This document shows, one piece after another, positions 1 to 64,000 of a DNA stretch of 64,000 nucleotides (positions within the stretch are counted from its first letter, which is position 1; each line of letters begins with the position of its first letter). Both the position numbers and the translations under genes were made by a program. The DNA lies in IMG/VR virus record IMGVR_UViG_3300022856_000004; one strand, given 5' to 3'. The notes under the pieces were generated by a model that saw only the letters and a program-made list of their open reading frames with translations, was not told the origin of the DNA and ran no database searches. The DNA comes from an uncultured virus (IMG/VR IMGVR_UViG_3300022856_000004). Lineage: Duplodnaviria; Heunggongvirae; Uroviricota; Caudoviricetes.

Positions 1-219
1 TCCATCATTATATTCCCAATAAATTTCATTATTATTAGAATCAAATTCGCTTTTTACCCAAAATCCATTACTATCTTCACGATAAATTCGATTATTATTA
101 GAATCAAATTCTCTTTTTACCCAAAATTCATCATTATATTCCCAATAAACCCATTTATTATTTGAATTGTATATATTTATTTCATCAGTTACATTGATAT
201 ATAATATTTTAAGTTTCAT
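1..219 (-). CDS. 23-aa-repeat family protein (EFDSNNNxIYxE), 3' end runs off the window
   Basis: ATG at 219; manual translation MKLKILYINVTDEINIYNSNNKWVYWEYNDEFWVKREFDSNNNRIYREDSNGFWVKSEFDSNNNEIYWEYNDG, same repeat as 10327 and 23981-26081. Confidence 0.8.
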   Translation of the reverse strand, partial: MKLKILYINVTDEINIYNSNNKWVYWEYNDEFWVKREFDSNNNRIYREDSNGFWVKSEFDSNNNEIYWEYNDG

Positions 220-225
220 TTTATT

Positions 226-405
226 TTATTTTATAAAATATCGTACTAAATACACACGATTCACAATCGAGAGTTCATTGAGTTCCAAAATCATAATGTT
301 ATTTGGATAAGAAGATTTATGTGTATTGTATACACGTACAAGCAACTTATCTATTATATTTGATAAATTGTGGTTATTGGTATTGTATATACATTTAAGT
401 TTCAT
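226..405 (-). CDS. hypothetical protein (probable start MKLK at 405)
   Basis: Tightly packed between neighbours; ATG overlaps the upstream stop; N-terminus MKLKxxY resembles the repeat-family starts. Confidence 0.5.
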   Translation of the reverse strand: MKLKCIYNTNNHNLSNIIDKLLVRVYNTHKSSYPNNIMILELNELSIVNRVYLVRYFIK

Positions 406-650
406 TTTATACACTCATGTTTTTGCTTTATGAGTTGTTGTAATTCTACATTCTTTTCTGCAACTATTCGTTTACATTCATTTCGGTATATAGTAGCTTT
501 ATCCCATATAGTTTCTTCATATCCGTGCGTTGGAAGCTCATATCTAGTATTTAAAATGGTTTCTAATTCATTTATTACCATTTCACACTCAAATATATCT
601 TTATCAATTCCAGTTAATCCGTCATCGATGGTTGAGTAAAATTGTGTCAT
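402..650 (-). CDS. hypothetical protein
   Basis: 82-aa ORF directly downstream of the promoter at 676-707. Confidence 0.65.
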   Translation of the reverse strand: MTQFYSTIDDGLTGIDKDIFECEMVINELETILNTRYELPTHGYEETIWDKATIYRNECKRIVAEKNVELQQLIKQKHECIK

Positions 651-675
651 ATTAAATCTAATAATTAATAATATA

Positions 676-707
676 CAAACTTACGAAATTAAATTGATAT
701 AAACAAA
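676..707 (-). promoter_or_regulatory. Bacteroidota-type primary-sigma promoter (-33 TTTG, -7 TAAGTTTG)
   Basis: Minus strand TTTG-N20-TAAGTTTG; same spacing recurs at ten other sites. Confidence 0.8.
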
Positions 708-734
708 TTTTATTTTAATGATATGTTAAATTTA

Positions 735-760
735 AAAGTCGAAGTATAGATGTACTTCGA
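735..760 (-). terminator. intrinsic terminator closing tRNA operon B
   Basis: TCGAAGTA/TACTTCGA 8-bp stem followed by CTTTT on the minus strand, just 3' of tRNA-Ser(GCT). Confidence 0.6.
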
Positions 761-765
761 AAATG

Positions 766-850
766 CGGAAATAAAAGGAATCGAACCTTCATCTCGTTTT
801 CACGATTGACTCTTTAGCAAAGAGTTTGCTACACCAATTGCCGTATTTCC
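766..850 (-). tRNA. tRNA-Ser(GCT)
   Basis: Acceptor GGAAATA/TATTTCC, anticodon arm ACTCT-TT GCT AA-AGAGT, long variable arm, T-loop TTCGATT. Confidence 0.85.
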
Positions 851-862
851 ATTTTTTTAGTG

Positions 863-949
863 TACCGGTAGGAAGATTTGAACTTCCAAGTGTATCTTCG
901 TTTACCCACGAGTCTAAATCGCGTGACTTTACCATTTGTCTATACCGGT
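863..949 (-). tRNA. tRNA-Leu(TAG)
   Basis: Acceptor ACCGGTA/TACCGGT, CGCGA-TT TAG AC-TCGTG, long variable arm, GGAAG-TTCAAAT-CTTCC. Confidence 0.85.
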
Positions 950-956
950 AGATTTG

Positions 957-1030
957 TGGACACATATCGGATTTGAACCGATAACCCCCATATTGCAAGT
1001 ATGGTGCTTTCCCAATTAAGCTAATGGCCC
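957..1030 (-). tRNA. tRNA-Ala(TGC), one extra base in the acceptor stem
   Basis: CCATA-CT TGC AA-TATGG; acceptor GGGCCAT/ATGTGTCC keeps G3:U70 but has a bulged T. Confidence 0.8.
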
Positions 1031-1036
1031 ATTATT

Positions 1037-1093
1037 GTATGATATATCATTCATATTATATGGATTATATGTTATATGAATGACATATCATAC
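1037..1093. repeat. long AT-rich inverted repeat between tRNA genes
   Basis: GTATGATAT-A-TCATTCATAT ... ATATGAATGA-C-ATATCATAC, about 20 bp (the mismatch is G-U on the minus strand). Confidence 0.7.
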
Positions 1094-1098
1094 TAATG

Positions 1099-1170
1099 TT
1101 GAGTGGGGTGGGGTCGAACCACCGAATGTCGGCTTCAAAAACCGATGCCTTACCACTTGGCTACCACCCA
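1099..1170 (-). tRNA. tRNA-Gln(TTG)
   Basis: Acceptor TGGGTGG/CCACTCA, D-arm GCC-AAGTGGTAA-GGC, TCGGT-TT TTG AA-GCCGA. Confidence 0.9.
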
Positions 1171-1178
1171 ATATATTG

Positions 1179-1251
1179 TACGAATGAATGGATTCGAACC
1201 ATCACTGAACGAGGTTTAAACTCGATCCCTCTTCCGTTGGGGTACATTCGC
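1179..1251 (-). tRNA. tRNA-Leu(TAA), short variable loop
   Basis: Acceptor GCGAATG/CATTCGT, CGAG-TT TAA AC-CTCG, T-loop TTCGAAT. Confidence 0.85.
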
Positions 1252-1261
1252 ATTTTTGTTG

Positions 1262-1346
1262 TAGGTGGTGAGAGATTCGAACTTAGCTATAGTATGAACT
1301 AACCAGATTTACAGTCTGGCTGGGATCTCCAACTCCCGTACGACGC
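1262..1346 (-). tRNA. tRNA-Tyr(GTA), degenerate (possible pseudogene)
   Basis: Intact CCAGA-CT GTA AA-TCTGG arm, D-arm and TTCGAAT loop, but acceptor and T stems pair poorly. Confidence 0.6.
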
Positions 1347-1353
1347 ATTAAAG

Positions 1354-1440
1354 AGGAAGTTGGGGCAGTCGAAACCCCATTGCCTTATTAGGGGCTTAGC
1401 TGTTTTCAAAACAGTTTGCTACACCAATTGCTGAACTTCC
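1354..1440 (-). tRNA. tRNA-Ser(TGA)
   Basis: Acceptor GGAAGTT/AACTTCC, CTGT-TT TGA AA-ACAG, long variable arm; D region near-identical to the Ser(GCT) copy. Confidence 0.85.
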
Positions 1441-1442
1441 AT

Positions 1443-1482
1443 AAAAAGAAAAAATCTCGTCTATTTTATTAGAGGAGATTTT
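1443..1482 (-). terminator. intrinsic terminator (putative attenuator) immediately 5' of tRNA operon B
   Basis: AAAATCTC-C-TCTA-ATAAAA-TAGA-C-GAGATTTT followed by TTCTTTTT, ending 2 nt before tRNA-Ser(TGA). Confidence 0.75.
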
Positions 1483-1513
1483 ATTTCATATTCATTATAT
1501 AATTTTATTTTAT

Positions 1514-1627
1514 CTAATTAATAACATAAATATCCCCTACCATCGAATCCAGAGCAGTCGCTAACGACCACAATGTGATTGGTTGTAATATACTCGGTTG
1601 TTGATATGTTATTATTGTATTTTTCAT
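1514..1627 (-). CDS. putative attenuator leader peptide 1 (37 aa, MKNTIITYQQPSILQPITLWSLATALDSMVGDIYVIN)
   Basis: Manual translation ATG 1627 to TAG 1514; sits between the shared promoter-like block and the terminator; codons match operon B tRNAs. Confidence 0.65.
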   Translation of the reverse strand: MKNTIITYQQPSILQPITLWSLATALDSMVGDIYVIN

Positions 1628-1634
1628 CTTATAT

Positions 1635-1668
1635 ATAAATAGAGATAAGTTTCTCGTAAATTAATTAT
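1635..1668 (-). promoter_or_regulatory. conserved block upstream of tRNA leader 1 (putative phage-specific promoter)
   Basis: 31/34 nt identical to 4806-4839; minus-strand core TATCTCTATTTAT. Confidence 0.65.
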
Positions 1669-1801
1669 ATCGATATGTTGGACTCGATACCAACAAAAAC
1701 GATTCTCCCACGCACGTCAACCCACATAAAACTTAATCTAATAAGAAGCACTGACTCCTACTTTACTTATGTTAGGCGTGTCTATCTTTCACCAATATCA
1801 A
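1669..1801 (-). ncRNA. tRNA-like RNA with a large insert replacing the anticodon/variable region
   Basis: Acceptor-like TTGATAT/ATATCGA, D-like GTG-AAAGATAGA-CAC, T-like GTTGG-TATCGAGT-CCAAC; about 80 nt between D and T arms. Confidence 0.5.
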
Positions 1802-1807
1802 TATAAA

Positions 1808-2113
1808 TTAATTTACGAGAAACTTTTCTTTATCTAAAGTTGCTAATACCCTATAAAATAAAATCCCATTTTCAGTTTTGAATTGAACCTTAATCGGTCT
1901 AATACTTCTTGTTCCTGTTCTGATGGATTTTGTTACTTGTTCTGTACCATCATTATCTATAAAAGTAAGTTCATATCCCAATTGTTCACCATAGACCATA
2001 GAATCTAAATTAAACTTAGTATCTGTTTCTTCCCAATTACCATATGAAGATATTTCATCTTCCACTGTAGATTCTGTTATGAACCTTTTAAATTTATCGA
2101 ATTCATTTGTCAT
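1808..2113 (-). CDS. hypothetical protein
   Basis: 101-aa ORF, ATGA-coupled to the upstream gene. Confidence 0.7.
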   Translation of the reverse strand: MTNEFDKFKRFITESTVEDEISSYGNWEETDTKFNLDSMVYGEQLGYELTFIDNDGTEQVTKSIRTGTRSIRPIKVQFKTENGILFYRVLATLDKEKFLVN

Positions 2114-3039
2114 TGTACATTCCCTATATATTTAGTGTCTATATGACATCCATCTTGTTCTATATTATCTATGCTTATTATCAATATACTACCGATAACA
2201 TTAAAATAAAACGTAGTATTTTTATTCGTACCTTGTATTTCATATCTAATATTCATATTCTCACTGGTCAACGCTATAGTAGTAGTTGAACCATGAGATT
2301 CACAATTATAGTCATCATGATCATCTTGTATTTCTATAGTTTCAAATCCTACTAAATGAGATTGCAAGAATTGAATTACTTGTTGAAAATTGATTCTTAT
2401 ATTATCAATTAATAAACATGTAGTGTCAGCATCTGGTTTTATATAATCGCTTACTTGTAATTGTTTCGTTTTACCATTATACGACATAAACTTTATATAT
2501 TCATCGTTATAATCATCTTTTATTTTTATAGTTCTTATTTGTTTATGCTCATTATACAATTTAGTATTTATATGTGTTTTTATCTTAGTTAATCTATCAT
2601 TTAAAACTTCATATTTAGACACTAAATCATTTAATACAGATAACCATTCTTCAAATTGACTTATGAATTTATCTATATCTTCTATCGTAGAAATGGAAAA
2701 TGTAATTGATTGTAATTTGTCAAGTTGTTTCCACTTTGGGAATTTGTAAGAATGATACTCATCATAACAACACCCATAACCGTATCTATTGTGTAGACTT
2801 CTAAGTGGTTTAACTTCGATTGTAATTCGTTCGTCATTATTATTATATGTTACATCTATATCACCAAAATCTTGATAATTACCAATTATACTAAAACCGT
2901 CTGTGTTATAGCTATTACGTTCCATAGATTCTGTAATTGCATTCCAAAATAGTTTATTATGTGTTTTATTTCTACATAAATCATATAATATAGTTGTTAA
3001 ACTTATAGTTTTACTTTCATTCTTCTTCTTCCAGAACAT
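2110..3039 (-). CDS. hypothetical protein
   Basis: 309-aa ORF, no recognised motif. Confidence 0.75.
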   Translation of the reverse strand: MFWKKKNESKTISLTTILYDLCRNKTHNKLFWNAITESMERNSYNTDGFSIIGNYQDFGDIDVTYNNNDERITIEVKPLRSLHNRYGYGCCYDEYHSYKFPKWKQLDKLQSITFSISTIEDIDKFISQFEEWLSVLNDLVSKYEVLNDRLTKIKTHINTKLYNEHKQIRTIKIKDDYNDEYIKFMSYNGKTKQLQVSDYIKPDADTTCLLIDNIRINFQQVIQFLQSHLVGFETIEIQDDHDDYNCESHGSTTTIALTSENMNIRYEIQGTNKNTTFYFNVIGSILIISIDNIEQDGCHIDTKYIGNVQ

Positions 3040-3075
3040 TTTTACTCTCTTTTTTTTAATGTATTCTTAATATGT

Positions 3076-3546
3076 CTATTTAACTAAGTCATCTCTTAAT
3101 TTAGTTAAGACCTTTCCTAACAAATTTAAACCTAACCACTGTTCAGGGTCTTGTGCTCTTGGATCATCTTCAAGTAAACCAATACCCCAAATCTTATCAC
3201 ATGGAGAAGCATCAACTAAAGTTTTATCTTTAGTATCAAGTAATTTATTTAATAATTTTTCGTTTTGTGTGAACTTTGCATGGTTTCCTTTATATACAAT
3301 TTCTTCACATACAACTGACCATTTTTCAGCAATGAAATTTGAAACTTCTCTACCTAGTTTCTTCTGTTGTTTTGGATGTAAAGTATTCATAATCTTTGAA
3401 GCAGTTAATTCATCACCAAAGAATAAAGCCTTTTGTTGCATCATATACTGTTCTGTACAATTATACATATCACCATCTATTTCAAATTTACAAGGATGCC
3501 ATTGACTAAATGGCCCTGACCAGAAAAATTCATAATTCTCATTCAT
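3076..3546 (-). CDS. NADAR (YbiA-like) family N-glycosidase
   Basis: FWSGPFSQW, TEQYMMxxKAxxFGD, KxLGRxV, KFTQN, LVDASPxDKIWGIG, GLNLLG motifs. Confidence 0.9.
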   Translation of the reverse strand: MNENYEFFWSGPFSQWHPCKFEIDGDMYNCTEQYMMQQKALFFGDELTASKIMNTLHPKQQKKLGREVSNFIAEKWSVVCEEIVYKGNHAKFTQNEKLLNKLLDTKDKTLVDASPCDKIWGIGLLEDDPRAQDPEQWLGLNLLGKVLTKLRDDLVK

Positions 3547-3582
3547 AATGTTATTTTTTTAATATCGTTTAAAATAATAATA

Positions 3583-3614
3583 CAAACTTACGAAAAAATA
3601 ATGATATAAACAAA
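3583..3614 (-). promoter_or_regulatory. Bacteroidota-type promoter upstream of NADAR
   Basis: TTTG-N20-TAAGTTTG. Confidence 0.8.
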
Positions 3615-3616
3615 TT

Positions 3617-4096
3617 TTATTTTCTATTAGCTATTAAATCAGCTGCACACGTTGCAGCAGGTGCATTTGGTTTTGCAAATACATCAAACCCTAAACTTTT
3701 AAGCCAACCTACAGCCGCAGGATATGCTATATTAGATTTATATTTAGCTTCTGAATTTAAATCGATATGGATTTCTACAGGTTCTTGTAAAATATCTTGT
3801 ATTTCTTCGGCTATACATTTAGATTTCTCTACTTCAGTCCAAAGCATTTCAAATATAGATAATTCTTTTTTATGTTTATCCATAGAATATATTAAATGAG
3901 CACCTTTATTGTATCCATCAGTTCCATAATAAAACATAGCTATCACGGTAACATAAATAACTTTTTTAGATGCCTTCTTATATTTTGAATCCGATCCAAC
4001 TGCTATTTTAGCATCAGGATTCATTTCAATGAATTTCTGAACATGTAAAATCCAATCATCAATTATTTCGTTTGTTTGGAATGTCTTGAAATACAT
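3617..4096 (-). CDS. RNase H-like YkuK (DUF458) family protein
   Basis: VGSDS, YVTVI, GAH, EVEKS, EIHIDLN, KPxAxAAxxAAD motifs. Confidence 0.8.
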   Translation of the reverse strand: MYFKTFQTNEIIDDWILHVQKFIEMNPDAKIAVGSDSKYKKASKKVIYVTVIAMFYYGTDGYNKGAHLIYSMDKHKKELSIFEMLWTEVEKSKCIAEEIQDILQEPVEIHIDLNSEAKYKSNIAYPAAVGWLKSLGFDVFAKPNAPAATCAADLIANRK

Positions 4097-4114
4097 ATAT
4101 ACCTTAGTTTAAAG

Positions 4115-4187
4115 AGGTGAATCCCAGATTCGAACTGGGGTAAACGAGTTTGCAATCCGTTGTCTGAAACCACTCGACTAATTCACC
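4115..4187 (-). tRNA. tRNA-Cys(GCA)
   Basis: Acceptor GGTGAAT/ATTCACC, discriminator U, loop TT GCA AA, CCCAG-TTCGAAT-CTGGG. Confidence 0.85.
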
Positions 4188-4201
4188 ATTATTATATTTT
4201 G

Positions 4202-4273
4202 TACCCAAGGTAGGATTCGAACCTTTATCTCCAATTGGAGGTAGGATAATGTTGCCAATTACACCAAATGTAC
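4202..4273 (-). pseudogene. degenerate tRNA, most like Gly(TCC)
   Basis: D-arm GTGT-AATTGGCA-ACAT and AGG-TTCGAAT-CCT present; TCCTA-CC TCC AA-TTGGA arm imperfect; acceptor stem does not pair. Confidence 0.5.
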
Positions 4274-4285
4274 ATTTCTAACGAG

Positions 4286-4359
4286 TTGACCTGGACGGAC
4301 TTGAACCGTCGATCTTCGAATTATGAGTTCGCTGCTTTGACCAACTAAGCTACAGATCA
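4286..4359 (-). tRNA. tRNA-CAT (probably Ile2, lysidine-modified; elongator Met not excluded)
   Basis: Acceptor TGATCTG/CAGGTCA, CGAA-CT CAT AA-TTCG, lacks the three G-C pairs of initiators. Confidence 0.8.
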
Positions 4360-4366
4360 ATATTTG

Positions 4367-4441
4367 GGTGAATGATGGGCTACGATCCCACGACCTTCGG
4401 TTTCACAGACCGACGCTCTAACCAACTGAGCTACAAACACC
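4367..4441 (-). tRNA. tRNA-His(GTG) with encoded G-1
   Basis: TCGGT-CT GTG AA-ACCGA, G-1:C73; two T-T mismatches in the acceptor and atypical T-loop ATCGTAG. Confidence 0.8.
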
Positions 4442-4452
4442 ATAATAAAAAG

Positions 4453-4536
4453 TTGCGGAAGACAGATTCGAACTGTCATTATACTTCTCGTCTCTGGGTT
4501 ATGAGCCCAGGATGTTAACCATTACACCATTCCGCA
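4453..4536 (-). tRNA. initiator-like tRNA-Met(CAT) with a 16-nt variable loop
   Basis: CTGGG-CT CAT AA-CCCAG (three G-C pairs), acceptor TGCGGAA/TTCCGCA, variable region AGACGAGAAGTATAAT. Confidence 0.8.
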
Positions 4537-4544
4537 ATAACTTG

Positions 4545-4617
4545 TGATCTTACAGGAACTCGAATCCTGATTGCAACTTCGAATGAGTTGTGTCCTAACC
4601 ATTTAGACGATAAGACC
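4545..4617 (-). tRNA. tRNA-Glu(TTC) with atypical anticodon loop (A33, G37)
   Basis: Acceptor GGTCTTA/TAAGATC, Glu-type D-arm GTCT-AAATGGTTA-GGAC, CAACT-CA TTC GA-AGTTG. Confidence 0.75.
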
Positions 4618-4624
4618 GAATTAT

Positions 4625-4664
4625 AAATAAAAAATCCTTCAGTGTTTTAAGTTGAAGGATTTTT
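4625..4664 (-). terminator. intrinsic terminator (putative attenuator) immediately 5' of tRNA operon A
   Basis: AAAAATCCTTCA/TGAAGGATTTTT stem followed by TATTT, ending a few nt before tRNA-Glu. Confidence 0.75.
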
Positions 4665-4690
4665 ATAAATTTTTAGAAATGAATTTATTA

Positions 4691-4777
4691 TTATGCCCTT
4701 CGTACATACACCCCAAACCCACACTCAACGTGTATATTAGGTCTAAAGCTATTCATATGTTTATTATTACGAGTCAT
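4691..4777 (-). CDS. putative attenuator leader peptide 2 (28 aa, MTRNNKHMNSFRPNIHVECGFGVYVRRA)
   Basis: Manual translation ATG 4777 to TAA 4691; same promoter-leader-terminator-tRNA layout as 1443-1668. Confidence 0.65.
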   Translation of the reverse strand: MTRNNKHMNSFRPNIHVECGFGVYVRRA

Positions 4778-4805
4778 TATTATCTTTTTAATTTTACTTC
4801 TATTA

Positions 4806-4839
4806 ATAAATAGAGATACGTTTTTTGTAAATTAATTAT
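4806..4839 (-). promoter_or_regulatory. conserved block upstream of tRNA leader 2 (putative phage-specific promoter)
   Basis: 31/34 nt identical to 1635-1668. Confidence 0.65.
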
Positions 4840-6944
4840 TATTTTATATATTTTGAATTTATAGTTAGAACATCACTTGCTCTAACAACATTTTTATTAT
4901 CTAACGTATCATCCTCATACTCATCCGTAACATATAGCATATCAGCGTTATCAATGTCAAATGTTAATTGTGATGGTGCATAGTACATACTAAATAAGTC
5001 TTTTAATGTAGTTTTATCAGTTAGATTAACTATAGACCTTAACACATCAGATACATTCACATCATTATTGATAACTGTGTTATGATGCATACCACCATTT
5101 CTAAAATATAAATCAGTCCAGATTATCTGTTTAGTTTCAATATCAAAGATAAATGGAACTGCTACCTTAGAATTTCCATCTAATTTCATAGAATACTTAA
5201 CTGTTTTAGGATCATAAATCTCATTTGAATTAGGACGTTCTCTTAGCATAAAACCTGCGAAACATTCTTTATGTTCTTTAAATGTTGGGCCACTATAAAC
5301 ATTTATATTTAATGTTATATATCTAACTTCTGATTTTACTACTTTATTCATAGTTATATCAATAAATTCAGATGCTCCATTTGGTGCTCGTGTAATATCA
5401 CCAGAATGTACTATTTCTAATTCTTTAATTTTTAATTGTTGAAATGAACAATGAGTTACCATTTCAAATTTATCATTATATAATGTAGCTGACAAATCAA
5501 TATCTTGTCCTATCCAATGACAAAACATTCGTAAAGTTATATTTTTATTTTTATCTTCTAAATCAATCTTAGATCCTCTACCATAAGAGAATTGACCTTC
5601 CGATACACTTCTTTGTTGTGTAGGTAATGTATATTGACTTAATCTTTCATCTATATATACTTTCTTACCTTCTGACGTTCCTTGTAATCTCAATCTTAAA
5701 TGTGAGTTTATACAATTTAGATAGTCTTGTACTAATTGCAATTGCCAATCTGTAAATTTCTTAAATTGCACTCTTCTAACTTTAGATGTAGAACCTTTAG
5801 GAAATACTAATCTACTATCATAACCTTTTAATATAACTTGTAAGTGTCCTTTAGCTTGTAATAATACTCGTGTTGATACTTCTGATATACATTCTTCTAA
5901 ATTATCAATACCTAATTTACCAGAGTTATATCCATCAGAGATATTAATTAAAGTTACTATGTTTCTTACGTATTCACCTGGTTTCTTCATTAGAGAATTA
6001 ATAGCTGAATGATAGTCTTTATTTTTTAAAGATTCATTTATAATAGTGCTTAAACTCTCTACATTTTTATTATTTCTAAATGATCTCAATACATCTGAAA
6101 ATTTGGATTGTTTTAGAAATTCACCACAATGTAATGAATGTGTTAATTTAATCCATTTATTTTTATGTCTCTTGAAGTCATCTACGTTAAACACTTTATC
6201 AAGTCTATTAGTTATTCTACGTCTAAGACTTTTAGATAATGATTTAAACTTGGTATTTTCAGTTAATGATACATCACCACCAGATAGATATGTACAGTAA
6301 CGTAGTATATCAGTTGGTGTTTTGAGTAATTCTAAATTATCAGTATATTCAACTACATAACATAAGTTTTCTTTATATGGAATATTTATAGTATTAATAT
6401 CATATATCTCTCCAAAGTGAGCTATTAATACCTTAACTGATTCCTTATCGAAATCAGATAGAGAATCATTAGTAGATAATAAATCACATAATATTTCTAT
6501 CATACCATTAATATCTATTATACCTATACGTTTGAAGTTTAATACGTCAATATCAGTTTGTCTTGGCTTTTTATCTATATCTGGATAGTATTCGCCTAAT
6601 GACAAATAATGTATTATAGCGTTAAAGTATAGCTCAAATTCAGACATATTATAAACTTCTTCTGGGAAGTTTGGATAAAATGTTTTATATGAACGTGCAC
6701 CTTTAAATTCTTCCAATATAAAAATTATATCAATTAAATTTAAGTTATATCGTAATACAAGTTTAAGTAAATGAGAATCTATCGTATAACCCAAATTATT
6801 CAATATTTGGTTATATGCTATAGTCTCTTTTATTGATTGTTTGTAATTATTAATATCAATATCTTCTAATACTGTAGAAGATGAGTCCATTATGAATATA
6901 GATGATCTATATTTTAATGCTATTTTTAATAGGTCTTTATTCAT
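4839..6944 (-). CDS. alpha-helical ROT/TROVE-like repeat protein with C-terminal TerD-like domain
   Basis: N-terminal FYPNFPxEV...LYFNAIIHY, TPTDILR...SGGDVSL, KPGEYVR; C-terminal RMFCHW, DIDLSA, HSGDITRAPNGASEFIDI. Matches the TROVE-like+TerD architecture described for Prok-RING_4-associated proteins; no RING cysteines seen. Confidence 0.75.
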   Translation of the reverse strand: MNKDLLKIALKYRSSIFIMDSSSTVLEDIDINNYKQSIKETIAYNQILNNLGYTIDSHLLKLVLRYNLNLIDIIFILEEFKGARSYKTFYPNFPEEVYNMSEFELYFNAIIHYLSLGEYYPDIDKKPRQTDIDVLNFKRIGIIDINGMIEILCDLLSTNDSLSDFDKESVKVLIAHFGEIYDINTINIPYKENLCYVVEYTDNLELLKTPTDILRYCTYLSGGDVSLTENTKFKSLSKSLRRRITNRLDKVFNVDDFKRHKNKWIKLTHSLHCGEFLKQSKFSDVLRSFRNNKNVESLSTIINESLKNKDYHSAINSLMKKPGEYVRNIVTLINISDGYNSGKLGIDNLEECISEVSTRVLLQAKGHLQVILKGYDSRLVFPKGSTSKVRRVQFKKFTDWQLQLVQDYLNCINSHLRLRLQGTSEGKKVYIDERLSQYTLPTQQRSVSEGQFSYGRGSKIDLEDKNKNITLRMFCHWIGQDIDLSATLYNDKFEMVTHCSFQQLKIKELEIVHSGDITRAPNGASEFIDITMNKVVKSEVRYITLNINVYSGPTFKEHKECFAGFMLRERPNSNEIYDPKTVKYSMKLDGNSKVAVPFIFDIETKQIIWTDLYFRNGGMHHNTVINNDVNVSDVLRSIVNLTDKTTLKDLFSMYYAPSQLTFDIDNADMLYVTDEYEDDTLDNKNVVRASDVLTINSKYIK

Positions 6945-6969
6945 TTAAAGATTTCCTTATTATTAAATA

Positions 6970-7108
6970 TTAAATTGTGATTATGAAATCGTTTTATACT
7001 TCTGCTCTACCAACTGAGCTACTAACCGATTATTACGATTAGGTAGGACTCGAACCTACGACCTGAAGTTCCTTAATGTTAGAAGTATGATTTCATATAG
7101 CAATTTAA
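6970..7108 (-). ncRNA. Y-RNA-like unit 1 containing a circularly permuted tRNA domain (YrlA topology)
   Basis: Terminal stem TTAAATTG/CAATTTAA plus a 9-bp inner stem enclose T-arm, loop-closed acceptor stem and D-arm (6998-7069). Confidence 0.8.
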
Positions 7109-7117
7109 GTAAAAAAT

Positions 7118-7179
7118 GTCTGTAATTGAAATTTCGATTAATATCCAAAATTATAGAAGTATGAAATTTCATAGCAGAC
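7118..7179 (-). ncRNA. Y-RNA-like unit 2
   Basis: GTCTG-CTA-TGAAATTTC-ATACTTCTA...C-GAAATTTCA-ATTA-CAGAC. Confidence 0.7.
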
Positions 7180-7200
7180 TTAAATTAATTTTAAAAGAAA

Positions 7201-7268
7201 GGGTTGTAATTATAAAAACGTAGTTTGCGTTTTGTATATTTTAGAAGTATGTTTCTATATAGCAACCC
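7201..7268 (-). ncRNA. Y-RNA-like unit 3
   Basis: GGGTTG-CTA-TATAGAAAC-ATACTTCTA...C-GTTTTTATA-ATTA-CAACCC; G-U wobble only on the minus strand. Confidence 0.7.
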
Positions 7269-7275
7269 ATAGTAT

Positions 7276-7351
7276 TATTTGTAATTGATATTTCGTTTCT
7301 TGTTATATTCATGGTATAGTAGTTTAGAAGTATGAAATATCATAGCAAACA
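7276..7351 (-). ncRNA. Y-RNA-like unit 4
   Basis: TGTTTG-CTA-TGATATTTC-ATACTTCTA...C-GAAATATCA-ATTA-CAAATA. Confidence 0.7.
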
Positions 7352-7383
7352 GTTTAATTTTTATTTTGTGTCAATTCTTAATA

Positions 7384-7415
7384 CAAACTTACGAAAAAGA
7401 AATGACATATCCTAA
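7384..7415 (-). promoter_or_regulatory. Bacteroidota-type promoter driving the RNA array and TROVE-like/TerD gene
   Basis: TTAG-N20-TAAGTTTG, about 30 nt upstream of unit 4. Confidence 0.75.
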
Positions 7416-7424
7416 TTTTATTTT

Positions 7425-8321
7425 TTAGTCAAATAACTTATCTATAATTTTAGCTACATAAGTAGAATTAATATCTTCTTTCTTAGAATCTTGTAATATA
7501 TCTACTAACGCATACATATATGCTTGATCAACACCAGTTAATTGTTCAGTTAAGACATTAATATCAGACATATCTATTTCAGATATTTGCCACATTATTT
7601 TTAATTGTTCTCCAGCAGATATTCTCCAACCACGTTCTAAGAACTTCTTAGTTCTAAATATAGATGCTATTGGATATAAACTACCTTTATATACTAAAGT
7701 CCTCGATAACAAGCATTCTAATGCTTCTGGGTGCAATACCAACGTATCATTATCATAATCATAATAATTCATAGCATGAACAAAATCATAATTACTATGG
7801 ATAGTTTGTGGATCACCATAAAATCTAGTTACTAATTGAATCTTATCTGTTAATGTTATAGCATTACTTGATATGAACACAGGTGCATATTTACCATTTT
7901 CATCTGTAACAAAATCACCGAAATCATCAGAATCTGTTTCATTTGTTACGATACCCTTACCACCTCTTGCTTCAATATAAACTCTATCTTCATCTACACC
8001 TTTAATATTACAAATAGACTTTTCAATTACATTCATAGGAACTTCATCTAATTTATTAGATACTCTAATACTATTTAATTTATTAATGTAATATTTAGCT
8101 ACTTGTATATTGCAATCTTTAGTTTTAAAATATATATCATAATCATTTACTGGATCACCTAATAACATAGATGCTATAGAGCCACCAGTTACGATTGTAT
8201 TTTTTCTACATAATTTTTGTATATTCTCATCATCTATACTATCTATCCAATTAGATACTTTTTTATTTAGTTCCTTTCTGATACCTGATTTCTTTCTACC
8301 ATATTTAATATCTACACTCAT
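7425..8321 (-). CDS. Pol-beta-superfamily nucleotidyltransferase-like protein
   Basis: IVTGGSIAS...NDYDIYF (GG/S..DxD signature), SxNAITL, YDFVH, RxxKFxxRGW. Confidence 0.7.
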   Translation of the reverse strand: MSVDIKYGRKKSGIRKELNKKVSNWIDSIDDENIQKLCRKNTIVTGGSIASMLLGDPVNDYDIYFKTKDCNIQVAKYYINKLNSIRVSNKLDEVPMNVIEKSICNIKGVDEDRVYIEARGGKGIVTNETDSDDFGDFVTDENGKYAPVFISSNAITLTDKIQLVTRFYGDPQTIHSNYDFVHAMNYYDYDNDTLVLHPEALECLLSRTLVYKGSLYPIASIFRTKKFLERGWRISAGEQLKIMWQISEIDMSDINVLTEQLTGVDQAYMYALVDILQDSKKEDINSTYVAKIIDKLFD

Positions 8322-8381
8322 TATATTTACTCTTTTTGTTAATGTTAAAACTTAATTACTTTCTTTCTGAAAGATAATTTA

Positions 8382-8413
8382 CAAACTTACGGAATTATTT
8401 ATTAACTTCCAAA
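8382..8413 (-). promoter_or_regulatory. Bacteroidota-type promoter
   Basis: TTTG-N20-TAAGTTTG. Confidence 0.75.
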
Positions 8414-8415
8414 TT

Positions 8416-8667
8416 TTATTTTTTGTTAGGTCGATTATCTATTATAGTACCATCATTACGTTCATAATAAATTTCATTACCATTAAAATCAAATTCTTTT
8501 TTTGCCCATTCACCGTAACTATTTCAATATAAATACAGTCACCTTTAGAATCATATTTATACATTTGCCAATTTTCATTAATATCTTTATGATAAATTAC
8601 ACGATTGTTAAAATCTCGTACTCTTATAGTATAACCATCTGAATTATTTTAAGTTCTTTAGCTTCAT
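8416..8667 (-). pseudogene. frameshifted member of the 23-aa-repeat family
   Basis: Pieces MKLKNL / DGYTIRVRDFNNRVIYHKD...YDSKGDCIYIE / NSYGEWAKKEFDFNGNEIYYERNDGTIIDNRPNKK* are separated by frameshifts at A-runs. Confidence 0.6.
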
Positions 8668-9187
8668 TTATAATATTATTAATTAACAAATGCATTTCAG
8701 TCTCACTAAACACACGATTGAGTTCAGCAGTAACCCTATCTATATCTTTTCTTTTATGTTCTACCCAGAATTCGTAGATGTCCTCTTTGAAGTTCTCATA
8801 TTCACTTGATGATATAACATTATCTACCATCAGTTCCATATCAAGATAACTTAATATAGCACATAGACTGGAATCGTACTTATGTTTAATCTTATTTAAT
8901 TCCTTTAGTGTATCATTCTCATCAAATACCAATTCTAACATATTAAATGATAATCTAGATTTATTAATAATATCTTCAAATATAGATTTAGATATTACTG
9001 GATCCATACTCGGATTTAACATTGTAATCGTACATTCAATTAATTTATTTAGTAATAACGAATTACATCTAACGTAATACAAAACATTAAGACGTTTGGA
9101 TTCTTTTTTTTGTTTCTTAGTTGGTTCTGGTGTATTTCTACAACCACAATTATCATCCTTTTCACCATAATATGAATAGCATGGCAT
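8624..9187 (-). CDS. hypothetical protein
   Basis: 187-aa ORF in operon context. Confidence 0.7.
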   Translation of the reverse strand: MPCYSYYGEKDDNCGCRNTPEPTKKQKKESKRLNVLYYVRCNSLLLNKLIECTITMLNPSMDPVISKSIFEDIINKSRLSFNMLELVFDENDTLKELNKIKHKYDSSLCAILSYLDMELMVDNVISSSEYENFKEDIYEFWVEHKRKDIDRVTAELNRVFSETEMHLLINNIINEAKELKIIQMVIL

Positions 9188-9190
9188 ATT

Positions 9191-9397
9191 TCACTCCTTA
9201 ATTAATTTCCATTTTACATAATTATAAAAAATACGTATATAACTAAATTCATTCCCATAACGCCTATAATAATCTTCGTTTATAGGTTGGAAACTATTAT
9301 AAAAATTATAAGCAAATTTCATATTCACTGTTTGTGGTGGATATAAATCTACCTCTATATGATCATCTCTGAAGTATATAAAGTCATGCTCATCCAT
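9191..9397 (-). CDS. hypothetical protein, paralog of 9390-9605
   Basis: Shared MDE start and YxRIxxxYVKWKLI C-terminus. Confidence 0.65.
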   Translation of the reverse strand: MDEHDFIYFRDDHIEVDLYPPQTVNMKFAYNFYNSFQPINEDYYRRYGNEFSYIRIFYNYVKWKLIKE

Positions 9398-9605
9398 TAA
9401 TTAATTTCCATTTTACGTATGATTCGTATATTCTATTATATTCAATCTGATAGCCATAGATGGAATATGGAACTCTATGATCACCAGTCACCAAAAAATT
9501 ATAAAACATTATAACTATAGTTCTGTTTGATCTCGGTTCTTGTATTGAATGTATATAAATATAATCCACAACAAAAGCGATGTGTGTGACTACTGGTTCA
9601 TCCAT
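9390..9605 (-). CDS. hypothetical protein, paralog of 9191-9397
   Basis: Shared MDE start and YxRIxxxYVKWKLI C-terminus. Confidence 0.65.
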   Translation of the reverse strand: MDEPVVTHIAFVVDYIYIHSIQEPRSNRTIVIMFYNFLVTGDHRVPYSIYGYQIEYNRIYESYVKWKLING

Positions 9606-10267
9606 TCATATAACCTATATGTAGTATAAACATCTTTCTCACAATACTCATATATAAGCTCTATATCACCACCAGATTTGATAAATGGTACTAAATTACC
9701 ACCATTGACTATATCGGTCTTAGGTGTGTCTATATTAGCCTCATAACACGCTTGTTCTAATGATGGTGTTATAACACCACCGAAGTTAGAAGTAAATGTT
9801 AATTTTTGCTTAGTATCATATATATAATGTAAATTCCATGGTTTTTTACCTACTACGTGTAGATATTTAGGTAAATTCTTATATGGAATCCCATTTACCA
9901 TAGCACGTCTAATTATAAATGGTAAATCAAATTGTAGTATGTTATGACCTACTATAAAATCTATATAGTTCTCTAGTAATTCATTGAACTGTCCTATTAT
10001 TTCGGACTCTTCACCTTTTAATGTTCCAGTGTGTAATTCCCCATCATTATCATATATAAATGATATACATAATATCTTTGCAAATGTAGGATATAATGAC
10101 GAAGAACTATCCCATAATAGATCGTATCTATTTAATTCATCTTCGTATTCTGGCTTTTTATTTAATTTGTAATTACAAAACCGTTCCCATATAGGTATTA
10201 ATAGTTCATCTTCTTTGTAAGAATCATATATTGGATATGTTTCTATATCAAAATATAAATTGTTCAT
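9590..10267 (-). CDS. DnaQ-like (DEDDy) 3'-5' exonuclease
   Basis: ExoI FDIET, ExoII GHNIxxFDLPFI, ExoIII YCEKDV. Confidence 0.85.
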   Translation of the reverse strand: MNNLYFDIETYPIYDSYKEDELLIPIWERFCNYKLNKKPEYEDELNRYDLLWDSSSSLYPTFAKILCISFIYDNDGELHTGTLKGEESEIIGQFNELLENYIDFIVGHNILQFDLPFIIRRAMVNGIPYKNLPKYLHVVGKKPWNLHYIYDTKQKLTFTSNFGGVITPSLEQACYEANIDTPKTDIVNGGNLVPFIKSGGDIELIYEYCEKDVYTTYRLYEWMNQ

Positions 10268-10292
10268 TGTTTCCTCTGTATTAAAATAATTA

Positions 10293-10324
10293 CAAACTTA
10301 CGAAAATAAATCGATATAAACAAA
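10293..10324 (-). promoter_or_regulatory. Bacteroidota-type promoter
   Basis: TTTG-N20-TAAGTTTG; near-duplicate of 10716-10747. Confidence 0.8.
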
Positions 10325-10326
10325 TT

Positions 10327-10710
10327 TTATTTTTTGTTAGGTCTTTCGTCAAATATAGTTCCATCACTACTTTCAAAATAAATTCCTATATTATTAGAAT
10401 TATATTCTTGTTTTACCCAATATCCATCATCAGTTTCCCAATAAACTCGATTGTTATTAGAATCAAATTCCTTTTTTGACCAATATCCATCACTATTTTC
10501 ATAATAAATTTCATTATTATTAGAATCAAATTCGCTTTTTACCCAAAATCCATTACTATCTTCATAATAAATTCTATTGTTATTAGAATCAAATTCGCTT
10601 TTTACCCAAAATCCATTACTATCTTCATAATAAATTTTATTATTATTATTAGAATGGAATATTTGAATAATAGATGTGATTTCATCAATATATAATTTTT
10701 TAAGTATCAT
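10327..10710 (-). CDS. 23-aa-repeat family protein (start revised to MILKKLY at 10710)
   Basis: Repeats of YYEDSNGFWVKSEFDSNNNRI; the upstream ATG in the ORF track lies inside the promoter. Confidence 0.8.
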   Translation of the reverse strand: MILKKLYIDEITSIIQIFHSNNNNKIYYEDSNGFWVKSEFDSNNNRIYYEDSNGFWVKSEFDSNNNEIYYENSDGYWSKKEFDSNNNRVYWETDDGYWVKQEYNSNNIGIYFESSDGTIFDERPNKK

Positions 10711-10715
10711 AATTA

Positions 10716-10747
10716 CAAATTTACGAAAATAAATCGATATAAACAAA
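10716..10747 (-). promoter_or_regulatory. Bacteroidota-type promoter
   Basis: TTTG-N20-TAAATTTG, only 5 nt before the ATG. Confidence 0.7.
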
Positions 10748-10754
10748 TTTTATT

Positions 10755-11135
10755 TTAGATAGGAGTGTTACGTGGGTAAAATGTTACATTACCATCATTC
10801 GTGTTCACTGTTGTACCACTAGAATTGATTGATACTATATAACCATCTTTAGTTACATAACCACAAATATCATATGTTTTTGGATCATATATAGTATCTT
10901 TATATGGCCATATCCCAAGTAACCTTAGATCTTCTGGGTTATCAGTGATTACACCACTACGCATTGAATCTACTACTGCATCTTGAAGTGCTTCATTAAC
11001 ACCAGAACATATAATTACATTACTCATATCAAAGTTATGTTCTTGACAGAATGCGATTATACTATTTAAGTTGTAATCTGATTGTAATTTGAATTTTACT
11101 TTTTCGTTATTTGATTCATATTCTACGCTTATCAT
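10755..11135 (-). CDS. hypothetical protein
   Basis: 126-aa ORF, ATGA-coupled. Confidence 0.7.
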   Translation of the reverse strand: MISVEYESNNEKVKFKLQSDYNLNSIIAFCQEHNFDMSNVIICSGVNEALQDAVVDSMRSGVITDNPEDLRLLGIWPYKDTIYDPKTYDICGYVTKDGYIVSINSSGTTVNTNDGNVTFYPRNTPI

Positions 11136-11317
11136 ATATCACCATTTAGTTTTGTAAATAATATTATTTGGTTGGTTTCTTCATCTATATTAAGTCTTGA
11201 TATATTTTTATCTTCTCTTGAATTATCATTATTAATTTCCGATGATACTACATCATAAGTATCATAATAGTTATCTGGTAAGTCATTTAGCCATTGTTTT
11301 AGTTCAGTTAACGTCAT
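11132..11317 (-). CDS. hypothetical protein
   Basis: 61-aa ORF, MTLxELKxWLxxLPD start typical of small phage proteins. Confidence 0.65.
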   Translation of the reverse strand: MTLTELKQWLNDLPDNYYDTYDVVSSEINNDNSREDKNISRLNIDEETNQIILFTKLNGDI

Positions 11318-12507
11318 TACTTCCTTATTATTAGTTCTTTGTTATAATCAGTCATAGACTTTATATCTAATTTTAGATTGCCAATTATAGATTCACCTAT
11401 AACACCAGAATCTTGTATTATTGCACTTAACATAGTTATATAACTATAATCTTCTTTTGTGAATGTTCCTACGTCTATAGTTATATTAATATCTGATGTT
11501 TCTGTCGTGTTAAACTTAGCATTTAGATCAAAATCTGTTTCTAATTGACGTTTGTTTATATACTCATTAACTATGTTATTATCTACATTTATATAATCAA
11601 ACCAAGGTTCCAATAAATGTAAATAATCTTGTATTTGTGTATCATTCATTAAATTCAGATTGTTAATATTCAATAACTTTCTATAACGTGGATATATTAT
11701 AGGTTTCATATATTCGTCATGAGTTACCATTCTACTCCACTTACGAATGAAATTCCTAGTTGATTTTTGATTTTGCTTTAGCCATTCATCACTTTCGGTT
11801 CCAACATTTGTTATAGTTGGATTAAATCTACTACCCCTACATGTCATGTGATACACGTATCCATCCCAAGTTTGTATAAACTTAACACCGTTTAATTGGA
11901 ATCTATCGAAAATATCCGAATCCTCTTTACTCTGAGGCTTATATAATGGGTCATGGCCATTTATATTCTGAAAATCTTCCTTGTAAAACGCCCACGGAGC
12001 AAATATACCCTCTGTGACCTTACCTTTATATTCTTTAATTAGTTTAGTGTTGAATTTTAAAAATGATTTTTCATCAAACTCTTCAGTTTCGATACCAAAT
12101 CCATTTAATACCTTTTCTACTCCATCTGGATGTAATGGTGGTTCAATCCGTGTTAATGATACAATAGTACCTTTTTTTATATGTTTCTCAATAGCATCCA
12201 ATGCTTTAGGTGCTAAATACATATCAGCATGAAATATAATGGCTATATCATTAGTTGATACATCATTTACCAGTGTATCATATAAAATGGTATGTCCAAT
12301 TCTATCACCAGACTCATTACGTATAGCTTTGAAATTGGGATCATTAGACATTATCTGTTGACACCATTCCCAAGTACCATCATTAGAATTATCGTCAGCA
12401 ACACATATTTCTACGATATGCTTACCTTGATTTTTTCTAATTGATTCATATGACCATTTTAAATATTTTAAATTATTTCGGCTTGGTTGTATAAACGAAA
12501 TTTCCAT
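11317..12507 (-). CDS. glycosyltransferase family 2
   Basis: ISFIQPSRN, VADDNSNDGT, FHADMY, EDSD. Confidence 0.85.
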   Translation of the reverse strand: MEISFIQPSRNNLKYLKWSYESIRKNQGKHIVEICVADDNSNDGTWEWCQQIMSNDPNFKAIRNESGDRIGHTILYDTLVNDVSTNDIAIIFHADMYLAPKALDAIEKHIKKGTIVSLTRIEPPLHPDGVEKVLNGFGIETEEFDEKSFLKFNTKLIKEYKGKVTEGIFAPWAFYKEDFQNINGHDPLYKPQSKEDSDIFDRFQLNGVKFIQTWDGYVYHMTCRGSRFNPTITNVGTESDEWLKQNQKSTRNFIRKWSRMVTHDEYMKPIIYPRYRKLLNINNLNLMNDTQIQDYLHLLEPWFDYINVDNNIVNEYINKRQLETDFDLNAKFNTTETSDINITIDVGTFTKEDYSYITMLSAIIQDSGVIGESIIGNLKLDIKSMTDYNKELIIRK

Positions 12508-13445
12508 TAACCCAATTCCTTAATTACATTATTAAATTTTTCTAAAAATACACTCTCTTTATAATACTTATTATACAACTCTTTCGTTGTTGTAGAACAT
12601 TCATTATAAAAATCATCATCATCTCTTAATCTAATCGCTAATTCTTTTGCTGATTGTATATCACATAATTCAACTGATGTTTCTGGGTGTAATATTCTCT
12701 GTGTATCTAAATAATCATACCCTATACATGGAATCCCTAAATATGAACAATTTAATGCAAACGTTCCAGCTGCAAATGTTCTCATCATATGAACTCCATA
12801 TTTAACTTTATTGAGTTCATATATCCATTGATTGAATTCCATATAAGGAAGATATTTAACACTATCAAATCTATCTTCATCTGGTGTTTTTCTACCCATT
12901 GATGGTGCAGTTATGTTAGTTGATATATTATTAGCTACCAATAAAGAATCCATACCACTATACCAAGAACACATATTACCACCTATCATCACACCAGACC
13001 GTTCTATAGGTCGTGTTAATAATATATTATCCTCTATCATCAATGATTGCAATGTAAATGCTGGTGTATCATACAATCCTTTGTAATACCTAACATCACT
13101 TTCATTATGACATAATATACCATCAAATTGATTTATAACATTAATATATTCTATCTGGATTGCTAAATTATAATCTTGCCAATAATCATTAGCTCCTTCT
13201 TGCATAAATAATATTTTCTTTGATATAGACCGTAGATATGAAATTACATCTCTACCAAGTATAGTTTCTATACCATTCTTAGGGAATATACATATAACTA
13301 TATCATATATAATATCTGTTTTATAAAAGAATGGAAAATTATCAGTCTTTATAGCTATAGACCAAGCAACATCAGTTCGTATATTATGTGATGTTCTATC
13401 TATTTTCCCAATATAAGATTTTTCGCTTATTATAGCAATATTCAT
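12507..13445 (-). CDS. putative GT-B fold glycosyltransferase
   Basis: C-terminal GTFALNCSYLGIPCIG resembles the GT4 ExxxxGxPxI motif; glycan locus context. Confidence 0.55.
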   Translation of the reverse strand: MNIAIISEKSYIGKIDRTSHNIRTDVAWSIAIKTDNFPFFYKTDIIYDIVICIFPKNGIETILGRDVISYLRSISKKILFMQEGANDYWQDYNLAIQIEYINVINQFDGILCHNESDVRYYKGLYDTPAFTLQSLMIEDNILLTRPIERSGVMIGGNMCSWYSGMDSLLVANNISTNITAPSMGRKTPDEDRFDSVKYLPYMEFNQWIYELNKVKYGVHMMRTFAAGTFALNCSYLGIPCIGYDYLDTQRILHPETSVELCDIQSAKELAIRLRDDDDFYNECSTTTKELYNKYYKESVFLEKFNNVIKELG

Positions 13446-13447
13446 AA

Positions 13448-14419
13448 TTATACCTTGTTATCCCAATAATCAACCATTTCATTAACCATAGATTCAAATG
13501 TATATGTTGTATTCCAATTTAATGTTTTCTTTGCTTTACTGCAATCACCACATAAATAATTTAATTCTTCTGGTCTAATATATTTTTCATTCTGAACCAC
13601 ATAATCTCTATAATCCAATCCAACACGGTTAAATGCTAATTCACATAGATCTCTTACTGAGTGTGCTATTCCAGTTGAAACTACAAAATCATCTGGCACA
13701 TCATGATCTAATATTAATTTCATAGCTCTAACATAATCATAAGAATGACCCCAGTCACGTTTAGAATCTAAGTTGCCTAATTCGAGTTTATCCTGTAGTC
13801 CTTTTTTTATAGATACTGCTGACTTTATTATCTTGTTAGTTACAAAGTTTGAACCTCTACGTGGTGATTCATGATTAAATAAAATTCCATTTGACGCAAA
13901 TAACTTATATGAATTTCTATAATTTCTAACTATTGAGTATGCATATAACTTAGCACATCCATAAGGACTAACTGGTTGCATATGTGTAGTTTCTCTTTGC
14001 ATCATATCATCATCTACTGCATTACCAAACATCTCAGAACTACTAGCTTGGTAGAATTTAGCATTAGGTGCATTAGTTCTATATGCTTCCAATATATTTA
14101 ATACTCCAAGTGCATTTGTTTGAGCTGTGTATTCAGGAACATCAAAACTTATTCTTACATGTGATTGTGCAGCCAAATTAAAAATATAATCTGGTTGTAT
14201 AGTTTTTATTAATCGATTCAATCCATTAACATCACTTAAATCACCATAAGAAACCTCTATATCACCATCTAAATGATCTATTCTATTAATTTGATGTTCT
14301 GGTGTTGAATTTCGTCTTGTTATACCATAAACATCAACCCCATTATCTAATAAATGCTCTGACAGATATGACCCATCCTGTCCTGATATACCTGTTATAA
14401 ACGCTTTTTTCTTAATCAT
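13448..14419 (-). CDS. gmd: GDP-mannose 4,6-dehydratase
   Basis: ITGISGQDGSYL, NLAAQSHV, YQASSSEMFG, SPYGCAK, GILFNHESPRRG, RDWGH. Confidence 0.95.
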   Translation of the reverse strand: MIKKKAFITGISGQDGSYLSEHLLDNGVDVYGITRRNSTPEHQINRIDHLDGDIEVSYGDLSDVNGLNRLIKTIQPDYIFNLAAQSHVRISFDVPEYTAQTNALGVLNILEAYRTNAPNAKFYQASSSEMFGNAVDDDMMQRETTHMQPVSPYGCAKLYAYSIVRNYRNSYKLFASNGILFNHESPRRGSNFVTNKIIKSAVSIKKGLQDKLELGNLDSKRDWGHSYDYVRAMKLILDHDVPDDFVVSTGIAHSVRDLCELAFNRVGLDYRDYVVQNEKYIRPEELNYLCGDCSKAKKTLNWNTTYTFESMVNEMVDYWDNKV

Positions 14420-15002
14420 TAAAAATCTCCATTGTTGTTAAATCCACCCAATCAGTATACACCCATTTACGTGGTTCAGTATTTTTAGCATCATTTAATT
14501 TTTCTAATCCCAATTTAGCTGTTTCTGGTGTCATATAATAGTGATAACCAAACACATCAATATTCTGTTCTCTCCATGGTACATTTGGTAATCTACCATC
14601 ATAAGACATTTTCTTTAATGTATTGTAAGATTCGAAGTCATTAGTTAATATAATTCCACCTCTACCAAGACTAAGGTGTTTTTGATATTGGAAACTTATA
14701 CACATATAAGTTCCATCTATATATGAATTTGGTTTCCATAATACAGCAGAATCTATTATGTTATTATCACCCATATAATAATAATCTTCCCATGATTCAT
14801 CTCTCCATTCAAATGGAATACCTAATTTGTTCCCTAGCATTGGAACTGATAGATATGTTCGTTTTGGAACACTAAATATTGATATATTTTTATATCTCAT
14901 ACATAACTCAATACCATGAGTACACGAATCAGTTGCTATTGCATACTTAGATCCAAAGAATTTAGCAATTTCATTTTCAAACTCACTAACTATTTCAAAC
15001 AT
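14412..15002 (-). CDS. DegT/DnrJ/EryC1/StrS-family aminotransferase (short, 196 aa)
   Basis: FExEIAxFFGSKYAIATDSCT, SFQYQKHLxxGRGG PLP-lysine motif. Confidence 0.8.
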   Translation of the reverse strand: MFEIVSEFENEIAKFFGSKYAIATDSCTHGIELCMRYKNISIFSVPKRTYLSVPMLGNKLGIPFEWRDESWEDYYYMGDNNIIDSAVLWKPNSYIDGTYMCISFQYQKHLSLGRGGIILTNDFESYNTLKKMSYDGRLPNVPWREQNIDVFGYHYYMTPETAKLGLEKLNDAKNTEPRKWVYTDWVDLTTMEIFND

Positions 15003-15013
15003 ATAACCCCAAC

Positions 15014-15556
15014 TTATATTTTATTACATTCAATATTTAAACTTATCAATGTTCCATTCGATTTATCCATCTTAGGTATGTATGCCTGTGAATGATCATC
15101 ATAAACCCCATGATCAGTATCACGCCAATCCCAATAATCAATATTAGTAAATCCATTATTAGATAATAATTCCTGTAGTGAATCATAATCATAAGTTGTT
15201 TTGTGGTATATAATATCATCACCCATATCCATTCTGCCATATAAAGGGCCTGTAAATGAATCAAGTTTATAATCACCAGTCATATATAACCTACATATAG
15301 AGTTAAAGTCTGGAACTGCAATTCTCAATATACCATTGGGTTTCAATACACGTTTCCACTCAGATAGAATGTTAATAATTGATGTCCTATCAAAATATTC
15401 TATAACGTGTGATGCATATATCAAATCAACACTATTATCTATGAATTCTAGTTTAGTTATATCATTATAATCCAAATGTGAATAATCACCACCATCAATA
15501 TGAATCCAATCATCACCAAAATCTCTCCACCCACAACCCATATTTATATTAATCAT
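15014..15556 (-). CDS. class I SAM-dependent methyltransferase
   Basis: NMGCG, SVDLIYASHVIEY, WKRVLKPNGxLRIAVPD. Confidence 0.85.
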   Translation of the reverse strand: MININMGCGWRDFGDDWIHIDGGDYSHLDYNDITKLEFIDNSVDLIYASHVIEYFDRTSIINILSEWKRVLKPNGILRIAVPDFNSICRLYMTGDYKLDSFTGPLYGRMDMGDDIIYHKTTYDYDSLQELLSNNGFTNIDYWDWRDTDHGVYDDHSQAYIPKMDKSNGTLISLNIECNKI

Positions 15557-15986
15557 TTATATTATCCTGTATAAATACTTTATCATTATCAACACCAGTA
15601 TATGGACCAGTTTTATATTCTCTAATTAGAGTATCATCCGTCAGTATCTCATATGTATGTCCACCTTGAAATGTAAATGTTGCATCACCCTCACCAATAA
15701 CATAGGTATCTATTAATGAACCATCTGTATCATAAAAGTACGATTTAACTTTACCTCTAACTACACACCAAGATTCTTGTGCTATTACACTCGGTTCCCC
15801 ATCCTTCCATATATGTTGATGTGGTCTATATTTTACATCTTTATCTGGCTTTAAGAATGCACATTGTATAAATTCAGATTCTGGACAAATATCAATCCTG
15901 TTATAATCTGAATTTATATGCATTTCTAAATAATCAACTATATGTAATAATATAGTATCGTCTATACGTGAGTATATTTTAATCAT
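15549..15986 (-). CDS. cupin-fold sugar-modifying protein
   Basis: PHQH...QESW...GGHTY...EYKTGPY. Confidence 0.7.
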   Translation of the reverse strand: MIKIYSRIDDTILLHIVDYLEMHINSDYNRIDICPESEFIQCAFLKPDKDVKYRPHQHIWKDGEPSVIAQESWCVVRGKVKSYFYDTDGSLIDTYVIGEGDATFTFQGGHTYEILTDDTLIREYKTGPYTGVDNDKVFIQDNIND

Positions 15987-16560
15987 AGTTATAATTCCCC
16001 TCTAATAACAATTTAACATATTCAAACTCAGTTTCATCATGAATATCTATCCAATCAACAACATACAATGTATTATAATTTGATTTTCCAATATGATAAC
16101 ATACTTTTTTTCGAATTACATGTATATGGCTATTATTAATATAATCGTTATCCATAGTTGATAATTCCCAAATAGCATCATTATATAATAGACGTTCTAT
16201 ACATTCATCTATTGTATCGGAAGTCATCTGTGGTGAATTTGCTTGTAATATAACAATAATATCCTCATCATCCAAATCAACACCAATATGTTCTATTGCA
16301 TGTGTTATTGGAACTTGCATCCAAACATCATCATTAGATAATTCTATAGGTCGCCTAACAATCTTACATTTATCACCAACTACAGTCATAATATCATCCG
16401 ATTCCGTAGATACATATAAATTATTATGTGATATATATTTACTATTTAATGCAGCATCTATAGTCCAATTGATTAGTGGCTTACCCATTATAGGTAATAT
16501 GTTTTTATTTTTTAATCTCTTAGAACCACCACGTGCAGGTATAATACCAATTATATTCAT
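15979..16560 (-). CDS. neuA: acylneuraminate cytidylyltransferase
   Basis: IIPARGGSKRLKNKNI, VSTES, RPxELS, LQANSP, DIH. Confidence 0.85.
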   Translation of the reverse strand: MNIIGIIPARGGSKRLKNKNILPIMGKPLINWTIDAALNSKYISHNNLYVSTESDDIMTVVGDKCKIVRRPIELSNDDVWMQVPITHAIEHIGVDLDDEDIIVILQANSPQMTSDTIDECIERLLYNDAIWELSTMDNDYINNSHIHVIRKKVCYHIGKSNYNTLYVVDWIDIHDETEFEYVKLLLEGNYNYD

Positions 16561-17306
16561 ATTATATCCTCTATATTTATTTTTGTTGCACCAATATCAA
16601 TCAATACATTATCATGGATAGAATAAACCTCAATATCATTACGTTTCAATGTATCTATATAATACTTAAATTTATTAATAATATCAGTTGAATTTCTAAA
16701 TTTATTAATGTTTATATTAGCATCAAAATTCAATCTAAAGAAATCATCTATATCTTCATTTATAAATGAATTTATACCATAATAATTATCCATAAGATAT
16801 TTGGAATTCTCCTTTAGTATATCCAATAATACATCATTATTGTTATAAAAGTGTCCTTGTGCTGAGAAATCAAAGCCTACATAAACTATTCGTTTGGCTC
16901 CAAGTATATATGCCATATGAGTTGCTGAAAATGCTATCTGTTCTGCACCAACCAACTTAAAATTACTATCTGTTATCTTTGGTAGCCATCCATAATCACC
17001 AACTACATTTATATTAGTTAATGTAGTTACATCACTATACTCATCACTATCAAAAAAGTTATGTGGTTCTCCCTGAAAAAAACACATATCACCATTTCCA
17101 AATTTATGTTGCATTGCTGTGTGGTGGAAATGACCAGACATGTAGTAATTCGATTTGATTTTGATGTATGATTGATTTGTTCCTATAGAACAACATGCAT
17201 TTATTAAACTCATATCATATTCACTTAGGTTATTTATACTATAACCACACCCAACGATAACTATAGTTTTACCCCTGTACATATCTTCATATGAACTTAA
17301 TATCAT
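16557..17306 (-). CDS. Maf/MptE-like (DUF115) putative nonulosonate transferase
   Basis: IVIVGCGYSI, IGTN, AYILGAKRIVYVGFD. Confidence 0.6.
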   Translation of the reverse strand: MILSSYEDMYRGKTIVIVGCGYSINNLSEYDMSLINACCSIGTNQSYIKIKSNYYMSGHFHHTAMQHKFGNGDMCFFQGEPHNFFDSDEYSDVTTLTNINVVGDYGWLPKITDSNFKLVGAEQIAFSATHMAYILGAKRIVYVGFDFSAQGHFYNNNDVLLDILKENSKYLMDNYYGINSFINEDIDDFFRLNFDANININKFRNSTDIINKFKYYIDTLKRNDIEVYSIHDNVLIDIGATKINIEDII

Positions 17307-18805
17307 TTAAGCCTCCATAATTCCCATACAAATGGATATGAAAATACAACATCGTGAGTTTTAGATAATTCTGATATTATCTTATGTCGTTTATATACAG
17401 GATTATCACCGTAATAATGGAATTGTATCAATACATTACCAAACATTGACAATTTATCATTTGATATTAAACTATTCAAAATATCATATTCACCACCTTC
17501 AATATTTAATTTTATTAAGTCTATATGGTTAAGGTGTAAATCATCAATAACATCTATAATATTCATTTGAGATACAGTTTCTAATTCACCTGTTCCCAAA
17601 AACACAGATGATTTGTTATCTGACACCACCATATCTATATTTTTAGTTGTAGATCCTAATGCAAAATTAAAGAATTTGATATTTTCATTGGATTTAGCAT
17701 TTGACTTTGAATATAAATCGCTAACTGGCTCGAAACCATAAGTTTTACAATTATATATCTTATTCATTTCATATGAATATTCCCCATCATAAGAACCAAC
17801 ATCAAAAATTATAGATTTATCAGTTATATTATCTATATCATATAACATATTATCACCACCAGACTCGAAAAATAATTTTAACCATTCTGATTGCAGATTG
17901 CCATCAACATAAGTCCTGATGTCGTTGGTGTTAATATCAATATTGATATTATTATCAATCATCCCTCGCTTTAAAAATACATTCTCAAATATCCAATCTT
18001 CCTGTGTATCATACAATTTAACGCTTTCTAAATTATCAATTGCATGTGGTAACATATCATTATACAAATCATCACTTAACATTGATAATATATCATCTAA
18101 TTCATCAATAATATTAAATGTTAATATACCATCAACATTAAAGAACTTATCTATTTTATTTGCACCCCAATATATAGGAATAGTCCCAACAGCCATACAA
18201 TCCAGTAATTTCTCTGTGAAATAATAATCACTTTTCGTATTTTCAATGACTATAGAAAATTTATAAGGTGCTAAAATCTCTTCTTTATATTCAAAATCCA
18301 CACCACACCCAGATCCGTAACAATCAACCATGTCAGTTATGTGATTAGCTATTTGATGTCTTAATTTATGACCAGTTGTCATTGTTTTATGTGAGTATAT
18401 CATAGAAACTAATTTACTCTTATCATATATACCATAATTATCATCTAATACCCAACACCCACCAAACGGATAAAATTCAGTATTATCTGGGTATTGATTT
18501 AGTAATTCATCATCATATGTAATTATAAAATCAAATTTATCTATAATCGATTCTATATTATCAAATACCCTATTACCATTAGTCTCTCTGTTCTCTATAA
18601 TCCAAGCAACCTTATATTTACTATCAACTTTATCAACTACATCAGATAGTATATATGAATCTGTAAATATAGTAATTGAATCCCATTCATAATTACCCCT
18701 ATTATACTTTATAAACTTGGGAGTTCTATTATCAGTAATTGAGTATATACCACTATCAATTGCAAGATGTTTAAATGCATTATCAAATAAATTTATACCT
18801 ATCAT
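17303..18805 (-). CDS. GT10-like fucosyltransferase fused to FkbM-family methyltransferase
   Basis: YKFSIVIEN..YFTEKLLDC..GTIPIYWG (GT10), then IFDVGSYDG, FEPV, IDLIKLNIEGGEY (FkbM). Confidence 0.8.
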   Translation of the reverse strand: MIGINLFDNAFKHLAIDSGIYSITDNRTPKFIKYNRGNYEWDSITIFTDSYILSDVVDKVDSKYKVAWIIENRETNGNRVFDNIESIIDKFDFIITYDDELLNQYPDNTEFYPFGGCWVLDDNYGIYDKSKLVSMIYSHKTMTTGHKLRHQIANHITDMVDCYGSGCGVDFEYKEEILAPYKFSIVIENTKSDYYFTEKLLDCMAVGTIPIYWGANKIDKFFNVDGILTFNIIDELDDILSMLSDDLYNDMLPHAIDNLESVKLYDTQEDWIFENVFLKRGMIDNNINIDINTNDIRTYVDGNLQSEWLKLFFESGGDNMLYDIDNITDKSIIFDVGSYDGEYSYEMNKIYNCKTYGFEPVSDLYSKSNAKSNENIKFFNFALGSTTKNIDMVVSDNKSSVFLGTGELETVSQMNIIDVIDDLHLNHIDLIKLNIEGGEYDILNSLISNDKLSMFGNVLIQFHYYGDNPVYKRHKIISELSKTHDVVFSYPFVWELWRLK

Positions 18806-19662
18806 AGTAAATCCGATCTTAATTTTTTGATAGCTATTTGTTCAGAATCCAATACTCTTTTTTCTGATGTTCCAAGTGATGTTTTTACTTGATTTATATA
18901 TTTTAAAATATTCTCAACTCCTTTGTATTCTAATGATGCTGCGTGATCAGTTCCTTTCATTGTTCTACTTAAAGTATAATGCCTTTCTATTATTCTTGAT
19001 CCTAACATATAAGCAGCTATATCTGGTGCTATTCCACTGTGATGACCACTAAAACCAACTCCATCTATTCTTTCCTTATACCTATCACGTAACATAGGAA
19101 TCACATTTAAATTTAATTCGTCATCTGGACATGGATATGTACTTGTACATTGCAATACATATTTTTCGTTATGTTTTAATATATTAACTACCATATCAAT
19201 ATCTTCTATAGATGACATACCAGATGATATTATAACTGGTAATCCTGTATTTGACGTAGCATCAATTAAATCTATATCGGTTATTCTCTGTGATGCAATT
19301 TTTAATCCAGATATTCCAATATCACATAAAAAATCTAAGCTATTAATATCTGTGTAGCTACTGATAAAATCAAAACCAGCATTCTCTACATAATCTTTTA
19401 ATTCTATAAATTCATCTTTTGATAATTCCAATGCATTTCTATGTTCATAATAAGTCATACCAAATGAATTTGCATTATCATAAATCATATTTTTTTGTTT
19501 TTCCGATAAACACACATCTATATCTCGCTTTGCAGTTTTAATACATGATATAGGTAATCCTTTAAGTGAATCTACCATTTGCTTTGCAATGTTAATATCA
19601 CCTTGGTGATTCTGACCTATCTCAGCAATAAAATATACTGGGTTGTTATTATTTACTTTCAT
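18802..19662 (-). CDS. neuB: N-acetylneuraminate (nonulosonate) synthase
   Basis: FIAEIGQNHQGD, KIAS, PVIISSGMS, QCTSTYP, GFSGH, IERHYTL, GTDHAASL. Confidence 0.9.
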   Translation of the reverse strand: MKVNNNNPVYFIAEIGQNHQGDINIAKQMVDSLKGLPISCIKTAKRDIDVCLSEKQKNMIYDNANSFGMTYYEHRNALELSKDEFIELKDYVENAGFDFISSYTDINSLDFLCDIGISGLKIASQRITDIDLIDATSNTGLPVIISSGMSSIEDIDMVVNILKHNEKYVLQCTSTYPCPDDELNLNVIPMLRDRYKERIDGVGFSGHHSGIAPDIAAYMLGSRIIERHYTLSRTMKGTDHAASLEYKGVENILKYINQVKTSLGTSEKRVLDSEQIAIKKLRSDLL

Positions 19663-19952
19663 ACTTCCTCTATTATTTTAGTTTTATCATCTACCAATAA
19701 ATCCCAAACTGGTTTGTATTCATTAGATAACCTATTATACTTACAACCCCATTCATTTAACTGGTATATAGTTAACTCTGTCCAATCTATACCTGTACCA
19801 CTACCCCTTGCAGTCCAATAAACTATCTCGTTACCACTATCAAATAAATTATTTATTTTATCAATATTAACTTTGTTTGGTATCGCAAATTCATAATTTC
19901 GAACTCCATCATAAAAACAAATAGTCTCATCTATATCAACATATATTACCAT
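19659..19952 (-). CDS. small HAD-family capsule-biosynthesis phosphatase
   Basis: YVDIDETIC, YWTARG, KPxxDxxVDDK; start revised to MVIYVD. Confidence 0.8.
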   Translation of the reverse strand: MVIYVDIDETICFYDGVRNYEFAIPNKVNIDKINNLFDSGNEIVYWTARGSGTGIDWTELTIYQLNEWGCKYNRLSNEYKPVWDLLVDDKTKIIEEV

Positions 19953-20701
19953 GCAGTCCAACCCCCATCAACAACTAGATTGTGACCTGTTACGTATGAT
20001 GATGCATTAGAAAGTAAATATAATAGTGCACCAGCAACTTCATAGTTATAACTTAATCTCCCCATAGGAGATAAATGTGAAAAGTTATCCTCGAATGTGG
20101 TTTCATGGTTATTCCAGACTCCGTGTGGTGTTATCATATTAACTCTTATATTATCTTTAGCCCAGTATGTTGATAGATAATTTGATAATGCCATTATACC
20201 ACCCTTAGATGCCGAATATGATGCTGGTGTCTTTAGTGGCTGTGATAAACCATCATATATACTATGGTTTGGAGCTACTACAGAATATGTGGATGCTATA
20301 TTAATTATACTACCACCAGTTTCTTTCATATGAGTTCCAATTATTTTACACATTAAAAATGTACCTTTTAAATTGCAATCCATTACATCATCCCACACAT
20401 CAGAATCGTAGTTTTCAAATATATCAAAGAACCCCTGTGGTTTAGACCAATGACAATTAACCAAACCATCAATATGACCATATTTATCAATTACATCATT
20501 TGTAAATTTCTCGATGTTATTTTTATCAGTAACATCGTTATCAGGAAGATCAAATCCAATTACATTAGCACCAAATTGTTCACATGCTTCTACAAATGCC
20601 TTACCTATTAATCCATTATGACCAGTTATCACAATAACTTTATTTGTTAAGTCAAATAAAGACTTGAAATCTATCTTGGTTGGATCTGTTGTTCTAATCA
20701 T
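19946..20701 (-). CDS. SDR oxidoreductase (PtmA-like)
   Basis: ITGHNGLIG, GSIINIASTY, YSASK, IRVNxxxPxG, YVTGHNLVVDGG. Confidence 0.85.
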   Translation of the reverse strand: MIRTTDPTKIDFKSLFDLTNKVIVITGHNGLIGKAFVEACEQFGANVIGFDLPDNDVTDKNNIEKFTNDVIDKYGHIDGLVNCHWSKPQGFFDIFENYDSDVWDDVMDCNLKGTFLMCKIIGTHMKETGGSIINIASTYSVVAPNHSIYDGLSQPLKTPASYSASKGGIMALSNYLSTYWAKDNIRVNMITPHGVWNNHETTFEDNFSHLSPMGRLSYNYEVAGALLYLLSNASSYVTGHNLVVDGGWTAW

Positions 20702-21300
20702 AATACCCCATTATAAATTGGTGTGTTAGTTGAATGTATAGATATATCTCTTATATTAATATTAGTTGGTTGGTTTATTATCCATTCAACCACATCAGAA
20801 ACGTAATCTACATCCATAGTTGGAAAATATCGCTTATCATATAAAGATGGAAACTCAGTCATTACATATCCAAGTTTAATATTAGTAACTTTACATAAAA
20901 CTTTATCTTTGTATCCATTCACACAATAATCAATATTAACATCTTTTATAAAATCATCTTGGTTTATCTTATTACGTGGATACTCTTTTAATCTATCTGG
21001 ATTATCATGTTTCATATCACTAGCACAACTACCTATATTGATAATGTGCTTATTATCATATTTCCATAAATCATACATATCAATTAACATCTTTGTTTGA
21101 TATTCAGGAGCATATGCATTATTAATGAATACATCACAATCATTTATATATTGTATAACTCCATCATAATTACTTTCTATATTATGTCCATCCGAACTAG
21201 ACCCACCAATAACATCATATACATTTAATAATCTATTGTAAATTGCGTGTCCTATACCACGTGATATACCAGAAACGTAAATTTTCATATTTTTACCCAT
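20698..21300 (-). CDS. SDR family oxidoreductase
   Basis: SGISRGIG, FINNA, IINIGS, YxxxK. Confidence 0.75.
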   Translation of the reverse strand: MGKNMKIYVSGISRGIGHAIYNRLLNVYDVIGGSSSDGHNIESNYDGVIQYINDCDVFINNAYAPEYQTKMLIDMYDLWKYDNKHIINIGSCASDMKHDNPDRLKEYPRNKINQDDFIKDVNIDYCVNGYKDKVLCKVTNIKLGYVMTEFPSLYDKRYFPTMDVDYVSDVVEWIINQPTNINIRDISIHSTNTPIYNGVL

Positions 21301-22085
21301 TCATTTGGAATTATATCTTTATAATCTAAGTTTATACTATCTCCAAACCATTTACTTGGAGCTACAACTGTTTTGTCTATATTACCATTCACCCAAGCAC
21401 CCCACCAAGAAAATGATGAATTTGCTATTATATTATGTTTGCATAATGACATTAAATATAAGTCAATAATATCATCTTCCATATTAATAAAAACTACATT
21501 ATCACCATTAAAATTACCCATACACCATTCAATATCATCACTGAATATATAAAATGTATGTTCTGGGAATAATGCGAGTGACTTATCATAATAATCAGTT
21601 TCGGATAGTAATATATGTTTATGTTTCAATGCTACATAGTCACCACGTCTAACATGGACAGATACGGAATTTGTAGAGTTTATCAACGTATTGTATTTTT
21701 TGTATATATAATCATATATATGATGTGGGATACTATAATAATCTAATATGGCATCTCTATTATGCACAAAATACTTTTCTGATTGGAAATACCCATGCAA
21801 CTCCATATTTGGGATACATTCTATTTTATTATATCCAAATGTTGGTTCTGAGTATGTGCTAGTTACAAAACTCTTATCACCCGATATATCTACATTACTA
21901 AATATATTATCGGTATAACCACCAAACATATCAGATTGCATATCTGGGAATATAGCTTTGTAATTATAGTCAATTGCTAAGCTAATTATATTAGCCACTT
22001 GAAATAATTGATTTCCCAACCCAAAGTTATGTGTTCCACCAGGTGTACCTGGTCCAAGTAATCGACATGTAATTAAGTCATTCAT
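21285..22085 (-). CDS. GT11 alpha-1,2-fucosyltransferase-like protein
   Basis: GLGNQLFQ, GYFQSEKYF, VHVRRGDY, FSDDIEWC, IIANSSFSWWGAW. Confidence 0.9.
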   Translation of the reverse strand: MNDLITCRLLGPGTPGGTHNFGLGNQLFQVANIISLAIDYNYKAIFPDMQSDMFGGYTDNIFSNVDISGDKSFVTSTYSEPTFGYNKIECIPNMELHGYFQSEKYFVHNRDAILDYYSIPHHIYDYIYKKYNTLINSTNSVSVHVRRGDYVALKHKHILLSETDYYDKSLALFPEHTFYIFSDDIEWCMGNFNGDNVVFINMEDDIIDLYLMSLCKHNIIANSSFSWWGAWVNGNIDKTVVAPSKWFGDSINLDYKDIIPNEWVKI

Positions 22086-22876
22086 AATCGGTTGTACACC
22101 CCTATATTATTTCTAACTGATATTTCTACTTCTTTTTGTTTATCGATATACATTGATCCTTCATTTCCCAACCCAACTGTTCTATTTAAAACATATAATA
22201 TTCTATCACTTATGATTATCCTATCAATGCCAGTCATCTCTACCATTGGTAAACATAACACATGGTCAAATATACAATCAAAGTAATCATCAGTATCAAT
22301 ATTAAATAAATCAAATTTTAAAACTTTATTTAATAGGTTGAGTTTGTATGTTTTTAAATGTGAGTATGGAAATTGATGTGTTCTATATAAATTATTATCA
22401 TCTACATACTGGTTGACCCAATTATTCCACCCATGATAATGTCCACCAGTTTCATGGGTTGGGTGCACGATATATTGCCCACACGTCATAAGTGTGTTTT
22501 CATTTGATATATAAACACCATTTAAATAATCAAGAACGTCATTAGTATGTAACCAATCATCCCCATCAACTTCAACGATAACACATTCATCATCAAAATC
22601 ATTATCATTTATCCAATCCCAAGCATATAAAAATGATTTGCATTGAGAACCGTTATTATTATTATTTAATAATACACATCTATCATTTAAGTTGGAATTA
22701 ATAATATCACATGTATTATCATTAGAATTATCATTTACAATTATATGTATATAATCTGTATATGTTTGTTCTTGTATACTATTCATATTTATAGCAATCC
22801 AATCACTAACATTATATGCAGTGGTTACTATTATAAACTTAATTTTATTTTCCAACACAAAAACACCATAGCCCAT
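22082..22876 (-). CDS. glycosyltransferase family 2
   Basis: IVTTAYN, VNDNSNDNT, VDGDDWL; start uncertain. Confidence 0.8.
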   Translation of the reverse strand: MGYGVFVLENKIKFIIVTTAYNVSDWIAINMNSIQEQTYTDYIHIIVNDNSNDNTCDIINSNLNDRCVLLNNNNNGSQCKSFLYAWDWINDNDFDDECVIVEVDGDDWLHTNDVLDYLNGVYISNENTLMTCGQYIVHPTHETGGHYHGWNNWVNQYVDDNNLYRTHQFPYSHLKTYKLNLLNKVLKFDLFNIDTDDYFDCIFDHVLCLPMVEMTGIDRIIISDRILYVLNRTVGLGNEGSMYIDKQKEVEISVRNNIGVYNRL

Positions 22877-23621
22877 TTGGTGAATAAGGATTCATATGAC
22901 GATAATTTTGTTCACTCATAGAACCGACATTAGTTTCATCCCAATTTACAAAATCATTACTAATATAAAATTTTTCGTCATAAATGTTATATTCATTCTC
23001 TTGTAGTAAAGTTTGGATTATATCTCTACGTTGACGATTATAATATCTTAAAAATGGAAATCCATTTTCATCATAATTCATATAACCACCTGTAGGTATA
23101 GTTATTATAACTCTAGATGCGTCATCATTTAATAAAGAAGACATTTTAAGTATCCCACGCAAATCATGGTTCCATCTTATAAAATCATCATTCATAATTT
23201 CAAATGTATCATCAGCACCAAACATATTATGATTGCCATATTTCATACCAAAGTGCTCTAATACTGATATGCAAATTACATAATCATAATTATTATCTGG
23301 TTCGTATGCTACCAAGTCACCATTAATGAAATTGACATTGAGTTTACTATCAACTAAATCTGATAGATAACTATTGGGTTCCAAATCACTTATATCAATA
23401 CAATCTAAATTATCAACATTCAAATCTAATGTTTCTGATGTGTATAATGTTACACCTTCTCTACCCTCTCGCTCACCAACTACCAGTACATTTTTATTAC
23501 TCTTTCTATTATCAGAAGCTAATATATTGTACATATAAGATAATTCAGCTATTTTAGATCCCTTAACTACCATTTTATCTGAATAGTCTTTGTTTAAATG
23601 CTTACAGTATAAACCACTCAT
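22845..23621 (-). CDS. SAM-dependent methyltransferase-like protein
   Basis: VLVVG, CIDI, YDYVICISVLEHFG. Confidence 0.65.
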   Translation of the reverse strand: MSGLYCKHLNKDYSDKMVVKGSKIAELSYMYNILASDNRKSNKNVLVVGEREGREGVTLYTSETLDLNVDNLDCIDISDLEPNSYLSDLVDSKLNVNFINGDLVAYEPDNNYDYVICISVLEHFGMKYGNHNMFGADDTFEIMNDDFIRWNHDLRGILKMSSLLNDDASRVIITIPTGGYMNYDENGFPFLRYYNRQRRDIIQTLLQENEYNIYDEKFYISNDFVNWDETNVGSMSEQNYRHMNPYSPNGLWCFCVGK

Positions 23622-23624
23622 AGA

Positions 23625-23978
23625 TCAAACTCCATTATAAAAATAATATTGAATGTCCTTTCCTAATTTACCAGCCGCATTATATTCTGCTTGAACACCT
23701 ATACTATTCTGTATTAAACGTGTTCCATCATATTCAGTCATATCAACAACTACTAACTCATCACAATGCTCAATCCAATATAGATCTTGTTCTAACCACC
23801 AATTACTATCAGTCTGTAGTTTAGGATCTAAATATTCAGCTATAGGGTGTGAGTGTGATATAGGAGAAAATACTATATATCCTCTCTTCATAAAGTCAGC
23901 AGCTACTTCATTAGCAATTCTAAATGATACTTCTGGATTCCAAGAATATGGAATTGATAAATATATTATTTTTTTCAT
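23625..23978 (-). CDS. DUF1937 / nucleoside 2-deoxyribosyltransferase-like protein
   Basis: IYLSIPYS, VFSPISHSHP, WLxxD, CDELVV, SxGVxAE. Confidence 0.8.
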   Translation of the reverse strand: MKKIIYLSIPYSWNPEVSFRIANEVAADFMKRGYIVFSPISHSHPIAEYLDPKLQTDSNWWLEQDLYWIEHCDELVVVDMTEYDGTRLIQNSIGVQAEYNAAGKLGKDIQYYFYNGV

Positions 23979-23980
23979 TC

Positions 23981-24370
23981 TTATTCCTTCTCTTTGATTA
24001 TTTTTACATTATATTCAATTAATTCACATATTTCTTTATGAGTTAATCTTTTAACTTCTTTAGGTCTTTTATCTAGTATAGTTCCATCACTATCTTCATA
24101 ATAAATTCTATTGTTATTAGAATCAAATTCGTTTTTTACCCAAAATCCATTACTATCTTCACAATAAATTAGATTGTTATTAGAATCATATTCGATTTTT
24201 ACCCAAAATCCATTACTATCTTCACAATAAATTAGATTGTTATTAGAATCAAATTCGCTTTTTGACCAATCTCCATTACTATATTCACAATAAATTTCAT
24301 TTCTGTTTTTATCAAATAATTGTTTTGGAAATTCTTGATTTTTAAGTAATTTTTTTAAAGTCATCTTCAT
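23981..24370 (-). CDS. 23-aa-repeat family protein
   Basis: MKMTLKKLLKNQEFPK head, repeats, KRLTHKEICELI tail. Confidence 0.85.
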   Translation of the reverse strand: MKMTLKKLLKNQEFPKQLFDKNRNEIYCEYSNGDWSKSEFDSNNNLIYCEDSNGFWVKIEYDSNNNLIYCEDSNGFWVKNEFDSNNNRIYYEDSDGTILDKRPKEVKRLTHKEICELIEYNVKIIKEKE

Positions 24371-24374
24371 TTTA

Positions 24375-24893
24375 TTATTCCTCGTCTTTGATTATTTCTA
24401 CATCATATCCAATTAATTCACATATTTCTTTATGAGTTAATCTTTTAACTTCTTTAGGTCTGTTATCTATTATAATTCCATCACTATCTTCACAATAAAT
24501 TCTATTATTATTAGAATCATATTCCTTTTTTACCCAAAATCCATCACTATTTTCCCAATAAATTCTATTATTATTAGAATCATATTCGCTTTTTACCAAA
24601 TCTCCATTACTATTTTCCCAATAAATTTTATTATTATTAGAATCAAATTCGCTTTTTACCCAAAATCCATTACTATTTTCATAATAAATTTCATTATTAT
24701 TAGAATCATATTCTTTTTTTACCCAAAATCCATCACTATTTTCCCAATAAATTTCATTATTATTAGAATCAAATTCGCTTTTTACCCAACAATCTCCATT
24801 ACTACTTTCCCAATAAATTTCATTTCCGTTTTTATCAAATAGTTCCTTCGGAAATTCTTGATTTTTAAGTAATTTTTTTAAAGTCATCTTCAT
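24375..24893 (-). CDS. 23-aa-repeat family protein
   Basis: Same head and tail, more repeats. Confidence 0.85.
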   Translation of the reverse strand: MKMTLKKLLKNQEFPKELFDKNGNEIYWESSNGDCWVKSEFDSNNNEIYWENSDGFWVKKEYDSNNNEIYYENSNGFWVKSEFDSNNNKIYWENSNGDLVKSEYDSNNNRIYWENSDGFWVKKEYDSNNNRIYCEDSDGIIIDNRPKEVKRLTHKEICELIGYDVEIIKDEE

Positions 24894-24898
24894 TTTAT

Positions 24899-25162
24899 TT
24901 ATTCTTTTTCTTTGATTATTTCTACATTATATCCAATTAATTCACATATTTCTTTATGAGTTAATCTTTTTGTTTCTTTAGGTATGTTATCATATATAGT
25001 ACCATTACTATTTTCACAATAAATTTCATTATTATTAGAATCAAATTCTTTTATATAAAAGAATCCATTACTATTTTCATAATAAATTCTATTGTTATTA
25101 GAATCATATAGCACTATAGGATTATGAATTACAGTATCAATATGTAATTTTTTAAGTATCAT
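24899..25162 (-). CDS. 23-aa-repeat family protein (short)
   Basis: MILKKL head, repeats, KRLTHKEICELI tail. Confidence 0.8.
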   Translation of the reverse strand: MILKKLHIDTVIHNPIVLYDSNNNRIYYENSNGFFYIKEFDSNNNEIYCENSNGTIYDNIPKETKRLTHKEICELIGYNVEIIKEKE

Positions 25163-25671
25163 TTTTTAGGTCTTTTACCTCGTATAATTCCATTACTATC
25201 TTCATAATAAATTCTATTGTTATTAGAATCAAATTCTCTTTTTACCCAAAATCCATCACTATCTTCACAATAAAGTTCATTGTTATTAGAATCAAACTCT
25301 CTTTTTATCCAATCTCCATTACTATTTTCAAAATAAATACAATTATCATTAGAATCAAATTCTTTTATATAAAATAATCCATTACTATTTTCCCAATAAA
25401 TTTCATTATTATTAGAATCAAACTCTCTTTTTACCCAACAATCTCCATTACTATCTTCCCAATAAATACAATTATCATTAGAATCAAATTCCTTTTTTAC
25501 CCAAAATCCATCACTATTTTCCCAATAAATTATATTATTATTAGAATCAAATTCTCTTTTTACCCAACAATCTCCATTAATATTTTCCCAATAAATTTGA
25601 TTTCTGTTTTTATCAAATAGTTCCTTCGGAAATTCTTGATTTTTAAGTAATTTTTTTAAAGTCATCTTCAT
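25159..25671 (-). CDS. 23-aa-repeat family protein lacking the tail motif
   Basis: Same head; ends GKRPKK. Confidence 0.85.
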   Translation of the reverse strand: MKMTLKKLLKNQEFPKELFDKNRNQIYWENINGDCWVKREFDSNNNIIYWENSDGFWVKKEFDSNDNCIYWEDSNGDCWVKREFDSNNNEIYWENSNGLFYIKEFDSNDNCIYFENSNGDWIKREFDSNNNELYCEDSDGFWVKREFDSNNNRIYYEDSNGIIRGKRPKK

Positions 25672-25676
25672 TTTAT

Positions 25677-26081
25677 TTATTCTTTTTCTTTGATTATTTC
25701 TACATTATATCCAATTAATTCACATATTTCTTTATGAGTTAATCTTTTTGTTTCTTTAGGTCTTTTACCTCGTATAATTCCATCACTATTTTCATAATAA
25801 ATTTCAAGACTGTTAGAATCATATTCTCTTTTTGACCAATCTCCATCACTATCTTCATAATAAATTAGATTGTTATTAGAATCATATTCTCTTTTTACCC
25901 AAATTCCATTACTATTTTCAAAATAAATTTCATCATTATTAGAATCATATTCGCTTTTTACCCAAAATCCATTACTATTTTCCCAATAAATTTGATTTCT
26001 GTTTTTATCAAATAGTTTCTTCGGAAATTCTTGATTTTTAAGTAATTTTTTTAAAGTCATTTTCATTCTTATCATCTTCAT
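25677..26081 (-). CDS. 23-aa-repeat family protein
   Basis: Same head and tail. Confidence 0.85.
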   Translation of the reverse strand: MKMIRMKMTLKKLLKNQEFPKKLFDKNRNQIYWENSNGFWVKSEYDSNNDEIYFENSNGIWVKREYDSNNNLIYYEDSDGDWSKREYDSNSLEIYYENSDGIIRGKRPKETKRLTHKEICELIGYNVEIIKEKE

Positions 26082-26083
26082 TC

Positions 26084-26278
26084 TTATTCCTCATTTAAAT
26101 TTAAACGTCTCTCAAATTCATCAGTATCAAAAATATTATCCAAATCTATAAAATAGACATACGTTGTATCTTGTCCTTGAATGTATATAATAGGTTCAAG
26201 TTGTGATTTAACTATATTGATATACTTTGTTCTCGTATACGTATAACCACTAAGCCAACCCATACTATACATGAGCAT
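26084..26278 (-). CDS. hypothetical protein
   Basis: 64-aa ORF abutting the repeat cluster. Confidence 0.45.
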   Translation of the reverse strand: MLMYSMGWLSGYTYTRTKYINIVKSQLEPIIYIQGQDTTYVYFIDLDNIFDTDEFERRLNLNEE

Positions 26279-26330
26279 ACAAAGTAATATAACTCCAAGT
26301 CATGTACAGTTAAATTTATTCATTTTTTAT

Positions 26331-26600
26331 TTACTTCTTTAATTTTAAGTATTTTTTATTGTTCTGTGTATTTTTCTTCTGAAACTTAACTTCGTGTTGT
26401 TTAGTTGGTTCATACATAACTTCACTATCATACATACGAGTTACTCTAAAGAAACCATCATCTTTTAAATTAAACTCATCACATACTACTTTAGCACTAT
26501 CAAAGTTATCATCTGTAGCTACACGTCGCCACATAGTAATTGTTCTACCTAATACAAATTTTAAACTTCTTGGGTGTTCTGTTCGTTCAACAAAAAACAT
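26331..26600 (-). CDS. hypothetical protein
   Basis: 89-aa ORF directly after the promoter at 26629-26660. Confidence 0.7.
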   Translation of the reverse strand: MFFVERTEHPRSLKFVLGRTITMWRRVATDDNFDSAKVVCDEFNLKDDGFFRVTRMYDSEVMYEPTKQHEVKFQKKNTQNNKKYLKLKK

Positions 26601-26628
26601 ATATTTTCTATCTCTAATTAATAATATA

Positions 26629-26660
26629 CAAACTTACGAAAAAGAAATTACATTTCCAAA
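26629..26660 (-). promoter_or_regulatory. Bacteroidota-type promoter
   Basis: TTTG-N20-TAAGTTTG. Confidence 0.8.
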
Positions 26661-27478
26661 TTTATTTTTTTGATATTGCAATTCATAATATCAGATTTGA
26701 CTGGTTGCCAAAACTCTTCTATACCATCAAATGTATATACGTTATATTGTGAGAATCGTGATGAATCTTTATCTACTAATCTACGTTCTCCGTGATATAG
26801 TGATGGTGACATTATCAATGCTGAAATTCTGTTGGTTTTAAATGGTTTTACCATTAAAGAATTAAATCTACTAATATCCATTATATATTTGTTATATAAT
26901 CTCATTCTTTCGATACTATCTTCCATATAAGGAATTGCAAAATCTTCAAATGTATATTTATTCAAAAGATGTGATTTAGGTGAAAACTTAACAGTTCCAT
27001 TACTTAAATCTGTATCTTCTAATGCTATAAATACTTTACATATATGATTTGTTGATGTAGTGTTCAAATGTAATAATTGATTGTGTATCGCTTTAGTTTC
27101 ACCTAAAAACGTATTCATAGTATGAAATGGTTTAGGTTTCTTAGCGAATAAATACTCTATTGTATTTAATATAGTTGTATTATACAATAATTCTTCTGAT
27201 AAAGAATTAGTCTTAAAATAATCATAAACTGTATTTTTATAACCATATGAATAATATGGAGATTCTAAGTTTACATCACCAGTTATTATTGACTTTTGTA
27301 ATTGAGATTCAAATTCATCAATGAATAATTGATCTATATCCAAATCAATTTTTAGAAATCCAAATCTATGAAAAAATAATATATCTTTTAAATGGTTCTT
27401 ATCAAATTCATTTCTAATAGGATATAGATACATTGGTAGATTTGGCATTTCCGACATAGGCAATGGGAAATCTATCAT
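26648..27478 (-). CDS. phytanoyl-CoA dioxygenase (PhyH)-like protein, metal site apparently altered
   Basis: FHRFGFL, VFIALEDxxxxNGTVxFxPKSH, LYHG, R; the HxD position reads HNQ. Confidence 0.65.
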   Translation of the reverse strand: MIDFPLPMSEMPNLPMYLYPIRNEFDKNHLKDILFFHRFGFLKIDLDIDQLFIDEFESQLQKSIITGDVNLESPYYSYGYKNTVYDYFKTNSLSEELLYNTTILNTIEYLFAKKPKPFHTMNTFLGETKAIHNQLLHLNTTSTNHICKVFIALEDTDLSNGTVKFSPKSHLLNKYTFEDFAIPYMEDSIERMRLYNKYIMDISRFNSLMVKPFKTNRISALIMSPSLYHGERRLVDKDSSRFSQYNVYTFDGIEEFWQPVKSDIMNCNIKKINLEM

Positions 27479-28101
27479 ATAGAGTTATAAAGGTTATTCT
27501 GTTTAACTTGTTTATCTAAATCTTTAATATGTATAAGTTCATAACCAGAATCGCTTGGTAATTTTGAATATTTATCAAATCCAACTATAGTTTCGTGAAC
27601 TGCACCTTGCCATTTAATTTTATCTGTATTCTTATATAATCTAGCTTGGTAATCTGGATAATTTATATATCCATTCAAATCTATCTGCCATCTCATTTTT
27701 TTAATATAATCTTCTGTTATACCATTAACTATATTAATTCTTGGTAAATAGAATAAATCTATATCTGAGTATTGAGTTAAAAAATCCTTTATAATATCAG
27801 GAAAATACTCATTTATATATTCATCTGAATCTATATTAAATATATAATCACCAGAACATTTAGAATTTAAAAAATTCTTTTGGTGTGCAAAATCTCTATT
27901 TAAAGGATTTTCATATACTTTGATTTGATCTGATGTTGATGTATATTCAAAACATAAATCTATAATATCACGTGTAGTATTACCTTGATCTTGTACTATG
28001 ACTATTTCATCATTAGATTGTATAGATTTTAATAATAAATCAACTAAAAACTTAAATTCTTTATATTCATTACATACTAAAATTGCGTATGATATTTTCA
28101 T
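27475..28101 (-). CDS. glycosyltransferase family 2
   Basis: ISYAILVCNE, FAHQKN, YIFNIDSDE, PDYQARL, WxGxVHE. Confidence 0.85.
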   Translation of the reverse strand: MKISYAILVCNEYKEFKFLVDLLLKSIQSNDEIVIVQDQGNTTRDIIDLCFEYTSTSDQIKVYENPLNRDFAHQKNFLNSKCSGDYIFNIDSDEYINEYFPDIIKDFLTQYSDIDLFYLPRINIVNGITEDYIKKMRWQIDLNGYINYPDYQARLYKNTDKIKWQGAVHETIVGFDKYSKLPSDSGYELIHIKDLDKQVKQNNLYNSI

Positions 28102-28102
28102 A

Positions 28103-28942
28103 TTATTTCTTTTTCTTTATATTTTTCATTTTATCAGAATATAGGAAATCTGACTGTTTCTTTATATAATCTCTATCATCTTGGTATTGTTCCATCATAC
28201 TATTAATTGTATCATCATCCGTTCTACCAGAACGCATAGAGTTTATTATTTCGTCCTTTAATTCCATAGAAGTCTTCATTCTATGTGTTATATCGGCTTT
28301 AACATATTCTTCTTTTGTTTCTGGAATACCATTATAATCAATACCTTTAAATTTATGAGCTTGTAAATAATCTCTCTGTGCTTGGCTCATCTCTACATAT
28401 TGATCTATAGTTATAGTATTTGGATTACCTGGATCAACACCCAATCCATATAAAAATCTATATTGTATTTCTTCTGGAAAATTATAATCTATCAATTGAT
28501 AATAATTAAAATTCTTTATTATCATCCGTCTATATGCTTTAGGCTTCTTATCAGTAACATATTCACGTATAACACCATCATAATAACGTCTAGATGATAA
28601 ATCCATTTTTAATTTTGGTATATCAAGTATAGTGTGCTTCTGCTCATAATATATATATTTCAATCCATATTTGTCTGCTATATCATCAAATGAACTTACA
28701 TCAAATGCGTCTAAATTTAATGCATGGACATAACCATCATAATTCTTATTAAGAACTAATAATAAATATTCATGTGGTTGATCTAAACCCTTACGTTGAT
28801 ATTCTTTGCTTGATGGGGTATAGTTACCAATGATAACCATACCTTTTTCAAGTCTATTATGAACTATAGGAGTTTTACGTAAAATCCTATCACGATGTTG
28901 TAAGTTTTTAAAATGTCGTATATCTTTATATGACTTAGCCAT
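28103..28942 (-). CDS. hypothetical protein (weak resemblance to T4 gp2 DNA-end protector)
   Basis: LLLVL...GxxHALNL and YRRM segments; resemblance by eye only. Confidence 0.55.
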   Translation of the reverse strand: MAKSYKDIRHFKNLQHRDRILRKTPIVHNRLEKGMVIIGNYTPSSKEYQRKGLDQPHEYLLLVLNKNYDGYVHALNLDAFDVSSFDDIADKYGLKYIYYEQKHTILDIPKLKMDLSSRRYYDGVIREYVTDKKPKAYRRMIIKNFNYYQLIDYNFPEEIQYRFLYGLGVDPGNPNTITIDQYVEMSQAQRDYLQAHKFKGIDYNGIPETKEEYVKADITHRMKTSMELKDEIINSMRSGRTDDDTINSMMEQYQDDRDYIKKQSDFLYSDKMKNIKKKK

Positions 28943-30257
28943 TAGACTTTACTTTATTTAATTTAGGTAATTCTATCTTTTTCAATTTAGGTAATTCCAT
29001 CTTAACTTCAGTTGGTATATCAGGAATATATCTATCTAATATCTGCTCAAACTTCACTTGCATTTTATCCAATGAGAAGTTATTTCTAATTGCATTCATA
29101 CCAGATTTGGCGTTTTTAGATAATTTAAGTTCATTAGTATGTTTATAATGCAAAAACATAACTTGCTTAAAATGTTCATAATCAGGTTCAAACCAATGTG
29201 ATTCTGGTATTAATACATCTTCCCAAACAGCAGATTGGTGTATTTTCTCTAATTTACCAGGTAACATATGATGGTCTTTTTTATTTAGAAAATCTAAATG
29301 TCCAGACCAACCACTTGCAATTACAGGTTTACCTATAGATGCAAATTCCAACATAGGTCTACCATAACCCTCACCCCTAGTTAGATTTACCATTGCTGAT
29401 ACTTTCTTGTGATTATACAATGAAACCATTTCTTTTTTGCTTAATTCACCATGTAATAAGTAAATATTTGGAATTTTACTTTTATCGGTAAATATAGATT
29501 GAATCTTGTTGATTTTTTCAACTACCATATCTCTATCTGTTATAGATAATGTTCCAACTGATGTTTTCAATATTAATGCTGGTTTAGCTCCTTCAGTATT
29601 ATAGAATGTTTCTATAAATGATTTTACTAACATACCAGTATTCTTGCGATCTTGACCTAAATCACCATTTAACCAATGACCAACATATAAATATGCAAAC
29701 TCTTCATCTATATTGTCTAATATATTAGCTATACTTGGTTCTACAGGAGTCTTCTTATTAATTAATTTAGTATCAACACCCTCAAATAAAACCTCACATG
29801 GTCTCATAAGTTCAAGTTGACCAGTTCGATTACCATTATTATCTTTAATTTCATATTTAGAAACTTCAAATACATCTTTGCTATGTTTAGATGGAACTAT
29901 AACTAAATCCATTTGATTACAACCCTCAATCCACTTAGCAGATGATAGGTTTGTTTCTATTCCAGCTGTAATACCAATATTGTATTTTCCTAACCTTTTA
30001 AATAATGATGGAACTGTAACCTGCATAAATATATCAGGTGCTTCAGTAACTTTAACTGCTATTCTATCAATAATACTTATATCATCAGGATCATTAGTAT
30101 CTAATGCACCCATAGGAGTTGAACCCCAACGTGTAGGTAATATTGTAATATCATATTTGTCCATATTAATCAATGATACTGCTAAATCACGTGCGTGATG
30201 TCCGTATCCTGATAGGGTATCGACTGGCCCTTCAAAATATAATTTTAATTTTGACAT
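28935..30257 (-). CDS. glycosyltransferase family 4
   Basis: SGYGHHAR, VIVPSKHS, RKNxG, RGEGYGRPMLEF..GKPVIASGWSGHLDF. Confidence 0.85.
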   Translation of the reverse strand: MSKLKLYFEGPVDTLSGYGHHARDLAVSLINMDKYDITILPTRWGSTPMGALDTNDPDDISIIDRIAVKVTEAPDIFMQVTVPSLFKRLGKYNIGITAGIETNLSSAKWIEGCNQMDLVIVPSKHSKDVFEVSKYEIKDNNGNRTGQLELMRPCEVLFEGVDTKLINKKTPVEPSIANILDNIDEEFAYLYVGHWLNGDLGQDRKNTGMLVKSFIETFYNTEGAKPALILKTSVGTLSITDRDMVVEKINKIQSIFTDKSKIPNIYLLHGELSKKEMVSLYNHKKVSAMVNLTRGEGYGRPMLEFASIGKPVIASGWSGHLDFLNKKDHHMLPGKLEKIHQSAVWEDVLIPESHWFEPDYEHFKQVMFLHYKHTNELKLSKNAKSGMNAIRNNFSLDKMQVKFEQILDRYIPDIPTEVKMELPKLKKIELPKLNKVKSNG

Positions 30258-30641
30258 TTATAATTCCTTTAAGAAGTTTTCTGGTATTTCTTTTTTATCA
30301 CTAAATTTTCTAACTTTATCTATTTCGGCAACTACATTATCATCCGAATCTGTTATAATCCACATAATAGTATTTTTTCCAAACTCTAACTCATATTGTA
30401 AATCAACTATTTCAAACTCGTAACGTATAGTTCCGTATGTAGTTGGGATTATATTATGAACTGATATATTATTATATACTTCTTCTGGAAATAACTCTAT
30501 AAAATTAACTAAACAATTTATAGATTCTATACATGGTGCAGGAGAACCCATACAATCAAAGTTATAATGTAATTCTTTAATTCTATAAACCTTCTTAATA
30601 AGTTTATTCTTCTCTATCTTATTTTGATTGATCATATACAA
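30258..30641 (-). CDS. hypothetical protein
   Basis: 127-aa ORF between GT genes. Confidence 0.6.
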   Translation of the reverse strand: MYMINQNKIEKNKLIKKVYRIKELHYNFDCMGSPAPCIESINCLVNFIELFPEEVYNNISVHNIIPTTYGTIRYEFEIVDLQYELEFGKNTIMWIITDSDDNVVAEIDKVRKFSDKKEIPENFLKEL

Positions 30642-31569
30642 TTTTAGATGATTTGTTTTTAAATTGATCTATTTTAACATTCTCAAATGAAAACGTATCT
30701 ACATCAGCCATATAGCCAACGAAGTCAGAATGTAATGTATCTATACATTTAATCATTCTGTTACACATATTCTTAGAAGTCATACCAGTTCTAACATCTA
30801 AACAATATTCTCTGGCTAATCGACCACGTCTATCACGTTCTTCTTTACCCATATCATATACTTTCTTTAGTGCATCAGCTACATCATTAGTAGAACAATA
30901 ATCTTCGTATATATATGGTGTTGGTGGTGATCCAACCATAGTTCTTATTTTTGGATATACTGGTAATACCCACTCACCATGTGTAGTATATTTACCATCA
31001 GCATTAGTCATCCAATCAGAGTTATAGTAACTTTCGTCAATTAACACGTCGTTTTCATCTCTAAAGCCCATTTGATCTTGTAGCCCACCAGTAACATTTC
31101 CAATTATCATAGTACCAGCCATCATAGACTCGTGACTACTCAAACCCCAACCCTCAGCAAATGATATATTTAATGTTACATCTGATATATTATATAATCG
31201 GTTCATAGTTTTAGTATCTACTTTCTTAGGTGAAAATGCAACTTTATAATCAGGACATAATGCCTCAATTACAGCTGGTAGATCAGTACCATTATTATCA
31301 ATTGGATCTGTATGTAATATCAATACACATTTATCAGCTTTATCTTTTGGTAACATATCACAGAACATCTTATAAGCTAATATAACATCGGATGGTCTTT
31401 TTCTTCTTATATTTCTATTAGACCAAAACACAGTAAATTCAGCATTTGTTCGTTGTATATGGTCATTCTTAAACTTTAAAAATTCTTCATCATCTTCCTC
31501 AATAGGAAAATAATAATCTTCATTTATACCATGTGGTATATAGGATAAATACCTATTATAATCTATCAT
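30619..31569 (-). CDS. GT4 glycosyltransferase, C-terminal half
   Basis: YIPHG, NRNIRRK, EGWGLSSHESMMAG, TGGLQDQ. Confidence 0.8.
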   Translation of the reverse strand: MIDYNRYLSYIPHGINEDYYFPIEEDDEEFLKFKNDHIQRTNAEFTVFWSNRNIRRKRPSDVILAYKMFCDMLPKDKADKCVLILHTDPIDNNGTDLPAVIEALCPDYKVAFSPKKVDTKTMNRLYNISDVTLNISFAEGWGLSSHESMMAGTMIIGNVTGGLQDQMGFRDENDVLIDESYYNSDWMTNADGKYTTHGEWVLPVYPKIRTMVGSPPTPYIYEDYCSTNDVADALKKVYDMGKEERDRRGRLAREYCLDVRTGMTSKNMCNRMIKCIDTLHSDFVGYMADVDTFSFENVKIDQFKNKSSKIVYDQSK

Positions 31570-31580
31570 CGTTAACCTTA

Positions 31581-32201
31581 TTATTTATGATCTATTGTTC
31601 TAAATTGCTCATCTCTAAGTACATCTTGATTTAAGGCATATGTTTGTTTTGATATACCAATTAATAAATCACATGACTTATACGCACTTTTATTCCACAT
31701 TGGAGATGGTGAATCATCCCAAATATTATAATATATTAATGGGATACCTTTTGATCTTATCTCATGTTCCATCATATATAACCAACCCCATTGTCTAGGA
31801 TCCGTAAAGTGAAATATCATATCTGGTTTCTCATATGTCATAACTTCTAATAGAATATCTCTATTGCCATATCCATTATTACAATATATATTAAAATATG
31901 AATCTTCAACTCCTGTTTCCTTTTCAATAGAATCACTAAGTAATATTTTTTTACCTTTCTCTGGGTGATTTAACCCAGCTCCAATCTGTGACCAATTATA
32001 ACGATGAATAGTTCCTAAAACTATCTCTTTACTTTGAGTTGCAACACCACTAAAATACCTAACATCATCAGATAATAATAATATCTTCTTACGCTTATCA
32101 GGTGCTAATACTTCGGTTCCATTTCTATCATCACCAACTTTAAATCTTATATGATCCTTGTTGGTTGGTTGTATAGGCTTTAACTTTGGTAATTCTACCA
32201 T
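31581..32201 (-). CDS. GT4 glycosyltransferase, N-terminal half
   Basis: KILLLSDD...SGVAT, EKPDxxxxFTDP, YYNIWD, GISKQT. Confidence 0.75.
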   Translation of the reverse strand: MVELPKLKPIQPTNKDHIRFKVGDDRNGTEVLAPDKRKKILLLSDDVRYFSGVATQSKEIVLGTIHRYNWSQIGAGLNHPEKGKKILLSDSIEKETGVEDSYFNIYCNNGYGNRDILLEVMTYEKPDMIFHFTDPRQWGWLYMMEHEIRSKGIPLIYYNIWDDSPSPMWNKSAYKSCDLLIGISKQTYALNQDVLRDEQFRTIDHK

Positions 32202-32467
32202 TAGTTACCTCTTGATTTTCTTGTAGTTGTTTTAGAAGTCTTTTTAGATTCAGATTTGATAGTTTCTTCGGTTTTCAAATCTAATTCATCTTGAATACCT
32301 TGTTCGATTTCTTCTTCTAATTCAGCTTGGATGTATTCTTCCAATGAATCAGTTGTAATAGTAGCTTCCTCTTGAATAGGAGTTTCAACTTTAACTTCTT
32401 CTACTATCTCTATCGTTTCTGGTTCAACTCTTACTGGTGGAGTTGATTTTATAGCTCTATGTGCCAT
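32201..32467 (-). CDS. acidic low-complexity hypothetical protein
   Basis: E-rich core with K/T-rich tail. Confidence 0.65.
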   Translation of the reverse strand: MAHRAIKSTPPVRVEPETIEIVEEVKVETPIQEEATITTDSLEEYIQAELEEEIEQGIQDELDLKTEETIKSESKKTSKTTTRKSRGN

Positions 32468-32527
32468 GCTCAGTTTCCTGTTTAAATTAAAAAATTCAAA
32501 GATAAATATAAACTAATTTTACAAGAA

Positions 32528-33490
32528 TTAACTTCGGTTGGTTTTTGTGCAATATTCATCTGTATTATAAGGACAATAATTGCAATTAAAATTATTACGT
32601 CCAGTTTTTTTATCGAATGTCTTATCATATAAATAACTTCCATTACCGTCGAATCCACCTTCCAAGAAATCAGTTATTATCTTTTTAGATTTATTGATTG
32701 TTACATTTCCATGTGGAACATCAACCTTTTGTATATAACTAACTTTAACTGGAAAATCAACTGTCTCTGGATCTAATACCTTTCGTTTCAAAACATAAAA
32801 AACTGTTTTTATTTGTTCTAATGGTATATTCATTATATGAGAAAAGAATGTTCTATATAATATTAATTGGGTTCTAATCACATCATCTTTCTTTTTATAG
32901 TCATTCCAAGATTTAGTAGCTGTCTTTAAATCTATTATTAGATATTCTTTTGTTTTCTTATCTTGTAGGACAATATCTAGTTTTTGTAATATAGCAACAC
33001 CATAATCCTCTAATAGAGTATATATTGGAAATTCTATAGCAAATAACTTATATGTTTTTGTAGAAAAATACTTTAGTCTATTGGTTTTTAACCAATCTAA
33101 TATTCTCACACCATCATTATAGAATTCAGCCATATCATCACGTGATATATCCATATCAACTTTTTCATTAATATCATTCTCTTGATATATCTCAACCATA
33201 TAATGATGTAATAACTCGTTAAGATTTATAGCATCAGCTTCTTTAACCGATACATTAAATATATAATGTAAATACATCTGTATTGTCTGGTGCATTGCAG
33301 TACCAAATAACAGATGTATATTATATTTATCTATTCTATTCTTATCAATATATCTAAGTTTCCATTTATTAGGACAAGCAGTATACATCTGTATCTGACT
33401 GAATGATATTAATGGTGTGTCCTTTAGAAGTATTGGTTCTGGTTTATATGTTATATCATCGAACTTTGGTAGTGTTTTTATAAAACTCAT
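32528..33490 (-). CDS. PD-(D/E)XK nuclease (RecB/Cas4-like)
   Basis: SFSQ..Y..CP, FGTAMH, LDIV..IIDLKT, QLxLY, CxxCP..C. Confidence 0.85.
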   Translation of the reverse strand: MSFIKTLPKFDDITYKPEPILLKDTPLISFSQIQMYTACPNKWKLRYIDKNRIDKYNIHLLFGTAMHQTIQMYLHYIFNVSVKEADAINLNELLHHYMVEIYQENDINEKVDMDISRDDMAEFYNDGVRILDWLKTNRLKYFSTKTYKLFAIEFPIYTLLEDYGVAILQKLDIVLQDKKTKEYLIIDLKTATKSWNDYKKKDDVIRTQLILYRTFFSHIMNIPLEQIKTVFYVLKRKVLDPETVDFPVKVSYIQKVDVPHGNVTINKSKKIITDFLEGGFDGNGSYLYDKTFDKKTGRNNFNCNYCPYNTDEYCTKTNRS

Positions 33491-33598
33491 ATGCTAAATC
33501 AAATGTTTTAAATTGTTTAAATTTAATAATAATATCTCGGTCGTATATATCAATTACCCACATCTTAGTTGATGATGAGTATATAGGGAATTTGTATC

Positions 33599-34153
33599 TT
33601 ATTCGTCTATCCATTCTTTAACCAATTGTTTAGCTTTTGTTTCTAATCCTATATAATCACTATCGTTAAGTATGATATGGTCAAATTCAGAGTAACTTCT
33701 ATCTAAATCCACTTCTGATTGGTGTTGGTCATCTGGTATAGAATAACCTTCATAACTAGCATCAATACGTACTACGATACCACCTAATCTCTTAATTGCA
33801 TCAAGCTCACCCTTAAATCTAACATCAGTTATTATCCAATTACTATGATCATTATAAGTTGACATTAAAGATTTAATCCAAATATCATTATCGAAGTTAT
33901 CTCTCAAACTTTCAGTTCCTAATATCTGTAACATTTGACGAACACTCATACCCCAATCTTCTAAGTAATAAGGTTTGTAGTTATCATCAAAAAAATAATA
34001 TTCTGGTAATCCAGTTATAATACCACATATTCGTTTTAAATTATTAGCAAATGATTTAGTTTCATACTTTTCATATAAACTACGCTGTAGTATTTTAGCA
34101 AACGTATCCTTTCCAGATCGTTTCTTACCTGATATACCTATTAATTTGTTCAT
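33599..34153 (-). CDS. deoxynucleoside monophosphate kinase (T4 gp1-like)
   Basis: GKKRSGKDT, FAxxLK, RxxLQxxGTE, ITDVRFxxE, HxSE. Confidence 0.9.
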   Translation of the reverse strand: MNKLIGISGKKRSGKDTFAKILQRSLYEKYETKSFANNLKRICGIITGLPEYYFFDDNYKPYYLEDWGMSVRQMLQILGTESLRDNFDNDIWIKSLMSTYNDHSNWIITDVRFKGELDAIKRLGGIVVRIDASYEGYSIPDDQHQSEVDLDRSYSEFDHIILNDSDYIGLETKAKQLVKEWIDE

Positions 34154-34602
34154 ATAGTTCCTATTTTTTTAATTATTTTTTTATATTCTTTATTATCTAA
34201 ATTTGATTCCGATATAATATGAATTAACTCGTCTTTTCCATCCTGTATATCAATTAACATATTATAATATGAAAGTGCAATTCTACCATTACAATTATAA
34301 TAATTCATTATAGATTTTATTATAATATCAATATCTTTATCAGATTTGGTATTAGATTTTATAAGTTTATTATATCCTAATTTACGTGGTAATACAAGTT
34401 GCATTAGTTTATACTGTTGTTCTGTATCAAGATATAGATTAGATACTATCTGTAGTGTATTGATAGTATCTAAATATTCAATATCCATTGATATTAATCT
34501 ATTAACAATATAAAATGGAAACGTAGCCATTTCATGACTATCTATATCATCAAAGTTAGTTTTATAAGTTGTTAGATGTTTTATCGCTGTGTTTATATCC
34601 AT
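34150..34602 (-). CDS. clamp loader small subunit (gp62-like)
   Basis: FYIVNRLISM motif; lies next to the gp44-like gene. Confidence 0.65.
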   Translation of the reverse strand: MDINTAIKHLTTYKTNFDDIDSHEMATFPFYIVNRLISMDIEYLDTINTLQIVSNLYLDTEQQYKLMQLVLPRKLGYNKLIKSNTKSDKDIDIIIKSIMNYYNCNGRIALSYYNMLIDIQDGKDELIHIISESNLDNKEYKKIIKKIGTI

Positions 34603-34603
34603 A

Positions 34604-34837
34604 TTACAGTTTAGGCATTAACTCTTCAAGTATTTCACCACATTTAGAGCAACAGAATACATCTATTGGGATGAACTGATCTGTTGGTTGTCCTGTTAAT
34701 ATAGCGGACGCTCTACGTATAATCATTTTAGTTTCAAATACATCATAATCACATGATTTACAATGTACTTCTGTTGTCTTAGTTATATCTAATCTTGGTT
34801 GTTGCATTTGCTGATTGTTAGCTCCTACTAAATCCAT
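34604..34837 (-). CDS. small zinc-ribbon protein
   Basis: CKSC ... CSKCG. Confidence 0.7.
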   Translation of the reverse strand: MDLVGANNQQMQQPRLDITKTTEVHCKSCDYDVFETKMIIRRASAILTGQPTDQFIPIDVFCCSKCGEILEELMPKL

Positions 34838-34838
34838 A

Positions 34839-35780
34839 TTATCCTTTTGTTAAAATTGATGAGAACATACTCATTATATTTATTTCTTTATCTAAAGAGA
34901 AATAATCTTGATATTGATATTGACCTATCAATATTATATTTGACATCATATCACCTGGTAGTGATTCGATGTTAGTTGATATATATTTGTATATATCATT
35001 AAAATTAGTTATTCTTTCGTCAGCTATAAATTGACGAATAGATTTTATTTTTTCAGTATTAGACTTTGTAGACTTCATAATTGTTAATAATATATTAAGT
35101 TCATCTTTAGTCTTTTTATTCTTATTATTAAGTTTATATTCTCCAGATATACATTTACTCTGTAACTCATTATACATAGATCTCATATCTGGATATGAAT
35201 TATTAATTATATCAACTATACCATTAATTATATCTGGATTTTCAGAATCGTATTTTATTGATTCATTATCCATAACATACATTAATCTAGCCATTATATC
35301 TTCTTTTGGAGTATCAACAATATCATATAATTTACATCTTGATTTTATAGATGGTAATATTCTATCCGAATAATTACAAGTTAATAAAAATCTAGAACTA
35401 TCACTATATGTTTCTATTATATAGTTTAATGATTCTTGTTGTTTAATTGGTACTCTATGAAACTCTTCAAGTAATATTATTTTTAAGTCTTTCTCTGGAA
35501 CAGATTGACAGAAAGGTAATATTTGGTTTCTTATAGCATCCATATTCATACTTTCATTTGTACTAATAATTAAACTTTCGGCATCCAACTCATTTATTAA
35601 CATTTTTGCTAATGCGGTCTTACCGATACCAGGTGTACCACATAATAACATATGTGGTATATCCTTGTGTTCAATCATATCACTTATATCTTGCTTGAAG
35701 TCATCAGAACAAACATAATCATTTATTGTGCGTGGTCTATACTTTTCAGCCCATATTTTTGTGTTATCTCTAAATATCAT
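34839..35780 (-). CDS. clamp loader large subunit (gp44/RFC)
   Basis: WAEKYRP, GTPGIGKT, LEEF, SRC, PDMR. Confidence 0.9.
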   Translation of the reverse strand: MIFRDNTKIWAEKYRPRTINDYVCSDDFKQDISDMIEHKDIPHMLLCGTPGIGKTALAKMLINELDAESLIISTNESMNMDAIRNQILPFCQSVPEKDLKIILLEEFHRVPIKQQESLNYIIETYSDSSRFLLTCNYSDRILPSIKSRCKLYDIVDTPKEDIMARLMYVMDNESIKYDSENPDIINGIVDIINNSYPDMRSMYNELQSKCISGEYKLNNKNKKTKDELNILLTIMKSTKSNTEKIKSIRQFIADERITNFNDIYKYISTNIESLPGDMMSNIILIGQYQYQDYFSLDKEINIMSMFSSILTKG

Positions 35781-37171
35781 TTATCTTCTAATATAATTGG
35801 TGTATATAAAGTTCTACCACGTTTACTATCAATAACAAATAGATTTTGTGATGGTGGTTCATACTCAGCCTTGATACTTACTGCGTATGGGTTATACCCT
35901 ATCAAACAACCATTTAATATAAATCCCTTACCAATTAATGATTGGTGGAAGTGACCGAATACATCTAAATCGGCTCTAATAGATCTATTCCAAGCTGCAA
36001 TAGCTTTGTTAATTGGAATAGTTGGTCCACCAACACCACCACCATATCTCATAAAGTGTCCATGATGAAAACGTGTTATAGTTCCATATATATCTAATAT
36101 AGTATGATAACTTCGTTGTGCGTGGAATGTAACCATCTTATTAGATTTATAATGTTGTTCTAATACATAATACATATATTGTTCTAATGAATGCCCCAAT
36201 TCAGTTGATATTCTTTGTTGTTTAGTCATTCTACCATGATTACCAGTAGAAGATACAATCTCAATAGGCAATCCAGTATTAGCAAGTATATAGTCTATAG
36301 CACCTGCAATTCTATTTTGTACTTCTATTATAGCTTCGGTTGGCATTAATGAATTTGATTCCATTAAATCATCATGAATATCACCAGTTATAAAGTCACC
36401 ACCTAAATGGATAATTATTTTTTTGGTTTTATAAGGAACCTTAATCATATCAACCATTCTACCTGTATCATGCATAAGACAATTAATACGTTTCTCTGCT
36501 ATACCAAGATTAAACTCATTTAATCCATTTACAGAATGATAATGTACTGTTTCTTCTATGTGCCAATCAGACCATTGCAATACAATTGCTGATTCACTAC
36601 CCTTTATAATATTAGGAGTTGATTTGATTATTTTAGGTGTAAAGTTGTTAGATAGAGTATCTACCATTTTAGATTCAACTTTTAATTCTTCAATTTCACT
36701 TAATGCACGTTTATACTTTTCATTTAATAGTTTATTCTCTCTATCTTTATTTCTAAGTTTTATATCTACACCAGTATCAATTACAACCGTAGTGTTATCT
36801 TGTATACCTTCATCGATTTCATAATCGTTAAATATATCATCTAACTCTAACTCTGAATCATCAATATCAATGATCTTGTTATTAATACACCAATTCTTAA
36901 CTACTGTATAGGAAAGCCCATATTTAGTAGCTACTGATTGTATATCATTTGACTGTTGAGCTTCAGATATAACTTTGTTTTTAAATTTATCGGAATAATC
37001 ACTAACTAGTTTGGGTCTATCTAAAAAACCCAAATCACATCTGGTTTCCCAATTTGGTATTGTGTGATCACCACCAATACCATATTTCTGTTTTAGTTCT
37101 TTATAACTTGCACCTGCACGTCTTTCAGCAACTATCCGTTTCTTAGCTTTATTAGAATATTTCTTAGCCAT
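35777..37171 (-). CDS. tandem HTH + calcineurin-like metallophosphoesterase
   Basis: Two KYSxxxK...KYG...NW HTH units; SDWH, GGD, GNHGR, HGH, GHFH. Confidence 0.8.
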   Translation of the reverse strand: MAKKYSNKAKKRIVAERRAGASYKELKQKYGIGGDHTIPNWETRCDLGFLDRPKLVSDYSDKFKNKVISEAQQSNDIQSVATKYGLSYTVVKNWCINNKIIDIDDSELELDDIFNDYEIDEGIQDNTTVVIDTGVDIKLRNKDRENKLLNEKYKRALSEIEELKVESKMVDTLSNNFTPKIIKSTPNIIKGSESAIVLQWSDWHIEETVHYHSVNGLNEFNLGIAEKRINCLMHDTGRMVDMIKVPYKTKKIIIHLGGDFITGDIHDDLMESNSLMPTEAIIEVQNRIAGAIDYILANTGLPIEIVSSTGNHGRMTKQQRISTELGHSLEQYMYYVLEQHYKSNKMVTFHAQRSYHTILDIYGTITRFHHGHFMRYGGGVGGPTIPINKAIAAWNRSIRADLDVFGHFHQSLIGKGFILNGCLIGYNPYAVSIKAEYEPPSQNLFVIDSKRGRTLYTPIILEDK

Positions 37172-37186
37172 TAAAATGCCTTTTGT

Positions 37187-37975
37187 TTATTTATTAATTT
37201 TTAAAGGTGTCAATACATATTTTGCGTGTATATCAGAGTTTTCAAAATCAAAGAATAATGCTGACATAGGAATATCATTTGATTGTGTTGCAATTGCATA
37301 ATCTAAAATTACATCATCTGTTATTGATTTTCCCTGTTCCAATATCTTTAATAGATATATAGGGTCATAAACATCAACATGATTATTCTTCTTTGGTACA
37401 TTTGTATCTATAAATTCACAATCTAATCTCAACTCTACATTACCAGATAGATTTTCACCTTCAAATTTCAGAATATTATATTCATCTCCATCTGAATTTG
37501 CAATTCTAACCGAAGTTGGCTTGAATATAGATATTAATTTAGAGTATGAATTAATAAAGTCATTGTTTAAATGACATGTTAATGTTGGAACTGGAATATT
37601 AACAATATCTCTAACGTCTTCATATTCTGAATTGCATCTAAATGATATTTTTCTTTTTGTGTCATTAGCATGTAAATATAATGGAATCCCATTATGATTG
37701 CCTTCAACCTTAAAGTTTATATCATCTTCCATTATAGATAGAGTTTTCTTCAATTCATCTGCATTTTTTAAAATAACACCACCAGTCTCACCATTTATAA
37801 ATGGATGTTTGAATATAGTTGTAGTTTTAAACTGTGTATGTGTTGGTGGTTGCATAGTAACTTTAACTCTGCTATCATCGTAATTCAACTTAAATGATAA
37901 ATGTTGTTCATTTATCTTACCTAATAAAAAGGTATCTATGTATTTGACAAATACATCTCTCTTAACTGACATCAT
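37187..37975 (-). CDS. putative sliding clamp (gp45-like)
   Basis: Size (262 aa), C-terminal KYVLTP, position between PolB and the clamp loader. Confidence 0.6.
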   Translation of the reverse strand: MMSVKRDVFVKYIDTFLLGKINEQHLSFKLNYDDSRVKVTMQPPTHTQFKTTTIFKHPFINGETGGVILKNADELKKTLSIMEDDINFKVEGNHNGIPLYLHANDTKRKISFRCNSEYEDVRDIVNIPVPTLTCHLNNDFINSYSKLISIFKPTSVRIANSDGDEYNILKFEGENLSGNVELRLDCEFIDTNVPKKNNHVDVYDPIYLLKILEQGKSITDDVILDYAIATQSNDIPMSALFFDFENSDIHAKYVLTPLKINK

Positions 37976-38294
37976 CCCTCCAAGGGTTAATAAAAATTTG
38001 ATAAATTATATTCTTCTTCTTTTCTTTTTCTGTTTTCTTTATTACGTCAATTTCTTTTGGTTCAACTTTCTTATTTACAAATAACTCATGTTTGGATATT
38101 CTATCTTTGGTAGTATTAAAAGATTTTTCTTCTAATTCTATACCAATAAAATTTCTATTTAGATTAGCACATACTATACCAGTTGTACCAATACCATAAG
38201 GTGGGTCGGTAACTACTGCATCAACTGAATTATCATTTAAAACCTTTAAAACTTTAAGACTATCGCCTTGTAACAATGTGTGTGTATTACTCAT
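37962..38294 (-). pseudogene. internally deleted beta-class N6/N4 DNA methyltransferase
   Basis: GDSLxxL...SVDAVVTDPPYGI joined directly to GTTG...RNFIGIE; the TRD and DPF part of motif I are missing. Confidence 0.75.
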
Positions 38295-38323
38295 TAATTT
38301 CCATTATTACCTATATTATATTA

Positions 38324-38355
38324 CAAACTTACGAAAAAGAAATTACATTACCAAA
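38324..38355 (-). promoter_or_regulatory. Bacteroidota-type promoter
   Basis: TTTG-N20-TAAGTTTG. Confidence 0.8.
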
Positions 38356-38357
38356 TT

Positions 38358-41105
38358 TTAATAAAAATCATTACAATTTACATTATCAGTTGGTAATCTC
38401 CAATTAGCCGTATCATATATAGCTGATAGCTTATTACTTAACTCACTATCGTATATCTTCTCTATATTAATATATGTTTTTATAAACTCCATAATCTTAG
38501 GGTATGGTGTCTCCATAGGATAACCAATAATACTAAGGTTAAATGGATTATGTTTTAAATATACATATTTAATCTTATCACCTTGTTTTATAGCTTGATA
38601 CTTAAAATCAGCATCGAAGAACTTCAATAATCTATTATACCCCAAAGCAGCCTTAACTGGTGCAGTAGCACCTTTTTGAAACACATATATAGTTTTGTCC
38701 AACTCTGGATCATCATATTGATCTAACGTCTTAACAGATGATATTTTCGATATATATTCTAGATCATCAGCAGTTATAGAGTTCATCAAATCAATTATTA
38801 GTTTATCACATTTAGGTTTATCATTTTCAATTAACATTATATTCAATAACGTAGATAAATGGTCTTGGAATTTAACTGGAAATGAAGATCTAACAACTTC
38901 AATACCTTTAAAGTCAATTGGATTGGCTAAATCACGTTTTCCCTCACTATCAACTACATATTGTGCATATCTCTTCTTACCTAACCATAAACCACGTCTA
39001 GTTATTTTCTCACGGTTAAACTTCAATCTATTATTATTAGAATGTAATGCTGATTTTGAGAATATCTCTAATGAATCATTTATAGAATTACAATAATCTT
39101 CTGCTATATCTGATAATTTATCTAAGTCTTCTTCTTTGTATTCTGATGGGTGAAATGGTAGATAACTTGAATCGGTATCATTATAGATAATAACATCATC
39201 AAATGGTAAGTCGTGTTTTACAGAGTATAGTTTGTTGAATACATACGATGCATATTTAATAATATCTCTACCAGTAGATGTTACTGCACTTGCATTCTCC
39301 AAGTCATAAAATCTAAATGTTTCTAATCCTAACACACCATATATAGAGTTTAATAGGATTTTTTGTACTAATTGTAATTTATCATAATATCGTTCCATAT
39401 CATAATCACCGTCTTTTCTACAAGACTTCATCTTATCTTTATAATCTAAACGTTTATCAAACCAATCAGATAATATTTCTGGTATTAGACCTATTTTATC
39501 AGTAGAATACATCATACCATTAGAAGCTATAGTATATTTATTTTCTAATATAAACTCTATAAATTCATCTTTAGTAACTTCAAATACTTCTTTATTTAGA
39601 TTTTCAAGTCTAAGTATAGTATCATCATTTATATAACCAAAGTCATAATTAATCTTATCAAAATCAACATCACCATCAACAAAGCGTGATATATACTTCA
39701 TCAGATTGACTTCTTCCCAATTCAATATCTTACCTGCTTTAGTTTCAGGAGATATATTCAACGTTATAATGATAGATGGGTATAATGACTGTAAATCTAT
39801 AGAGAATAACCATTCATATATATTAGTCTCTGGTAATCTAACGTATGCACCCTCAAATGCTAATTTTATTTCTACGTTCTCTTTGAATGGTTTGGTTATA
39901 TGTTTATTTAGATAAAATACACCATCTTCATAGTTATGATATTCATATACATCTGCTTTCTTAACTCTAAATACCTTTAATAAGCCATTAGTTGGTATTC
40001 TATGTCTTACAGCATCACAATCTACATGTAACTCATTAAGTCCTATTGTATGAGCTTTATTAGATGTTATATTCATACGTGGTTTCTTATTAGGTGCTAT
40101 TATGGATTTTCTATCCATATAACTCATAATAGCACCTTCGATAACAGATGATGAATGTTTGAATTGTTGATATGGTATATGTGATATATGACATATTCTA
40201 CGTGTCAACTCCACAAAGTCCAACTTAGCATCTAACTCTTTTATTAACTTAACATCGACTAAGTTATACTCTATGAATTTTTCAATGTCTTCTCTGAATA
40301 ACGTATCTAAACTACCCTCATAATCTATCTTACCATGACCTAATTCATGTTTAGATACATAGTCTAGTTTATAACTTGGTAACTCTGAATAGTTATAGTT
40401 CTTATATACAATCATATAGTCTAATGACGCTAAACCTGCTATATCAACATACTTATTTCTTTCGCTATATTTAACTATACCTATAGGACTTAATTTCTTT
40501 ACCCAATTATACCCTAATATATTTTTAATTCTAAAATATAGGTATCTAATATCAAAGTTATCACTGTTCCAACCTAATATTATATGTGGGCTTATTTCAG
40601 ACATTTTATTTATAAACGCCTTTAATAGATTAACATCATTATTATAAGATGTAACAATTACATTAGCTTCTTTATCATACGAATGTTTATGTTCTGACAC
40701 TACAAATACATAATATATATCTGATGTCTGGTCGTACAACGCAATTGACGTTATATAATTATTGGCTTCTTCCGTTATCAACTGACCAGATACCATTTCA
40801 ACCTCTATATCGACAATAACTGTCTTTATATTAGTTGATACATCATCACTAAAATTATACAATTTAATTAATTGGTCTATATCAGGTGATAGATCCACTT
40901 GTAGATAATCATCCGAATTTCCATTGTAAGTTTTGGATGTTACAACTGGATGATCACTAAACAGATATTTCAATTCTGTTTCTTCTTTTGGATCCTTAGC
41001 TAATCTAAAAAATTCGGAATCACGTTCAAAAGATACATATCCTTCAGTGTCATCCCATAAATGATATAGATTTTCCTTTCTATCAAAGTATATAGATTGG
41101 TACAT
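38358..41105 (-). CDS. family B DNA polymerase (gp43-like)
   Basis: DIEV, GWNxxxFD, YNxxD; DLQSLYPS, KILLNSIYG, YNDTDS, KKRYA. Confidence 0.95.
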   Translation of the reverse strand: MYQSIYFDRKENLYHLWDDTEGYVSFERDSEFFRLAKDPKEETELKYLFSDHPVVTSKTYNGNSDDYLQVDLSPDIDQLIKLYNFSDDVSTNIKTVIVDIEVEMVSGQLITEEANNYITSIALYDQTSDIYYVFVVSEHKHSYDKEANVIVTSYNNDVNLLKAFINKMSEISPHIILGWNSDNFDIRYLYFRIKNILGYNWVKKLSPIGIVKYSERNKYVDIAGLASLDYMIVYKNYNYSELPSYKLDYVSKHELGHGKIDYEGSLDTLFREDIEKFIEYNLVDVKLIKELDAKLDFVELTRRICHISHIPYQQFKHSSSVIEGAIMSYMDRKSIIAPNKKPRMNITSNKAHTIGLNELHVDCDAVRHRIPTNGLLKVFRVKKADVYEYHNYEDGVFYLNKHITKPFKENVEIKLAFEGAYVRLPETNIYEWLFSIDLQSLYPSIIITLNISPETKAGKILNWEEVNLMKYISRFVDGDVDFDKINYDFGYINDDTILRLENLNKEVFEVTKDEFIEFILENKYTIASNGMMYSTDKIGLIPEILSDWFDKRLDYKDKMKSCRKDGDYDMERYYDKLQLVQKILLNSIYGVLGLETFRFYDLENASAVTSTGRDIIKYASYVFNKLYSVKHDLPFDDVIIYNDTDSSYLPFHPSEYKEEDLDKLSDIAEDYCNSINDSLEIFSKSALHSNNNRLKFNREKITRRGLWLGKKRYAQYVVDSEGKRDLANPIDFKGIEVVRSSFPVKFQDHLSTLLNIMLIENDKPKCDKLIIDLMNSITADDLEYISKISSVKTLDQYDDPELDKTIYVFQKGATAPVKAALGYNRLLKFFDADFKYQAIKQGDKIKYVYLKHNPFNLSIIGYPMETPYPKIMEFIKTYINIEKIYDSELSNKLSAIYDTANWRLPTDNVNCNDFY

Positions 41106-41171
41106 TTATTGTATTTGTATTTGTATTGAATGTCATATATGATATGACTTAAAAACTAAAAAAACTAAAAA

Positions 41172-41600
41172 TTAAGATCCAGTAGAACCAAATCCACCAT
41201 CACCACGTTCGCTATTAGATAATTCATCTACTTCGATTAAATTAATATCTTCTAACTTCTCAATTATCAATTGAGCTACTCTATCACCAACACCATATAC
41301 ATCGTATGGTGGGTAGGCATTTGTGTATTTAAACATTACGAATATCTCACCTGTATAACCACAATCTATTATACCAGTTGAATTAGCTAACATCAAATCA
41401 GTCTTTGATATTGAACTTCTTGGATATATTTTACCAACATAACCTTCTGGTATTTCAATTGACAACCCAGTACCACATTTAATACCTATATTAGTATCAA
41501 TTACTGATGTTGCAACCATATCAAACCCAGCATCTGTTTTATGTGCTTTGGTTGGTATTTGTGCGTATTCATTTAATCGTTTAAATTTAACATTTAACAT
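41172..41600 (-). CDS. dut: trimeric dUTPase
   Basis: AGFD, PRSS, GIIDxGYTGE, GDRVAQ, RGDGGFGSTG. Confidence 0.95.
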   Translation of the reverse strand: MLNVKFKRLNEYAQIPTKAHKTDAGFDMVATSVIDTNIGIKCGTGLSIEIPEGYVGKIYPRSSISKTDLMLANSTGIIDCGYTGEIFVMFKYTNAYPPYDVYGVGDRVAQLIIEKLEDINLIEVDELSNSERGDGGFGSTGS

Positions 41601-41693
41601 TTGAACCTTAGAATTAAATTAAAAATCAAGAATCACTACTATATATTAATAGTGATTCCGTTACTTTTTCTCCACATGGAAGATAAGCTAAAA

Positions 41694-41894
41694 CTACTTA
41701 ACTGAAAAATTAACATCATGTTTTTTCATTTGGTCTATTTTGACTGGAGTTAAATATTGAACTATTGCTCCAACAACAAGCTCTGTTTCTGGATCAACTA
41801 TAAAATTTATAGTCTTGTTATCAGATTCGTCCTTAACTGACACTGTAAGTTTGATGCCATTTATAGCACCTAACAATTCATAAATAATTTCCAT
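41694..41894 (-). CDS. hypothetical protein
   Basis: 66-aa ORF. Confidence 0.6.
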   Translation of the reverse strand: MEIIYELLGAINGIKLTVSVKDESDNKTINFIVDPETELVVGAIVQYLTPVKIDQMKKHDVNFSVK

Positions 41895-41904
41895 TATTAC
41901 CTTT

Positions 41905-41941
41905 TATTTAAAATGGGTAGTGGATTAAAATACTACCCATT
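41905..41941 (-). terminator. intrinsic terminator after the T9SS-cargo gene
   Basis: AATGGGTAGT/ACTACCCATT 10-bp stem. Confidence 0.6.
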
Positions 41942-41948
41942 ATTTTAT

Positions 41949-43505
41949 TTACATTGTAAATTTATAAACTGATGTTGTACCATCAAATTCAATTATAATC
42001 ATAAAATACATACCACTATTATAACCTGATATGTCTATAGTTGGTTGTACAGAGTTACCACTAACTTCATATACGACCTGTCCTATATAATTAGCTATAT
42101 ATAGATGTGATACTGTTCTTGGATTATCAATAGTAATTATACCATTGCTAATAGAACTATATACACTTATATCTTGAATATTATTTTTATCTTCTATTTC
42201 AACACTTAAAGGTATATCCTTAATTAAAGTAACCAATATATTAACTGTATCTGGCTTAACGCTCTTTAAGCTATCAATAACAATAGCCATATCATCAATT
42301 ACTTTATATAAACTATCTTCTTTACATTCATCTATAATAGTAACTAAACCAGTTTCAACATTCAATTCCGTATATACATCATCAGTAACAAATTTGAACT
42401 TTAACGTTGAATCCATTGGATTAACTGTATATTTGTAATTAGTTTGTAATTGCCAATTAGTATTTATTTTGGTAAATGTTTCTGATGAATTACGCTGAAC
42501 ATATACATATACATATCTAAAGTTAGTAGAATACGCCCAAGCAAACTCTATAACATCAGTAACTTTATATATACTTCCGATTGGACCAACTTCAAACCAC
42601 TTGTATTGACTTTTGATTGTAACTTCATTTAACTTATAGCCCCACTCAGTATAAAACTCTAATAATATAGTTTCATCTATACCAATTGAAGTTGTATATT
42701 CATATACAGATTGGTTATAAGGTATAATACCATACTCAACACCATCTTTATAAACTACTATATGCGTATATTCTGATATTCTATTTGAGTTAATTAATAA
42801 TTGTACTTTCTGACCATCTTTATAAGTTGATAGTTCAACTTCATTCTTATTGATTACATATAACTCTGCATTTACAAACGTAGCATTTTGTGTCTTTGCT
42901 ATTGCATAATTAATACCGTCATAAGCAAGTCTAAATTTAACATCTTGCATAGCAAATTCATTATGAACTGCTATAGTTTTAGATGCTACATCAACATCAC
43001 CCAATCCAGTCCATGTACCTGATGCTAATTTATATTGTAGTTCTAATCTACTTGGAACTGTACTAATATCAATATCCCAAGTTAAATAGAATATATCATC
43101 ATACCAAATAGTATCTATGTTATTGAATGTACCTGATGCATAAATGACATTTATATCTACATCTGTAACGTCAGTTGGTAATATTGAGAATGTTCCAGAA
43201 TTTCTATTTCCTGTGTGTATTCCAAGTTTACCATTTGAAATTAATCTATCGGGTATATATTCTACCGATATAGTATTTGAGTTTCCCCAACCAAATGTAT
43301 TAGATATTTTAGTCCATGTATTAGATGCTACATCTAACTCAGAAATATAAAAATCTGTTGGTGTGTTTGTTTCAATTACTTCTAATTGATATTCAACATC
43401 ATAAAAATATTCCGATTTATTCGCTGTTTGTTGCTCGAACGTTTGTTCTGCATTTACATTGGTAGCGATTACCAGTAATAATGATAATATTAATTTGTTT
43501 ATCAT
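41949..43505 (-). CDS. secreted beta-rich protein with signal peptide and T9SS type A C-terminal sorting domain
   Basis: N-terminal MINKLILSLLLVIATNVNA; C-terminal ISVY...NGIITI...IxNxIGQVV...IDISGYNSGMYFMII...YKF. Confidence 0.75.
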   Translation of the reverse strand: MINKLILSLLLVIATNVNAEQTFEQQTANKSEYFYDVEYQLEVIETNTPTDFYISELDVASNTWTKISNTFGWGNSNTISVEYIPDRLISNGKLGIHTGNRNSGTFSILPTDVTDVDINVIYASGTFNNIDTIWYDDIFYLTWDIDISTVPSRLELQYKLASGTWTGLGDVDVASKTIAVHNEFAMQDVKFRLAYDGINYAIAKTQNATFVNAELYVINKNEVELSTYKDGQKVQLLINSNRISEYTHIVVYKDGVEYGIIPYNQSVYEYTTSIGIDETILLEFYTEWGYKLNEVTIKSQYKWFEVGPIGSIYKVTDVIEFAWAYSTNFRYVYVYVQRNSSETFTKINTNWQLQTNYKYTVNPMDSTLKFKFVTDDVYTELNVETGLVTIIDECKEDSLYKVIDDMAIVIDSLKSVKPDTVNILVTLIKDIPLSVEIEDKNNIQDISVYSSISNGIITIDNPRTVSHLYIANYIGQVVYEVSGNSVQPTIDISGYNSGMYFMIIIEFDGTTSVYKFTM

Positions 43506-43561
43506 AACTAACCTAAAAATTTAACAACTATAAATAAATATAAGTTAAAATTTTAATTCCT

Positions 43562-43589
43562 TTAAATAAAGCCGAGTTTTAAGTCGGCT
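43562..43589 (-). terminator. intrinsic terminator
   Basis: AGCCGA/TCGGCT stem followed by TTATTT. Confidence 0.55.
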
Positions 43590-43733
43590 AATTTATAATT
43601 AATCTTTCTTAATATTAAAAAACCTAAGTTTCCACCTTTTATTTTCGTATTGTGCTCCATAAATACCAAAAAGATATTCATCTGCATTCATCATAATCGC
43701 CATTTACACCATCCTAATATTCATCAATAGATT

Positions 43734-44048
43734 TCATAGCCGCCTTTGTCTTATAGTTCTATTTTCAATTTCTTCTAAAAACTCATCTGGTAATCTAGGA
43801 ATTTCAGACCAATATAAAATATCTTGTCCGAAGTATGTGGATGGTCCAAAAGTCTTCCAGTTGTAATCCCTCTTGTTATTACTTTCATTTTTAGCTTTAT
43901 TCCGCCACATAATAACTGACCTATGATACATATCTTCAGGATACTCCCAATTATCTCCGTGATACCATCCAATAACACATTTACCAAATTCTGGTAAACT
44001 GTCAGATGTACGATTCCATTTAAACTCACGTGTTTTTTGACTAAACAT
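43734..44048 (-). CDS. DUF551-like phage protein
   Basis: WxxxSDSLPE ... ILYWSEIP. Confidence 0.6.
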   Translation of the reverse strand: MFSQKTREFKWNRTSDSLPEFGKCVIGWYHGDNWEYPEDMYHRSVIMWRNKAKNESNNKRDYNWKTFGPSTYFGQDILYWSEIPRLPDEFLEEIENRTIRQRRL

Positions 44049-44101
44049 TTAGTCTCCTGTAATTAATTAATATTAAATACTACATGTATTTATTTATTTT
44101 A

Positions 44102-44133
44102 CAAACTTACAAAAAAGAAATTACTATTCCAAA
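44102..44133 (-). promoter_or_regulatory. Bacteroidota-type promoter
   Basis: TTTG-N20-TAAGTTTG. Confidence 0.75.
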
Positions 44134-44291
44134 TTATTTATTTCCATAGTATCATATTTTAATTTTACATTGATACCTGAACCACCAGTAAAATAATCAC
44201 TAATATCAAAATCATGATCAGACATAATAATATATACTATATCTAATATAACGTATTTACGATATACAATAGTTTCATACACAACACCTAC

Positions 44292-44516
44292 CTAATTTAG
44301 ACGTGTTACAGTTATATCATGTACATTTCTATCAGTACCAAATGTGTTTATTAAGAACACATCAACATTATCCTCTATAGAATTATATAAGTTAACTTCT
44401 AACGTTTTATCCTTTACTGACGTTAGAGCAACTCTACATATATCATATTCTGGTATTTCATTATACCATTTAGTCACTACACAGCTCAAATCTTTATCTT
44501 TGAATATTCCAAACAT
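44292..44516 (-). CDS. hypothetical protein
   Basis: 74-aa ORF; the frame stays open beyond its TAG. Confidence 0.55.
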   Translation of the reverse strand: MFGIFKDKDLSCVVTKWYNEIPEYDICRVALTSVKDKTLEVNLYNSIEDNVDVFLINTFGTDRNVHDITVTRLN

Positions 44517-44537
44517 AATCTTATACCCACTTATTAA

Positions 44538-45956
44538 TTATAAAATAAAATCTTTTTTTGAATCATCGAAATTCTCATCAGTTGCGAAAGTTATAGATTG
44601 TCTTTCTGATAACTTGCTATATATTGATGACACTGTTGTCTTCTTACTTTTTAATAAAACATCATCTTCTATTTTTAATTTGTCCATTAACACCTTAACA
44701 TTTTTAGATGTAACATAACCAAATTTAAAATTACCTATCAATCTACCTTCTCTTAGAATAGCTTTATCTATATCAAATTTATCAGTATTAAATGTTAATA
44801 TCATTTGTATCTTCAAAGCACTATTTAATATACCATCAGTTGAGTTTAATAGATTGGATATACCATTTGATACATTACCATTATCTCTACTTAATAATAT
44901 CGATTCTGCCTCTTCGACGATTAATAATATATTCTCCTTTACGTCCTTATTCTGAGCTGATAGCTCAGTTAGAAAGCCAATAAACGAAGGATCAGTTAAG
45001 TTATTAATCATATTAGGCTGTACAAATATAACACATTTATTATCTAATCTACGTAACATATGCTTTATACAATAAGACTTACCAGAACCAGGTACACCGT
45101 GAAATAACACGATTCCTTTAGTTGATGTTCTTATATTAGAAACTAAACTTTCATATCTATCTTCAAACCCATCACCATAATGAATATCCAAATCTTCAAA
45201 TTTATCATTTATATAATCTAATTTTATAGATTTCAATGTAAATCCAGAATGTGTTGTGCTTATTAAATTAACATATTCAGTCTTATTGATAATATCATTA
45301 TATGATATAGTTGCTTTGGAAAAATACCCTATTATAGAATTATATACATCTATAGAATCTTGTATTTTATCTGCACCATAAGGATTTATATCTAAAGTAA
45401 TTGAACCTATATAAGAATCATTTAATGTTTCTGAATCGTAATCATCATCGTAATATATATCATCGTCATCTGTATCAACTTGATATTTAGTATCATCATT
45501 TAAACCCATTATATTAATTGTTAATATACAAGGCAAACCATTTAATGTATACTTAAAGTCTAAATATAAATCTCTATTTATTTTACCACGCATCCCTATC
45601 AATGAGAAACCAAGTGATAATATTTCATCTAATACAGAATCGTCGTATTTGTGAACTACTCGTTTTTTACTTTTAAAACTATTATTTAAAATGGAAGTTA
45701 TATCAATTGTTATTGGTGTATTAAGACCACCAGAAGTTATGAACCTACGTTTTATCAATGTAGAATTAGAGTTAGTATCATAATCCAACGTAACAATAGC
45801 ATTAGCATCGTCATCACGTGACAATTTATTAGTTATATCTATTTTTGATATTAATTTAAGAATACTCTTATACATTCTATTAGTTAATATATTATTATGT
45901 ATTGTATTAGAGTTTATTTTTTCTATACTACTATTAGTTCCATTTGATATTAACAT
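44538..45956 (-). CDS. AAA+ ATPase
   Basis: Walker A GVPGSGKS, Walker B LIVEEAE, LLNxxDG, TFN, IDxAxLRxGR. Confidence 0.85.
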   Translation of the reverse strand: MLISNGTNSSIEKINSNTIHNNILTNRMYKSILKLISKIDITNKLSRDDDANAIVTLDYDTNSNSTLIKRRFITSGGLNTPITIDITSILNNSFKSKKRVVHKYDDSVLDEILSLGFSLIGMRGKINRDLYLDFKYTLNGLPCILTINIMGLNDDTKYQVDTDDDDIYYDDDYDSETLNDSYIGSITLDINPYGADKIQDSIDVYNSIIGYFSKATISYNDIINKTEYVNLISTTHSGFTLKSIKLDYINDKFEDLDIHYGDGFEDRYESLVSNIRTSTKGIVLFHGVPGSGKSYCIKHMLRRLDNKCVIFVQPNMINNLTDPSFIGFLTELSAQNKDVKENILLIVEEAESILLSRDNGNVSNGISNLLNSTDGILNSALKIQMILTFNTDKFDIDKAILREGRLIGNFKFGYVTSKNVKVLMDKLKIEDDVLLKSKKTTVSSIYSKLSERQSITFATDENFDDSKKDFIL

Positions 45957-45976
45957 CGATCACCTTATTATTAATT

Positions 45977-46004
45977 AAAAATAATAGAGAGTGTTTCCAC
46001 TCTC
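45977..46004 (-). terminator. intrinsic terminator after nrdJ
   Basis: GAGAGTG-GAAA-CACTCTC followed by TATTATTTT. Confidence 0.75.
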
Positions 46005-46010
46005 ATTAAA

Positions 46011-49000
46011 TCACCCACATTTACTAGAGCCACAATCTAAACAAGTAAGACACCCATCCTGATATGCTAAATTTGTGGATTTGCATTCGGAACATTCATG
46101 CCCAGTTACAACTTCCAAATCATTTATATATCGTTTAAGTATACGTTTAACACCTGATTTCCATGATGTTATAATATCACCATCTAAATTAAGACCATCT
46201 AATAAATCAACCACATATTTGATTGGCATACCATGCCTTAAAATAGCACTTACAATTCTACTAACATCATCGAATTCCTTAATCCCATACATTTTCAAAT
46301 CAATAGTTGTAATTCTATCATCACCCTTCATATATATAAATATATATTCTGATTTACCGTTTATTTTGGTTCGTTCAATCCAACCATTAGTAACATTATT
46401 AAGATTAAAATCTATATTATCAACTGGAATGGTAAATAGTTCGTATGGCTTATCATTATATAATCCAACAAAACCAAACCATTTAGTACCATTAGATGTA
46501 AAATGAATAACATCACAATTTATTGTTTTGGGTCGTTTTGGTGCTTTAGTATCTTCAAATAAATCAATTTTAGTATCATTATTTGAAATTAAAACTCCAC
46601 TACGAGATCCATCTCTATATATAGTACACCCCTTACATCCACTTTCCCAAGCAGTCAAATATATTTTATCAACTGTATCCTCATCAATATCATTTGGTAA
46701 ATTAACCGTTACTGATATTGAGTGATCTACCCATTTCTGTATTTCACCTTGCATCTTAACTTTCTCCACCCAATTAACATCATTTGATGTTGCTTTATAA
46801 TATGGAGACATAGATATTATAATATTAATCGTATTTTCATCTAAACCTACAAGATATTCTTTACATTGATTATAATCCCATGATTCACTTATAACATCAT
46901 TAGTTATATTAGAACGTATGTCATTCTGATTGTAAAAGAACCAATCTATGAATTTATGGTGAAATACATTAAATTCCATCCATTTATCACCTAATTCATC
47001 TACAAAATCAACACGTGTATTTCTATCAGTTGGATTTATTTTTCTTCGTCTTCTATATGAAACTAAAAACACAGGTTCAACCCCAGATGAAGTCTGTGTC
47101 ATCATTGATACAGTTCCAGTTGGAGCAATAGTTAGTAACCCAATATTACGTCTTCCATATTTCAATAAGTCATCTTTTATAGATGGGTCAGATTCTAATA
47201 TCCTATTTATAAATGGATTGTCTTTCTCTATATCCCAATCCCATATTGGAAAATTACCTCTATCTTTTGCTAATTGAACTGATTCCCTGAATACATTTAT
47301 AGCATAACGTTTATGAACTTCTACTGAAAATTCAGTAGCAGGTGGAGTTCCATATATTAATCCCATAGCAGCTAACATATCACCTTCACCAGTAACACCT
47401 ATACCAGTTCGCCTACCCATCTCACATTTATATTTAATTTTAGTCCATAAATCAATTTCAGTTTGCTTGGTATTAATATCTTCAGGGTCTAAATTTATTT
47501 TTTCTAATATAGAATCAATTTTTTCTAATTCCAAATCAACTATATTATCCATTATTCTCATAATATATTTAGAATGTTCATCGAATAATTCCCAATCAAA
47601 TTCAGCGTGTTTTGTAAATGGATTTTTAACGTAACTATATAAATTTAAAGCAGTTAATCTACAACTATCATATGGAGGTAAAACAATTTCACCACATTGG
47701 GCAGTGAATACACCTATCATATTATTATGTCCAATTGAATTTTCTTTTATATCAGTTATAAATGCCAATGTATGATTATCATCAACAGTTATATTATATA
47801 CATCTTCATAACCATATATCTCTACAGATTTTACTTTGTGGTTATAATCAATGGATTTATATTTTAATTCTTTATATGTTTTAAATGGTGAATTAGGTCC
47901 AAATCTAAATGGAATATTATTTGTTTTACATCGTTCCTCCCACTCTACTTTGAGTGGGGTTCTATCCAATTCAAATTTCAAATCAGAATATATCTTAATT
48001 TGTAAGTCTTTATGTTTAATTTTAGTATCACTTGCTTGTCTACGAAGACCATTTAAATTAGAGTTATCTGGTTTAGACCATGAATTCAAAGTAGAACATT
48101 TACGTGAACAAAATGTAGACTCTTTTGCATCATACGTAGTGTGGAATTCAGAGTTGCAATTTTCACATTTTTTATTAATGTAAACCTTACCTGTATCTAT
48201 AAATACATCCAAATTCAAATCCATACCTTTATGTAATGTTTTAACTACTCTAGGATCAACATCATTATATTCACCAAATCCAAGTTTATTTGCTGCCCAC
48301 ACTGATAAATCGTTTAAATCATACCCTAAAGTATCAACTCTCCATTTTGATAATGACTGTGGTATACCTTTCGATTTAGCAAATGTTGACCATTCCTTAT
48401 AAGAAAATCTTCTTCTGAGTGTACTCGTTAAATCCAACGCATATTCTTTAATGTCTTCATTTGTAAATCCAGAGTATTTTCCATTCTTTTCTCCTTGTGT
48501 ATCATTATCAGCATGATACTTGGCATGTTCTCTGAATGTCATAATCTCTAGATTATCAGGTGAATTATTTAATCCATTATAATCTTTATGATGTACAACC
48601 AAGCCACCATTAACCCAACCATTAACCTTATTTGCATTGTATTTTTCAGACCATAATTCTGGATTGTTATATTTAGCAATTAACTTATGCTCAAATAATT
48701 TATCAATCGTAGAATCTTTGGTATTAGTATTAATTCTATAATATGGATTAGTATTATTCTTTGATATGCGTTCTGAACGTTTAGTAAACCTCATTAAACT
48801 ATCACCACATTTCAAATCCTTAGCCTCTATTTTAGTACCATCATATAATAAAAATTTATGATTTGTAGTTGTCTTAATAGATGAGCCATCATCAAGTGTT
48901 ATTTTTAGAATTTGTCTATCATTAACAGTTAGTCTTGGATTCCTACCCATTTTAATATCTACTTTCCCAGTGATTGGATCTACACTATAAACAGGAACAT

Positions 49001-50060
49001 CTTCTCCAATCTCAGCTAATTCTCGTATAGGAACACTATTTCTACCATCTGCAACCGCAACTAATGTATCCCCAGTCACACATGGATTTGTACTTACATC
49101 TCCAAAACCATATTCTTTATAACAATTACCAATTGATTCAGATAACATTTTATCCCAAAACATTACTCCTGGTTCTGCACTATTCCAAGCATTATGAATT
49201 ATTTTAGACCATATATCCCTTGCTATTATTTTATTTCTTAATTCAGTCCCATCATTATATTTAAAAACTAAATCATAACATATTTTATTCTCTAATTCAT
49301 CAAGTTTAGTCTGTTCTGAATCAGTTATATCTAATTTATCACGTAACGTTTTATATAAATCTACATCTTCTTGGTTTGTTCGTTTGACAATAAACATAAA
49401 TTCATCTAACATTTTAACTGATACATTAGCACCAGTTACCTTACCACTTTCCATTTTAGCATCTATAAAATCACCTACATCTGGATGCGAAACCAAAATA
49501 GATAGCATAAGTGCACCTCTCCTACCATCTTGACCAACTTCCCTTGTAGAATTTGAATATCGTTCCATAAATGGAACTACACCTGTGGATGTTTTAGCTG
49601 AATTGTTCACAGGGCTATGTTTGGGTCTTATATGAGATAAATCATGACCAACCCCAGCTCTCCTCTTCATTAGATGTACTTGTTCTTCATCTATTTTAAG
49701 TATAGATCCATATGAATCTTCATCATTACCAATAACAAAGCAATTACTTATACTTATAGTTTGTAAATCATTTCCTATGCCAAACATAGGACTTCCTTGT
49801 GGGATTATATATTTAAATCTATCAAATAAATTGAAATAAAAAGCTGAATCCTTCGCATTTGGATATTTATTATCGATTCTAGAAATTTCATCCGATAACC
49901 TCCAATGCATATTTTCTGGATTTAACTCATAATAAATATTATCTTTATTCAATGAATATTTCGAAATCCAAGTTGTGGCTGAAATATCTTCATTGTTAAA
50001 ATAGTTTTTTGTACTTTCTAATAAATCATCGTATGAATATGTATTCTGACTTATATCCAT
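46011..50060 (-). CDS. nrdJ: class II (adenosylcobalamin-dependent) ribonucleotide reductase, intein-containing
   Basis: SNCFV, RRGALM, EPG, NP|CGE, RRTGIG, TIAPTGT, ISVTVN, GCKGCTIYRDGSR, C-terminal CxxC..CxxCG. Confidence 0.92.
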   Translation of the reverse strand: MDISQNTYSYDDLLESTKNYFNNEDISATTWISKYSLNKDNIYYELNPENMHWRLSDEISRIDNKYPNAKDSAFYFNLFDRFKYIIPQGSPMFGIGNDLQTISISNCFVIGNDEDSYGSILKIDEEQVHLMKRRAGVGHDLSHIRPKHSPVNNSAKTSTGVVPFMERYSNSTREVGQDGRRGALMLSILVSHPDVGDFIDAKMESGKVTGANVSVKMLDEFMFIVKRTNQEDVDLYKTLRDKLDITDSEQTKLDELENKICYDLVFKYNDGTELRNKIIARDIWSKIIHNAWNSAEPGVMFWDKMLSESIGNCYKEYGFGDVSTNPCVTGDTLVAVADGRNSVPIRELAEIGEDVPVYSVDPITGKVDIKMGRNPRLTVNDRQILKITLDDGSSIKTTTNHKFLLYDGTKIEAKDLKCGDSLMRFTKRSERISKNNTNPYYRINTNTKDSTIDKLFEHKLIAKYNNPELWSEKYNANKVNGWVNGGLVVHHKDYNGLNNSPDNLEIMTFREHAKYHADNDTQGEKNGKYSGFTNEDIKEYALDLTSTLRRRFSYKEWSTFAKSKGIPQSLSKWRVDTLGYDLNDLSVWAANKLGFGEYNDVDPRVVKTLHKGMDLNLDVFIDTGKVYINKKCENCNSEFHTTYDAKESTFCSRKCSTLNSWSKPDNSNLNGLRRQASDTKIKHKDLQIKIYSDLKFELDRTPLKVEWEERCKTNNIPFRFGPNSPFKTYKELKYKSIDYNHKVKSVEIYGYEDVYNITVDDNHTLAFITDIKENSIGHNNMIGVFTAQCGEIVLPPYDSCRLTALNLYSYVKNPFTKHAEFDWELFDEHSKYIMRIMDNIVDLELEKIDSILEKINLDPEDINTKQTEIDLWTKIKYKCEMGRRTGIGVTGEGDMLAAMGLIYGTPPATEFSVEVHKRYAINVFRESVQLAKDRGNFPIWDWDIEKDNPFINRILESDPSIKDDLLKYGRRNIGLLTIAPTGTVSMMTQTSSGVEPVFLVSYRRRRKINPTDRNTRVDFVDELGDKWMEFNVFHHKFIDWFFYNQNDIRSNITNDVISESWDYNQCKEYLVGLDENTINIIISMSPYYKATSNDVNWVEKVKMQGEIQKWVDHSISVTVNLPNDIDEDTVDKIYLTAWESGCKGCTIYRDGSRSGVLISNNDTKIDLFEDTKAPKRPKTINCDVIHFTSNGTKWFGFVGLYNDKPYELFTIPVDNIDFNLNNVTNGWIERTKINGKSEYIFIYMKGDDRITTIDLKMYGIKEFDDVSRIVSAILRHGMPIKYVVDLLDGLNLDGDIITSWKSGVKRILKRYINDLEVVTGHECSECKSTNLAYQDGCLTCLDCGSSKCG
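47697..49082 (-). mobile_element. intein (462 aa) with HNH homing endonuclease
   Basis: Starts CVTGDTLV after STNP, block B TTNHKF, HNH VHHKDYNGLNNSPDNL, block F DVYNITVDDNH, ends VFTAQ before CGEI. Confidence 0.9.
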
Positions 50061-50119
50061 TAATTAACCTCTAAATTTTAAAATTATACTTATCGTGGAT
50101 AGATAAATATAGTCAAATT

Positions 50120-51490
50120 TCAATAACGTGCAGAATGTTTTATTTTATCATTAAATGTAGTTCTTGCATTCCGTTTTAAGTTGTTTAATTTCGTAGTTTC
50201 ATTATTAATATCAGCTTCTCCTGTTGAATTTATCAATCCATTTTCAAGAACAAAATCAAAATCTACTAAGAATTTATCCTTACCAAATCTATTTTTGATA
50301 TTCCATAATCTACCTACTTCTTCTTCTTCTTCATTTCTATTCCAAGAAAATACAATATCACATATATCAATCTTACCAATATGCTCCTTAACATGGTATT
50401 CTTTGATTACATCTGATTTCATACCTTCTCTGTTTGATTGCGTCACTATAACAACAGGAATATCATAATCCGTAGCTATAGCCTTACACCCTTTATATAT
50501 AGCATCCAAATTAACAGCTTCACCATTACTAGTTAGTAAATCTGGATAATCTAATATTACTATATTAGGTTTTATGTTCTTTTGAATTTTAGTTTCTATG
50601 TTGGAACGTATCATAGCTATTGTAGCTTGTCCAGGTGAATAATATGTTAAGTCAATATTACCCTTTATAGATTGAATTGTATTGATGAATTGTATTTTAT
50701 TCTCATCTTCATCTGGTAATCGCATTATAGCCTCTATCTCTGAATCTTCTAATGTAGTTGTTATAATATCATATCTACGACCAACATAGTCAGTTGATAA
50801 CTCTAACGTATAATGAGCAACTCTATATCCATTCATAGACGCATATTGACCTATATCACATAATAACCAAGATTTACCTCTACCAGACGCACCTATAAAC
50901 ATAGTTAATGAACCAGATGGTAAACCACCCTTTATTTTATCATTTACATGTTTCCAACGTGTTGGTATAGATGATAATTTGTCTTCTTTATATCTATTAT
51001 GTATATCTTCTTTATAATCGACATCATCATCATTTATATTACCAGCTACCATAGCTTTACCTATGATATTGAATATCTCTTCGAATTTTTTCTCTTCTAA
51101 TAAATCAGCTGATTTCCATAATGCAAGTGTCATGTTAGCATTAACACAAAATTTTAATGTATCATCTTTGATATATTGTAAGTCTGGAGCTGTATAATAT
51201 TCTTTTATTGATAATATTGATTTTTTTACTTGCGTCTTAAATTGTTCATTTTCTTCTTTATTTAATTCATTGGCTAAAAATGATATATTTGGTATATTTT
51301 TATACTTCTCATAATAACCATTTATTAATTTTAATACCCATTGTAATGAATCACTATCCAAATAATTATATTTTAGTATAGGTAACACCTTCTTAGCATA
51401 TGATGCATCAGTTAATATAGATGATATTATCTTCTCTTGAAATTCAAGATCATATTCTAGTTTAAGTGTTAATTCATTTTGTTCAGACAT
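50120..51490 (-). CDS. DnaB/gp41-like replicative helicase (start revised to MSEQ)
   Basis: GASGRGKS, TLELS, ILDY, TQSNR, KNRFG. Confidence 0.9.
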   Translation of the reverse strand: MSEQNELTLKLEYDLEFQEKIISSILTDASYAKKVLPILKYNYLDSDSLQWVLKLINGYYEKYKNIPNISFLANELNKEENEQFKTQVKKSILSIKEYYTAPDLQYIKDDTLKFCVNANMTLALWKSADLLEEKKFEEIFNIIGKAMVAGNINDDDVDYKEDIHNRYKEDKLSSIPTRWKHVNDKIKGGLPSGSLTMFIGASGRGKSWLLCDIGQYASMNGYRVAHYTLELSTDYVGRRYDIITTTLEDSEIEAIMRLPDEDENKIQFINTIQSIKGNIDLTYYSPGQATIAMIRSNIETKIQKNIKPNIVILDYPDLLTSNGEAVNLDAIYKGCKAIATDYDIPVVIVTQSNREGMKSDVIKEYHVKEHIGKIDICDIVFSWNRNEEEEEVGRLWNIKNRFGKDKFLVDFDFVLENGLINSTGEADINNETTKLNNLKRNARTTFNDKIKHSARY

Positions 51491-51520
51491 ACATCTCCTT
51501 GTTCGCAATTATTATAATTA

Positions 51521-51552
51521 CAAACTTACACAATAATATTTAAAAATGCAAA
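51521..51552 (-). promoter_or_regulatory. Bacteroidota-type promoter
   Basis: TTTG-N20-TAAGTTTG. Confidence 0.75.
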
Positions 51553-51554
51553 TT

Positions 51555-52571
51555 TTATTTTTTAGATAGTATAGAATCTAATCTTACGAATGATCTATTT
51601 ATCCAATTGTCGAATTGAAAGAATGATTTTGTCACTCCATCATTTATAATTAGTTCTCTAAGTTTAGTAGAGTTAAGTCGATTACTATATTTTATTTCTG
51701 TGAATAGGTTTCTTATCGTCATAACAGACTTAACATCTATTATTGGTTCCGATAAATCCATCATATCCAAGTTACGCTCAAATAAATCCAAACTATTATT
51801 CATTTTATTAAATGTTTTATCATCTAAATTAGTAGCAAATTCCTCTATTCCAACTCTATTAGGGCTTTTAAGGAATGAAAATGATTTTTTCATAGTTTCT
51901 TTTCCTATACCTTTAACTCCTTTTAAATTATCAGATATATCACCTATTATAGCTTTATAATAAACAAAGTTTTTAGGTGTACAATTGAATGTATTTATAA
52001 CATGTTCTTTATTTATAAGAATCTTGGTAGTTGGATTAAAAACATTACATTTATCAGGTTCTATCAATTGATAAAAATCTTGATCTGTAGATACAATAAC
52101 ACATTTTTTATATTCTAACTTCGTTGCTATATATGCAATCGTATCGTCAGCTTCTATATTATCAATTGAGATTATAGTAACTGGTAAATTATATAGATAA
52201 TCTATTAATCGTTTAAATTGTAGTATCATTGATTCTTCTTCATCAACACCCTCAGACGTTTCCTCTCGATTGTAGCGTTTTATTTTGCCTCTGTTAGCTT
52301 TATACCCAGAATACATCTTCTTACGTCTGTTAGAGCCACCAACACCATCAAAGACTATAACTACTCTTGATGGTGCTAAGGTTCTAATCATATATTCTAA
52401 AGATATTAAGAATCCCACATACCCACCTACATAATAACCATTATCATTTATCTGTGATGCCTTTATAAAACACGCTTTGTATCTATTGGTACCATCTAAT
52501 ATAAGAACATTGTCATTTAATTCAGTTGATATGTCAAGTCCGTTAGGTAATAATATATCTTTAATCGTCAT
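51555..52571 (-). CDS. 5'-3' exonuclease / T4 RNase H-like flap nuclease
   Basis: LILDG, VFDG, YKANR, EADD, STDQDFYQL, GDxSDNxxGVKGIG; start revised to MTIKD. Confidence 0.9.
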   Translation of the reverse strand: MTIKDILLPNGLDISTELNDNVLILDGTNRYKACFIKASQINDNGYYVGGYVGFLISLEYMIRTLAPSRVVIVFDGVGGSNRRKKMYSGYKANRGKIKRYNREETSEGVDEEESMILQFKRLIDYLYNLPVTIISIDNIEADDTIAYIATKLEYKKCVIVSTDQDFYQLIEPDKCNVFNPTTKILINKEHVINTFNCTPKNFVYYKAIIGDISDNLKGVKGIGKETMKKSFSFLKSPNRVGIEEFATNLDDKTFNKMNNSLDLFERNLDMMDLSEPIIDVKSVMTIRNLFTEIKYSNRLNSTKLRELIINDGVTKSFFQFDNWINRSFVRLDSILSKK

Positions 52572-53727
52572 CAATACCTTTCTGATATGATACGGTTTCG
52601 TCATTCTCTACATCAGGTGCAGTCTTGTTAGTATAAGCCATAATATATCTATCAGCTATCTTATCCTTTAGTTCATCTAATAGACCATTTTCACCAGTGA
52701 ATATATCAGTAAAGTCTTTTTTCTGGAATCGAATCTCTTCACCAGAATTGGATTTGTAATCATAATAAGCTCCAGCCGATTTAACTATCTTATATGCTTT
52801 AGCTACTTTAAGAATAGAACCAACTTCATCAATACCAGACATAAAGTATAAATCAAATAATTCTGTTTTTTCAGGTGGACCAAGTCTATTTTTCTTAATA
52901 GAAAACTTAACATTTTTACCTATCTTTTGTTCTAAACCATATTTATCAGTTTGTTTTAAAGTTCCAATTGTCTGTAACCTAACTTTTACTGATGAATGGA
53001 AGTCGATTGCTTTACCACCACTAGTTATATACTTATCTTGTCCTGGCATAGCACCTATATTAACTCTAAGTTGGTTGGTAGCTATAAAAGTTATTACTTC
53101 TCTACCAAATACATTAGTTAGTTTACGCATAGCTTTAGATAATATAATTGGTTTTGATGTTGCATATCCCTCTTTTCCAAATCCAGATGATAACTCTTCT
53201 GGTGTGGATGCCCCCATAACACTATCAAGTATTATAACAACTGGTATATCCTTGTCTCTAGATCTTATATCAACTATAACAGTTTCTATAATATCAAAAA
53301 TAGTTTCTAAATCATCTTGTTCTATATGCAACCAATTTTTATTAAAATCAATACCACATACCTTACCAAAATATTCTGGTAAGAAAGAGTGTTCTGTATC
53401 TATATAGATAGCCATCCCACCCATTGCTTGTACCGACGCTAATATATGAGCTGATAATAGAGTTTTACCTGATTGTTCTAATCCTGTAAGTTCTATTATT
53501 CTACCAGCTGGCATACCACCATATCTATTATTTGAAATTGCAAGATCAAGAATAAAATTACCAGTTGATATATAATATGGAACAGTTCCACTATCTAAGA
53601 AGTCATCTGGTAGTTTGTACGCTACATCATAACCAAGTTTTTTACTGAACTTGGTGTTGAGACTGTCAGCTAATACGGATCCAAGATCTGGCATTTCCAT
53701 AATTTCTTTTTCTTTCTTCTTTGCCAT
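52561..53727 (-). CDS. recA: RecA/UvsX recombinase
   Basis: GRIIELxGxExSGKT, YIDTE, LDSV, NQLR, GGKAxxF, KNRxGPP. Confidence 0.9.
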   Translation of the reverse strand: MAKKKEKEIMEMPDLGSVLADSLNTKFSKKLGYDVAYKLPDDFLDSGTVPYYISTGNFILDLAISNNRYGGMPAGRIIELTGLEQSGKTLLSAHILASVQAMGGMAIYIDTEHSFLPEYFGKVCGIDFNKNWLHIEQDDLETIFDIIETVIVDIRSRDKDIPVVIILDSVMGASTPEELSSGFGKEGYATSKPIILSKAMRKLTNVFGREVITFIATNQLRVNIGAMPGQDKYITSGGKAIDFHSSVKVRLQTIGTLKQTDKYGLEQKIGKNVKFSIKKNRLGPPEKTELFDLYFMSGIDEVGSILKVAKAYKIVKSAGAYYDYKSNSGEEIRFQKKDFTDIFTGENGLLDELKDKIADRYIMAYTNKTAPDVENDETVSYQKGIDDD

Positions 53728-53730
53728 ATA

Positions 53731-54627
53731 TTACTTGTTCTTATTAAATAATGCCTTAAAATTAGCATTGTCTGTTTTAGGTTTTACATCTTCAGTTTTT
53801 GGTTTTGGTTCTTCGGTTTTTTCTTTGGTTGTAACCACAACTGGTTTTATAACTGGTTTCTCAACTTCTTCGATTTCTGTTTTTGGTTCTGGTTCAGATG
53901 TTACTTCTGAGTTATCAGATGTTTCCTCAGATAGATAACAATCTAATATTCTTAATAACTCTGCTTCCGATTCATATTGAAAATTGTCTTTTAATGATGG
54001 TTGGTTCATTATTAATTCAATATCATCTTCCGTAAGTTGAGTCACTTTTTGTTTAAGTAATATAGTTGTTGTATTGTCACTATTCATTTTAACATTTAAC
54101 GCATGCCCATTATCTGGATCTAAAATATCACCTAATTCATCTGGTTCAGCCAAAAATGCACAAATCTGTTTGAATGTTCCGTATGGATAAGACCATAATT
54201 TTAACTCATTACCTGCACTTGTTTCATGTAAAACAAATGAGAAATATCTAGATTTTCCCTCTAATGGTTGTAAGAAGTTCTTAACTTGTTCATCATCTAA
54301 ATTATCAGCATATTGAGTTCTTAATTCAAAGAACATAGTGATAATTGGATCTGGTTCTCCAAATGTCATAGGAGATACAATTTTCTTAAAGTTACCTTGA
54401 AAATAATCTTTTAATGGAAAATGTTGTTTAACCTCTATAATTGGGTATCCATTTTCAACTGCAATTCCTATATCATTACCCTCTGTAAACGGAACTAATT
54501 TAACCGTTTGGCTTTTTTCTTTTGATGGTTTGAAGTAGCTAATTTTGTTCTTTTTAGAACCACCACCACTTAGTCTATTTCTGATCAATGCTGGATCAAC
54601 ATTGAATTTTAATCCTGGTGTACTCAT
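53731..54627 (-). CDS. single-stranded DNA-binding protein (gp32-like)
   Basis: FKP, SPxTFGEPDPI, RYF, LWSY, GDIxDPxxG; acidic tail; next to recA. Confidence 0.7.
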   Translation of the reverse strand: MSTPGLKFNVDPALIRNRLSGGGSKKNKISYFKPSKEKSQTVKLVPFTEGNDIGIAVENGYPIIEVKQHFPLKDYFQGNFKKIVSPMTFGEPDPIITMFFELRTQYADNLDDEQVKNFLQPLEGKSRYFSFVLHETSAGNELKLWSYPYGTFKQICAFLAEPDELGDILDPDNGHALNVKMNSDNTTTILLKQKVTQLTEDDIELIMNQPSLKDNFQYESEAELLRILDCYLSEETSDNSEVTSEPEPKTEIEEVEKPVIKPVVVTTKEKTEEPKPKTEDVKPKTDNANFKALFNKNK

Positions 54628-54642
54628 CGTAACGCCTTTATT

Positions 54643-55842
54643 TTAATTTAAAAAATACAAATTTTGATAATCATTTCCAACTTTTATAGTTGTATTATAA
54701 ATACAAGATATTAATTTATTTATATCATGTAATAAATCTTCACCATCATTTAAATCATAATCAAATAAGAAACTATCATATGTATATAATATTAATTTTG
54801 TATTACTATATTGTAGTCTCTTTATTATATTATTCATTATAATCGCATTATGCTCTGATTCAAATGATTGTATAAAATAATTAAATAGTTTCTTTGGTGT
54901 TGGGTTATCTATATATTCTATATAAATCTTTCGTTTAAAGAAAAATGTAGTTATATATCCATCCATAACAAAGGAAGTATATAATTGTCTAATATATTTA
55001 TTCATTTTATTTGTGAACGTGTTATCTATATCATGCTCACCGTATAAAATCTTAAAATTTATTTTTTTTGATTGTTCATACTGTTCGTCAGTCAAAACAT
55101 CAGTATTAAAATATTCAATTCCTAAATTATAATGTATATTGTCATTATAATCATAATCATAGCCAATTAAATCTGATATTATCTTCATATGAAATGATAC
55201 ATAGTCAAATTGTATTAATTTACCATTATCAAATCTAGATTTGATTTTATTACGTTCTCCGTTCTTCTTAGATATAGCCATCAAATTCATATTATCAATT
55301 ACATTACTAGGTCTTCCAGCAACGTTATAATATGTCATATTAGAATATATTATATCTTCATTATACAAAATACCACTATTATTTATATGATGTATAACGT
55401 TATTAATTGTATCATGATATTCTATAAAATCATTAGTTATATCATTAAATTTTATATATGATATAGCATCAAGTATCTTATTTTCTATAATATAAATCGG
55501 AATTAAATAATAACATTCATCACCATAAAATAACTTGTCTTTTTTGAATATATCATCTATACTCAATGTATTGGCATAATTATAATATACATATGTATTT
55601 AAATCTATAAAAATATTATTTACTTCTGATTTGTATTCATATTTAATAATATATTTACATTTAAAATCTGAGATATTGAATTTAATATTATAATCTATGT
55701 GATTAACACCTATTAAATATATAGAACTATCATCTAAATTATATAAACATACAAACGCATTATCTATAAAAAAATACAATACAAATTTATCATGTAAATC
55801 GTTTATACAATTTACATATTCATCTTGACTACAAATTATCAT
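54643..55842 (-). CDS. minimal family A DNA polymerase-like protein
   Basis: GRPSN..NL, motif A QFDY, motif B SKKINFxxLYG, NYxIQS, motif C YTYDS. Confidence 0.7.
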   Translation of the reverse strand: MIICSQDEYVNCINDLHDKFVLYFFIDNAFVCLYNLDDSSIYLIGVNHIDYNIKFNISDFKCKYIIKYEYKSEVNNIFIDLNTYVYYNYANTLSIDDIFKKDKLFYGDECYYLIPIYIIENKILDAISYIKFNDITNDFIEYHDTINNVIHHINNSGILYNEDIIYSNMTYYNVAGRPSNVIDNMNLMAISKKNGERNKIKSRFDNGKLIQFDYVSFHMKIISDLIGYDYDYNDNIHYNLGIEYFNTDVLTDEQYEQSKKINFKILYGEHDIDNTFTNKMNKYIRQLYTSFVMDGYITTFFFKRKIYIEYIDNPTPKKLFNYFIQSFESEHNAIIMNNIIKRLQYSNTKLILYTYDSFLFDYDLNDGEDLLHDINKLISCIYNTTIKVGNDYQNLYFLN

Positions 55843-56441
55843 TATCTATAAAATTGTAATAAATTACTTAAATATGATGTTATACCATTAAAATCAAGTT
55901 CTGTATTAATTAATACACGTTTATTGGTTTCATACACACCACTTTCCAATCTAACACCATTAGAATTAAATTTATCATGTTTTATACCTGATATTTTCCA
56001 TTTCAATGTAGTTAATTTATGAATTACACTATAAAAATTACTTGTATTATTATTCAATATATTATAATCAGTTTCAGATATTTCAGATATTGGTGCTGAT
56101 ATATCGTTTCTGCGTTTCATAAAATATCTATTAATATATCCAATATTATAATCATCGTCATCTGGAAATGGTGAATATGGACTAATAGATATATTATCGT
56201 AATATGAATCAAACATACCATTACTAGCATTTCTATATTCAATTATAGAATTATCCAATTGTGATAATAATTTAACGGATCTACCACCTATGTATGATGG
56301 TAATGAATATAGCTCACCAGTTACATATCTATGATACCAACCAATATATTCTTCGGTTGATGAATCATAAATTAATTCACCGCCTCTGGTATAAAGACCT
56401 TTTTCAATTTCATTGTCCGAGTAGGATAATCTGTTTCTCAT
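55842..56441 (-). CDS. hypothetical protein
   Basis: 199-aa ORF after the promoter at 56476-56507. Confidence 0.75.
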   Translation of the reverse strand: MRNRLSYSDNEIEKGLYTRGGELIYDSSTEEYIGWYHRYVTGELYSLPSYIGGRSVKLLSQLDNSIIEYRNASNGMFDSYYDNISISPYSPFPDDDDYNIGYINRYFMKRRNDISAPISEISETDYNILNNNTSNFYSVIHKLTTLKWKISGIKHDKFNSNGVRLESGVYETNKRVLINTELDFNGITSYLSNLLQFYR

Positions 56442-56475
56442 ATAATATTCATCTATTATGTTAAATAATAATATA

Positions 56476-56507
56476 CAAACTTAACTAAAAGAAATTACAT
56501 TACCAAA
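56476..56507 (-). promoter_or_regulatory. Bacteroidota-type promoter heading the replication block
   Basis: TTTG-N20-TAAGTTTG. Confidence 0.75.
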
Positions 56508-56509
56508 TT

Positions 56510-58732
56510 TTATTTTTTGACAAGCATATTACCACGACATTGAGTTTCCAATGTTGTAGTCCAATCATGAGGTGTTATCTTATGATCAACTTTAGTAAGT
56601 ATAAATATAACTTTTGCTTTACCGTCTTCATTGTAATATCTACTTGGCATACCATCCACCTCAATTACATTGCCAAATCTAAATCCACTTATACCATCAA
56701 TAGTTATAGTTAGTTCCAATGGATATATAGTTTGTGCTAAATATGAATTATATTGGTGTAATGTTGTGTTTTCTGGTGGAGTCTCTCTATATTCTTTAAG
56801 AGTATTATACAATCCAAGTATAGATGTGCGAGTAACACCAATTTTACCCATAATATGTTTTGCATGTCGTAAGAAATATAATGCTTTTTTACGTCTATTA
56901 TTAATGTCATCTGCTAATTTTTTATCATCCTTAATTGCATCTGAGTATAAACTTCCCAATATAGCTCCAGATTCACCTGTTACATCGTTCATATTAAATC
57001 TACCTTCAACATACAATGCGTTTGCCATGGAATTCGGAACATTCAGATTAAAATTTATAGATCTAACTATAGGTTTAGTATCATCGTGAGTGCTAAATCG
57101 CAATGGCTTCAATCCACCATGTTGTGTATAAGTAAAATTCAAATCAATTAGATTATACCAAGAAATATATTTACCATTATCACCAATTATTTCTTCCATT
57201 ATAAAACCAAGTTTATAAAGTCCACCTGATGCATATGATATTTTATCAAAAATTATAGTAAATAAATTAAAAATTGTTTTTTCCTGAGTATTATTTATAT
57301 CTGATATTGATTCTAATATATCCAATACAAAATCAGTCGATATTAATATTTCACCTAAATTACAAAAATCAGGTGTATCAACCCTTTGGAATTGAGTATT
57401 AAATGTACCACCAGATTTGTCCTTACCTCTGTACATTCTAAAATACCCATTATCATATCCAGCCGAACGACCCGGAACTTTATGTAATGGTTTATTTGGA
57501 TGTAAGTTATAATGTGCAGAATTATATGTATCCGACTCATCTATACCACCGTTAAAAAATATAGTGTCTGGTATACAAGATACAACCTCTTTATCGTATA
57601 TAGATATGCTCCTAACACCATAAGGAAATTTATATTGCTCTTCTAAATCTATTCTATTACCATTTCCATTCTTCCAAGCACCATAATTAGCTGACATATA
57701 TACACGTTTCTCATCTGGACCTATCCCGAATCTATCAGATCTAGCCGCAACTGCATTCGTATAATAATATATTAAATCCGAGAGTCCTATATAAACTGTC
57801 CATGTAGGAAGCAATGCTTCTGGATAAGATTCTAATGAATATAATTCATTATCCATATTAACTGTATCATTTGATTTTGGTTTGGATTTTGGATATTTTA
57901 TAGGTAATGATCTAGCTGCATATCTAAGTTCAGTATTATCTATAGTTTTGGTTTCATTTGAACTTAGAAAATTACCACCCACATTACCTATATCAGCAAT
58001 ATCAATTATTATTTTTTCAGATAAACCCCTTGCATATGCAATTGTAATGTTAGTATCACTTACTAATCTAGGGTGTTCACTTTGATTCATTTTAGCATCA
58101 ACGACTTTAGATGATGCATTTGCTGATATACCTGATAGGAAATAACCTTCACCGACAGTTTGTAATTTTATAGACCAAGTTAGATCATCATTCATTTCCA
58201 CATTAAAGTTATAAGTTATACCTTTATATGTATCTTGTGATGGGTCTAAATTTTTTTTATGTATTTTATTTGTAGTTGCTTTCTCAGAAGTTCTACCAAC
58301 AGCCCAACCATATTTTATTTGTATATCACTACCTGGCTTTATAATGTCTTTCTCGAACTTCTCTAGTTGATCTAACGTAAATACTCTAAAACTTATATCG
58401 GCTCTTTGTAACGCACCCCAAGTACCTTGATTTGATATAGTAACATCTTCTAATATAGGTTCTTTTGGTATAGGATAATCTGACTGATACATATCAATAA
58501 ATCTATTATCATCACGACCAAAACCAAGTATAGGTTTATCACCTGGTTGTTTAGTTTTCTTATCTACATAGTAAACTTCACACCAAGATTGCTTTGCTGC
58601 TTCCCAATCAAATTTAGTACCATATACACCACGTGTATTATGACCATATATCCTAGAACGTTCATTTATTTCAGCTCGGACATCTGGATGCACTTCATTG
58701 TATATCGGATTATAATCTATTTGTAATGCCAT
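56510..58732 (-). CDS. putative baseplate hub / tail protein
   Basis: C-terminal ITIDGISGFRFG...VDHKI..WTTxL, typical of hub (gp27/GpD-like) proteins; follows the LysM-like gene. Confidence 0.55.
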   Translation of the reverse strand: MALQIDYNPIYNEVHPDVRAEINERSRIYGHNTRGVYGTKFDWEAAKQSWCEVYYVDKKTKQPGDKPILGFGRDDNRFIDMYQSDYPIPKEPILEDVTISNQGTWGALQRADISFRVFTLDQLEKFEKDIIKPGSDIQIKYGWAVGRTSEKATTNKIHKKNLDPSQDTYKGITYNFNVEMNDDLTWSIKLQTVGEGYFLSGISANASSKVVDAKMNQSEHPRLVSDTNITIAYARGLSEKIIIDIADIGNVGGNFLSSNETKTIDNTELRYAARSLPIKYPKSKPKSNDTVNMDNELYSLESYPEALLPTWTVYIGLSDLIYYYTNAVAARSDRFGIGPDEKRVYMSANYGAWKNGNGNRIDLEEQYKFPYGVRSISIYDKEVVSCIPDTIFFNGGIDESDTYNSAHYNLHPNKPLHKVPGRSAGYDNGYFRMYRGKDKSGGTFNTQFQRVDTPDFCNLGEILISTDFVLDILESISDINNTQEKTIFNLFTIIFDKISYASGGLYKLGFIMEEIIGDNGKYISWYNLIDLNFTYTQHGGLKPLRFSTHDDTKPIVRSINFNLNVPNSMANALYVEGRFNMNDVTGESGAILGSLYSDAIKDDKKLADDINNRRKKALYFLRHAKHIMGKIGVTRTSILGLYNTLKEYRETPPENTTLHQYNSYLAQTIYPLELTITIDGISGFRFGNVIEVDGMPSRYYNEDGKAKVIFILTKVDHKITPHDWTTTLETQCRGNMLVKK

Positions 58733-59070
58733 TATCTATTCGCTTTGTTAAAGTTTCTAATTTTTTCAGATGGATTGCTATACTTAGGTGGTATTCTTAG
58801 TTTAGTGTTTGGTTCTAATGCATACGACGTTGGTAATAAACTATTAGCTAACGCAATATACCACCATAACGTAGTATCATTATAATACTCATCAGCTATC
58901 AAATCCAATCTATCACCGATTCTGGTGATTATATATATATCATTTAAACTTGACATTGGATATGGATATATATAATGATCTAATTTTCTTACATTTTTTA
59001 AATCAGTATCACCATGTCGTTTATAATCTATATTAACTATATCTGTATCATCATATCTTCTATTTGACAT
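58732..59070 (-). CDS. LysM-like baseplate protein (gp53/tail X-like)
   Basis: GDRLDLIAxxYYxDxxLWWYIAxAN...LRIP. Confidence 0.8.
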   Translation of the reverse strand: MSNRRYDDTDIVNIDYKRHGDTDLKNVRKLDHYIYPYPMSSLNDIYIITRIGDRLDLIADEYYNDTTLWWYIALANSLLPTSYALEPNTKLRIPPKYSNPSEKIRNFNKANR

Positions 59071-59079
59071 TTAATTACC

Positions 59080-62000
59080 TTAATTTACGGATTGATTTTC
59101 AGTTAAAATTCCAACTGTACCATTGTCCCATTTTGGATTTGATGGTAATACACCATCTTTATACATTGTAACTGTTACAACACGTTGACCTTTAGATTTT
59201 TCACCATAACCAACAGAACGCATATCACTACCAAATGCAATTGAAGCTAATATTTGATTTGTTCTATTTGCATCACTAACACTACCACCAGCCTTAAAGT
59301 TAGATACGACTCCAGCCTTAATATTGGATGCTCGCCTAAATGATAATTTGTAATTATATTCATCTGGTCCGCTTGGTGATGCATGACCCTCTATATCAAA
59401 TTTAGCTTTTGGATTTTTTAACTTCTGGTCTATTATATAATTAGTAACATTTATAACCTCACTCGATTTTTTAGGTGTATCTACATTATCATCAAAATCA
59501 ATATTAAATGTGTATATAACTGGTTCTGGTTTTTCTTCTTCCACAACTGGTTCTGGTTTTTCTTCTTCCACAACTGGTTCTGGTTTTTCTTCTTCCACAA
59601 CTGGTTCTTCTGTATATACATCACCAACATAATCATAAATTCTACCCATTTTCCTAGGTTTGTAATTCCCAATTATAGTGTAATTCATATCAACCCTAAC
59701 ACCCATTGGTAATTCTAATATATCATTATCAGATGATTCTTGATATAAATTTTTTATTTCCCAGTTATCTTCTCTAAATGTATATGTTAAATTAGTTATG
59801 AAACCTGGTACTTGCCAGTATAAATCACCTAATGTCAATCTTAATAGTGGCCCCCACATACGTTTATCTTTATATACAGGAGCTAACATAGAAGCTAAAT
59901 AGTTTATTTTCTCATATATAACTTGCATTTCAACTCTGGAAAATGCATGCATATCAAAACTCAATGTCAAATTTCTATCATACGATTTATAAATATAAAC
60001 TGGATCAGCTCTACCTATTAATCCATAAGAATCCCAATTAGCATTATGATTTTCAACTACACTATTTAAGAATGCTCTCATTACGATAGCGTGATAACCT
60101 AAATTACTTTTGTGTTTTGGATCTGATTGTTCAGTTTGAATATCTATCGTATCATCAGATTCTTCTTTTGTATCACCAAATACAGATGGTTCTATATCTA
60201 TCTCATTCTTATCTAATAACGTACCACGTGAATCATATTGCTTATCAAACATAAGCCCTGCACAAGTAATAAAGAATTTTATATAATCTCTTGATCCTTG
60301 ATTGTATATCTCCGATGCATCTTGACTTAAAATATTTGATTTTTCACTTGCATCTACAGTTTTAGAGAAGTCTCTAACCTTAATCATATTAATTTTATCT
60401 TCTCTATAAGTTCTCATTCTAGGATCAGACCTATCTATACCTGGTAATCCCTCTTGACCCCAACCATATTTCATAATATTTGAATTGTCATAAGTGTTAA
60501 CTATATTAGGATCGTAATTATAATTAAAGAACTTAGAATCTTTAGTATCTGTACTTGCTGATATGACATATCTATAGTCTTCTAATTCTTTTGGGTTATA
60601 TGCTGGATCTCTATTATATCCAAAAAAATCATATCCTGTAGTTGCATATGCACCTAATGATTGATCCATTGGTTTTAATCCATCTAAATATTTACCCTCT
60701 CGATTATAACTCTCTTCTAATAAATTATCAGTATTATTATGAGTCTTATTAGCTATAAACGTATTTATTAAATGATTATTGTGATCTACATCACCATATT
60801 TTAAAAATTTAGATATTAATGATTTATTTTTAGTTAACTCTTCAAATGGATCACCATTATGCTCATCTAATAATTTAGTAGCTGTACTGTTAGGTACACG
60901 TGTTCCATTAGCAGATGAATAATATTGAAAGTAAGGTGAATAATATTGATATAATCTACTATCTTCTGTTTCTGATATTGAATATCTACGTATTAACGTA
61001 GCTCCTATACCAAATATACTCTGTGCACCAGTAGATCTAGATGATATTTTATTTATAATATCACCAACATACGAATCTTTTCCTGTTGCAATCCAAGTTA
61101 TTAAATTTGATATTTTAGATAGAGTTTTATCATATACATCACTAGCATTTAAATATGAATCTCTAACTGAATAGTGGTGTGGGAATAATTCTTTTGTTAA
61201 CATTAACAATCTATTATCTGTTCCTTGTTCACCTATAACTAATGACGTATCAACCTGTGATAGATTTTTACCTTGACTCGTCACATTCCTTTTATTTACT
61301 ATATATTCGTAATTTTTATGCTTTTCAAATGGAAGTTCCAATCCATGCCTTTGAATTCTCATTCCACCTGAAGATAGAATAGTTGATAATGGATTGTATA
61401 TCTGTGTTGATCTAATATTAAATATATTTTCTATCAAACCAAATCCATCCGATGGTGTCTCAACCGTAGAGTTCATCAATTGCATTCCAACTTGCCTAAT
61501 AGTATTTAGTATTCCTTTTGCAGAACCCATATACTTTGTTATTCTATAAGCATGTGTCGCTGAACGGTCGATATACGGTGATAAACGTTCGTATAGGTAA
61601 GATTTGTCAAACCCATATCTATTTGGCTCACCATCAAGCTGAATACCACGTAGAATGTATGGTTGTTGCATCCAATCGTTTTGATGTGATGTATCTCTAA
61701 GATTAAACTTAGAATATTGTTCTTTTAGATTTTTATCCGAAAGTATAAAATCAGTTGACTTTGGAATTTTGTAAGGTATAAATCCTTTACTGTATTTATT
61801 AGAGAACCAATCCACAGGAACCATATTATTCGCTTTCCAAACAAACTCTGATGTATCCATTATATATTCAGTTTGTTTGATAACATTAAATATAGTAAAT
61901 CCAGTTGCATTAACATCAGCAAAGAAATTAACACTATTTGGAATCATACCTTTCCATACGAATATGGACGTGTCCATTATGTATTCGGTTATCAGTGGTG

Positions 62001-63840
62001 GTGCAAATAAAGTAAATCCAGTTGCATTTGTATTAGGGAACCAATTTACAGCTGGTATATCATCACCTTTCCATACAAATATGGAAGTGTCCATTATGTA
62101 TTCTGTAATTTTTAACTTACCATATATAGTGAAACCAGTCGCATTAACATCAGCAAAGAAATTAACACTATTAGGAATCATACCCTTCCAAACAAATTCA
62201 GAAGTGTCCATTATGTATTCGGTTTGTTTGAAAACAGGATATATAGTGAATCCAGTTGCATTCGTATCTAAAAAGAAGTTAACACTATTAGGAATTAATC
62301 CCTTCCAAACAAACTCGGAAGTATCCATTATATATTCAGTAGATTTTAATTTACCATATATAGTAAATCCAGTTGCATTTGTATTCAAAAAGAAATCCAC
62401 AGACGGTATATCATCTGCTTTCCATACAAATACCGATGTGTCCTGTATATATTCTGTATTTTTAAATATAGGGTATATAGTAAATCCAGTTGCATTTGTA
62501 TTAAGGAATGAATCTGTTGATGGTATGTTATCCGCCTTCCATACATAATCAGATGTATCCATTATAAAATTAGTTTCTTTTAATAAAGAAAATAATGTAA
62601 ATCCAAATGCATCATCATCTATAAAACTATTAGAAAATGGTATATCATCTGCTTTCCATACATATAACGATGTATCATCTTTATAATATGAAGTTAGTAA
62701 TGGACTGTATATAGTAAATCCATCTGCATTTATATTAAGGAAAAAATCTGTTGATGGTATATCATTAGATTTCCATACATAATCAGACGTGTCCATTATA
62801 AAATTAGTTTCTTTCAATAAAGAAAATAATGTAAATCCAGTTGCATCATCATCTATAAATGAATTTGTAGTTGGTATATCCATACCTTGCCATACAAATT
62901 TAGAAGTATTATCTATATATTCAGTTTCTAATGATTTACCAAATAATGTAAATCCAGTTGCATTTGTATTTACTATAAAGTTTACAGATGGTATATTATT
63001 TGCTTTCCATACATAGTCGGACGTATCTTGTATATATTCTGTATTTTTAAATATAGGGTATATAGTAAATCCAGTTGCATTGAAGTTACTAAAGAAATCA
63101 ACATTTGATATGTTATTAGCAGCCCATACATATAAAGATGTATCTTGTATATATTCAGTTTCCATTGGATTAGCAAATATAGTGAATCCAGTTGCATTAA
63201 AATTATCAAAAAAATCTGTTGATGGTATATCATTAGATTTCCAAACGAAATCGGATGTATCTGTTTTATATTTTGTTTCTTTTGGTTTTGGGAATATTGT
63301 GAACCCATCTGCATTCGTATTAGCAAAAAAATCAGTTGATGGTATATCATTGGATTTCCATACAAACTTAGAAGTATTCTCATTAAAATATGTTTGGTAT
63401 TCTGTAGCAAATGAATCGAACCCAACAGCATTAAAATTATTAAAGAAATCAACCACTGGTGGCTCATCTGTTTTCCAAGCAAAATCACTACTTAATAAAT
63501 TATAATCGGTTATCTTATTAACAGCAAAAGTAGTAAACCCTTTAGCGTTATTATTTTTAAAAAAATCAATTGAATCTGGCTCATCACCAACCCATACAAA
63601 GTTAGACGTGTCATATTTATAATTCGTTGTCTTCTGATTTGTTGTGAACCCAGATGCGTTCGTATCGGTAAAATTGTTGGTTTGTTGTGTAGTATCAATG
63701 TCAAATTTAGAATCTATAGAGGTAATATCAACATTTTGTATGTTGTTAATTGGTTTATCATTAAGCAATTCAACCAATGGTTTAGTTTGGAATCGTTGTT
63801 TAAAATAATTTTGTGTAGTAATTAGATCTATAAGTGCCAT
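59080..63840 (-). CDS. large virion protein: ~17 x 39-aa repeats, tail-tube-initiator-like domain, C-terminal OmpA-like domain
   Basis: Repeats FxNxNATGFT...DTSxxVWK; GRADPVYIY..RNLxLSF..RLTLGD..GFITNL; FD...IEGHAS..G..YNxxLSxRRA...GYGE. Confidence 0.75.
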   Translation of the reverse strand: MALIDLITTQNYFKQRFQTKPLVELLNDKPINNIQNVDITSIDSKFDIDTTQQTNNFTDTNASGFTTNQKTTNYKYDTSNFVWVGDEPDSIDFFKNNNAKGFTTFAVNKITDYNLLSSDFAWKTDEPPVVDFFNNFNAVGFDSFATEYQTYFNENTSKFVWKSNDIPSTDFFANTNADGFTIFPKPKETKYKTDTSDFVWKSNDIPSTDFFDNFNATGFTIFANPMETEYIQDTSLYVWAANNISNVDFFSNFNATGFTIYPIFKNTEYIQDTSDYVWKANNIPSVNFIVNTNATGFTLFGKSLETEYIDNTSKFVWQGMDIPTTNSFIDDDATGFTLFSLLKETNFIMDTSDYVWKSNDIPSTDFFLNINADGFTIYSPLLTSYYKDDTSLYVWKADDIPFSNSFIDDDAFGFTLFSLLKETNFIMDTSDYVWKADNIPSTDSFLNTNATGFTIYPIFKNTEYIQDTSVFVWKADDIPSVDFFLNTNATGFTIYGKLKSTEYIMDTSEFVWKGLIPNSVNFFLDTNATGFTIYPVFKQTEYIMDTSEFVWKGMIPNSVNFFADVNATGFTIYGKLKITEYIMDTSIFVWKGDDIPAVNWFPNTNATGFTLFAPPLITEYIMDTSIFVWKGMIPNSVNFFADVNATGFTIFNVIKQTEYIMDTSEFVWKANNMVPVDWFSNKYSKGFIPYKIPKSTDFILSDKNLKEQYSKFNLRDTSHQNDWMQQPYILRGIQLDGEPNRYGFDKSYLYERLSPYIDRSATHAYRITKYMGSAKGILNTIRQVGMQLMNSTVETPSDGFGLIENIFNIRSTQIYNPLSTILSSGGMRIQRHGLELPFEKHKNYEYIVNKRNVTSQGKNLSQVDTSLVIGEQGTDNRLLMLTKELFPHHYSVRDSYLNASDVYDKTLSKISNLITWIATGKDSYVGDIINKISSRSTGAQSIFGIGATLIRRYSISETEDSRLYQYYSPYFQYYSSANGTRVPNSTATKLLDEHNGDPFEELTKNKSLISKFLKYGDVDHNNHLINTFIANKTHNNTDNLLEESYNREGKYLDGLKPMDQSLGAYATTGYDFFGYNRDPAYNPKELEDYRYVISASTDTKDSKFFNYNYDPNIVNTYDNSNIMKYGWGQEGLPGIDRSDPRMRTYREDKINMIKVRDFSKTVDASEKSNILSQDASEIYNQGSRDYIKFFITCAGLMFDKQYDSRGTLLDKNEIDIEPSVFGDTKEESDDTIDIQTEQSDPKHKSNLGYHAIVMRAFLNSVVENHNANWDSYGLIGRADPVYIYKSYDRNLTLSFDMHAFSRVEMQVIYEKINYLASMLAPVYKDKRMWGPLLRLTLGDLYWQVPGFITNLTYTFREDNWEIKNLYQESSDNDILELPMGVRVDMNYTIIGNYKPRKMGRIYDYVGDVYTEEPVVEEEKPEPVVEEEKPEPVVEEEKPEPVIYTFNIDFDDNVDTPKKSSEVINVTNYIIDQKLKNPKAKFDIEGHASPSGPDEYNYKLSFRRASNIKAGVVSNFKAGGSVSDANRTNQILASIAFGSDMRSVGYGEKSKGQRVVTVTMYKDGVLPSNPKWDNGTVGILTENQSVN
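59518..59608. repeat. 27-bp perfect tandem repeat, about 3.4 copies (PVVEEEKPE linker)
   Basis: AACTGGTTCTGGTTTTTCTTCTTCCAC x3 plus a partial copy. Confidence 0.95.
61740..63680 (-). repeat. degenerate ~117-bp coding tandem repeat, about 17 copies
   Basis: Recurring AATCCAGTTGCATT and TTCCATAC on the plus strand at ~117-nt period; boundaries approximate. Confidence 0.85.
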
Positions 63841-63872
63841 GTATATAAATATATGTTAATGTATAATAATAG

Positions 63873-64000
63873 TTAATATCTACTTGGTGTCGGTCCGAAA
63901 TTTGCATTTGCTTTATTAGTTGCTTCGCCAACTTTCTGTCCATCAAGATTAACATTAATTTTCATATTAGCCATTAATCTATTAAATTCAGCCATAGCTT
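63873..64000 (-). CDS. C-terminus of a probable tape-measure protein (partial)
   Basis: Manual translation ...MKINVNLDGQKVGEATNKANANFGPTPSRY*; the LDGxxV terminal motif and position upstream of the baseplate genes fit. Confidence 0.55.
   Translation of the reverse strand, partial: AMAEFNRLMANMKINVNLDGQKVGEATNKANANFGPTPSRY

Follow-up and report, generated by a model that had tools for sequence, protein, structure and literature searches.

Layout of the two tRNA arrays

The DNA analysed here is a window of 64,000 nt from the 93 kb record of an uncultured salt-lake phage of the Caudoviricetes, which carries two tRNA gene clusters and is the source of both leaders described below. An initial annotation had described a common minus-strand layout at both arrays, in which a 34-nt block is followed by a short ORF, a hairpin with a T-run and then the tRNA genes, and this layout was confirmed. 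The features are as follows.

4806–4839 (minus): 34-nt block, array A copy, 1–2 nt past the stop codon of a 701-aa gene
4691–4777 (minus): leader ORF 2, 28 codons plus TAA, translation starting MTRNNKHMNSF
4696–4701 (minus): candidate antiterminator strand 2, GAAGGG, ORF 2 codons 26–28, pairs with UCCUUC
4621–4664 (minus): intrinsic terminator 2, arms 4664–4653 and 4641–4630, then the T-run
4114–4617 (minus): array A, with Glu-TTC 4544–4617, CAT (85 nt) 4452–4536, His-GTG 4366–4440, CAT 4285–4359, a 97-nt stretch 4188–4284 and Cys-GCA 4114–4187
3617–4096 (minus): RNase H-like gene (PF04308, E = 3.5e-18)
1806–1836 (plus): third block copy, inverted, within the final codons of a 104-aa gene
1635–1668 (minus): 34-nt block, array B copy, 31/34 identity with 4806–4839
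1514–1627 (minus): leader ORF 1, 37 codons plus TAG, translation starting MKNTIITYQQPS
1526–1537 (minus): candidate antiterminator strand 1, GGGGATATTTAT, ORF 1 codons 31–34, pairs with AUAAAAUCUCCUC
1441–1481 (minus): intrinsic terminator 1, arms 1481–1472 and 1461–1452, then TTTTTTCTTTTT
765–1440 (minus): array B, with Ser-TGA-like 1353–1440 and Tyr-like 1261–1346 (both sub-threshold), Leu-TAA 1178–1251, Gln-TTG 1098–1170, Ala-TGC 958–1030, Leu-TAG 862–949 and Ser-GCT 765–850
739–760 (minus): hairpin behind array B, after which the next consensus promoter-like motif lies at 650–719

Ten of the 13 tRNAs initially assigned were found by default ARAGORN and by Rfam each, and three were not confirmed. 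Ser-TGA and Tyr were seen only by relaxed ARAGORN (59 calls in the record, versus 10 with default settings), and Rfam gave nothing at E≤10 across 1261–1440; the Ser-TGA-like fold is plausible, and the Tyr-like fold has an acceptor stem with two C-C mismatches and a weak T stem. The stretch 4188–4284, previously labelled Gly-like, was called Gly by none of the tools (ARAGORN default or relaxed, Rfam). The RNase H-like gene begins 17 nt past tRNA-Cys with no promoter motif between them, and it is probably transcribed together with array A.

The distance from the end of the T-run to the first tRNA or tRNA-like gene is 3 nt in array B (start 1440) and about 7 nt in array A (start 4617), in agreement with the annotated spacing of less than 10 nt. 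This leaves too little room for any promoter between terminator and first tRNA. Because the terminator abuts the first tRNA, an RNA polymerase making the array tRNAs must pass it.

The annotated match of the two minus-strand blocks (31/34) was likewise borne out, and with up to three mismatches allowed the window contained no further copy (none expected from 100 shuffles). Beyond the block, leaders 1 and 2 share merely scattered AT-rich identities. The inverted third copy, which the initial annotation had missed, forms with 1636–1666 a 31-nt inverted repeat that is 90% complementary; the RNA fold of 1645–1826 has a z of -5.4. The block may be a promoter or a regulator-binding site; it does not fit the recurrent promoter motif of this phage, TTTG...TAnnTTTG, a point against the attenuator proposed below.

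Terminator resistance is acquired at specific sites by lambda Q at PR'-qut-tR', by N/nut and at rrn boxA. The block could similarly load a phage or host factor that makes RNA polymerase resistant to the terminators, which would then be timing gates with incidental ORFs. The block is the sole part conserved between the two modules, its 34 contiguous bases exceed the need of two promoter hexamers, and the inverted third copy suggests a binding site that functions in either orientation. Moreover, the transcript from block to terminator would be about 190 nt, comparable in length to lambda 6S RNA, and the order of a conserved promoter-proximal site, such a transcript, a strong terminator and then genes is that of PR'-qut-tR'. 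Unlike the phage leaders, the lambda system requires a Q-like protein and gives maintained ORFs no role; factor loading would account neither for the maintained ORFs nor for the way they pair with the terminator arms. In addition, only three block copies are present in the whole 93 kb record, and a boxA-like motif lies near neither leader (15 matches in the window versus 21.7 expected, none within 600–5000). We regard this explanation as improbable.

Leader ORFs and competing RNA pairing

Both leader ORFs are longer than expected by chance, a point for an attenuator: among 5000 dinucleotide shuffles per leader, an ORF of at least 37 codons occurred in 2.4% for leader 1 (P = 0.024) and one of at least 28 codons in 3.3% for leader 2 (P = 0.033). 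Their codon choice also favors such a device, with CAI-like values of 0.54 for ORF 1 and 0.51 for ORF 2, within the lowest 3.2% and 2.2%, respectively, of 854 thirty-codon gene windows; codons ending in G make up 19% of the leader ORFs versus 7% of genes. Being rich in codons that are rare in this phage, the leader ORFs would be sensitive to the speed of translation. That the two ORF sequences are unrelated despite the 31/34 block beside them fits a frame whose translation matters, rather than its peptide. A family search with either leader peptide gave no match at E≤10. The coding score of the ORFs is intermediate, which counts against the attenuator.

Hairpin 1 (1481–1452; -8.8 kcal/mol) has a single internal mismatch and lies in the inverted repeat 1451–1463/1470–1482, and hairpin 2 (4664–4630; -11.3 kcal/mol) has 12 perfect pairs. 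Of these, a simple terminator scan picked out hairpin 2 alone, and on the plus strand. The ORF stop codons precede the hairpins by 27 and 33 nt. In leader 1, an alternative fold in which GGGGATATTTAT pairs with AUAAAAUCUCCUC appears when the terminator 3' arm is unavailable, and in leader 2, in a transcript truncated ahead of the 3' arm, GAAGGG pairs with UCCUUC of the terminator 5' arm at a probability of about 1.0. In nascent RNA, the 33 nt at the 3' end of the ORF formed 6.46 expected pairs with the terminator 5' arm in leader 1 (0.56 in shuffles, P = 0.010) and 5.84 in leader 2 (0.94 in shuffles, P = 0.040; 400 shuffles per leader), in a 33-nt window chosen post hoc once the folds had been seen, which weakens the case. 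Four further terminator-like hairpins between genes of the phage scored 0.11, 0.00, 3.02 and 0.01 pairs on the same measure, none of these values being unusual; one of these four controls was matched with the wrong upstream ORF.

Several properties of the pairing argue against an attenuator. A position-free version of the test was not significant, with 16% and 10% of shuffles sequestering the arm core equally. The alternative folds (-28.0 and -28.1) are 8.6–8.7 kcal/mol weaker than those holding the terminator (-36.7), the competing helix of leader 2 has only 6 bp, and no anti-antiterminator was identified in either leader. Fortuitous ORFs and pairing in AT-rich intergenic DNA beside ordinary terminators would be consistent with the position-free result, with the shortness of the sequences and with the choice of several tests after the fact. 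However, two independent modules pass both the ORF-length and the pairing tests while the controls do not, and the 34-nt block far exceeds random expectation; chance is therefore very improbable.

A leader cassette in other phages and the case for ordinary small genes

A leader cassette before tRNA-Leu(TAA) was compared in seven distinct IMG/VR jumbo phage loci (L048, L050, L051, L056, L069, L071 and L075). It consists of an ORF of 33–36 codons that lies 22–30 nt ahead of a terminator, an arrangement that speaks for an attenuator. The ORF contains GTTCGGA, a copy of the terminator 3' arm, at all seven loci, and its five indels are all multiples of three. The pairing measure was 5.3–7.9 pairs (P = 0.007–0.033) at six loci, the seventh having been mis-parsed by the script. 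The cassette and the window leaders agree in ORF length (about 30–37 codons), in having an antiterminator candidate within the last ~10 codons of the ORF, in a 22–33 nt spacer and in the strong terminator that precedes a tRNA array. They differ in that sequence homology is absent (among 3162 frames compared with the family HMM, the window leaders came 685th and 976th), and in that the cassette phages have a TAnnTTTG promoter ahead of the ORF where the window has its different block. Additionally, the terminator of the cassette is followed by about 57 nt in which a second TAnnTTTG and a boxA-like sequence, GTTCTTTGACAT, occur; the window has no room for such a stretch. The presence of these two elements in the interval separating terminator and tRNA means that the cassette could constitute a gene of its own.

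This last feature, and the partial conservation of the small-ORF peptide within that phage lineage, would also fit leader ORFs that are ordinary small genes, each equipped with a promoter-like block and followed by a leaky terminator or 3'-stabilizing hairpin, with constitutive read-through, excision of the tRNAs by RNase P and no sensing. The stop-to-hairpin distances in the window resemble those at two ordinary phage genes (31 and 35 nt). Seven of 11 coding-strand terminator-like hairpins are intergenic, and three of the seven, at 67001, 45986 and 41629, have the next ORF within 21–30 nt and no promoter motif nearby. Since several other hairpins directly precede genes in this way, leaky hairpins may be routine in the phage, which weighs against a dedicated attenuator. 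Ordinary genes would not account for the dissimilarity of the leader ORFs alongside a nearly identical block, for the unusually rare codons of both, for the lack of a family match to either peptide, or for ORF-end pairing at both leaders and not at the control hairpins. We consider this explanation unlikely, if a serious competitor.

Codon content and the downstream tRNAs

It had also been proposed that depletion of exactly the matching host tRNAs, as could be caused by anticodon nucleases, makes the ribosome stall on the leaders and thereby induces the replacements. The codon counts behind this proposal were reproduced (13/21 in leader 1, 5/6 in leader 2), in 21- and 6-codon sub-windows picked after the fact; leader 1 indeed has no His, Glu or Cys codons and leader 2 no Leu or Gln codons. 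Over the whole ORFs the enrichment is weak, with 14/36 codons matched in ORF 1 (9.6 expected, P = 0.07) and 8/27 in ORF 2 (5.1 expected, P = 0.12), and 21% of short ORFs equal or exceed leader 1, which is unremarkable on its own. A matched-minus-swapped statistic, devised post hoc, gave P = 0.007 against codon usage when all claimed tRNAs were included, 0.017 with confirmed tRNAs only and 0.02 when the comparison was with ORF pairs sampled from 401 short ORFs of the genome. The swapped sets themselves are represented, by five set A codons in leader 1 and three set B codons in leader 2.

Five of the eight rare leader 1 codons (TTG, TCG twice, GCG and CTG) end in G and belong to the families of array B U34 tRNAs, and the candidate antiterminator strand comes after the matched codons, so that a ribosome stalled on them would leave it uncovered. 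It is, moreover, established that phage tRNAs can counteract defences based on tRNA cleavage, as described in PMC10264068, PMC11464382 and PMC11555353. Against codon matching, the leaders contain no runs of regulatory or cognate codons and many unmatched ones; the sub-windows, wobble rules and tRNA list were fixed once the sequence had been seen, and the list included the unconfirmed Ser-TGA, Tyr and Gly-like genes. As the rare G-/C-rich codons also build the hairpins of the leaders, their presence may reflect RNA structure.

Covariation between leader codons and cluster anticodons, suggested as a check, was assessed in distant phages, across 119 tRNA-array heads of which 72 have a short ORF upstream. 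An apparent signal with homologous copies included (P = 0.002) was lost upon de-replication: after collapse to 47 clusters, 42.7 matches were observed versus 42.5 expected (median P = 0.54). The codon-by-codon match of the leaders to their downstream tRNAs is thus weak and statistically insecure, and a sensor of this kind is improbable. Of the original proposal, the attenuator half has moderate support and the codon-matching half is not secured.

Proposed attenuator and related systems

We tentatively propose that a translation-sensing transcription attenuator stands at the head of each tRNA array. A ribosome running smoothly to the stop codon would cover the pairing strand, so that the terminator folds and tRNA output stays low. 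If the ribosome were slow, stalled early or absent, the strand would be free to sequester the terminator arm, and polymerase would read through into the tRNAs and, at array A, also into the RNase H-like gene. General translation sensing would be the default, over sensing tuned to the downstream tRNAs. A literature search found no published account of leader-ORF attenuators before phage tRNA arrays.

Ribosome-mediated attenuators control amino-acid operons through leaders such as trpL, hisL, pheL, leuL, thrL and ilv. As in trpL/hisL-type attenuators, a short leader ORF and an intrinsic terminator precede the regulated genes, and an RNA strand at the ORF end can pair with the terminator 5' arm, such that ribosome position would decide the outcome. 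In contrast to that type, the regulated genes are phage tRNAs instead of biosynthetic enzymes, the leaders have neither cognate codon runs nor an identified 1:2 anti-antiterminator, and the terminator abuts the first tRNA. Leader-peptide transcription attenuation of amino-acid operons is treated in PMC1183508 and PMC3082878.

In the mycobacterial whiB7 system, as described in PMC10274678, stalling on a uORF that is variable in sequence leads to antitermination, and the attenuator reacts when tRNAs, tRNA synthetases or amino acids are lost; these responses make it a broad translation-stress sensor with a compositional bias. Unlike the phage leaders, the whiB7 uORF is enriched in alanine and controls a bacterial transcription factor (PMC10274678). 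The output of the phage attenuator would be the tRNAs themselves, which, unlike whiB7, would close a direct feedback loop.

Leader ORFs and terminators upstream of the tRNA arrays

Arrays B (765..1440) and A (4114..4617) are each preceded on the minus strand by a leader in which a short ORF is followed by an intrinsic terminator, in agreement with the initial annotation. ORF 1, in the leader of array B (leader 1), spans 1627–1514 and contains 37 codons, and ORF 2, in the leader of array A (leader 2), spans 4777–4691 and contains 28. Rare codons are used in both ORFs: the CAI-like value is 0.54 for ORF 1 and 0.51 for ORF 2, which places them among the lowest 3.2% and 2.2%, respectively, of 854 gene windows. 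The two terminator hairpins are as follows.

Terminator hairpins of the leaders (minus strand)
1481–1452: hairpin 1, −8.8 kcal/mol, followed by a T-run
4664–4630: hairpin 2, 12 perfect pairs, −11.3 kcal/mol, followed by a T-run

As also described earlier, the first tRNA or tRNA-like gene is located close behind the terminator, 3 nt (array B) and ~7 nt (array A) past the T-run. Since a promoter has no room between terminator and tRNA, the tRNAs depend on terminator read-through.

In the leader-peptide attenuators of trp, his and phe operons, a leader ORF precedes a terminator and the regulatory codons are cognate to the product, usually in runs. Like them, the window leaders have a short ORF, then an intrinsic terminator and no promoter before the regulated genes, and the proposed logic is the same; runs of cognate codons are absent from both leader ORFs. 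From the sequence, the leaders are tentatively interpreted as transcription attenuators read by ribosomes, with a conserved 34-nt block upstream of each ORF possibly serving as the promoter or a regulator site. ORFs 1 and 2 share nothing despite the near identity of the adjacent block, a divergence that would be expected if translation itself were important and its peptide product were not. Alternatively, though with lower probability, the ORFs are small genes with leaky terminators; elsewhere in this phage, genes likewise follow directly on leaky hairpins, which counts against an attenuator.

Among described systems, the whiB7 uORF attenuator comes nearest in spirit; it responds broadly to shortage of tRNA, synthetase or amino acid (PMC10274678). 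The open-access papers searched yielded no account of leader-ORF attenuation for tRNA genes or phage tRNA arrays. Why phages have tRNA genes is a long-standing question. If the arrays do lie behind ribosome-sensed terminators, tRNA output would be coupled to the translation state of the infected cell, giving a testable regulatory logic for the timing of phage tRNA production, and leader-peptide attenuation would apply to the translation machinery as well as to genes for enzymes.

Base pairing and codon content of the leaders

In a position-free test, the terminator 5′ arm was sequestered as well or better in 16% (leader 1) and 10% (leader 2) of shuffles, which is not significant. In further tests of ORF length, pairing and control hairpins, all devised after that negative outcome and to be weighed in that light, the observed ORF lengths were reached in 2.4% (ORF 1) and 3.3% (ORF 2) of 5000 dinucleotide shuffles per leader, and the pairing between ORF end and terminator arm amounted to 6.46 expected pairs in leader 1 (0.56 in shuffles, P=0.010) and 5.84 in leader 2 (0.94 in shuffles, P=0.040). 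In the nascent RNA, the final 33 nt of each ORF, where the candidate strands are located, account for almost all pairing of the 5′ arm.

Candidate pairing strands (minus strand)
ORF 1, codons 31–34: GGGGATATTTAT, with GGGGAT at 1537–1532
ORF 2, codons 26–28: GAAGGG, at 4701–4696

Four other intergenic terminator-like hairpins of the same genome, used as controls, gave 0.11, 0.00, 3.02 and 0.01 pairs, none of them unusual, with one of the four (at 67001) scored against the wrong upstream ORF. The competing, candidate antiterminator helices are short, and the alternative folds are ~8.7 kcal/mol weaker than those that hold the terminator; both observations count against an attenuator. That both the ORFs and their pairing are products of chance is considered highly improbable.

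A stricter form of the attenuator had been proposed initially, in which the leaders sense the supply of the tRNAs made by their own arrays; we regard this form as quite unlikely. Host defence or phage takeover would deplete the tRNAs that read the rare codons of the leader and the ribosome would stall; the stall would sequester the terminator arm, so that exactly the missing replacement tRNAs would be transcribed. Recent work shows that defence nucleases destroy host tRNAs and that phage tRNAs can, in some cases, take their place (PMC10264068, PMC11464382 and PMC11555353). If correct, this form would constitute a self-correcting feedback on the tRNA pool, of which the open-access search found no description for any tRNA gene.

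The match was first drawn up against 13 tRNAs, only 10 of which were found by ARAGORN (default) and by Rfam alike. Ser-TGA and Tyr are both called by ARAGORN at a relaxed setting alone, one that raises the number of genes reported for the record from 10 to 59; Rfam gave no match at E≤10 at either position, and the predicted fold is plausible for Ser-TGA and poor for Tyr. The stretch listed as a Gly-like tRNA was supported by none of the tools used. The tRNA with a CAT anticodon at 4452–4536 is 85 nt long with a long variable arm, which is unusual for Met or Ile2 tRNAs. Additionally, array B is split between tRNA-Gln and tRNA-Ala by a 67-nt, AT-rich, near-palindromic spacer (1031–1097), the sole Rfam match of which is a sub-threshold microRNA model.

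The codon counts on which the proposal was based, 13/21 in leader 1 and 5/6 in leader 2, were reproduced, in codon windows that had been picked post hoc. Over the whole ORFs, 14 of 36 codons of leader 1 are read by array B tRNAs (9.6 expected, P=0.07) and 8 of 27 codons of leader 2 by array A tRNAs (5.1 expected, P=0.12). A matched-minus-swapped statistic gave P=0.007 against codon usage with all claimed tRNAs, 0.017 when restricted to confirmed tRNAs and 0.02 against pairs drawn from the 401 short ORFs of the genome; these codon-match P values are nominal, since the tRNA list, wobble rules and statistic were all chosen after the data had been seen. Leader 1 alone is equalled or beaten by 21% of short ORFs.

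Codon–anticodon covariation was assessed by permutation in 58 distant, tRNA-rich IMG/VR loci marked by homologues (25–41% identical) of the 701-aa protein, the gene of which adjoins the block copy before array A. A short ORF is present upstream of 72 of 119 array heads in these phages, and the terminator layout is rare, occurring within 40 nt upstream of the head in 3/119. Across loci, permutation returned P=0.041 when wobble was strict and 0.11 when it was generous; within loci, it returned P=0.002 and 0.07. The P=0.002 signal was traced to pseudo-replication, homologous copies having entered the count repeatedly. When each of 47 sequence clusters contributed a single head, 42.7 matched codons were observed and 42.5 expected (median P=0.54). 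The signal is thus lost, and no general covariation of the kind predicted initially is seen.

A leader cassette in other phages

At seven distinct IMG/VR loci, among the distant jumbo-phage loci, tRNA-Leu(TAA) is preceded by a leader cassette.

Leader cassettes before tRNA-Leu(TAA)
L048: 1155–1437
L050: 2015–2296
L051: 3930–4208
L056: 1300–1586
L069: 912–1193
L071: 2440–2737
L075: 1340–1625

The cassette consists of a TAnnTTTG promoter, an ORF of 33–36 codons, a strong terminator and ~57 nt that contain a second TAnnTTTG and a boxA-like GTTCTTTGACAT. Each of the five indels in the cassette ORF preserves the frame, being a multiple of three. In 7/7 loci, the ORF includes GTTCGGA, which copies the terminator 3′ arm GTTCGGG, and two positions of the terminator stem are changed on both sides between subgroups. 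The pairing statistic is 5.3–7.9 pairs (P=0.007–0.033) in six of the seven loci, L069 having been scored on a 13-codon overlapping frame.

The window leaders are not homologous to this cassette, the small ORF of which carries the motif ...PL[SN]..GNG[RY]G...SSE, and they lack the boxA-like element between terminator and tRNA, where only 3–7 nt are available. What is shared is geometry: the cassette ORF has ~33–36 codons, with the pairing strand near its 3′ end and 22–30 nt to the terminator, and the window leaders have ORFs of 37 and 28 codons that end 33 and 27 nt before the terminator, with 6.46 and 5.84 expected pairs. A resemblance by eye (QQPS, G.G[IV]Y) of the leader ORFs to the small-ORF family of other phages was rejected by hmmsearch with the cassette-family HMM over 3162 genome frames, where the two leaders scored near 0 and came 685th and 976th. 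A suspected similarity between leader 1 and the N-terminus of ribosomal protein bL34 was likewise discarded, with no Pfam or PHROGs match at E≤10.

An 'RRRR' short ORF before tRNA-Arg(TCT) in L069 and L071 was rejected because the conserved element is a hairpin, CTACG-N5-CGTAG, with AAGGAGG, and not the frame. A G+C-rich insert of 205–211 nt separates tRNA-Leu from tRNA-Arg(TCT) in two loci (L069:1274–1478 and L075:1706–1916) and ends in this hairpin, followed by AAGGAGG and a T-run 3–4 nt before the tRNA; in L071, the hairpin is present without the insert. Many distant loci (L038, L041, L050, L054, L055, L057, L058, L066, L070, L076 and others) contain tRNAs with a CUA anticodon of the amber-suppressor type, and in several, tmRNA genes lie close to the 701-aa gene homologue.

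The conserved block, its inverted copy and the phage genome

The two copies of the 34-nt block, at 1635–1668 and 4806–4839, are identical at 31 of 34 positions, as first reported, with 0 such matches expected by chance. Outside the block, the leaders have only scattered AT-rich identities in common. A third copy, overlooked initially, is inverted at 1806–1836, so that 1636–1836 forms a 31-nt inverted repeat (90%) with the array B block copy as one arm, enclosing a G+C-richer 139 nt. The RNA of 1645–1826 has a predicted fold of −54.4 kcal/mol (z=−5.4), and Rfam returned no match for the structured segment within 1636–1836. The inverted repeat may act as a processing stem of the RNase III type or as paired binding sites, or may represent an invertible segment or a small structured RNA. 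The inverted copy is accounted for by none of the five readings considered here.

As a consensus promoter the block was rejected, its sequence departing from TTTG-N20-TAnnTTTG. At 1693–1664, TTGGTA-18-TATAAT resembles a sigma-70 site; this candidate was also set aside, such sites not being enriched in the region (36 observed, 41.4 expected). The block could instead be a putative loading site near the promoter for antitermination of the Q/qut or boxA type. Such factor-dependent antitermination appears unlikely to us; a search for the boxA-like GTTCTTTGACAT within 600–5000 at ≤2 mismatches gave no match.

The leader ORFs share a reading frame relative to the block, and this frame is open from a block-internal TAA (1514–1660 and 4691–4831), with no canonical start codon in it between the TAA and the leader ORFs. 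Read in the leader frame, the three block differences (ACG/ACA, AGA/AAA, TTA/GTA) would be one synonymous and two conservative changes.

The virus record, of which the window is a part, has 93,250 nt and 28.6% G+C. An IMG/VR fragment is 100% identical across the 6,745 nt compared, and CheckV rates this fragment 35% complete at 68 kb; therefore, the full genome is probably near 190 kb. All large ORFs of the window but one are on the minus strand, and they include T4-type replication genes. A promoter-like motif, TTTG-N20-TAnnTTTG (in fuller form AAAATAAAATTTG-N20-TAAGTTTGTAT), precedes genes at least 10 times.

Promoter-like motifs (coding strand, intergenic)
650–719
3557–3626
7358–7427
10267–10336
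10690–10759
26603–26672
38298–38367
51495–51564
56450–56519

Since TTTG/TAnnTTTG is the promoter consensus of Bacteroidota, we infer a Bacteroidota host.

Among cultured phages, the region has no match by megablast or blastn, the best tblastn match of the DNA polymerase is 35% identical, and neither the 701-aa protein nor polB has a tblastn match above 35% identity. Homologues of the 701-aa protein are all ≤41% identical (872 hits). Searches of IMG/VR for the 701-aa protein and for the RNase H-like protein gave no close relative, block patterns had no match in IMG/VR or metagenomes, and a tRNA-Glu pattern search for relatives had none. The one relative found, with a polB 64% identical, is syntenic with 9590–43505 and lacks the entire region 1–9590. 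Window DNA is present in salt-lake metagenomes, and no RNA run was listed as containing it. In four DNA runs, the contigs matching the window were all short, of low depth and identical to it, the remainder being unrelated tRNA cross-matches; in the parts covered, neither variants nor a joint at the inverted repeat were seen.

Several ORFs are built of tandem 63-nt (21-codon) repeats (1–250, 8415–8615, 10258–10730, 23918–26085), with at least 26 copies in the window. A 1586-aa ORF (59080–63840), which matches no PHROG, contains at least 12 tandem 117-nt repeats, and in the 1349-aa large subunit of ribonucleotide reductase (46011–50060), residues ~427–657 form an HNH endonuclease-like insert.

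Follow-up and report, generated by a model that had tools for sequence, protein, structure and literature searches.

The window analyzed here (the whole 64-kb stretch of DNA) is the start of a 134,590-base virus record that is linear, has a G+C content of 28%, and is approximately 69% complete. The family-B DNA polymerase and ribonucleotide reductase of this record matched phage families, and the sequencing runs containing it carry the label salt lake metagenome. Two tRNA arrays are found in the window, both preceded by a short predicted leader ORF and a terminator-like hairpin, and the leaders, hairpins, and tRNA arrays discussed below are all on the minus strand. The features around the first array, together with the second copy of its promoter-like element, are as follows:

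1635..1663, minus strand: promoter-like element of leader 1, whose end is a variant of the TATATTTAT motif seen across the phage
4806..4834, minus strand: second copy of the promoter-like element, a repeat of the one at leader 1, upstream of leader 2
1514..1627, minus strand: leader ORF 1, a predicted ORF of 37 codons
1603..1614, minus strand: possible segment 1, a candidate anti-antiterminator pairing with 1534-1519, not beyond chance
1554..1571, minus strand: 7-bp hairpin within leader 1, from folding
1441..1482, minus strand: intrinsic-terminator-like hairpin and U-rich tail adjoining the first tRNA (12 bp, -9.7 kcal/mol)
765..1440, minus strand: tRNA array 1, namely, Ser(UGA), Tyr(GUA), Leu(UAA), Gln(UUG), Ala(UGC), Leu(UAG), and Ser(GCU), from ARAGORN
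739..760, minus strand: terminator-like hairpin closing array 1, from the terminator scan

The order of these elements is of the attenuator type, with the promoter-like motif at 1663-1635, the ORF at 1627-1514, and the first tRNA at 1440. The arms of the predicted terminator (1482-1470 and 1463-1451) contain one C-C mismatch, and its U-rich tail (1450-1441) ends beside the tRNA-Ser gene. This hairpin was not among the hits of a simple terminator scan, and the 146-nt region as a whole folds only modestly better than shuffled sequences (z of -2.1). Within array 1, tRNA-Ser(UGA) and tRNA-Tyr were called by ARAGORN at a lowered threshold only, and the last five tRNAs were confirmed by Rfam. The small hairpin inside leader 1 is possibly a polymerase pause hairpin. 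Array 1 has, between its tRNA-Gln and tRNA-Ala genes (1037-1093), an AT-rich inverted repeat of 25 bp that may be a processing or pause site.

Both promoter-like elements lie within a 60-nt repeat (1609-1668 and 4780-4839, 78% alike). The pattern derived from the two copies matched only those two places in 134.6 kb, and its reversed control had 0 matches. In this phage record, the 40 nt preceding ORF starts are enriched in TATTTAT, and the TATATTTAT motif appears just upstream of many phage genes, sometimes only 4 to 5 nt from the AUG. Since the core of the element resembles TATATTTAT, leader 1 is probably nearly leaderless, and the position of the element would leave a 5' untranslated region (UTR) of about 4 nt. 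A sigma-70 promoter scan was rejected as a guide (36 sites versus 41 expected). The sequence TAAGTTTG sits on the minus strand within an element repeated three times (repeat D1), and because it fits the Bacteroidota -7 box, TAnnTTTG, as given in PMC9723704, the host of the phage is likely a member of the Bacteroidota. The same paper reports leader-peptide attenuation as likely in Flavobacterium. Upstream of leader 1, an inverted repeat with arms at approximately 1636-1678 and approximately 1793-1835 (minus strand) encloses approximately 115 nt and folds at a z of -5.8, with no match in Rfam. One of the arms is the promoter element itself, so RNA reading through from upstream would form a long hairpin at 1636-1835.

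The end of leader ORF 1 can pair with the 5' arm of the terminator, and the two strands involved are the following:

1526..1542, minus strand: predicted 5' strand of the antiterminator, codons 29 to 34, from folding
1470..1484, minus strand: predicted shared strand, both 3' strand of the antiterminator and 5' arm of the terminator, from folding

An earlier note on this DNA had described codons 31 to 34 (1537-1526) as pairing with 1484-1474 over 11 bp that include a bulged A and a G-U pair. This pairing was recovered with a duplex energy of -7.1 kcal/mol; the alternative helix stands, but its length was too short, as it extends to 15 bp (1542-1526 with 1484-1470, -10.4 kcal/mol) and so takes up the entire terminator 5' arm. 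The 15-bp helix is found in both the minimum-energy and the centroid folds of transcripts without the terminator 3' arm. Its pairing probability of 0.91 was matched by 2 of 300 synonymous recodings and by 1 of 300 base shuffles of the last 48 nt, and its duplex energy was matched by 8 of 300 recodings, 8 of 300 shuffles, and 10 of 3,000 random 48-mers from the genome. When the tails of 25 foreign leaders were compared, none paired equally well with the terminator arm of leader 1. An assembly error at this point is unlikely because contigs of two further runs (spans 1338-1992 and 1471-1661) have identical antiterminator strands. No variants of leader 1, and hence no covariation in the helix, were found where it was covered among eight sequencing runs. 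A protein search of viral contigs for close relatives returned only a copy of the same locus, and blastn matches to named phages were confined to tRNA bodies.

The behavior of the two helices was modeled by folding the RNA with ribosome and polymerase footprints of assumed size. The polarity that had been claimed is the one predicted. A ribosome at the stop codon lowers the antiterminator to 0.01 to 0.27, and stalls in codons 4 to 26 keep it at 0.75 to 0.92 until the 3' arm of the terminator leaves the polymerase. With the RNA masked up to the front of the ribosome, the values are 0.80 to 0.92 for A-site codons 4 to 25 and 0.01 at the stop. At full-length equilibrium, however, the alternative helix is not competitive and the terminator prevails in every state (0.5 to 0.87). 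The switch must therefore be kinetic and decided during transcription. Hiding the last 12 nt in a polymerase at the U tract, with the 5' RNA masked, gave 0.86 for the antiterminator and 0.03 for the terminator in a stalled leader; with the last 12 nt hidden and the ribosome at the stop, the values were 0.00 and 0.59. If only the last 9 nt are hidden, the terminator wins throughout (0.52 to 0.80).

If the RNA behind the ribosome is also free to pair, a third helix forms (1614-1603 with 1534-1519, -13.6 kcal/mol), a stability matched by 80 of 1,000 shuffles. In its presence the antiterminator is predicted at 0.64 to 0.91 in untranslated and stalled RNA until the free end reaches 1458, versus 0.21 at the stop. 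Three bases farther, it persists only for stalls at codons 6 to 16 or with the 5' RNA covered. At that last step, the refolding of the 5' RNA tips stalls at codons 18 to 26 to the terminator, with the antiterminator at 0.01 to 0.23 for codons 20 to 26 (in this model, unchanged leader 1 is already at 0.04 at codon 22), and masking the 5' RNA, as a queued ribosome would, gives 0.75 to 0.91 in the late-stall states. The only Ala, Ser-UCG, and Leu-CUG codons of leader 1 lie within codons 20 to 26, and for this reason the model needs either slow refolding or a queued second ribosome. Plain read-through of untranslated RNA also had to be qualified once the 5' RNA was kept in the model. Within these limits, the antiterminator and the terminator exclude each other in the folding models, and which of them forms depends on where the ribosome stands.

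The second tRNA array is preceded by a similar arrangement:

4691..4777, minus strand: leader ORF 2, a predicted ORF of 28 codons (with two His, Met, Glu, and Cys)
4621..4664, minus strand: terminator-like hairpin of leader 2, from folding (listed by the terminator scan on the plus strand)
4114..4617, minus strand: tRNA array 2, namely, Glu(UUC), two CAU tRNAs, His(GUG), a degenerate tRNA-like stretch, and Cys(GCA), from Rfam and ARAGORN

The degenerate stretch (4197-4270, minus strand) had no ARAGORN or Rfam call and could be read as Gly-UCC or Trp-CCA. Between the two arrays (3076-4096, minus strand) are genes for a YkuK/DUF458 RNase H-like protein and a NADAR protein, the former of which adjoins tRNA arrays in many related loci. 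The tail of leader 2 pairs weakly with the next hairpin (duplex of -7.8). Its predicted antiterminator is weak, taking roughly half of the arm until the 3' arm emerges and not exceeding 0.05 at the decision point.

The Leu, Ser, Ala, and Gln codons that had been singled out as stalling sites are indeed, together with Tyr, codons of the tRNAs downstream from leader 1. Its codons 8 to 26 include Tyr, three Gln, Ser (AGU and UCG), Leu (UUA twice, UUG, and CUG), and two Ala, with Gln-Gln as the sole tandem run of control codons. Array 1 reads 12 of the 23 codons from 4 to 26 of leader 1, and array 2 reads 0; for the 19 codons from 4 to 22 of leader 2, the counts are 5 for array 2 and 1 for array 1, a reciprocal match with a Fisher P value of 0.0007. 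All seven anticodon classes of array 1, with both Leu and both Ser codon boxes, are represented in codons 4 to 26 of leader 1. Such coverage is achieved by 255 of 35,662 genome windows of 23 codons, and 55 of them equal leader 1 in both match count and seven-class coverage. Relative to the codon use of the genome alone, leaders 1 and 2 are modestly enriched in matched codons (P values of 0.012 and 0.045, respectively). The other 11 of the 23 codons (Thr, Ile, Pro, and Trp) are unread by array 1; four of them belong to the A-rich start of the ORF, a part in which Leu, Lys, Thr, Asn, and Ile prevail throughout the family.

A wider family of such leaders was recovered by a structural screen in which codons were not used for selection. 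A total of 613 loci were fetched, 472 of them with tRNA genes, providing 1,978 tRNA cluster starts. Successive steps kept 147 starts with a terminator, 93 with a short ORF, 84 with a spacer of 15 to 45 nt, 68 nonredundant ones, and finally 56 with at least three tRNAs. This set includes leader 1 and is incomplete, since leader 2 was missed by the strict screen. The leader sequences diverge and the fold recurs, with a spacing of 23 to 37 nt between stop and hairpin in 51 of 56 leaders. Pairing of the ORF tail with the 5' arm of the terminator reaches a probability of at least 0.4 in 51 of the 56 leaders, versus 49 of 152 other terminators from the same loci. Own tails exceed the foreign-tail mean in 48 of 56 leaders and all 25 foreign tails in only 16 of 56 (averages of 0.70 for own and 0.46 for swapped tails); foreign tails often pair too because many leader tails are G rich. 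At the decision point, the mean predicted antiterminator was 0.55 in untranslated RNA, 0.61 to 0.67 in stalled states, and 0.25 at the stop. The third helix, which would act as a protector, was in the best tenth for 6 of 45 members and is not a family trait. RNAalifold, applied to four related leaders, returned the antiterminator as the consensus, with a two-sided change in only 1 of 34 pairs, an uninformative result. A bacterial control (120 genome loci with 161 tRNA cluster starts) yielded nine terminators, two of them with a short ORF; these 2 of 161 starts and the 84 of 1,978 viral and metagenome starts come from sets that differ in make-up, and phage specificity is not claimed.

The hairpin might alternatively be a plain leaky terminator, or a processing hairpin, that fixes the tRNA level, with the ORF and the alternative helix arising by chance in AT-rich DNA. 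The prevalence of the terminator at equilibrium and the 49 of 152 unrelated terminators that also pair with an upstream frame at 0.4 or more would fit this explanation. We nevertheless hold it to be extremely improbable, given that the helix controls matched in only 1 or 2 of 300 cases, that two leaders share one promoter element and match their arrays reciprocally in codons, and that the arrangement recurs with fixed spacing in 56 leaders.

The codon match also extends to the family. In the 44 untruncated units with at most 12 amino acids, the share of codons read by the own array was 0.58, versus 0.32 when permuted (z of 12.3, 0 of 20,000 permutations). Eleven loci have two or three leaders each. 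In 28 of the 30 ordered pairs from them, which are nonindependent, a leader carried more of the private amino acids of its array than its sibling did, the remainder being one loss and one empty comparison. Leaders upstream of complete arrays use 19 or 20 amino acids (Spearman coefficient of 0.55, n = 51).

These data bear on a second alternative, in which the attenuator is real but acts as a general sensor of translation rate. Any slowing (antibiotic, ribosome shut-off, or failed initiation) would open the switch, codon identity would be minor, and the unmatched codons would be relics of an all-amino-acid leader. That 11 of 23 codons of leader 1 are unmatched is compatible with such a sensor. 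So is the antiterminator predicted on untranslated RNA, both here (0.64 to 0.85 until the 3' arm of the terminator emerges) and in 40 of 56 family members. L351, the other leader most like this one (best of 77 compared, 0 of 500 shuffles), precedes a 26-tRNA region. However, the preference of leaders for their own array over the sibling array, in this phage and in the ordered pairs, needs selection on codon identity. We therefore regard a general sensor as unlikely, and it is in any case compatible with a codon-matched switch, which would also open under general stalling.

The switch had originally been called starvation-ON. The ON polarity agrees with the folding models, although "tRNA-shortage-ON" seems to fit better because the regulated genes are tRNAs. 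The signal is likely a shortage of decoding-competent tRNA, which goes beyond amino acid starvation alone. Under the alternative, the switch would sense uncharged tRNA during starvation and not tRNA loss, and the extra tRNA would capture scarce amino acids. A stalled ribosome is blind to the cause of stalling, as established for attenuators, and the matching of isoacceptors is weak and nonsignificant family by family (P values of 0.30 for Ser, 0.08 for Leu, and 0.21 for Arg). On the other hand, when the three families are pooled, the codons follow the isoacceptor present by 39 to 17 (Cochran-Mantel-Haenszel [CMH] P value of 0.024, pooled after the fact). Leader 1, moreover, carries both Leu and both Ser boxes as array 1 does, and more tRNA would presumably be no cure for a missing amino acid. 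Phage tRNAs have also been shown to counter tRNA-cutting defenses (PMC11555353). The chances of starvation sensing, which has the same mechanics and rivals our reading on purpose, thus appear very slim.

Our preferred interpretation, to which we give a probability of roughly 0.8, is that the pairing at 1443-1537 is the antiterminator/terminator switch of a ribosome-controlled attenuator gating seven phage tRNA genes. The computed support consists of the order of the elements, the 15-bp alternative helix and its incompatibility with the terminator, the match in codons, and the recurrence of the design in many other phages, and from it we infer the translation, termination, induction, and purpose of the attenuator. 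The host polymerase would start a few bases before the AUG, with a ribosome following it. With an ample supply of Ser, Tyr, Leu, Gln, and Ala aminoacyl-tRNAs, the ribosome would advance to codons 28 to 38 and cover 1542-1526, and the terminator would fold and end transcription before tRNA-Ser. If one of the matched tRNAs were scarce (cut, degraded, or uncharged), the ribosome would lag at or before codon 26, the antiterminator would form once 1484-1470 leaves the polymerase, and array 1 would be transcribed. The new tRNAs would then shut off their own synthesis again. Leader 2 would act likewise for the Glu/Met/His/Cys array.

It has long been asked why phages have tRNA genes, and recent work connects them with tRNA-cutting defenses. 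Since the output of the switch is tRNA, an answer to tRNA loss caused by host nucleases is a likelier purpose than starvation, two conditions that the ribosome cannot distinguish. A codon-matched attenuator would mean that the phage gauges how well particular codons are decoded and responds by making the corresponding tRNAs. Going further, we would give even odds to the idea that large phages audit the host tRNA pool codon by codon, with one test peptide per tRNA block, and make replacements only for the class destroyed by a host anticodon nuclease. If this is true, it would be an inducible and self-limiting counterdefense, and the partitioning of the arrays would record the classes of tRNA attacked together by host defenses. 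A codon-matched attenuator would also extend attenuation from amino acid genes to tRNA genes. The 190-nt element, with two versions of opposite specificity in one genome, would be a ready reporter for tRNA depletion during infection.

Among known systems, trpL, hisL, and thrL are leader-peptide transcription attenuators of amino acid operons, and Escherichia coli pheM-pheST is an attenuator of an aminoacyl-tRNA synthetase gene. Leader 1 would work like the thr/ilv-type multivalent attenuators and those of synthetases but, with tRNAs as its regulated genes, belongs to none of their operon families; membership in the trpL, hisL, thrL, and ilvL biosynthetic families was rejected, as the downstream genes are neither amino acid-making nor amino acid-charging. 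It shares a short ORF and an antiterminator opposed to an intrinsic terminator with thrL, the ilvGMEDA leader, and the Corynebacterium ilvBNC upstream ORF (uORF), according to PMC11109978 and PMC11857589. In all of them, stalling at control codons is predicted to give read-through, and one leader senses several amino acids. Unlike them, leader 1 regulates phage tRNAs rather than biosynthetic enzymes, and its control codons are dispersed, with one to three per tRNA, whereas amino acid operon attenuators have tandem runs. Another difference is that the ORF tail itself is the antiterminator strand, with no protector helix as a family trait. The cysS uORF of Rhodobacterales is a further attenuator of a synthetase gene, as described in PMC8632094. 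Here, as in pheM-pheST and, by prediction, leader 1, the ribosome senses charged tRNA and raises a charging or decoding component, although the output of leader 1 is tRNA itself, for five amino acids and seven anticodons, and it is phage borne. Full-text searches of the main text of open papers found no report of attenuation of tRNA genes; supplementary motif tables could hold such leaders unlabeled.

A T-box riboswitch has reportedly been found upstream of tRNA-Asn genes in Clostridium. As in leader 1, tRNA status drives the choice between terminator and antiterminator in T-boxes, but they bind tRNA directly, while the input of leader 1 is a reading frame. No T-box or riboswitch was detected at the Rfam gathering score, and no T-box was found at E values of up to 1 across positions 600-7600. 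The Anabaena trn operon under TrcR resembles array 1 as a spare tRNA array that is silent until translation stress, but it is controlled by a protein repressor at initiation, with no codon-specific input, and the word "attenuation" is absent from that paper (PMC10272220). In a T5-like phage, a tRNA-rich region counters retron Eco7 and PrrC, with rescue depending on expression level, which is similar to the phage described here in that tRNA supply matters when the host cuts tRNA. In contrast to the attenuator proposed here, the expression of those tRNAs is explained by a strong promoter only, and "attenuat" is absent from the text of the paper (PMC11555353).

Several other observations concern the wider set of loci. 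A promoter-like box was found 4 to 10 nt before the start in 18 of 54 family leaders examined, and 28 had no box by the pattern used; the box-to-start distance suggests leaderless mRNAs in many of them. Arrays seem to be split by tRNA class: at L131:1478 and L136:3895, one block holds Phe, Tyr, Ser, Trp, Cys, and Leu, mostly readers of U-starting codons, and L165:3974 and array 1 of the window gather the long-arm tRNAs Ser, Leu, and Tyr. A scan that used the unusual D-arm of tRNA-Ser returned 120 loci and one candidate. Two leader ORFs containing all amino acids (L003:6070-6333 and L012:5850-6115) precede 25-tRNA arrays; their hairpins have no U tract, and they were read by eye as a different build outside the structural screen. 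Finally, in the window itself, a permuted tRNA-like stretch (7000-7067, minus strand) matched the Rfam family YrlA with 37.9 bits and an E value of 1e-5, below the gathering score of 69. It is preceded by four 28-nt repeats (7076-7348) and followed by a 701-amino-acid ORF (6944-4839, phrog_33734), and it is possibly a Y-RNA-like RNA with a protein partner.
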